Shown: positions 1 to 27,707 of the stretch, piece after piece | Numbering within the stretch: position 1 is the stretch's first letter | How the letters are laid out: every line of letters begins with the position of its first letter | Source: Cytophagales bacterium | GTDB lineage: Bacteria > Bacteroidota > Bacteroidia > Cytophagales > UBA9547 | Reading direction: 5' to 3' | Length of the DNA stretch: 27,707 bases | Assembly (NCBI GenBank): GCA_046718985.1 | Contig: JBDNDT010000001.1 | Span: 1-27,707 of the forward strand | Made by a program: the position numbers and the translations under genes | The notes under the pieces: generated by a model | Told to the model about the DNA's origin: nothing | What the model saw: the letters and a program-made list of their open reading frames with translations, nothing else | The model's database searches: none

Positions 1-3000
1 TGTTATAGAAATTTGCATCCCAATTTAGGTCAATCTTTGAAGATGAAACATTGATAATTTGAACATTTTTAGGAGCTTCGCAAACAGGGTCTGTAAGTTT
101 AATTTCTAACTTCACAAACTGTGAGCTTGGCAAAGTGCTATTACACATAGTGTAAATATACACATCAATTTCAGAATTTCTTGGAAGGTTTGTGAGAGTT
201 ATACTATTGGTTGAAACAAATCTGTCTATTCCAAGATTGGGGTTAGTTCCCTTTGGAGCCCACGTAACCTTATAAGATGAAAACACATTGTTATCCCATG
301 ACAAAGCTACTGTTCTTCCTGTGATTTGACCAACTATGACATTAGTTGGTGCAGTGCAAGGCAATGAAGAGAAGTAATAAGGACCTGAGTATAGTTTTTC
401 ATCGTTGGCGCATTGAGTGTTTAGGTATAATTCGTAATTTCTTCCAACAACTAATTCCGAAATCAAAATTGAATCTACTGTAATTCCATTTATGGCTTGT
501 GGGCTACCTATACCTAGTGTAAAAGGACTAAATGAATAAATAGCATTGACGGGATTGGGTGAAGTTGACCATTTAATGGATACTTGATCGCTTGATACCT
601 GAGATATTTCATTTGCAAACAATAGATCACAGTTACTATTAATACTACCAAAACTCAAAACTGAATATCCAAATAAGTGTTTACTTTTGCTATTATTAGC
701 CAAAGGAGTGATGGAATACAATGGGCTGTTAGGCGCTTTTTTATTTAAAAGTGCCAAAGTATTATTATTCAAATCTGATTGAGATAAGATAGTATAAGAA
801 GCGGTGTCGGCAGAAGTTGGGAAAACTCCAAATACATTTGAACCAACAGAAGGCAAAGAAACTTGTGTTGATTTTAAGCCATTTTTCCAAGACAGCAGTT
901 GGATTCCCTTTGTTTTTTTAATATCTACAACTTTGATTTGATACTCTTCACTGTCGAAAAACACTTGATTGCCGGTCCAATTGGCATCTTCAGGATACAT
1001 ATACACACTGGTATCTCCCACAAATGCACCTGACACTGACCAATAGTTATGTGTTGAAACACTGTTGTTTAAAGTTACATTCGACACTCTATCAACGGGT
1101 TGACCTTCTCCCTCGTCAAAACTGAAATTCATGAACAAACCATCTTCATTACCTATAGCTCTTCTACACATTAAGTTTCTAATCTCATCTTCTGTTCTTG
1201 CTTTTTTCCACACCCTCACTTCATCAACAGAGCCATTAAGAAACTCTGACAAATCATTGGAATGACCTAAATAGAAAGTGCCGTTTGGAACTGAAGCATT
1301 GGCAGGAATTGAAATGACTGTTCCATCAAAAACTCCATTTACATAGATTCTAACTTCCGCACCTTTACGCACCATAGCAATGTGAGACCATTGGTTTTCA
1401 GGCAAAAAGTGTTTGGTGTTTTTCCATCCGATGCCACCTGCCCACCATATACCCACTGATCCATTTCCACCACTACCACCTGTTTTTGAATAAAAAGCCG
1501 GTGCTGCCACCAATGAAGAATTACCAAAAGCCATTACACCGTTTGCACCACTTCTTGCTCGTTGAAAAACCCAAGCTTCTAAAGTAAAGTCTCCAGTGCC
1601 TATATTATGATTAATAACATTAGACGAAATGGCACGTTGAGAACCTGTAAAATTATAGCTGTAAGATGGCGCTGAAACTACTAAATCTTTGGTTTTAAAA
1701 GAAATTGGACCCACCCAATCGCTTGCAGAACCAATAGAAGAGCAAGTATCTTTTACATATACATAATATTCTTGGTCAGGATTTAAGCCTGAAAGAGTAA
1801 AATTAACTAAACCCCCAACACCTTTAACGGTTGTTCCTTGCGAAAAACCAGGATTAAAAGGTACGGTGCTATATTCCATCACCCATGATCCTGAATTAGA
1901 TATCCATGACAAATTGGTTTTAGTAAAACCTGGATCACCTTCAAGCTTGAAAGCTGTTGGTGCATTACATGTTTCCAAAGCAAACGATGCAATCATTAGC
2001 TGAGCGTTGGAATTATTGGTAACGGTCTTAGTGAAAGACTTTTTTGTATTGCTAAAACCAACAGTTTGCTCCCAAGATGAAAGCCTGTTGAACAGTTGAA
2101 TACTATTTGAATCAGTAACTGCTTTTTCAAAATCAGTATAATCCAACTTAACATCCATTGTAGTTGAAGCACTTACATTTGTGGCAAAGTATCCAAACAA
2201 TGTATAGTTTTCTTTTGGATTAGGAAGACCTATTCTGTATTCGGGTAGTACACTATCAATTGCATACACATGCACTCCGTTAGTGTTGGAAATATTTGAT
2301 AAACTCAATGTTCCATAACCTGAACTTGACACAGAAACAGGATTGGTATAATTACCATATGCGAAAGCAGACCTATTTCCAACAGGAACGGAAGAGACCT
2401 GCCAAAGTGCATTTGTTAAAGCTCCGGATTTGGTGTATCTGGCATCAATGACAGCATTTCCTACTTTATTTTTGACCAAAGAACCATTGTTTTCATTGAA
2501 ATCGTAATACACCAATAAGTTTGATTTATCGGCTTCATTTGTTATGGATTGACACATGTATCTTCTCAAACTGTCTAAAGGTCTAACACCTTTCCATATT
2601 CTAAACTCGTCGAATCCTCCATTGAATTTTTGAGCATAAGAACCTGTACCGTCTTGTCCTAATCTGAAATTTAAAGCTCCTTTGAGTGTTGCTGTGGGAG
2701 TCATTGCTGCTGTCAGATTTCCTGATGCGGCTTGCACACCATTCACATAAGCAATTACTCTGGGTGTGCTGCCATTTCTGTCAAACACCACTGCAATGTG
2801 ATTCCATCTTCCTACGATGCCTTGAGGCACGTTGATGCTATTGAGGTCGAAACGTGTTCCCGAACCGAATCTGGCATTCACTTTAAAAGTAGTTGCACTA
2901 GTGTTGGCGAGAACAATCCCAATATTGTTTCCAGAATCCCAATTTTTGTTACCAAACCATGCAGGATCAGAATTGGTACTGTTCACAAACATCCAGGTTT

Positions 3001-3169
3001 CGATTGTGAAGTTAGAAGTTGCCAAACTATCATTTAAAGCAGCACCCATATTTAGGTGTTCGTTTGCAATTGTACCTTCAAGGCGCACGAAATGACCTGA
3101 AGAATTTTGCCTTTGGGCAAAAGCGTGGCTAAGCATACCTAGTATGCACGCCAAAAACAGTTTTTTCAT
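1..3169 (-). CDS. Large secreted LamG (ConA-like) x2 + fibronectin type III repeat protein, 3' end beyond left window edge (>1050 aa)
   Basis: Manual translation from ATG at 3169 gives MKKLFLACILGMLSHAFAQ (signal peptide). LamG motifs follow (SNFTIETW...WNHIAVVFDR...YVNG...FNGGFDEFRIW; GDFTLEAWV...WSHIAMVR...YVNG...LNGSVDEVRVW), plus FN3-like units (CNAPTA...LSW...LSGLNPDQEYYVYV; CTAPTNV...LSW; CEAPKNV...LNW). The frame was spot-checked at several points and stays open to base 2. It is absent from the ORF track, consistent with no in-window stop. Confidence 0.88.
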   Translation of the reverse strand, partial: MKKLFLACILGMLSHAFAQRQNSSGHFVRLEGTIANEHLNMGAALNDSLATSNFTIETWMFVNSTNSDPAWFGNKNWDSGNNIGIVLANTSATTFKVNARFGSGTRFDLNSINVPQGIVGRWNHIAVVFDRNGSTPRVIAYVNGVQAASGNLTAAMTPTATLKGALNFRLGQDGTGSYAQKFNGGFDEFRIWKGVRPLDSLRRYMCQSITNEADKSNLLVYYDFNENNGSLVKNKVGNAVIDARYTKSGALTNALWQVSSVPVGNRSAFAYGNYTNPVSVSSSGYGTLSLSNISNTNGVHVYAIDSVLPEYRIGLPNPKENYTLFGYFATNVSASTTMDVKLDYTDFEKAVTDSNSIQLFNRLSSWEQTVGFSNTKKSFTKTVTNNSNAQLMIASFALETCNAPTAFKLEGDPGFTKTNLSWISNSGSWVMEYSTVPFNPGFSQGTTVKGVGGLVNFTLSGLNPDQEYYVYVKDTCSSIGSASDWVGPISFKTKDLVVSAPSYSYNFTGSQRAISSNVINHNIGTGDFTLEAWVFQRARSGANGVMAFGNSSLVAAPAFYSKTGGSGGNGSVGIWWAGGIGWKNTKHFLPENQWSHIAMVRKGAEVRIYVNGVFDGTVISIPANASVPNGTFYLGHSNDLSEFLNGSVDEVRVWKKARTEDEIRNLMCRRAIGNEDGLFMNFSFDEGEGQPVDRVSNVTLNNSVSTHNYWSVSGAFVGDTSVYMYPEDANWTGNQVFFDSEEYQIKVVDIKKTKGIQLLSWKNGLKSTQVSLPSVGSNVFGVFPTSADTASYTILSQSDLNNNTLALLNKKAPNSPLYSITPLANNSKSKHLFGYSVLSFGSINSNCDLLFANEISQVSSDQVSIKWSTSPNPVNAIYSFSPFTLGIGSPQAINGITVDSILISELVVGRNYELYLNTQCANDEKLYSGPYYFSSLPCTAPTNVIVGQITGRTVALSWDNNVFSSYKVTWAPKGTNPNLGIDRFVSTNSITLTNLPRNSEIDVYIYTMCNSTLPSSQFVKLEIKLTDPVCEAPKNVQIINVSSSKIDLNWDANFYN

Positions 3170-3200
3170 AAAAATTGTGTTTTGTTTGTTTAGTGTATTT

Positions 3201-4475
3201 TTATTTTTTGATTACTTTTCTCACGGTTACCTTTGAACCGTTTACAACTTTGAGGCTATAGATACCTTTTGGCAAATCAGAAATATCAAGCTCAGCAAGC
3301 ATGCTTGTGATGTCAAACATTCCATTTAGAATTATATTTCCATTTGGGCTCAGCAAAGAGTAATTTGCTCCACCAGCATCAACAGATTTTAGGGCAATTT
3401 TAAACACTCCTTCATTTGGGTTGGGGAAAACACCAAAGCCAAAATCATCCATTTTAGAGAATCTGTCATTTTCAACACTAGTTACCTCTTCATATTTCAC
3501 CCAAGATTTACCGTCTAAGTTCCAACCAGTCACAGTATCGGGCAAAATTGGGCTGTTATTTGGTCCGGCGTATCTAAGCATATGTGCTATTGCAGTAACA
3601 GCAATATCAGTTAGAACAGGCACGTTTTTAATATCTTCAAGTTTGGGCTGTCTGTTAGGGATTTGATAACTTCCCGGGTCAGAACCGGTGATCTGTAATT
3701 TAGGCATACCACCGCCTGAGGCAAACCACCAAATTTGTCTCTCTGTGTTTGAATTACCACCGTGGCTGGTGCCTGTGCCTCCATGATCGGTTGTAGCCAA
3801 AATCATCCAATCTTCTTGGTCATAAGTTTCGCGGTCTTTGAGAGCTTGAATGACTTCTGCCAACTCAGAATCCACTTTTTTGATGTTAGAGATATAATTT
3901 GCATTTGTTGGGTTAAATCCGCTGGCGTGTCCTGTGGCATCTACTTCGTCATAATGGATAAAAAGTATGTCTAAATCTTCGTCCAACAATTGAATTTTAG
4001 CAGCATTTGTTACTGCTTTTTGGCTGTGGTTTCCGGCATCAATGGCTTTATCCCATTTTGAGTTGAAAACATAACCTCCTGGGTTGATATCCTTCTCTCC
4101 CATTTGATTCCATGTGATGATTTGCACCGCTTTCACATCAGGTCTAAATTGTTTTACACGATTAGGAAAATAAGGGTAGTTGGTGAAATTAGCACCTGCA
4201 TAAGTATTGGATCTAACATTATGTTTAGCTTCCCACACACCTGTCATCATTGATGACCAAGACGGTCCGCTAGAAGTGATGCCAAGATGCCAAGAGTCAA
4301 ATGTGTAAGTTCCTGCGGCCATCAGCGAGTCCAATGTTGGTGTATCTATTTGCCTCAAAGCATCAGACCTCACGCCATCTATACCTATAAAAAGCAATTT
4401 TGGCTTTTTAACAACAGGTTGAGACCATACTGATGCCCCAGCCAAGAAAATCAAACTTAACCATTTTGTTTTCAT
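3201..4475 (-). CDS. Alkaline phosphatase superfamily (NPP/phosphodiesterase-like) enzyme with T9SS type A C-terminal sorting domain
   Basis: Signal peptide; metal-ligand motifs IGIDGVR, DEVDATGH, TDHGG and SHGG; nucleophile motif TSSGPSWSSMMTG aligning to NPP TxTxPxHxSxxTG; C-terminal VFPNPNEG...LDISDLPKGIYSLKV...KVIK typical of a T9SS CTD. Confidence 0.88.
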   Translation of the reverse strand: MKTKWLSLIFLAGASVWSQPVVKKPKLLFIGIDGVRSDALRQIDTPTLDSLMAAGTYTFDSWHLGITSSGPSWSSMMTGVWEAKHNVRSNTYAGANFTNYPYFPNRVKQFRPDVKAVQIITWNQMGEKDINPGGYVFNSKWDKAIDAGNHSQKAVTNAAKIQLLDEDLDILFIHYDEVDATGHASGFNPTNANYISNIKKVDSELAEVIQALKDRETYDQEDWMILATTDHGGTGTSHGGNSNTERQIWWFASGGGMPKLQITGSDPGSYQIPNRQPKLEDIKNVPVLTDIAVTAIAHMLRYAGPNNSPILPDTVTGWNLDGKSWVKYEEVTSVENDRFSKMDDFGFGVFPNPNEGVFKIALKSVDAGGANYSLLSPNGNIILNGMFDITSMLAELDISDLPKGIYSLKVVNGSKVTVRKVIKK

Positions 4476-4496
4476 ATTATTTTGTGTTTAAAATTT

Positions 4497-7400
4497 TTAA
4501 TCCAAATTAAATCTTAGCCCTAATTGTACCCTTGCTGAGTAATACTCAACCTTGACAGGTCTTTCTCTTTGCCCTCTATAAATCACAAAAGGGGCATTGT
4601 TGAGATTGTTAACTTCCAAAAATGTTGAGAAGTATTTACTTATTTGATAAGCAAAAGAAAAGTCAAGAGTTGAAATTCTACCCATAAACAAATCAAAATC
4701 AGTATTTTGGGCTATGTTACTTTGATTGGTGACAGGATCTGTGTAAGCTATTAAATTCAACTCCATCAAATATGAAGACTTATGATTGAGAGCCAGCCTT
4801 GTAGTGATTTTATTATTTTCAAAAAACACACCTACATTTCCTACAAAAGGTGCTTGTCTTGGAAATGGCTGTAACTCTACTCTCGTAGGAATACGCATAC
4901 GTGAATAACTTAATGTAAAATTGGCATCTAAACCAAAATCTTTAAATATTCCCGGTAAAAAAGACATCTTTCTTTTTATACCACTTTCCATTCCGACTAT
5001 AAATGCATTTGGAGCGTTTTCAAAACGATTGGTGATGAATGCAGTTTGTTGATTTTCGACACTTATTGTATCAAAAGCCAAATAGATATGGTCTGTTACA
5101 TATTTGTAAAAACCAGTTACATAAATCATTCCTTTATTTCCCCAATAATGGTCAATACCCAAATCGGAGTTGGTGGAATAAGTTGGTTTTAAATTGGGAT
5201 TGCCTCTAGTGCGTACAAAATTTGAGTAGTCAACTATGGGGGCACCAGGCTTTATTTCATTGAAGTTAGCCCTTCTTAATGAGCGAGTTACGGCTAATCT
5301 TAACACTGTATTTGGGTTCAAATCAAACCTGATTGTCAAAGAAGGCAATAATGACAGATAGTTTTTTCCGGCTGAGAGATTGTTGGTTTCAAATATCCTA
5401 TTTCCTGTTGCGAAGTCAACTGAGTCAGTCTTAACATTCAATGCTGTAACTTGAGGAGTAGTGTACTCTAATCTCAATCCGGTATTGATACTCCATTTGT
5501 CGTTAAATTTATAATCACCCATCAAATATCCTGAATACACACTCTCCCTGTATGAATAATTTGATGCTATAAACAAATCATATGATGCTTCAGGAGGCAG
5601 ATCGGGACCATATGGGATTTTCTCTAAATATTGATTTTGATACCTGTTTATGAATTCGTTTGTTTCATCTTTGGTCAAAAAACGGTTTTGAAACCTTGGG
5701 TCTGCATAAGGAGAACCGATTGACTTGAGGTAAGTATTGTAGAGGGGTATGTTCATTGTATTAAAATTCTCTAAAGAAATCACATCTCCCCCAAGCTTCG
5801 AGTCATCTTTGAGCCAATATTCAATCCCAACCTTACGTTGACCCGTTTTGGTTCTAAATTTTAAGCCTGATTTTAGTTTAAACTTTGAATTGAATTTATG
5901 CTCATAATCTGACTGAATGACAATTGGGTCACTTTCCCGAGTGTTGTTTGTTTCAGAATATGCCCTGTTTAACAGAAATTTCTGATAATCTACTGCAAAC
6001 GGGTCGTTAGGTCTGTTGGTCCATTTAGGGATTATGGCTTCATGGTGATCGCCTGCACCTTTTAAAGGACTATCGATAGCTAAATATTTGTTTCTTGAAG
6101 AATAATCAACGATGTTAGAGGCATCGTCAATGTGATCTATTGTGTAAAAAGAACCATCATCACGTTGATAAATATAATCATAGAAATCAACTGACTGTTT
6201 AAATTCTGTAACAAAGTAGCCGTTTCTGGGGTCATTTCCTTTAAATGGTACTGGTCCGTATTTAAAGCGACTGTGATAAGTTGCTACTTTGAAATCCAAC
6301 ACTGATTTTTCATTGAATTTATGTTGCAAAGAAATATTGCCTCCAAAAAAACGGGTGATTTGAATGTTATGAATATTTTGTAACAGAATGGCATTTCCCG
6401 TTCCATCGGCATAATTATACAATCGTTTTCTATTCCATTCATCATCTTTCATGTTCCCAAGAATTCCGGTTGCTGAAAGCTTGGTTCTTTGCGAAAATTT
6501 ATATTCCAGACCCCCATTCAATCCAATAGTTTGTCTATGACCCAAATAATTTCTCAATTCTAATCTGTTAACTACCTGGTTGTTTTCTAAACCGCCGCCA
6601 TACAATACTTGATAATTATCAGTTCCCCAAGCCCGGTTGTAAATGGAGGCAGACATAACATAGCCGAAATTGCCATTTTTAGATCGGTCACCATACAAAA
6701 TTTCACCTGAGTAAATAGGTCCTTGAGCCTTAAAATTGTAACCCGAACCAATTTGAGCTTTCAACATTTTTTTGTTGGGAGAATAACGAGTGAGAAAATT
6801 GGCACTTCCGCCAATTGCATCTCCTTCCACATCTGCTGTCAAAGATTTTGCAACAATCACATATTCAATCATGCTTGAGGGGAAAATGTCGAAATTGAGC
6901 GCTCTTGACTTCGATTCTTCGTCAGCAACAGGCATGCGGTCTCCGTTTACCAAGTTTGAACTCCAGTCAATGGGTGTACCCCTAAAGGATACGAACCTTC
7001 CTTCGCCGTGGTCTTTTTCCACAACCACACCTGACAAACGTTGAACGGCCTCTGCGGCATTTTTGTCAGGCAATTTGGATATGCCTTCAGCAGCTATTAC
7101 ATTCACAATTTTGGTAGATTGCTTGGTGATGTTGATTGCTTTTTGTTCACCATGGTTCATTTCTCCTTTTATGATGACTTCATCTAAGGTGTTTTTATCC
7201 GAAATGTCATCGTTGAGTATGATTTTGTTTAAGTTCAAAACACCTGAGGGAGGAACTTTTGCGGATATAGATTTCGTTTCATAACCCATGTACATAACTT
7301 CAATCTGAACATCCCCTTCAGCGACATTTAGCAACACAAAATATCCATCCAAGTCAGTTTCAGCAATAATACCTTGGCTTTTAACCATCACCACAACACC

Positions 7401-7514
7401 GGGCAAATTACCATTTCTGTCGGCAATCACACCTGTAACATTGGCTTTTCCTTGTGCTTGAAGCCTTTCACAAATTATCAACAACAAACCCAAAAATATA
7501 AGCTGAATTTTCAT
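4497..7514 (-). CDS. TonB-dependent receptor with N-terminal carboxypeptidase-regulatory-like domain
   Basis: 1005 aa; signal peptide; N-terminal GVIAD...LPGVVV...ETDLDGYF...YMGY; plug ISKLPDKNAAEAVQRLSGV; barrel features GNPNLKPTYSTNSDL and NNLNN; C-terminal beta-strand VQLGLRFNL. Confidence 0.93.
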   Translation of the reverse strand: MKIQLIFLGLLLIICERLQAQGKANVTGVIADRNGNLPGVVVMVKSQGIIAETDLDGYFVLLNVAEGDVQIEVMYMGYETKSISAKVPPSGVLNLNKIILNDDISDKNTLDEVIIKGEMNHGEQKAINITKQSTKIVNVIAAEGISKLPDKNAAEAVQRLSGVVVEKDHGEGRFVSFRGTPIDWSSNLVNGDRMPVADEESKSRALNFDIFPSSMIEYVIVAKSLTADVEGDAIGGSANFLTRYSPNKKMLKAQIGSGYNFKAQGPIYSGEILYGDRSKNGNFGYVMSASIYNRAWGTDNYQVLYGGGLENNQVVNRLELRNYLGHRQTIGLNGGLEYKFSQRTKLSATGILGNMKDDEWNRKRLYNYADGTGNAILLQNIHNIQITRFFGGNISLQHKFNEKSVLDFKVATYHSRFKYGPVPFKGNDPRNGYFVTEFKQSVDFYDYIYQRDDGSFYTIDHIDDASNIVDYSSRNKYLAIDSPLKGAGDHHEAIIPKWTNRPNDPFAVDYQKFLLNRAYSETNNTRESDPIVIQSDYEHKFNSKFKLKSGLKFRTKTGQRKVGIEYWLKDDSKLGGDVISLENFNTMNIPLYNTYLKSIGSPYADPRFQNRFLTKDETNEFINRYQNQYLEKIPYGPDLPPEASYDLFIASNYSYRESVYSGYLMGDYKFNDKWSINTGLRLEYTTPQVTALNVKTDSVDFATGNRIFETNNLSAGKNYLSLLPSLTIRFDLNPNTVLRLAVTRSLRRANFNEIKPGAPIVDYSNFVRTRGNPNLKPTYSTNSDLGIDHYWGNKGMIYVTGFYKYVTDHIYLAFDTISVENQQTAFITNRFENAPNAFIVGMESGIKRKMSFLPGIFKDFGLDANFTLSYSRMRIPTRVELQPFPRQAPFVGNVGVFFENNKITTRLALNHKSSYLMELNLIAYTDPVTNQSNIAQNTDFDLFMGRISTLDFSFAYQISKYFSTFLEVNNLNNAPFVIYRGQRERPVKVEYYSARVQLGLRFNLD

Positions 7515-7933
7515 TAGTCCTTACCTTCACATTTACCACAATGACAATGCCCATTGTGAGATTCTACAAACAACCCGTTTTTAATATCTGTCATTTTCAC
7601 CACAGAGGCAACATCTCGCATTACGGCAGCTTTATCAATTAAATTGTCAAAATCTTTTGCTTTGAGATAGCTGTCATGCCCATCCAAAGCCCACCTTACC
7701 CATTTTTCAAAAGATTTCAATAATTGCTGATAGGCTACAATAACCACTGTGTCTTTGTTATTCTTTTTTTGCTTTAACTCGTCGAAATTTAACACTCGTG
7801 CATAAAATTCATTTTTAAGCGCAAAAGCTTTTATGCTGTCTCCTTTATGGTCATGCGTATGAATGTGTTGAGCCGATATGGAAAAACAATTCATTAACAT
7901 TAATTTCACAAATAACATATTAAACAGCTTCAT
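7514..7933 (-). CDS. Small exported hypothetical protein with His-rich N-terminus and His/Cys-rich C-terminus
   Basis: 139 aa; signal-peptide-like start; HIHTHDH after the predicted cleavage; C-terminal HNGHCHCGKC; stop overlaps the TBDR start (TAATG at 7516-7512). Confidence 0.75.
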   Translation of the reverse strand: MKLFNMLFVKLMLMNCFSISAQHIHTHDHKGDSIKAFALKNEFYARVLNFDELKQKKNNKDTVVIVAYQQLLKSFEKWVRWALDGHDSYLKAKDFDNLIDKAAVMRDVASVVKMTDIKNGLFVESHNGHCHCGKCEGKD

Positions 7934-7975
7934 TTTTTCTCACATTCAGTGTTTTATAAACAGCGGTTAATGATA

Positions 7976-8071
7976 CAAATATCACACCTAAATTTGACTA
8001 TTTGTAAATTAACATGTTATCAAATTGTTAAATTTTAATTATATGTAAACTTTAAATAGAATTATGTAAAC
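7976..8071 (-). promoter_or_regulatory. Putative promoter/operator region for the small protein-TBDR-phosphatase-LamG operon
   Basis: On the minus strand, a near-consensus -7 element GATATTTG (7983-7976) is preceded by half-sites TTTACA (8008), ATAACA (8020) and TTAACA (8031), with further TTTACA at 8049 and 8070. 8017-8031 is a one-mismatch copy of TTAAC-N5-GTTAA. Confidence 0.5.
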
Positions 8072-8107
8072 ATCTAGTTATTAAATCGTGTCTATAAAAG
8101 TCAAAGC

Positions 8108-10105
8108 TTATTGACACTTTTGCCATTTTATTAATTGAAAATTGCCTTTTAAATCTGTTAAACGAATTAAATAAAGCCCCTTGTCAACCATTGGTAGTAC
8201 AAAAGAACTCTCATTATCTGACAGTATCTGTTGCTCTAAAATCTTATTTCCTGTTATAGCGACCACCTCCAAATTAATCGCTTCTCTTGTGTTTAACACT
8301 AGCTTGTCATTATGCACAAAAGCATCAAAACTTTTTGGATTTGACAAACCTAGGTGCAATGTTTTACTATATGTAAACTTATCATTATAAACAGCCACAA
8401 CCCTAACATACTTTTCTTGCTTTCCAATTCGGTGATAGTATGTTAATAGACCATTAAATGTTACTATTTCACCCGACCTAAAATCTTTACCTTCTTCTGT
8501 GGCATGTTGAATCAAAAAATATTTCAGCCCCTCTGTTTTCTTTATGTTCCATTTCAACAGGTCTGACTCTATTTCAATTTCAAATTCATCCTCAGATAGT
8601 ATAATCAGTTCAGATGCAATTATACATGATGTAAAATTCCGTTCTTCTCCTGTGTTTGGACTCAAAACCATCACTCCGTCACCATCAATATTACCATTTC
8701 CTAAAGAAATTGTGCTATTTACAATCAACTCACCTGCATTTGCAGCGCCTAATGCCAAACTGTGCACGTTGGAGTAATCAGTACAATAAGAAGAAACACC
8801 ATCAAATGACATAGACAAAGTATGGACACCACTATTATACATTGATCCTGAACCACCGGTGTTATTAGTGGCTACTAAATAAACATCAAATCCGTAATCA
8901 CAAAAAACAGAAAAATCAATAGGATACACATCAGAAGCATCAAGGTTAGCTGAAACACCGGAAAAGACTATTACATAAGCGTTTTCAGGAATAATGCCAT
9001 TGGCAGGCACATTTTTCAAAGGGCTGCAATTCGGCTCGGGAGCTGCCATACTGATGCTGTTATACCTATTTAATCTTTTGCTATCATTCACCAATCTTTG
9101 CATTTGAGTTGCGTTGCAATTTGTTGTATTACAGTTTCCTGAATAAGGTATTCCTGATGCCGGTTCATCAAAAGCATTGTAAACAATTCCATATTCTCTG
9201 TCACTCCATGAAAACCTTAAACTATCAAGTTGGAAAGGTTCAGAGCCTGTTTTGAACAACAACCACTCATTCTTAATTTCAGACCCTCCACATGAATTTG
9301 ACAAAAAGGCTACTAATTTTGGACAAGACTCGATTGATTTATTGGCCAAATTATACCCACCCATTCGTTCAAGTTCGGTTTCGGACAAAGATCTGTTATA
9401 CATTGCAACAGATGATACATAAATTGGATTGTCATCTCCATTATCATCTGCAAAAAGCAAAACCGAAGGATTTGTAGCTGAACTAGGATACAAAGATATT
9501 CTTCCATTTAAAGCAACTCCTGTTGTGTAAGTATGGATTAAATGACCATCAATATACAGTTTTACATGTTCACCCAATTTGGCAACAAACGCAATCCTAT
9601 ACCATTGATCCTGAATCAATCTCCTTGAAGACAAAGGTGTTGTCGCTCCACCCATCCATGGAAATCCATTGCCGTTAACTGCAAAATCAACATCGTTTGA
9701 ATTGGTGTTGCTTGTTTGCAAAAGAGAATAAAAACCATTGTTAGTTTGACCATTAAAAAGGTTGAATTCAGGGAATTTAACGTCATATACTATAGTGAAT
9801 TCGTTAGTAAATGTTGTGCTGCCACCGTTGGCAGGAACAGGGTTGGCAAATCTCAAATAAGAACCTTTTGGCACTATCACAGCTTTATCGTCGCTGTACC
9901 CTGCTGCACTAACCACAGAAAGACTTCCGGTTCCTACAAATTCCAAGTTTGGCCCTATTGTCGATTTCAACAAATCTGTTACGTCGTTGAAATCCCAAAG
10001 CGCTACCCTTCCTGGTATGTCATTAAAATCTTTTAGTTGGTCATACAAGGGTGTTTGTGCAATCATTAAAGAACAAGTGAAATAACACAATATATGTCGT
10101 ATCAT
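8108..10105 (-). CDS. Secreted protein with N-terminal LamG-like domain, Cys-containing middle domain and degenerate T9SS-type C-terminus
   Basis: Short signal peptide; ConA/LamG-like pattern (ALWDFN...NEFTIVYDVK...QWYRIAFV...KLYIDG...LLFADDNG...AMYNRSLS); eight Cys in the middle region; C-terminal LLKWN...YFLIQHA...YSKTL module and VDKGLYLIRL resembling a T9SS cargo tail. Confidence 0.72.
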   Translation of the reverse strand: MIRHILCYFTCSLMIAQTPLYDQLKDFNDIPGRVALWDFNDVTDLLKSTIGPNLEFVGTGSLSVVSAAGYSDDKAVIVPKGSYLRFANPVPANGGSTTFTNEFTIVYDVKFPEFNLFNGQTNNGFYSLLQTSNTNSNDVDFAVNGNGFPWMGGATTPLSSRRLIQDQWYRIAFVAKLGEHVKLYIDGHLIHTYTTGVALNGRISLYPSSATNPSVLLFADDNGDDNPIYVSSVAMYNRSLSETELERMGGYNLANKSIESCPKLVAFLSNSCGGSEIKNEWLLFKTGSEPFQLDSLRFSWSDREYGIVYNAFDEPASGIPYSGNCNTTNCNATQMQRLVNDSKRLNRYNSISMAAPEPNCSPLKNVPANGIIPENAYVIVFSGVSANLDASDVYPIDFSVFCDYGFDVYLVATNNTGGSGSMYNSGVHTLSMSFDGVSSYCTDYSNVHSLALGAANAGELIVNSTISLGNGNIDGDGVMVLSPNTGEERNFTSCIIASELIILSEDEFEIEIESDLLKWNIKKTEGLKYFLIQHATEEGKDFRSGEIVTFNGLLTYYHRIGKQEKYVRVVAVYNDKFTYSKTLHLGLSNPKSFDAFVHNDKLVLNTREAINLEVVAITGNKILEQQILSDNESSFVLPMVDKGLYLIRLTDLKGNFQLIKWQKCQ

Positions 10106-10128
10106 AAATCAGTTGGAAGATTATGGCG

Positions 10129-10195
10129 CAAAAGTAATTTCCAAATATTAACTCATTATTAACTATATGTTAAAATTATTTACTATTTGTAAATT
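10129..10195 (-). promoter_or_regulatory. Bacteroidota sigma-70 promoter with upstream repeat/operator
   Basis: Minus-strand TACTTTTG (10136-10129) matches the TAnnTTTG -7 consensus. TTAAYA half-sites start at 10173, 10162 and 10151 (11-bp period), and the palindrome TTAACTATATGTTAA lies at 10159-10173. Confidence 0.65.
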
Positions 10196-10268
10196 TCTGT
10201 ACTTCAAAAAGAATATGCAAAACCTCCATAGCTGATTTTAAATAAGTATGAGATAGTAAATATGAAAC

Positions 10269-10305
10269 AAAAAAGGCTATAATTTCATTATAAGAAAGTA
10301 TAGCC
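10269..10305 (-). terminator. Intrinsic terminator downstream of the PhnX-like gene
   Basis: Minus strand reads GGCTATA-C-TTTC-TTATAAT-GAAA-T-TATAGCC followed by TTTTTT, about 25 bp after the stop at 10331. Confidence 0.65.
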
Positions 10306-10330
10306 AACATATAAGACTGAACAATATGCT

Positions 10331-11083
10331 TTAACAGACTTGCAACTCCATTTGTTCTGTATTTAGCAAGCTTATCAGTTCATACAAACTTCCCAACAAC
10401 CCATCATTAGGATATGGCATTAGCAATTCTCTCGTATGTGTTCCATTGGTGATACCGAGTGTCAAAAAACATCCCGCGGCTTTACCTGATTGCAAATCAG
10501 AAGGGGTATCTCCTATGCTAATCACCTTTGAAGAATCATCAATTCCAAAAATATCCATGGCCTTTAGAATCATATCGGGAAAAGGTCTCCCCCTTTTCAC
10601 TTCATCTCCTGCTATTGACAAATCAATAAAAGAGTTTCCTATACTTTTATAATTTTTATCCAAACCTTTGAGCCAACCCAGTTTTCGAAGAATTATATCT
10701 GTTACTTCTCTATAAAAACCAGTCGTTAAGGCTATTTTAATACCATTTAACCTCAAAAACGAAAAAAGCTCCAAACATCCTTCTGTCGGCACAATTTCTG
10801 ATGTGTTATAATGATCTTCAAGAATAGATTTGAATACAGCATAAGAATGATCCACTCTTTCGGTTACCATTTCTATTGGCAAGCCTAATTTTTCAGACCA
10901 AAGCACCTCAAAAACATACCTTTTAGACCAACCTTGGACTGATTTAATTCTTTCAGCCGACAAACTTAATCCGGTTTGCTCACAAGCTTTAGCAAAACAA
11001 CCTTCAACCTCAGAATTGTCTCTAACGGTAGTCCCCGCCATGTCCAGCACTACAAGAGAGATGTTTTCAATAATTTTACCCAT
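10331..11083 (-). CDS. phnX: PhnX-like HAD phosphonatase (phosphonoacetaldehyde hydrolase-like, TIGR03351-type)
   Basis: HAD motif I DMAGT, cap motif QGWSK with Lys at the Schiff-base position, motif II LTTGF, motif III GRPFPDMI, motif IV GDTPSDLQSGKAAG. The ATG at 11083 is preferred over the TTG at 11101. Substrate is inferred. Confidence 0.8.
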   Translation of the reverse strand: MGKIIENISLVVLDMAGTTVRDNSEVEGCFAKACEQTGLSLSAERIKSVQGWSKRYVFEVLWSEKLGLPIEMVTERVDHSYAVFKSILEDHYNTSEIVPTEGCLELFSFLRLNGIKIALTTGFYREVTDIILRKLGWLKGLDKNYKSIGNSFIDLSIAGDEVKRGRPFPDMILKAMDIFGIDDSSKVISIGDTPSDLQSGKAAGCFLTLGITNGTHTRELLMPYPNDGLLGSLYELISLLNTEQMELQVC

Positions 11084-11134
11084 TTTAAAGTAACTATTCA
11101 AATATTCTTAAAATTTACAATATCATATTGTTTA

Positions 11135-11142
11135 CAAATGTA
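11135..11142 (-). promoter_or_regulatory. -7 promoter element for the phnX-like gene
   Basis: Minus-strand TACATTTG matches TAnnTTTG about 50 bp upstream of the ATG at 11083, divergent from the DUF5690 promoter. Confidence 0.5.
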
Positions 11143-11181
11143 TAAGAAATTTTCGAAAAAAGTTTACTATTAGTTAAATAC

Positions 11182-11226
11182 TTAACAATATGTTAACATT
11201 TAAATATCTTTCTTGCGCTATATTTG
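11182..11226 (+). promoter_or_regulatory. Promoter/operator for the DUF5690-oxidoreductase operon
   Basis: TATATTTG (-7) at 11219-11226; TTAACA at 11182 and 11193 (11 bp apart); palindrome TTAACAATATGTTAA at 11182-11196. Confidence 0.68.
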
Positions 11227-11243
11227 CAACAATATTCCATATT

Positions 11244-12572
11244 ATGAAAATAAAAAAGACACTCTCAACAAATGAATACCTATTCAGCATTTGGTGCATA
11301 ATAGCTTCATTTGGAACTTATTTCTGCATGTATGCTTTCAGAAAACCCTTTAACTCTGCAAGCTATGAAGGGTATTATTTCTTAGGAATGGGTTATAAAT
11401 CAGTTCTTATCATTTCCCAAGTTTTAGGATATATGATTTCAAAGTTTACCGGAGTGAAAGTCATTTCTGAATTAAAAGCAAAATCTCGTAGTAGAGTTAT
11501 AACTGTTTTAGTTGTTTCATCATATTTGCCCCTTGTTCTGTTTGCTTTCGTACCCACTCCATATCATTTAATATGCTTGTTTTTAAACGGTCTTCCTTTG
11601 GGGATGGTATTTGGGGTGGTGTTTAGTTACCTAGAAGGTCGGAGACTTACCGAATTAATAGTAAGCGGACTGACAATTAGCATCATTTTCTCTTCTAGTA
11701 TTCTCAAATCAATAGCTCAATACCTGATTCAAGTGGTCGGAGTGAATGAATTTAGCATGCCTATGGTGACTGCCAGTATATTCTTGCCTTTATTTTTTGG
11801 TTTTGTGTGGATGCTTGAGCAAATCCCGGCTCCTAATAACGAAGATATTGCTCTCAAAACCATAAGAGAACCTATGAGTAACAGAGAAAAAATAGAAATG
11901 TTAGCTAAGTATGGTATGGGAATTTTTCTGCTTTGTTTCAGCTATATATTGCTAACGGTGTGCCGCGATTTTAGAGATAATTTTGGGGTTGAGATTTGGA
12001 GCGAACTAGGATATGGGAATCATTCAGAAATTTACGCATTAGGGGAAATGCCTGTTGGTTTAATTACACTTTTGGGTTTGATGTACCTTTCAACCATTAA
12101 AAACAACATTAAAGGATTTAATCAAAGTTTATATTTTATTTTGACTGGTGGTCTGGTTTTGGGATGTAGTACTTTAATGTTTAAAATTGGATTAATTACT
12201 CCTCTTGTTTGGATGATCACTGCCGGAAGTGGACTGTTTTTTGCCTATACTCCTTTGCAATCTGTGGTCTTTGACCGATTGATAGCTTTGTTTAAAATGA
12301 AAGGCAACGCCGGTTTTTTGATATATATATGTGATTCTACAGGTTATATGTTTAGTGTAGCACTTCTATTGGGCAAAGAATGGATTAATTACAGCGACTC
12401 TTGGTCAATTCTCTTTGTTAATATCTGTCTATTCACATCATTTGGTGTATTAGCCTCTGTATTTATGGCGATTTTGTTTTTCAGTTTTAAAAAAAAGTGG
12501 CAACTGCTTTATGAGAACATTCACAAAAAAGATATCAAAAATTTAATTATTCATTTATCAAAACAATCTTAA
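11244..12572 (+). CDS. DUF5690-family MFS-like permease, putative phosphonate/organophosphate transporter
   Basis: Multiple hydrophobic TM segments in two halves; N-terminal FGTYFCMYAFRKPF and C-half RDFRDNF, recalled as typical of DUF5690. The start is moved to ATG 11244 because the -7 promoter element lies downstream of the ORF-track ATG at 11190. Confidence 0.8.
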   Translation: MKIKKTLSTNEYLFSIWCIIASFGTYFCMYAFRKPFNSASYEGYYFLGMGYKSVLIISQVLGYMISKFTGVKVISELKAKSRSRVITVLVVSSYLPLVLFAFVPTPYHLICLFLNGLPLGMVFGVVFSYLEGRRLTELIVSGLTISIIFSSSILKSIAQYLIQVVGVNEFSMPMVTASIFLPLFFGFVWMLEQIPAPNNEDIALKTIREPMSNREKIEMLAKYGMGIFLLCFSYILLTVCRDFRDNFGVEIWSELGYGNHSEIYALGEMPVGLITLLGLMYLSTIKNNIKGFNQSLYFILTGGLVLGCSTLMFKIGLITPLVWMITAGSGLFFAYTPLQSVVFDRLIALFKMKGNAGFLIYICDSTGYMFSVALLLGKEWINYSDSWSILFVNICLFTSFGVLASVFMAILFFSFKKKWQLLYENIHKKDIKNLIIHLSKQS

Positions 12573-12575
12573 AAA

Positions 12576-13733
12576 ATGACTAAAAAAGACTTATGTATAG
12601 TTGGTGGAGGAATATTAGGAACCGCTCATGCCTATCACGCTTTGGAAAAAGGACTGAGTGTAACACTTATAGAAAGGGAGGGTGCGCCGGTTCAATCATC
12701 AACTATGAATTTTGGACAGGTTGTGCCATCTGGTCAAACAGGCATTTGGAGAACCTATGGCAAGAGAAGTGTGGAGATTTATAAGCATATTCAGAAACAA
12801 GGCAACATCCACATCTCATCTTTTGGATCTTACTATTTGGCTGAAACAGAAGGAGAGCAAGCAGTGCTAGAAGAATTTATGCCTAAATTGATTGAGGAAG
12901 GTTTTGATGTGTCAATTCTTAGCACTAATGAACTTTGTGAAAAAATTCCATTTCTAAAAAAAGATTATGCAAAAATAGGAATCTTTGTTTCAGATGAGGT
13001 GTCTGCAGAACCCCGAAAAACAGTAAAAGCCATTCAAGATTTTTTGGTTGAAAAACATCCTCAATTGTTTAATATTGAATATCTCAACACTGCCATTCAT
13101 GTGGAGCAGACTAACAATGCCTCTATTGTGAAAACAGCAAAAGGGCAATCACATGAAGCAGAAAAAATCATAATCTGCACCGGAAGAGATTATTACACCC
13201 TGTTTCCTGAACTATACGCCCAATCAGGTTTAATAGTGAGTAAGCTCAATATGATGCGAACCCTACCTATCACCACTCACACAATAAAAGGAAATCTGCT
13301 CACCGGCACCACCATTCGCAGATATGATGGTTTTAAAGAAACCAAAGCCTACCATTTACTGGAAAAAGCTCCTAGATATGAGATTTTAAAAGAGTTAGGT
13401 ATTCATATTCTTTTTAAACAAGGTGCTGATGGCTCAATAATTATTGGCGATTCACATGAATATGCGCCTGCCAATGAAACCTACAAGCTTGACTTTGAGG
13501 TGAGGATGGACATGGCAAATGTTATCATCAATGAAGCCCAAAAAGTTCTTGATTTACCTTCGTGGGAAATGACAAGCCATTGGGCAGGTTTTTATGCACA
13601 ACATGAAACTAAAGAAGTATTTGAAAGAAGTATTAGCGATCGCATTCACATAGTCACTGGAATTGGCGGCAAAGGCATGACAACAAGTCTTGGTTTTGCA
13701 GAAAATTCTTTAGAGAAAATATTGAATACTTAA
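12576..13733 (+). CDS. FAD-dependent oxidoreductase, DAO/TIGR03364-type (phosphonate-cluster associated)
   Basis: Rossmann motif IVGGGILG...LIER; family-like SSTMNFGQVVPSG; IIGDSHEY; C-terminal VTGIGGKGMT; sits 3 bp after the DUF5690 stop. Confidence 0.85.
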   Translation: MTKKDLCIVGGGILGTAHAYHALEKGLSVTLIEREGAPVQSSTMNFGQVVPSGQTGIWRTYGKRSVEIYKHIQKQGNIHISSFGSYYLAETEGEQAVLEEFMPKLIEEGFDVSILSTNELCEKIPFLKKDYAKIGIFVSDEVSAEPRKTVKAIQDFLVEKHPQLFNIEYLNTAIHVEQTNNASIVKTAKGQSHEAEKIIICTGRDYYTLFPELYAQSGLIVSKLNMMRTLPITTHTIKGNLLTGTTIRRYDGFKETKAYHLLEKAPRYEILKELGIHILFKQGADGSIIIGDSHEYAPANETYKLDFEVRMDMANVIINEAQKVLDLPSWEMTSHWAGFYAQHETKEVFERSISDRIHIVTGIGGKGMTTSLGFAENSLEKILNT

Positions 13734-13756
13734 AAAAGGGCTTTTAGGCCCTTTTT
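13733..13756. terminator. Bidirectional intrinsic terminator
   Basis: AAAAAGGGC-TTTTAG-GCCCTTTTT perfect 9-bp stem between the convergent oxidoreductase and XRE genes, touching both stop codons. Confidence 0.8.
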
Positions 13757-14336
13757 ATTCTTGGTTTATGAAATAAATTTTGAACATCATTGCTTCAATA
13801 TCATTTTTGTTTTCAACAGAGTGAGGAATATTGCCATCAAAATATAAAGTATCACCTTTTTCTAATCTTATTTGTTCATTCCCTATTCCATAATAAACAG
13901 AACCTGACAAGACATGCACCAGCTCCATACCATTCGTGCTAAGTGGTTCACGGTAAACATTTGGATTTATAGTTACAATATTTGCTCTTATATTGATTTT
14001 GTTCACAAAAGTTGAAACTAATGATCTATAAACTAGGCCTTTGGAATCTTCCCTAGTTTCTATCATGCCTTGGTCTTTTCTAACCAGCAAATATTCTGTT
14101 TTTGCAACAACATTTGTGTTCACATCCTCAACCAAATCAGCCAAATTTACTTCTAAAGCTTTGCTGATGCTTAGCAAAACCGGTAATGAGGGCATTGTTC
14201 TGAAATTTTCTATCTTAGACAATAAACCCATTGAAATATTAGCACCTTCTGCAACTGTCTTCATGTTGAGGCCTTTAGCTTTTCTTATTTCGTTTATTTT
14301 TTTGCCTATAAACCCCAATGATGATTCTTTTTCCAT
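13755..14336 (-). CDS. XRE-family HTH transcriptional regulator with C-terminal cupin domain
   Basis: IGKKINEIRKAKGLNMKTVAEGANISMGLLSKIEN...PSL HTH; cupin ELVHVLSG...LEKGDTLYFDGNIPHS. Confidence 0.92.
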   Translation of the reverse strand: MEKESSLGFIGKKINEIRKAKGLNMKTVAEGANISMGLLSKIENFRTMPSLPVLLSISKALEVNLADLVEDVNTNVVAKTEYLLVRKDQGMIETREDSKGLVYRSLVSTFVNKINIRANIVTINPNVYREPLSTNGMELVHVLSGSVYYGIGNEQIRLEKGDTLYFDGNIPHSVENKNDIEAMMFKIYFINQE

Positions 14337-14367
14337 CTTTATTGCGCAATTCTTGATATGAAGCTGG

Positions 14368-14375
14368 CAAAGCTA
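14368..14375 (-). promoter_or_regulatory. -7 promoter element for the XRE regulator
   Basis: Minus-strand TAGCTTTG matches TAnnTTTG about 30 bp upstream of the ATG at 14336. Confidence 0.5.
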
Positions 14376-14573
14376 GTAAATTAATCAAAAAGCTTGACAA
14401 CAGAAGAAGTAAAGTTTGAGCTATTTATCTCTAATTTTTTTAGCGAATCACATTTTGAATATATTGAAACTCACTATAAATGTGCTTCTTGAAGAAAATA
14501 CTTGTCAAATTATTTTTGCGTTGATAAACAATTAAAATCAAATACAATTCACTCAATGGTTTCAAACAATATA

Positions 14574-15368
14574 TCAAAACGAAAACTTATATTGTCTCTT
14601 GTTTCTGCTGAGGATATCACAAAATAAATAAAAAAACGGACCGTTTGAAATGTCTATTTGTCGGTTATTTGTCCTCATGTTATATTGATGAATATAACCA
14701 ATTTCTATTCGTGTCCAATCCCAGAATCGATAGCCGAGACCAACATAATTTCTCGATTGAGAAAAATAATTAGTCCCATAGTTTTTTCCGAATTCTATAT
14801 GAACTTCTGAATAAGTTGATAGATAAATGGTGTTGTTTTTGTAAAAATAATCAGAGTTCAATGGAGTTCTTAATCTCAATCTATATCTGAATCTAAAATT
14901 ATGCACAGCGCCATCAGGCAAATCAATTCCACGCCAACGAGATTCGAACCTGAGTCGATGGGTAAAATTGTGCCTTCCAAAATATACATAATTGTTGATT
15001 TGAAGTGTTGATCTCAATTCTCTTTCAAATGAACGACCAAAATCATTTTCTTGTGGAAACCTAGGTGCTGACATAACCATAGCAATGGGGTTAAAATGAA
15101 TTCTGGTATATTTTGTTGCTTGATATGCAATCCACAACCTCATACTAAACCTGAGAGGATGTTTCCATAAATCATATTGACCTAGTTCGCTTTGCCTTCT
15201 ATAAACCACATCAATTTCCCAAGCCCATTTGGTTGAATCATTGAAAAAGTCAGCGATGGTATATTTTGTGTACATCACCTTGTTGTTTAGAAACTCTCTA
15301 CTTTGTGAGAAAGCATCTTGCTGGAGTGAGCAAGCCAAAAATAATATCAAAACGATCTGATTTCTCAT
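14574..15368 (-). CDS. Outer-membrane beta-barrel protein, DUF2490-like
   Basis: Signal peptide; alternating aromatic beta-strands; HRLRFESRW and FRFRYRLRLRTPL; SRNYVGLGY...IEIGYIHQY; terminal Phe. Confidence 0.72.
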   Translation of the reverse strand: MRNQIVLILFLACSLQQDAFSQSREFLNNKVMYTKYTIADFFNDSTKWAWEIDVVYRRQSELGQYDLWKHPLRFSMRLWIAYQATKYTRIHFNPIAMVMSAPRFPQENDFGRSFERELRSTLQINNYVYFGRHNFTHRLRFESRWRGIDLPDGAVHNFRFRYRLRLRTPLNSDYFYKNNTIYLSTYSEVHIEFGKNYGTNYFSQSRNYVGLGYRFWDWTRIEIGYIHQYNMRTNNRQIDISNGPFFYLFCDILSRNKRQYKFSF

Positions 15369-17332
15369 AAATCCAAATACTTTTCGATTCTTCCGGGAAC
15401 TCTTTCACGTCTTATGGCTTTGTTCAGATTCAAAACCTTTTCATTTTGGTGGTTTTTAACTAAAGTTCTAACACGGCTGTTTAATTTCATGATTTTGTTG
15501 AATTCAGCATTCACTTGTTCACAAGTTTTTGCATTTAACAGTAGAGTTGCATAGTTGAAAAGCAAAATATTGGAAGCGTTTTGGATGTTTTCCAGAATTT
15601 TAGACTCCAACTTTCTGAAATCGAAAGGATTGTCTTTATAAAGAGTGAAAAGAGAATCATTCCAAAATTTTGACATCTCACCAATTCTATCCAATTGTTT
15701 TTTTTGTTGATTCAAAAACCCATAATAACAAATTAGATTGTTTGCCAAACTGATGACCTCGGTTTGTGGAAGTGAGTTGTTGATGTATTTGGTTTTCAAA
15801 GGAGTAACCACTCTTTCATTTAAACTCAAGAAAAGTTTATTCGAAAAGCTCAATTTGGAAGCTTCACTTTGAGAAAGATTCTGCTTTATGATATAGTTTT
15901 CTTGAAGCATTTTCTCATTTTTTGAGATTACCTGCTCAAGACTGTCAATGATTTCTTGGTTTTCATAAGTGACTAAGTTCATTTTGATTTGCTTGATTGT
16001 TGACAATGACTGTTTCTTGAGGTCTTGAAAATATTGATCTAAATTCTGCAACAAGTTATCTGAACGGTCGATCAAAGGCTCTATTTTGACCGAAATTTTT
16101 GCATTGGTCATTTCAATGCTATCGGTTTTGTGCAAACCGGGAACACCTGATTCGTAGTATTTTTCCCTTTGCCTGAAATCAAAATACCCGCTTTCAATTT
16201 TGTCAACAACCTTGCTAATTGTGTCTAATTTTGAGCTGAAAAGTGCTAAAATCAAGCATTTTTTATTGATAGAATCAGACATGTTTCTCCTCAACATCAC
16301 GCTTGGTTTGGAAAGAAATTGATTGATAGATGAATTTAAAGAATCACAAGCATTTTTCAATCGGCTGATAATTGGCTTTTCGGTAGTGTCATAAACGTAT
16401 TGAAACCTTCGGGTTAGTTTCAAGACAATGTTTTTCTTTTTTGTGTGACCCAAAAAACCATAAATTGAATCACTTAACAAAAAAACATCCTCCATTATTG
16501 AATTTCCTTCTGATTGTTGTGTCAGCCTGGCATCGTATGTAGGATAACCAATATTGAATTTTGTTCCAAAATACTGTTGAGATATTTTATAGTTCAGTCT
16601 CTTTGGGTCTTCCTTGAGTTTTTCCAACAACTCTTTCACCTCAGAATATTCGATTTTGACTTGAACTTCTTGACTAGCCATGTCTTTTTTTTCCAATTCA
16701 ATCAAAAATCCGTTTTCATATTTTCTTTTTTCAAAAATTTTATTGTTTCCTTCTTTGTAAAACATCTCAAGCCAACCCTCTAAAAATCCTTCATCATTGG
16801 TTTTTCCTTTGATGCTTCTGTTATTAAAATTGAAAAAAAAATCACCTTTGAGGGTGTCTGAGTCGAAAAACAATTTGAGGATTTTATTTTTGATTCCGTA
16901 CCTTTCTTTTGCTATTTGCCTTTCAAATAATTCAACGTTTCCGTTGAGCAAGTCTTGTTTAAAATGAACAGAACATTCTTTTTCAGAACCAGTCATGGTA
17001 GTAGTTAATTTCACGTCAAATTGTCTTTTGACAATCTCTTCATGAATGAAAAAATGATTGAGTTTAACTTGCCATTTTCCTGTTTTCAAGTTGTTTTGGT
17101 AAAAACCTGAAACAAAAAGGTCAGAAACCTGAAAAGTGTCATTTTTCACAAATCTTTGCGGATTTGAAAAGAAGAAGTATTTTCCGTTTCTGGTTTTTTC
17201 GCCTTCTGATTGTGTTATTTGGAATTTTTCTTTTCCACAAAACTTGGCATTGCAATGGTGGGTTTCCTGCCATGCAGTTTGGGCGAATATGAAACAGGGC
17301 AGAAAAAGAAAGTATATAAGTAGCTTTTTCAT
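15365..17332 (-). CDS. Exported hypothetical protein with MORN-variant-like N-terminal hairpins and long helical C-terminal region
   Basis: 655 aa; signal peptide MKKLLIYFLFLPCFIFA; repeats such as GFYQNNLKTGKWQV, GFLEGWLEMFY and KYENGFLIE; Leu/Lys/Gln-rich helical C-half; ATGA overlaps with both neighbours. Confidence 0.65.
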   Translation of the reverse strand: MKKLLIYFLFLPCFIFAQTAWQETHHCNAKFCGKEKFQITQSEGEKTRNGKYFFFSNPQRFVKNDTFQVSDLFVSGFYQNNLKTGKWQVKLNHFFIHEEIVKRQFDVKLTTTMTGSEKECSVHFKQDLLNGNVELFERQIAKERYGIKNKILKLFFDSDTLKGDFFFNFNNRSIKGKTNDEGFLEGWLEMFYKEGNNKIFEKRKYENGFLIELEKKDMASQEVQVKIEYSEVKELLEKLKEDPKRLNYKISQQYFGTKFNIGYPTYDARLTQQSEGNSIMEDVFLLSDSIYGFLGHTKKKNIVLKLTRRFQYVYDTTEKPIISRLKNACDSLNSSINQFLSKPSVMLRRNMSDSINKKCLILALFSSKLDTISKVVDKIESGYFDFRQREKYYESGVPGLHKTDSIEMTNAKISVKIEPLIDRSDNLLQNLDQYFQDLKKQSLSTIKQIKMNLVTYENQEIIDSLEQVISKNEKMLQENYIIKQNLSQSEASKLSFSNKLFLSLNERVVTPLKTKYINNSLPQTEVISLANNLICYYGFLNQQKKQLDRIGEMSKFWNDSLFTLYKDNPFDFRKLESKILENIQNASNILLFNYATLLLNAKTCEQVNAEFNKIMKLNSRVRTLVKNHQNEKVLNLNKAIRRERVPGRIEKYLDL

Positions 17333-18024
17333 TTTCCGGTCTTTTTAAATTTTAACCTCCTGAATAAAAAAAAGCCTGCATCAAAATTGAAAGTATGCAT
17401 CATGCCTTGGTCAGCTCTTTCAAACTTAACGAATCCATAATAAGATCTTGATCGAAAGAAAAAATCTCGGTGTTCAGCACTGAACCCAAAGAACCAGCCG
17501 AAATCAACATCATGGAAATTTTTGGGTTGAAATCTAACTTCAGATGAATCACTCAAAATATGAAATGTTTGAGAGGTCACAGAATTTAATCTTGTTCCCA
17601 GATTTGCCCCTAGCAAAAACCTAAAATCAAACTTCTTCAACACGGGCAATTCAAAGGCAAAAGAAATAGGGATATTGAGGTATAAACTTTTGATTTTTTC
17701 TGTTTGGGCATTGGTTTTATAAAAAAAGTTTCGCTCTGTCATATTCAATCCTGTGCTCATGAACATCAAGCCATACATAGGGAAATATTTCTCTATCCCA
17801 AAGTTGAAACCCGGTGCATAAGCAAGATTTCTGAATAGTTTACTGTAATACAAATTTGAAGTGCTGACACCTGCTAAGAAATAAACATCGTCAAAAAAAA
17901 TAGCAACTTTTGAAAGATTCACTTTAGAAATCATCAACGAGTCGGCGTCTTCATTTTGTATTTGGGCGTTGACTGAAATCAGTGAAAGCAACCCCAACAA
18001 AAGAAAAAATGAAACTTTTTTCAT
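17329..18024 (-). CDS. Outer-membrane beta-barrel (porin-family, OmpA-like barrel) protein
   Basis: Signal peptide from MKKVSFF (ATG 18024; the ORF-track TTG at 18054 is less likely); PGFNFGI, YLNIPISF and DFGWFFG strands typical of Bacteroidota 8-stranded barrels. Confidence 0.72.
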   Translation of the reverse strand: MKKVSFFLLLGLLSLISVNAQIQNEDADSLMISKVNLSKVAIFFDDVYFLAGVSTSNLYYSKLFRNLAYAPGFNFGIEKYFPMYGLMFMSTGLNMTERNFFYKTNAQTEKIKSLYLNIPISFAFELPVLKKFDFRFLLGANLGTRLNSVTSQTFHILSDSSEVRFQPKNFHDVDFGWFFGFSAEHRDFFFRSRSYYGFVKFERADQGMMHTFNFDAGFFLFRRLKFKKTGK

Positions 18025-18493
18025 GAAAAGAAGTGAATCAAAGAGATGATTCAAAGACCATCATTTTGACTCTTTTTCTAGCATTTGAGAACGAAAATAA
18101 AACCAAATCTAAAGAAAATAGATATTAGAGCCAAAAAAATCCCATTCAAAACACTAATAGTGATTTTAAATGGGCAATAATCAAAACGAATGAACATTAC
18201 GGTTGTTTCTTTTGGTGATTTGACAATAAGCAGAAGTGTTGTTTGTGAAAGATATGGTAAAACTTACTAATCTTGTTAGGTTTCTCCACCGGTCAATTTT
18301 TTCAGGATTTGACGACAACTGCCAAGGGAATGTGAAATAGAACAGATTATTTCAAGATTATCATTTTGTTAAGAATCGTAAACAGCAATATTAATACACA
18401 GGTTAAACATCTGTTTATCAGCACAATATCTCTTGTTGTGTTTTGTCATAAAAACCACTGACTTTTATCATTATTCCCCATTTGCACTAAGCT

Positions 18494-18501
18494 TAGATTT
18501 G
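18494..18501 (+). promoter_or_regulatory. -7 promoter element for the exbB operon
   Basis: TAGATTTG matches TAnnTTTG, ending 23 bp upstream of the exbB ATG. Confidence 0.5.
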
Positions 18502-18524
18502 GTTCGTAATCAATTTCTTCTCCC

Positions 18525-19364
18525 ATGAAAACATTTCTCATCAAGCTTTTTAAAAACCTAAGTTCAGGATTAGCAACTGTTGTCATTCCTCTGTCTTTTT
18601 TACTCTCTTATTTTGTTTATGACCTTTTGCTCGGAAGTCCTTCTAATTTTGAAGGAGGCGTGGTGGGAGGCCAACCTTTGCCGGGAAATTTTTATGGCAT
18701 CATTTACAAAGGGGGTTTCATTGTCATCGTCTTGCTCGCCTTTGCCATCATTCTCATCACCTTTGTGGTGGAAAGACTTTTGGTGCTGATGGCAGCAGGT
18801 GGAAAAGGCAATATCAATGAATTTATTGTTCAAATTAGAACGGCACTAGATGAGAAAAAAATCGAAGAAGCCAAAGCCATTTGTGACCAACAAAAAGGAA
18901 CGGTTGCCAATGTCATCAAATCGGGTTTGATCACCTATGCCGCAGTCTTGCATGATGAACACATGTTCAAAGACCAAAAAATTGCAGCCATCCAAAAAAA
19001 CATTGATGAAACGGCCAATCTTGAACTTCCTGTTTTGGAAAACAACTTGATTATCATTTCAACCCTTTCCACCATTGCCACGCTATATGGTCTTTTAGGC
19101 ACTGTCACCGGAATCATCAAATCGTTTGCCGCCTTGGCAAGAGTGGGTGCCCCTGATGCGGTGGGCTTGGCAAACGGAATCTCAGAAGCCTTAACCACAA
19201 CCGCCATCGGAATTGTGATTGGTTCTTTTGCCGTGATATTCTATAATTTTTTCAGCAGCAAAATCACCGCCATTTCTCACAAAATTGACGAAGCTGAGAT
19301 GGTGGTGGTGAATGCTTTCAACAAAAATTATAGCACAAATGCTGAAAATGTGGTCTTAAATTGA
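18525..19364 (+). CDS. exbB: MotA/TolQ/ExbB proton channel protein
   Basis: Motifs TIATLYGLLGTVTGIIKSF and GISEALTTTAIGI; first gene of an exbB-exbD-exbD-tonB array. Confidence 0.92.
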   Translation: MKTFLIKLFKNLSSGLATVVIPLSFLLSYFVYDLLLGSPSNFEGGVVGGQPLPGNFYGIIYKGGFIVIVLLAFAIILITFVVERLLVLMAAGGKGNINEFIVQIRTALDEKKIEEAKAICDQQKGTVANVIKSGLITYAAVLHDEHMFKDQKIAAIQKNIDETANLELPVLENNLIIISTLSTIATLYGLLGTVTGIIKSFAALARVGAPDAVGLANGISEALTTTAIGIVIGSFAVIFYNFFSSKITAISHKIDEAEMVVVNAFNKNYSTNAENVVLN

Positions 19365-19376
19365 TTGAACACAGCA

Positions 19377-19970
19377 ATGACAACTCGAAAAAGAATTTCT
19401 CAAGACAACCCAAGAGTTGATTTGAATCCCTTTGTGGACATGGCTTTTCAACTCATCATCTTCTTCATGCTCACCACCTCTTTCAAGGTGGATGAACCGG
19501 CAGAGATTGCGGTTCCATCCTCTGCATCAGAAATCAAACTACCTGAAAATGATGTGGTGATTTTGTCGGTTGACAAAGATGGAAAAGTATATTTTGACGT
19601 GGACGGAAAATTCACCCGAGAAAGACTGATCAAAAACATCAACAGCAAATTCAATTTAGGATTGCAGGAATCAGAGTTTAAAAAATTTTCATTATTGAGA
19701 GGCTTTGGGCTTCCTTTGGGTCAACTCAAAGCTTATCTCAGCTTGAAAGACCAAGACAGAAAATTGTTCCCCCAAACAGGAATTCCTGATGAGGCGGAAA
19801 ACAATGAACTCAATGCATGGATTGTGATGGCAAGAATGGCCAACCCAAAAGCAAGGTTTGCCATCAAAGCAGACAGAACCCTTCAATATCCCAAGGTGAA
19901 ACTAGTCATCGAAACTCTGAGAGCCAACAACATCAACCGATTCAACCTTTTAACCGATTTGAGAAAATGA
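19377..19970 (+). CDS. exbD: ExbD/TolR biopolymer transport protein 1
   Basis: DLNPFVDMAFQLIIFFMLTTSF TM with conserved Asp; C-terminal IKADRTLQYPKVKLVIETL...FNLLT. ATG 19377 is preferred (TTG at 19365 is in frame). Confidence 0.9.
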   Translation: MTTRKRISQDNPRVDLNPFVDMAFQLIIFFMLTTSFKVDEPAEIAVPSSASEIKLPENDVVILSVDKDGKVYFDVDGKFTRERLIKNINSKFNLGLQESEFKKFSLLRGFGLPLGQLKAYLSLKDQDRKLFPQTGIPDEAENNELNAWIVMARMANPKARFAIKADRTLQYPKVKLVIETLRANNINRFNLLTDLRK

Positions 19971-20506
19971 AAACCAAATCTAATATCAAAACTTTTGAAG
20001 AAGTGAAAGAGGTGCTCAGTTTTTATGAAAAGAAACGAGAAAAAGGAAAACTTAAAGAGGCACCAAGAATTGACATGAATCCTGTGTGTGACCTTGCTTT
20101 TCAGTTGATTATTTTTTTCATGCTTGCCACCACCTTCACAAGACCGCAAACCATGGAAATCGCAATGCCTGTCAAAAACAAAGCCAATGAAGAGCCTTTA
20201 GAAATCAAAGAAAGCAAAGCCCTCAACCTTGTGTTGCATGAAAATAATCAACTTTTTTGGTTTCTCGGAAATGATGTCGAACATTCAAAAGCCACTGACT
20301 ATTCAACTGAAGGCTTGAGAAAATTATTATTAGCCAAAAACAAAGAAATTGAAGATATGATGGTTTTGATTAAACCAGGAAAACTGTCCACCTATAGAAA
20401 TTTGGTTGATGTTTTAGATGAAATGAACATCACAGAAACCAAAAGGTATGCAATTGTTGAACTCAGCGAAAATGAATTGAAAGCAATATTATTGAATTTT
20501 TTATGA
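19967..20506 (+). CDS. exbD: ExbD/TolR biopolymer transport protein 2
   Basis: DMNPVCDLAFQLIIFFMLATTF TM; IKPGKLSTYRNLVDVLDEM...YAIV. The start at 19967 is an ATGA overlap with exbD1; the ORF-track extension to 19817 overlaps exbD1 and is unlikely. Confidence 0.9.
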   Translation: MKTKSNIKTFEEVKEVLSFYEKKREKGKLKEAPRIDMNPVCDLAFQLIIFFMLATTFTRPQTMEIAMPVKNKANEEPLEIKESKALNLVLHENNQLFWFLGNDVEHSKATDYSTEGLRKLLLAKNKEIEDMMVLIKPGKLSTYRNLVDVLDEMNITETKRYAIVELSENELKAILLNFL

Positions 20507-21360
20507 TTATCCGTTCAAACCACAAAAGACTGGATGAAATTTTGTTTGAAAACAAAAACATTGAATTTGGTGCATTTTTTATCAGAAGCCAAAAGAAAAT
20601 ATTCATCGCAATTGGTTTTCTTTCAGCATTTTCGATAGTGTTGGCTGTTGCCGCTTATCCAAAAGTGAAAGAATGGTTCGAAAAAGAACCGGAGAAATAT
20701 TTAGATGAGATGATTCCTGTTCATGTGATCAACTTCAATGAGTTAGCCCCTCCCCCATCCATTGAAAAACCCATTCAACAATCAAGTGCCGAGATGATTA
20801 GCTCATCTGCAAAGTTCACCGAGCCTGTGGTCAAAAAAGACGAACTGGTGAAAGATGAAGCCCCTCCCACACAATCAGAATTGAAGTCGGTGAACCCGGG
20901 AACTCAAAACGTGAAAGGCAACGACAGTCTATTTTATTCGGGAAACCTGATTCCGGTTCTACATGAAGAAAAACCCGAACCCATAAAAACCGAAGCCCCA
21001 AAACCCAAATTGCCTGAAAAAGAGGAAGTGTTCATTATGGTTGAAAAAATGCCTGTTTTTCCAGGTGGAGACATTGAAATGTTAAGATTTTTGTCGAAAA
21101 ACATTCGATATCCAAAACAAGCCATTCAAATGGGCATAGAAGGTAGGGTGTTTATTCAGTTCACAGTAGGCAAAGACGGCTGCATCAAAGATGTGAAAAT
21201 CGTGAAGGGAATTGGAGGCGGCTGTGAAGAAGAAGCGCTGCGAGTGGTGAATTTGATGCCTGCATGGGAGCCGGGAATGATGAACGACAAAGCCGTTGCC
21301 GTGAAATTTGTGATACCTGTCAACTTTAAATTCTCTGAAAAAGAGCGAATGTCGAATTAA
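20503..21360 (+). CDS. tonB: TonB energy transducer
   Basis: N-terminal LDEILFENKNIEFGAFFIR plus a TM helix; Pro/Glu-rich linker; TonB_C domain VEKMPVFPGG...IRYPKQA...EGRVFIQFTVGKDG...EEALRVV...WEPG. Confidence 0.92.
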   Translation: MIIRSNHKRLDEILFENKNIEFGAFFIRSQKKIFIAIGFLSAFSIVLAVAAYPKVKEWFEKEPEKYLDEMIPVHVINFNELAPPPSIEKPIQQSSAEMISSSAKFTEPVVKKDELVKDEAPPTQSELKSVNPGTQNVKGNDSLFYSGNLIPVLHEEKPEPIKTEAPKPKLPEKEEVFIMVEKMPVFPGGDIEMLRFLSKNIRYPKQAIQMGIEGRVFIQFTVGKDGCIKDVKIVKGIGGGCEEEALRVVNLMPAWEPGMMNDKAVAVKFVIPVNFKFSEKERMSN

Positions 21361-21527
21361 GTTAATTTCGCAATTGATGTCTTAGTAAGTTTGTAAGCAA
21401 AAACACTATCAAAGGATAAAATTATGATTTTAAGTTATTTGAATGAAAATAATCCAAATTACACTACAGCTTAATTAGGGTTCGTTTTTGCTTTTCAATA
21501 TTTTTTTGTTAAGAGGTCTTACTTGGC

Positions 21528-21535
21528 TATATTTG
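21528..21535 (+). promoter_or_regulatory. -7 promoter element for the glycosyltransferase operon
   Basis: TATATTTG ending 16 bp upstream of the ATG at 21552. Confidence 0.5.
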
Positions 21536-21551
21536 AAAAATTTTTTTAGCT

Positions 21552-22625
21552 ATGAAATTCTTTTTTGTTGTTCAAGGTGAAGGTAGAGGGCATATGACAC
21601 AGGCCATTGCCTTAGAGGAAATGCTTTTGTCACACGGTCACCAAGTGGTACAAGTCTTGGTTGGGAAAAGTGAGAGAAGAAAAGTTCCTCAGTTTTTTTA
21701 TGATAAAATAAAAGCCCCGATAGACACATTCGAAAGCCCTAATTTCGTCACTGACAAACTCAACAAATCAATAGACATTTTTGGCACCATTGTTTTCAAT
21801 CTCAAAAAGCAGAAAACATTTTTCGCCAACATGAAAAAGATAGACCAGTTTGTGAAAGCCACAAATCCTGATGTGATTGTCAATTTTTATGATCTCTTGG
21901 CCGGAATGTATTCTGGTTTATACAAGCCAAAGGCAAAGTTTGTAGTGGTAGGCCATCAATATTTTTTACAACATCCCAAATTTGAGTTCCCCAAAGGCAG
22001 GGCATTAGAGCGATTCTTAGTGAATGTGAACTCTAACATCACAGCAAGCAGAGCATCCAAAAAACTCGCATTGTCATTCAGAAAAGAAACTGATTATAAA
22101 AATATTTTAGTAGTTCCGCCATTGCTGAGGAAAGAAGTCTTGACACTTAACCCCGAAGCGGGCGAGTCAATTTTAGGATATTCAGTGAACCATGGCTATG
22201 GCGAAGATGTTCAAAAATGGCATGCAAACAACCGCGAAACCAAAATTGACTATTTTTGGGATCGCCCCCAAGAAGCCGAAGAGTTTGCTCCTCATCCCAA
22301 TATCACTTTTCACAAACTCAATGATGTGAAGTTTTTGGAAAAGATGAGAACTTGTGCAGGTTACATTTCAAGTGCCGGTTTTGAATCCATCTGCGAAGCC
22401 ATGTTTTTGGGCAAGCCAGTGATGATGATTCCAACTGAGGGTCAATACGAACAAGAATGCAATGCTGTTGATGCTGTGAAGTCAGGTGCCGGAATCTCAA
22501 GCAAAACATTTGATCTCGATAAATTCAAAGAATATCTCCCTAAACACAAAAGTGTGCACCATGAATTCAAAAAATGGTTGCAAGAATCTGAAAACCTATT
22601 CTTAAAACACTTGACTGAATGGTGA
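21552..22625 (+). CDS. GT-B glycosyltransferase (MJ1255/GT28-like)
   Basis: VQGEGRGHMTQA N-terminal motif; C-terminal SAGFESICEAMFLGKP...PTEGQYEQ..NA nucleotide-sugar-binding motif. Confidence 0.85.
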   Translation: MKFFFVVQGEGRGHMTQAIALEEMLLSHGHQVVQVLVGKSERRKVPQFFYDKIKAPIDTFESPNFVTDKLNKSIDIFGTIVFNLKKQKTFFANMKKIDQFVKATNPDVIVNFYDLLAGMYSGLYKPKAKFVVVGHQYFLQHPKFEFPKGRALERFLVNVNSNITASRASKKLALSFRKETDYKNILVVPPLLRKEVLTLNPEAGESILGYSVNHGYGEDVQKWHANNRETKIDYFWDRPQEAEEFAPHPNITFHKLNDVKFLEKMRTCAGYISSAGFESICEAMFLGKPVMMIPTEGQYEQECNAVDAVKSGAGISSKTFDLDKFKEYLPKHKSVHHEFKKWLQESENLFLKHLTEW

Positions 22626-23143
22626 TTAATTTTAATTTGTGGTCTAAACTATTTCTAATTTCATTCAGTTTGACGGCTTTTTTGTCACATGCACAAAAAA
22701 GAACTCAAGCGGATGAACAAGATGAAGATTTCTTTTCTTTGTTGCCAAGCTATTCGATTTCACAACAAAACATTAAGGATTCTTTGACTTCGGAAACCAA
22801 TCTTCAAGCATCCTTTGATTTCAGTGAAGAAAACCAAAAAGCAAAACTGATTAAAGCTAAAATGGATACCATTTTGGCTAGCTATCAGAACATCAAACTT
22901 GCTCAAGGATATAGGGTTCAGGTTTATTTCGGAACAAGTAAAGATGAAGTCAGAAGAGCTAAAGAAGCCGTTTACGCCATTTTGCCCGAAGTTGAAATTC
23001 ACACCACTTACAAGCAACCTGATTACAGGGTAAAAGTGGGTGATTTCTTAACAAAAGTAGAAGCTTTTAGTTGTTTGGGTAAGGTGGAGAAGGTTTTTCC
23101 AAACGCTCTCATAGTCCCCGATGTAGTGAATTTAAAAAAATAG
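22619..23143 (+). CDS. SPOR domain-containing exported protein
   Basis: Signal peptide; C-terminal GYRVQVY...PDYRVKVGDFLTKVEA...FPNALIV peptidoglycan-binding SPOR pattern. Confidence 0.82.
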   Translation: MVINFNLWSKLFLISFSLTAFLSHAQKRTQADEQDEDFFSLLPSYSISQQNIKDSLTSETNLQASFDFSEENQKAKLIKAKMDTILASYQNIKLAQGYRVQVYFGTSKDEVRRAKEAVYAILPEVEIHTTYKQPDYRVKVGDFLTKVEAFSCLGKVEKVFPNALIVPDVVNLKK

Positions 23144-23144
23144 A

Positions 23145-24338
23145 ATGCAACAAATCATTTCCAAAATCAAGGCAATTGCGAAAGAAGAGAAAGAAAATGT
23201 GATTTCTATCAGAAGGCACATCCATCAAAACCCCGAACTTTCATTTCAAGAACATCAAACAATGGCTTATGTTTCTGAAAAATTGTCTGAAATGGGTGTT
23301 GAGCATAAAACAGGAGTTGCAGGAACGGGAATTGTTGCCTCTATCAAAGGTAAAAATCCGAACAAGAAAACCATTGCTTTGAGGGCTGACATGGACGCAT
23401 TGCCGATTGAAGAACAAAACGAGGTATCTTACAAATCTAAAAACCAAGGGGTGATGCATGCTTGTGGTCATGATGTGCACACGTCATCTTTGCTGGGTGC
23501 CGCTAAGATATTGAGCAAAATGACTGACGATTTTGAAGGATGCATACAGTTGTTTTTTCAGCCGGGTGAAGAATTGATTCCAGGTGGTGCATCATTGATG
23601 ATCAAAGAAGGAGTGTTGGAAAACCCTAAAGTAGAAACTGTTATAGGTCAACATGTTATGCCACAAATCCCGGTTGGAAAAGTGGGTTTTCGCGAAGGCA
23701 TGTATATGGCAAGTGCAGATGAGATTTACCTAACTGTCGTTGGAAAGGGAGGTCATGCTGCAATGCCTGATTCTATAAACGACCCTGTTTTGGCAACAGC
23801 ACACATGCTAGTTGCATTGCAACAAGTGGTGAGCAGAATAGCCAACCCAAAAATCCCCAGCGTCTTGTCATTCGGAAAAATCATAGCGCAAGGAGCAACC
23901 AACATCATTCCCAATGAAGTGAAAGTAGAAGGCACTTTCAGAACTTTAGATGAGGAATGGAGAGCAAAAGCACATGAAAAAATCAACCAAATAGTTTCAG
24001 GAATAGCTGATGCCATGGGTGTGAAGGCTGAACTGGAAATCAGGAAAGGGTATCCTTATCTCAAAAATCACGTTGAGACCACTAAAATAGCTAAAACCGC
24101 AGCAATAGAATTTTTAGGGGCAGAAAATGTAATTGACTTAGACATTTGGATGGCAGCAGAAGATTTTGCTTATTACACCCAAAAAGCCAATGCGTGTTTT
24201 TATCGTCTTGGTGTGAGAAACGAATCAAAAAACATCGTTTCAGGTGTGCATACCCCCACTTTTGACATTGATGAAGATGTTCTGGAAATTGGATCAAGTT
24301 TAATGGCTTACATAGCCTTGAAAGAACTTGAAAATTAA
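23145..24338 (+). CDS. M20D-family amidohydrolase (hippurate/N-acyl-amino-acid hydrolase-like)
   Basis: RRHIHQNPELSFQE, ALRADMDALPI, MHACGHDVH, FQPGEE, GKGGHAA, AEDFAYY, HTPTFDIDE. Confidence 0.93.
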   Translation: MQQIISKIKAIAKEEKENVISIRRHIHQNPELSFQEHQTMAYVSEKLSEMGVEHKTGVAGTGIVASIKGKNPNKKTIALRADMDALPIEEQNEVSYKSKNQGVMHACGHDVHTSSLLGAAKILSKMTDDFEGCIQLFFQPGEELIPGGASLMIKEGVLENPKVETVIGQHVMPQIPVGKVGFREGMYMASADEIYLTVVGKGGHAAMPDSINDPVLATAHMLVALQQVVSRIANPKIPSVLSFGKIIAQGATNIIPNEVKVEGTFRTLDEEWRAKAHEKINQIVSGIADAMGVKAELEIRKGYPYLKNHVETTKIAKTAAIEFLGAENVIDLDIWMAAEDFAYYTQKANACFYRLGVRNESKNIVSGVHTPTFDIDEDVLEIGSSLMAYIALKELEN

Positions 24339-24410
24339 AAGCTTATTTTGAATGTTCTCTAAAACCGTCTTAAAAAATTAAGCTTTATCAAATGTTAAAT
24401 CTTGGGTCTT

Positions 24411-25667
24411 TTATTCAATACCATACTTTTGGCTGTATTTCTTGAACAGTTGGGTGTGTTTGGTCTCTAAATCAACGTTCTTTCCTTCAATGAAAAGAAG
24501 TTCAACATTGTTGGTTTTGATGTCTAAAGCATCGCCTGAAGAAACAAAAAAACTTGCTTTTTTTCCAACTTCCAATGAACCCCAATCTTTTTCTAATCCT
24601 AAAATTTTGGCAACATTGAGGCTGATGAGACTTAATGCCTCTTCCTTAGTTAGGCCATATGCAGTGAGTGAGCCTGCGGTGAAGGGAAAGTTCCTGCAAC
24701 CCATCACTTCCATATCTCCCAGATAACTCAAGCCAACGGTTAAACCTTTTCGAATCATTTCCACACATAGACGATATGGATGATCAATTGCTTGATGTTG
24801 CATTGGTGGCAATGAATGTGTTCGCGTGAAAATCACGGGTGTTTGGGTCTCCAAAAGCATTGATATAGCTTTTTGAGAATTTTCTGCACCAACTATCACC
24901 TTCTTTTTGATGCCGTATTTTGTACAAAATCCTAAAGCTTCGATGATTTCAGAAGAATGGTCGGCATGTATGTACAAAGTTTGTGTCCCTTTTAACATGT
25001 TGATTAATGCTTCTAACTTTAAGTTTTTTGTAGAGTTTGAAGTTTTTGAATAAGTTATGGCATCAGTAAATAATTTATTTAAAATCTCGATTTGTTTGTT
25101 TCTGTTTTCATTGGCTTGAGAAGCTGCATCTTCCCACCATCCGAACGAGTTTAATATGGAGGGCCAAAACAAATGCATTCCATCATCTTTCAACACTGTT
25201 GCATCTTCCCAGTTCCAAGCTGAAAGCTTCATCACTGTAGATTGACCGGCAAGTAGCCCACCTCTAGGTATGATTTGAGCTAAACCTATGCCGTTTGCTC
25301 TGATTGTCGGAATGAGTTCAGAGTCTGTGTTGTAAGCAATTTGGGTTCTGGTGTTTGGGTTGAGTTGACCAACTTCATTAAAGTCTAAGGTAGCCCTCAC
25401 TGATTCTGTTTCTTTCAATCCAATCGTAGAAACAGGAAGTATAAAAGTTGGATAGATTTCTTTTCCTTGAACATTAATTACCTTGCAACCTAAAGTGTCG
25501 GGCATGTTTTGACCTAGATAGACAATTCTATCGTTTTCAAAAACCAAAAAACCACTTTCAATCTTGACTCCCGAGGCGGTGTGTATGTTCCCGCCCATAA
25601 GAATGGTTTTTTGACCAAACAGAATGGATTGGGTTAAGAAAAGAAATGAAACAAATAAAACTCTCAA
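24411..25667 (-). CDS. Amidohydrolase-superfamily (HutI-like fold) exported protein, canonical metal ligands apparently missing
   Basis: N-terminal GGNIHT...G.LVFENDRIVYLG...GKEIYP and C-terminal AKILGL...GSLEVGKKASFFV are amidohydrolase beta-sandwich motifs. The usual DxHxH is replaced by PTFILPVST. TTG start. Confidence 0.78.
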   Translation of the reverse strand: MRVLFVSFLFLTQSILFGQKTILMGGNIHTASGVKIESGFLVFENDRIVYLGQNMPDTLGCKVINVQGKEIYPTFILPVSTIGLKETESVRATLDFNEVGQLNPNTRTQIAYNTDSELIPTIRANGIGLAQIIPRGGLLAGQSTVMKLSAWNWEDATVLKDDGMHLFWPSILNSFGWWEDAASQANENRNKQIEILNKLFTDAITYSKTSNSTKNLKLEALINMLKGTQTLYIHADHSSEIIEALGFCTKYGIKKKVIVGAENSQKAISMLLETQTPVIFTRTHSLPPMQHQAIDHPYRLCVEMIRKGLTVGLSYLGDMEVMGCRNFPFTAGSLTAYGLTKEEALSLISLNVAKILGLEKDWGSLEVGKKASFFVSSGDALDIKTNNVELLFIEGKNVDLETKHTQLFKKYSQKYGIE

Positions 25668-25676
25668 ATTTTGAAA

Positions 25677-26315
25677 TCAATTGACCACTAAACCATTCAA
25701 CAATTCTTCTGCTGTTGATTTGAATTCATTGAAAGTGTTGGTATAAGTGTAAGAGATTAATTGTACACATCCATCAGAAGCGCTGTAATAATAGCTAAGA
25801 TAAGTGAAGTCCATGTTTTGAATTTCACAACGCATTTGCAACATCAACACTTTTACTCCATTCACGAATCTATACTCCTCATTGACAACTGTAACTGAGG
25901 TGGCCGCATTTTTAGCATTCGCAATCGCCACTTCTTTTAAGGATTCAATCCCTATGTCAATTTTCTCATTAATCATCATTGCAAACAGCATTTTATCCTT
26001 CAACTGAAAGTTGAACTCAGCATCTTTGCTGAATTTAGTTTTGTTGACATCCCATTTCTTGGAATCAATAAACAAACTGAATCCGTTCTTTTTACTTTTC
26101 AATTGTGTTGAAGCAACCGGAGATTTGAAGTATTTTTTTTCGCTCGTTGGGATAGGTTTAGCAACAGAAACTCCTTCTGATTCGTATTTCCAAGTTTTGT
26201 CGTCAAACAATAACACTTTTTTTCCGTCTGCAGTAGTAGCTTTGGTTTGTGACCAAACGGTTAACACCGAAAAAATGGCAATTACTAAAAAGACTATAGT
26301 TTTGTTGATTTTCAT
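25677..26315 (-). CDS. Exported hypothetical protein with DUF3157-like N-terminal motif
   Basis: Signal peptide; ATTADGKKVLLFDDKTWKY; beta-rich C-terminal domain; ATGA overlap with the upstream GAF gene. Confidence 0.65.
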   Translation of the reverse strand: MKINKTIVFLVIAIFSVLTVWSQTKATTADGKKVLLFDDKTWKYESEGVSVAKPIPTSEKKYFKSPVASTQLKSKKNGFSLFIDSKKWDVNKTKFSKDAEFNFQLKDKMLFAMMINEKIDIGIESLKEVAIANAKNAATSVTVVNEEYRFVNGVKVLMLQMRCEIQNMDFTYLSYYYSASDGCVQLISYTYTNTFNEFKSTAEELLNGLVVN

Positions 26316-27707
26316 TTGTTTTTAGATTCTAACTGTTTGATTTTATTTAATAGCTCCTGTTCTCTGACTTTGCATTGTTCCAAGTCCTTCATAATTGATG
26401 AGATTTGTTTTTCTGCAATTTCGGCTTCTTTTTTTCTCAACTCTTCCATTTCCTTTTTGCTTTTTTCAAGCTCTTCTGCAATGGCATGTGACTCTTCGAG
26501 GTTTTGTCTGATTTCTTCTTCTTGAGCCATGATTTGTTCGTTTTGTCTTTTCACTTCATCAAGAATGGCTTCAGTTTCTTTTTGAGCTAAGACCAATTCA
26601 GTGATTTCTTTTGAAATCAACACAATTGAAAGTATGTTCCCGGTTTCATCAGCCATAGGGTTTAGGTTGATGAGATAATATAATGTTTCACCATTCGGCA
26701 AAACTTCTTCATAATTGAACTCTGCTGGATTGCCTTTTAAAGTGTTGTTCAACAATTTAGTATAAGCTTCTTTTTTCTGCTCACCATCAATCAAATCAAC
26801 AATGTTCAATCCTAATTTTACTTTTCCGCCACCGCCGATTTTTGATTTTTCTGCGGCTTTGTTCATGTTGATGATTCTAAATTGTTTGTCTAGCACCAAA
26901 ATGGTATCTTTTGCAGCGTCAAGAATACCACTCAAATAGCTCTCCTTGGTTTGAACTTGTTTGAGCATTCTTTGCATCTCTTCTTGAGTGGCTTGCAATT
27001 CTTCCATGTTTTGCCTCATCTCTTCTTCTTGCGCTCTCATCTCCTCCGTCATCTGACGAGATTCGGCAAGCAAGCGTGAGGTTCTTTCTGAAACTTTAAC
27101 TGATGAAACAGTTGAAGCAATGCTTTCGCCTAACTTCTCTAGAAACTCAATTTGATATTTCTCGATAGGCTTGAAAGAAGCAATTTCAATCAATCCAAAA
27201 ACTTCTTCATTGATTTTCAACGGAACTATGGTCACACAGCCTGGTGTTGATTCGCCTAGGCCTGAGGTGATGTGTACATAATTTTGAGGAACATTGGTCA
27301 TGAAAACAGATTCTTTCTCCAGATAAGATTGTCCTAACAATCCTTCACCGATTTCGACCCTCTTTTCAATGAATTTTTTTCGGTCATATGCAAAGCATGC
27401 CATCAACTCTAAATGGACATCATTCGGATTGTTATCGTTCACAATGAACAGATACCCTTGATTAGCCCCTAAGTATTTAACGAGATTACTTGTTATTTTT
27501 TCACACAAAATGGAAAGTTCACTGTTGTCTGCTCTCAAGATGTCCACAAACTTTGCAAGACCTTGAGTCACCCAATTTCTTTCTCTCTCTTGCTCTGCCA
27601 ATCTTTTCATTTGGCTTCTCATGCTTAGCAAGCTCTCAGCCAGCAAATCTTGATTAGTGTTTGTGTCAACTGACTCATATTCAACATCAATATTTCCTTT
27701 AAAAGGA
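26312..27707 (-). CDS. GAF + PAS + coiled-coil sensor protein, 5' end beyond right window edge
   Basis: The frame stays open to the edge (PFKGNIDVEYES...DLLAESLLSMR, HAMP-like). GAF domain GANQGYLFIV...GEGLLGQ...VPLKINEEVFGLIEIAS; QEEEMRQNMEEL coiled coil; PAS domain ILDAAKDTILVLDKQFRIINMN. Confidence 0.88.
   Translation of the reverse strand, partial: PFKGNIDVEYESVDTNTNQDLLAESLLSMRSQMKRLAEQERERNWVTQGLAKFVDILRADNSELSILCEKITSNLVKYLGANQGYLFIVNDNNPNDVHLELMACFAYDRKKFIEKRVEIGEGLLGQSYLEKESVFMTNVPQNYVHITSGLGESTPGCVTIVPLKINEEVFGLIEIASFKPIEKYQIEFLEKLGESIASTVSSVKVSERTSRLLAESRQMTEEMRAQEEEMRQNMEELQATQEEMQRMLKQVQTKESYLSGILDAAKDTILVLDKQFRIINMNKAAEKSKIGGGGKVKLGLNIVDLIDGEQKKEAYTKLLNNTLKGNPAEFNYEEVLPNGETLYYLINLNPMADETGNILSIVLISKEITELVLAQKETEAILDEVKRQNEQIMAQEEEIRQNLEESHAIAEELEKSKKEMEELRKKEAEIAEKQISSIMKDLEQCKVREQELLNKIKQLESKNK

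Follow-up and report, generated by a model that had tools for sequence, protein, structure and literature searches.

In the genome of a hot-spring member of the Bacteroidota, a known pathway for the breakdown of 2-aminoethylphosphonate (AEP) is joined to outer-membrane and secreted proteins that form a conserved set, and the resulting locus is probably a PUL/PUS-style system for acquiring and degrading aminoalkylphosphonates. Comparative evidence indicates that the envelope module is functionally coupled to the phosphonate core, and the gene set suggests how bound natural phosphonates get captured. The general idea of an outer-membrane arm accompanying phosphonate genes is already published; the gene set itself is uncharacterized. 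The window analyzed here is the whole stretch of 27,707 nucleotides, which constitutes an entire contig of a 91.5%-complete genome, and LamG1 is truncated at the contig end for that reason. A search for RNA runs matching the window sequence returned none, the sole match being one hot-spring DNA metagenome. All nine genes described in an initial annotation, made from the sequence alone, are present with the domains then assigned to them, as judged by Pfam and NCBIfam profile scores.

The phosphonate core

The core comprises a PbfD-type FAD-dependent amine oxidase (12576-13733, forward strand), a PhnX-like HAD hydrolase (10331-11101, reverse strand) and a DUF5690 protein (11190-12572, forward strand). 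By its sequence features this trio corresponds to a PhnW-independent route to phosphate, and the initial annotation had rightly regarded it as a known association: Zangelmi et al. (2023; PMC10590968) already describe a PbfD and PhnX pathway that dispenses with PhnW. PbfD enzymes are distant kin of PuuB and ThiO that oxidize N-methyl-AEP and AEP to phosphonoacetaldehyde, the characterized enzymes reject non-phosphonate analogues, and only PbfD1 of A. baumannii and PbfD2 of M. fucicola have an established activity (PMC10590968). The window oxidase reaches a whole-protein TIGR03364 score of 354.4 bits (354.1 in the genome search) against a curated cut-off of 285.1. Neither PhnW nor PEP mutase was found in the 91.5%-complete genome; PbfD is therefore the only visible source of phosphonoacetaldehyde, and its substrate is taken to be of extracellular origin.

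The PhnX-like protein falls under both curated cut-offs, with 90.6 bits against 220 for TIGR01422 and 179.5 against 218.9 for TIGR03351. Among the models that the initial annotation had put forward, TIGR03364, DUF5690, PF01663 and, in the secreted enzyme, TIGR04183 were matched, and TIGR03351 was the one that fell short. Among solved structures the protein best matches PhnX of Bacillus cereus (2IOF and 1RQL), and alignment with that enzyme pairs DMAGT with DWAGT and GWSK with GLLK, with GRPFP and GDTPSD also present. The catalytic set of PhnX is kept, namely the Asp nucleophile, Ala at Asp+2, the Schiff-base Lys53, Arg160, Asp186 and Asp190. Across 10 orthologues these positions show little or no variation, and the GRP and GDTxxD motifs are conserved; the equivalents of His56 and Tyr128 are not. 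Owenweeksia encodes an ordinary DxDGT HAD beside its PhnX-like HAD, and the two are separated by Ala at Asp+2 and the Schiff-base Lys. The window protein is predicted to be a phosphonoacetaldehyde hydrolase.

DUF5690 (Pfam, 453 bits) probably has its true start at the ATG at 11244, and its Atlas record starts at residue 19. Its predicted structure matches MFS clusters of the Atlas with TM values of 0.69-0.78; sequence searches against solved structures, a profile search among them, gave no match. R33 and K34 (in YAFRKPF), R241, D242, R244 and D245 are invariant in 10 homologues, and the protein is modeled as an inner-membrane permease with a predicted MFS fold.

The envelope arm

Four reverse-strand genes encode a small exported protein (7514-7933), a TonB-dependent receptor (TBDR; 4497-7514), a secreted alkaline-phosphatase-family enzyme (AlkP; 3201-4475) and LamG1 (2-3169), separated by gaps of -1, 21 and 31 bp and therefore forming one operon. 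The small-protein gene leads this operon, its stop codon overlapping the TBDR start. Its product, a His/Cys-rich protein of 139 aa with a signal peptide, carries HIHTHDH close to its N-terminus and, at the C-terminus, HNGHCHCGKC, and has no family match; small exported proteins with a His-rich C-terminal tail hold the equivalent position in five other loci, at a weak mutual identity of 14-18%. The receptor is of the TIGR01782 type (376 bits against a cut-off of 310). No window protein matches the SusD family and the SusC model is likewise not listed for the receptor, so that the adjacent SusC-like/SusD-like pair that defines a PUL is absent from the window and the initial description of a SusD-less TonB receptor is confirmed. 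Along its entire length the TBDR shares 45% identity with a receptor that adjoins the core in genome G075, and it is 33-36% identical to receptors of G310, G382 and G040, all of which also adjoin the core.

LamG1 is an exported giant protein with two Laminin_G_3 domains and fn3 (Pfam), preceded by the signal peptide MKKLFLACILGMLSHAFAQ. Its C-terminus is lost at the contig end; complete orthologues are 1030-1229 aa long and bear a T9SS sorting domain there. LamG2 (8108-10105, reverse strand) is exported and has one Laminin_G_3 domain and a weak T9SS tail, which scores 19.8, below the TIGR04183 cut-off of 23. By tblastn it has no counterpart in any of 31 core loci, and it appears to be lineage-specific and outside the conserved arm.

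AlkP is the only PF01663 protein encoded in the genome (65.3 bits against the Pfam gathering threshold of 23). It has the features of T9SS type A cargo, with a TIGR04183 tail scoring 39.7 bits against 23 and the T9SS translocon SprA encoded in the genome. Enzymes of the NPP family are broad diesterases, of which NPP7 cuts sphingomyelin and NPP6 cuts glycerophosphocholine. The best solved sequence matches of AlkP are NPP6 and NPP7 (the alkaline sphingomyelinase, PDB 5TCD) together with NPP4/5, all at less than 25% identity, and its fold (AlphaFold model, mean pLDDT 87.7) matches sulfatases and NPPs about equally well. AlkP shares with the NPPs the two-metal core of the AP superfamily and its conserved Asp/His ligands: D33, D179, H183, D230 and H231 align with the metal ligands of ENPP4 and ENPP7 and, with S69 and H238, are invariant in 30 homologues. 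It differs from them in that the nucleophile position is Ser69, within ITSSGPSW, instead of the Thr of TxTFPNH, whose Asn and His are also replaced; moreover, its last metal-binding His lies 7 residues past the DH motif, and it carries the T9SS tail. AlkP is thus best described as a T9SS-secreted alkaline-phosphatase-superfamily enzyme with a Ser nucleophile and a predicted activity. NPP6 and NPP7 act outside the cell, where they release the head group of a lipid or glycerol ester; this is the chemistry proposed for AlkP.

Coupling of arm and core across genomes

The synteny on which the initial annotation had staked its reading was found. The gene order TBDR, T9SS AlkP and T9SS LamG/FN3 recurs beside the core in Owenweeksia, Crocinitomix, Neolewinella, Taibaiella, the MAG L073 and G075, and arm-core synteny extends to at least five families. 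When contexts are anchored on AlkP, the arm adjoins the PbfD/PhnX-like/DUF5690/XRE-cupin core in five of seven; when they are anchored on the core, an adjoining arm is present in G075, G310, G382 and G040. In four genomes pbfD shares the strand of the LamG gene and lies 20-73 bp downstream of it. AlkP-LamG-DUF4983(-CTD) fusions adjoin the core in G310 and G382 (a third AlkP-LamG fusion, in G206, has no adjacent core), and G010, a genome from the same family as the window genome, has a TBDR and a Metallophos-PKD-LamG-CTD protein in place of AlkP. These fusions and non-orthologous phosphoesterase replacements argue for a functional link between arm and core.

In other lineages the core is accompanied by true SusC/SusD pairs, which adjoin PbfD in nine sampled genomes, and by exported PF01663 or Metallophos enzymes with PA14/CHB_HEX_C modules. 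Within 15 kb of the core, an outer-membrane receptor is encoded at 15 of 31 loci and an exported phosphoesterase at 18 of 31. A 401-genome sample contains close homologues of AlkP in just three further genomes, all of which encode PbfD (26/400 overall). The remaining two of the seven AlkP-anchored arms, L072 and L074, have no core, and that of L074 lies near a T9SS PhoX; the arm may therefore serve phosphodiesters generally.

A shared palindromic operator and its candidate regulator

The initial annotation had noted one DNA motif common to three promoters, and this motif proved to be the palindrome TTAAC-N5-GTTAA. Allowing at most one mismatch, it occurs in the intergenic DNA of the window at 8017, 10148, 10159, 11163, 11182 and 18358, six sites against 0.24 expected, a number reached by none of 1000 composition-matched shuffles. 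Five of the six lie within three promoter regions of the locus: that of the small protein-TBDR-AlkP-LamG1 operon (7997-8031), which contains the operator-like site TTATCAAATTGTTAA; that of LamG2 (10148-10194), with two overlapping sites; and the divergent PhnX-like/DUF5690 promoter (11163-11196). The sites at 10159 and 11182 are exact, and the 15-mer at 11182, TTAACAATATGTTAA, is identical in the matching divergent promoter of G010. An exact 13-mer, ACTATTTGTAAAT, is additionally present at 7997 and 10182, in the first two of these regions, and has no significance once mismatches are allowed. Across 30 genomes the palindrome occurs at 1.66/kb in cluster promoter regions and at 0.13/kb in other intergenic DNA, an approximately 13-fold enrichment whose statistics are overstated because the compared genomes are related. 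Sites are also found upstream of the TBDR arms of G075, G382, Owenweeksia, Taibaiella, L072 and L074. The operator is thus common to the promoters of module and core and is conserved in other genomes.

The XRE-cupin gene (13755-14336, reverse strand) converges on pbfD, with a terminator-like hairpin (13733-13756) between the two, and encodes an XRE-family HTH and a cupin domain. This two-domain architecture matches that of PuuR, the HTH-cupin putrescine-responsive repressor of E. coli, which is also the best NCBIfam match (41.5 bits against an equivalog cut-off of 211). PuuR regulates an amine-oxidizing pathway; for the window protein we infer both ligand and operator. XRE-cupin homologues are present in many other core loci, and the protein is a candidate binder of TTAAC-N5-GTTAA. 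In G010 the operator is present and the XRE-cupin homologue lies on a different contig, and the pairing of regulator and operator stays a candidate one on that account. The sixth site (18358-18372), which stands alone and has one mismatch, precedes a forward-strand exbB-exbD-exbD-tonB operon (18525-21360) by about 150 bp, and this site and operon are a possible accessory of the locus.

Proposed mechanism and alternatives

In the proposed mechanism, the LamG protein would anchor phosphonate-carrying lipids or glycoconjugates to the cell surface, where the secreted esterase would cut the phosphonate-ester P-O-C bond, with NPP7 and NPP6 as precedents, and free the aminoalkylphosphonate head group. 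The TBDR, powered by the nearby ExbBD-TonB, would import this product at low concentration, and the His-tailed protein may handle metal in the periplasm, perhaps loading the esterase with Zn before T9SS export. DUF5690, with its predicted MFS fold, would serve as the inner-membrane importer. PbfD would then oxidize AEP or N-methyl-AEP to phosphonoacetaldehyde, judging from its family and the enzymology of its relatives, and the PhnX-like hydrolase would cleave the C-P bond using its Asp nucleophile and Schiff-base Lys. The PuuR-like protein may keep the regulon repressed, and binding of an amine ligand, for instance AEP, to its cupin domain would lift the repression. The capture-to-Pi pathway envisaged in the initial annotation is supported in part: synteny, fusions and operator link arm to core, and the lack of PhnW and PEP mutase points to an external substrate. 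A phosphonolipid or phosphonoglycan substrate, and the roles given to the secreted enzyme, the LamG proteins and the TBDR, are putative, and LamG2 has no counterpart elsewhere.

A possible but unlikely alternative is that the arm is a general Pus-type scavenger of organophosphate diesters, such as nucleic-acid or phospholipid head groups, that sits beside the phosphonate genes only through a common phosphorus-acquisition regulon and has no action on phosphonate esters. The breadth of NPP-type diesterases, the phospholipid-derived substrates of Pus loci and the core-less arms, one of them near PhoX, would all fit such a scavenger, but it does not account well for the placement of pbfD inside the arm operon in four genomes, the embedding of five of seven arms among core genes, the presence of PbfD in every sampled genome with a close AlkP homologue, or an operator common to arm and core promoters that core-less arms also carry. 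It is improbable that the locus instead serves nitrogen or amine catabolism, with an aminated glycan or lipid supplied by the arm, a non-phosphonate amine handled by the oxidase under the PuuR-like regulator, and an ordinary phosphatase as the HAD. The kinship of PbfD to PuuB and ThiO and the sub-threshold scores of the PhnX-like protein lend this reading something, as does the regulator itself; against it stand the above-cut-off TIGR03364 score in a family whose characterized members refuse non-phosphonate analogues, the pairing of Ala at Asp+2 with the Schiff-base Lys that marks PhnX, and the fact that the recurrent exported enzyme is a phosphoesterase. Chance juxtaposition of unrelated transcription units around a functionless AT-rich motif is hardly credible, and the comparative data already contradict it. 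In its favor are the AT-rich intergenic DNA and the uniqueness of LamG2 to the window genome; against it stand the domain fusions, the multi-family synteny, a motif count beyond all shuffles and the enrichment in orthologous promoter regions.

Relation to known systems

The phosphonate-acquisition reading places the locus close to the outer-membrane Pus clusters of Flavobacterium, which are induced by low phosphate; clusters with phnX, a ‘dao’ oxidoreductase and diesterases are among them, and some PusCD clusters have phnX and dao together with phosphonatases (Lidbury et al., 10.1101/719427; PMC8115612; Connolly et al., 10.64898/2026.09.03.749221). This literature, from Lidbury and colleagues, spans a 2019 preprint, a 2021 paper and a 2026 preprint, and the earlier suggestion that the envelope arm might be undescribed is too strong in its light. 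Published Pus loci target phospholipid-derived organophosphates, and PusCD1, whose structure was solved in complex with an inositol phosphate, is a precedent for the import of small organophosphates through a TBDT (10.64898/2026.09.03.749221). Pus loci, whether PusCD or orphan TBDT clusters, and the window locus both combine a TBDT with exported phosphoesterases, a transporter for organophosphorus compounds in the inner membrane and cytoplasmic enzymes that release P, a gene content that recurs elsewhere. The window locus is distinct in having a TIGR01782-type receptor with no SusD-like lid or surface lipoprotein, an esterase and a putative binding protein that bear T9SS sorting domains and are neither periplasmic nor lipoproteins, a small His-tailed protein at the head of its operon, and an XRE-cupin regulator with a palindromic operator where Pus loci use an ECF sigma/anti-sigma pair or PhoBR.

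The PbfD2 and PhnX system of Mariniblastus fucicola likewise passes, free of PhnW, from an FAD amine oxidase to a PhnX-type hydrolase; the window locus differs in that its hydrolase belongs to the PhnX-like TIGR03351 branch and its permease is DUF5690 and not an ABC or AepP-type transporter, and the parts of the source that were searched mention no envelope arm (Zangelmi et al., 2023; PMC10590968). With classical PULs that employ T9SS enzymes, such as the chitin locus of Flavobacterium johnsoniae, it shares the logic of surface binding, a T9SS-secreted hydrolase, TonB-dependent uptake and cytoplasmic catabolism, whereas it has neither a SusC/SusD pair nor CAZymes, its hydrolase is a phosphoesterase and its end product is phosphate.

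Gene Content of the Locus

Genes in the window, one entire 27.7-kb contig of a Bacteroidota metagenome-assembled genome (MAG; 2.8 Mb, 476 contigs, 91.5% complete), were called as ORFs and then scanned against Pfam and NCBIfam, and all nine genes proposed in the initial annotation were confirmed. The minus strand encodes a LamG/FN3 protein cut off by the contig end (LamG1, 2-3169), a PF01663 enzyme with a T9SS type A sorting domain (AlkP, 3201-4475), a TIGR01782-type TonB-dependent receptor (TBDR, 4497-7514), a small exported His/Cys-rich protein of 139 aa (7514-7933), a second LamG protein (LamG2, 8108-10105), and a PhnX-like HAD hydrolase (10331-11101). DUF5690 (11190-12572, probable true start 11244) and the TIGR03364 oxidoreductase PbfD (12576-13733) follow on the plus strand, and an XRE-cupin regulator (13755-14336) lies again on the minus strand. 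Because the small gene, TBDR, AlkP, and LamG1 are spaced by -1, 21, and 31 bp, respectively, they form one operon, referred to here as the envelope arm. The pbfD and regulator genes converge on a hairpin (13733-13756) with a 10-bp stem and T runs on both sides, which is probably a terminator for both directions.

Signal peptides were found on all exported proteins of the locus, and the T9SS translocon SprA is encoded in the window's genome. The central portion of this SprA match (G000:C401:8-1849) contains three TGA and one TAG internal stops, which may reflect an assembly or frameshift error or a broken gene. The only sequencing run containing the window sequence is a hot-spring metagenome, and none of the RNA sequencing runs searched contains the locus.

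The Core Phosphonate Pathway

PbfD, the PhnX-like enzyme, DUF5690, and the regulator form the core of the locus, and this core is an already known pathway. Acinetobacter baumannii PbfD1 belongs to the TIGR03364 family; PbfD enzymes oxidize N-methyl-2-aminoethylphosphonate and 2-aminoethylphosphonate (AEP) to phosphonoacetaldehyde, and a PbfD and PhnX route without PhnW is on record for Mariniblastus fucicola (PMC10590968). The HAD protein of the window does not reach the curated cut-off of either PhnX model, and its best solved matches are the Bacillus cereus PhnX structures. Aligned to these structures, it retains the Asp nucleophile, the Ala replacing Asp+2, the Schiff-base Lys, and the GRP and GDTxxD motifs. 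These PhnX-type residues are conserved in ten orthologues and absent from an ordinary DxDGT HAD encoded beside one of them. In Owenweeksia hongkongensis, a second HAD gene (L068:17607-18290) adjoins the PhnX-like gene; with an ordinary DxDGT motif and no Schiff-base Lys, its product is probably a phosphatase rather than a phosphonatase.

DUF5690 has a predicted MFS-like fold, and the charged residues in its YAFRKPF and RDFRDNF motifs are invariant; neither single-sequence nor profile searches against solved structures gave a sequence match. PhnW and PEP mutase were both searched for in the window's genome (91.5% complete) and neither was found, which leaves PbfD as the sole visible route to phosphonoacetaldehyde and implies that the substrate must be extracellular in origin.

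Linkage of the Envelope Arm to the Core

Of the 401 Bacteroidota genomes sampled, 27 encode TIGR03364, counting that of the window, as do 2 of the 21 that belong to the window's family; the locus is therefore accessory. A locus search with the PbfD protein alone returned one unrelated Arthrobacter match and was replaced by family searches over the sampled genomes; approximately 18 kb on either side of 31 TIGR03364 hits were fetched and searched with the window proteins. In one genome (G075), a single block encodes the PhnX-like enzyme, DUF5690, XRE-cupin regulator, small protein, TBDR (45% identity to the window), AlkP with its T9SS C-terminal sorting domain (CTD; 53%), a 1219-aa LamG/FN3-CTD protein, and PbfD. 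Two further genomes (G310 and G382) carry a full-length TBDR match at 33-34% identity and fuse PF01663, Laminin_G_3, and DUF4983 in one protein, which in G310 also has a T9SS tail, and a TBDR is present at the locus of another (G040). In G010, a member of the window's family, the TBDR is a different one, a T9SS protein is also encoded, and AlkP is replaced by a Metallophos-PKD-LamG-LamG-CTD protein. This replacement (L008:7322-10738) is 1138 aa long and comprises Pur_ac_phosph_N, Metallophos, PKD, and two LamG domains followed by a T9SS tail. In other lineages, the core is adjoined by true SusC/SusD pairs and by exported PF01663 or Metallophos enzymes with CHB_HEX_C/Fn3_assoc and PA14 modules. 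Overall, an outer-membrane receptor lies within 15 kb of 15 of the 31 core loci and an exported phosphoesterase within 15 kb of 18, with several of the remaining loci cut by contig ends.

The arm was also approached from its own side. The AlkP-CTD family comprises at least 444 sequences, each with a T9SS tail, and seven of its genomic contexts were inspected. Five of these, from the cultured Owenweeksia hongkongensis DSM 17368, Crocinitomix algicola, Neolewinella aurantiaca, and Taibaiella sp. KBW10 and from a MAG (L073), have the order TBDR-AlkP-LamG beside DUF5690, a HAD gene, an XRE-cupin gene, and a DAO-family (PbfD-like) oxidoreductase gene; the other two (L072 and L074) contain the arm without the core. 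In G075, Crocinitomix, Taibaiella, and L073, pbfD begins 20-73 bp after the LamG gene on the same strand. Among the 401 sampled genomes, only three besides that of the window have a close AlkP homologue. All three encode PbfD, and in one of them (G206) AlkP is fused to LamG and encoded 40 kb away from the core. AlkP is the only PF01663 gene in the window's genome.

Taken together, a gene order conserved in several families, the domain fusions, the replacement by non-orthologous enzymes that have the same architecture, and the common operator show that arm and core are functionally linked. The linkage and co-regulation claimed in the initial annotation are thus supported, and synteny of the arm with the core, which had been set as a check, is found in five of the seven AlkP contexts and in G075. 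LamG2 has no counterpart in the 31 core loci searched and appears to be lineage-specific. The 31 related loci contain no counterpart of the three minus-strand genes between the regulator and exbB (14574-18054), which encode a DUF2490 protein, a 655-aa protein without a family match, and an OMP_b-brl_2 protein; these genes thus seem to lie outside the system.

A Shared Putative Operator

The palindrome TTAAC-N5-GTTAA, allowing at most one mismatch, occurs six times in the intergenic DNA of the window against 0.24 expected, and none of 1000 shuffles of the same intergenic segments reached six. Sites lie in the promoter of the arm operon (8017), in the LamG2 promoter (10148 and 10159), and in the divergent promoter of the PhnX-like gene and DUF5690 (11163 and 11182), bearing out the earlier proposal of a motif common to three promoters of the locus. 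The region upstream of the XRE-cupin regulator itself has no operator site. The sixth, an operator-like site with one mismatch, TTATCATTTTGTTAA, lies at 18358, approximately 150 bp upstream of exbB in an exbB-exbD-exbD-tonB operon (18525-21360), and the position of this site suggests that the ExbBD-TonB energizing system may be co-regulated with the TBDR. A 13-mer, ACTATTTGTAAAT, was rejected as the shared motif; it occurs exactly twice and is not significant once mismatches are allowed. A sigma-70 promoter scan was uninformative (72 found versus 65 expected).

In approximately 0.96 Mb of merged DNA around the PbfD genes of 30 other Bacteroidota genomes, operator density is 1.66/kb in cluster-gene promoter regions versus 0.13/kb in other intergenic DNA, an enrichment whose significance is overstated because these genomes are related. 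At least one site is present in a cluster promoter region in 16 of the 30. G010 has the identical 15-mer, TTAACAATATGTTAA, in the same PhnX-like/DUF5690 divergent promoter, and the TBDR arms of G075, G382, Owenweeksia, Taibaiella, and the core-less L072 and L074 have sites immediately upstream. The XRE-cupin homologue of G010 is on a different contig with no phosphonate genes nearby. The ORF following pbfD in G010 (L008:19166-19768) was considered as a regulator and rejected; it encodes 200 aa with an HD-like LFHDIGH motif.

AlkP and the Small Exported Protein

The best solved sequence matches of AlkP are ENPP4, ENPP7 (alkaline sphingomyelinase), and ENPP5. Thirty homologues all share its bimetal ligands D33, D179, H183, D230, and H231 as well as H238, and likewise the nucleophile Ser69, at the position where nucleotide pyrophosphatases/phosphodiesterases (NPPs) have Thr. 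The AlphaFold model is confident (pLDDT 87.7), and a Foldseek search against the PDB places it about equally close to sulfatases and NPPs (TM 0.35-0.51); the modeled fold confirms the superfamily and gives no pointer to the substrate.

At six loci (window 7514-7933; L064:9419-9856; L069:6542-6901; L071:6533-6970; L073:6549-6911; L074:6501-7013), the gene just upstream of the TBDR encodes a small exported protein whose C-terminal tail is rich in His; such tails include KHHHHHHNHHHN, KHHHHGHE, and KHHEADGDGDHTHN. The six proteins align weakly (14-18% identity, BLAST E = 0.23), and the three of the six that were scanned have no Pfam match; position and architecture suggest homology. The tails are His- or Cys-rich, and a loose [FY]-D-x-[LV]-[IL]...R motif is common to all six. 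A role in metal handling would be a guess.

Proposed Mechanism and Relation to Known Clusters

In nature, AEP occurs mostly in esterified form in lipids and glycans, and to our knowledge the published catabolic schemes start from the free compound. A 2023 review contains nothing on AEP release from lipid or glycan conjugates (PMC10574752). The most likely mechanism for the locus would begin with surface capture of bound aminoalkylphosphonates and ester cleavage freeing the aminoalkylphosphonate from its conjugate at the cell surface, followed by TonB-dependent uptake of the released product, inner-membrane import via DUF5690, oxidation by PbfD, and C-P bond hydrolysis by the PhnX-like enzyme, with all steps under a ligand-responsive XRE-cupin repressor.

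That arm and core form a coupled system is rather likely, and the specific esterase chemistry of AlkP is proposed tentatively. It is possible, at somewhat below even chances, that the four-gene module is dedicated to surface stripping and import of aminoalkylphosphonate head groups from phosphonolipids or phosphonoglycans, governed by an AEP-sensing XRE-cupin repressor at TTAAC-N5-GTTAA. The parts of such a module, assigned with similar reserve, would be a His-tailed periplasmic protein, a SusD-less TBDR, a T9SS-exported Ser-nucleophile esterase of the AP superfamily, and a giant LamG/FN3 surface protein. If this is correct, an esterase (AlkP) would for the first time be assigned to natural bound AEP, and a TonB-dependent receptor (the TBDR) to a phosphonate. 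Together with its relatives, the locus offers candidates for the initial steps that are missing, namely an esterase family, a receptor, a binding protein, and a regulator-operator pair, and since several carriers are cultured, the proposal is open to direct testing.

The novelty originally claimed for the locus was overstated, since Lidbury and colleagues have already published the general concept in Flavobacterium clusters that are induced by low phosphate and combine PusCD (a SusC/SusD-like pair) or orphan TBDTs with diesterases, monoesterases, permeases, 'dao' oxidoreductases, and phnX (10.1101/719427; PMC8115612). Pairs resembling pusCD often co-localize with aminophosphonate-hydrolyzing genes (10.64898/2026.09.03.749221). 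Whereas the Pus clusters are built on SusCD complexes in soil Flavobacterium, the window locus and its relatives are T9SS-based, lack a lid protein, and belong to other Bacteroidota families, widening the Pus concept in both respects. The variant combining a SusD-less receptor, T9SS esterase, giant T9SS LamG protein, His-tailed leader, and XRE-cupin regulator with its operator was not found in an incomplete literature search, which is weak evidence.

A second cluster design is seen in G243 (L043:2018-3406, 6285-7649, 10806-12653), with similar ones in G088 and G422. It consists of PbfD, two recurrent ORFs of approximately 450-460 aa between core genes, exported Metallophos-PA14 and PF01663-PA14 enzymes, and a histidine kinase with an NMT1/THI5-like periplasmic domain that may be a phosphonate sensor.
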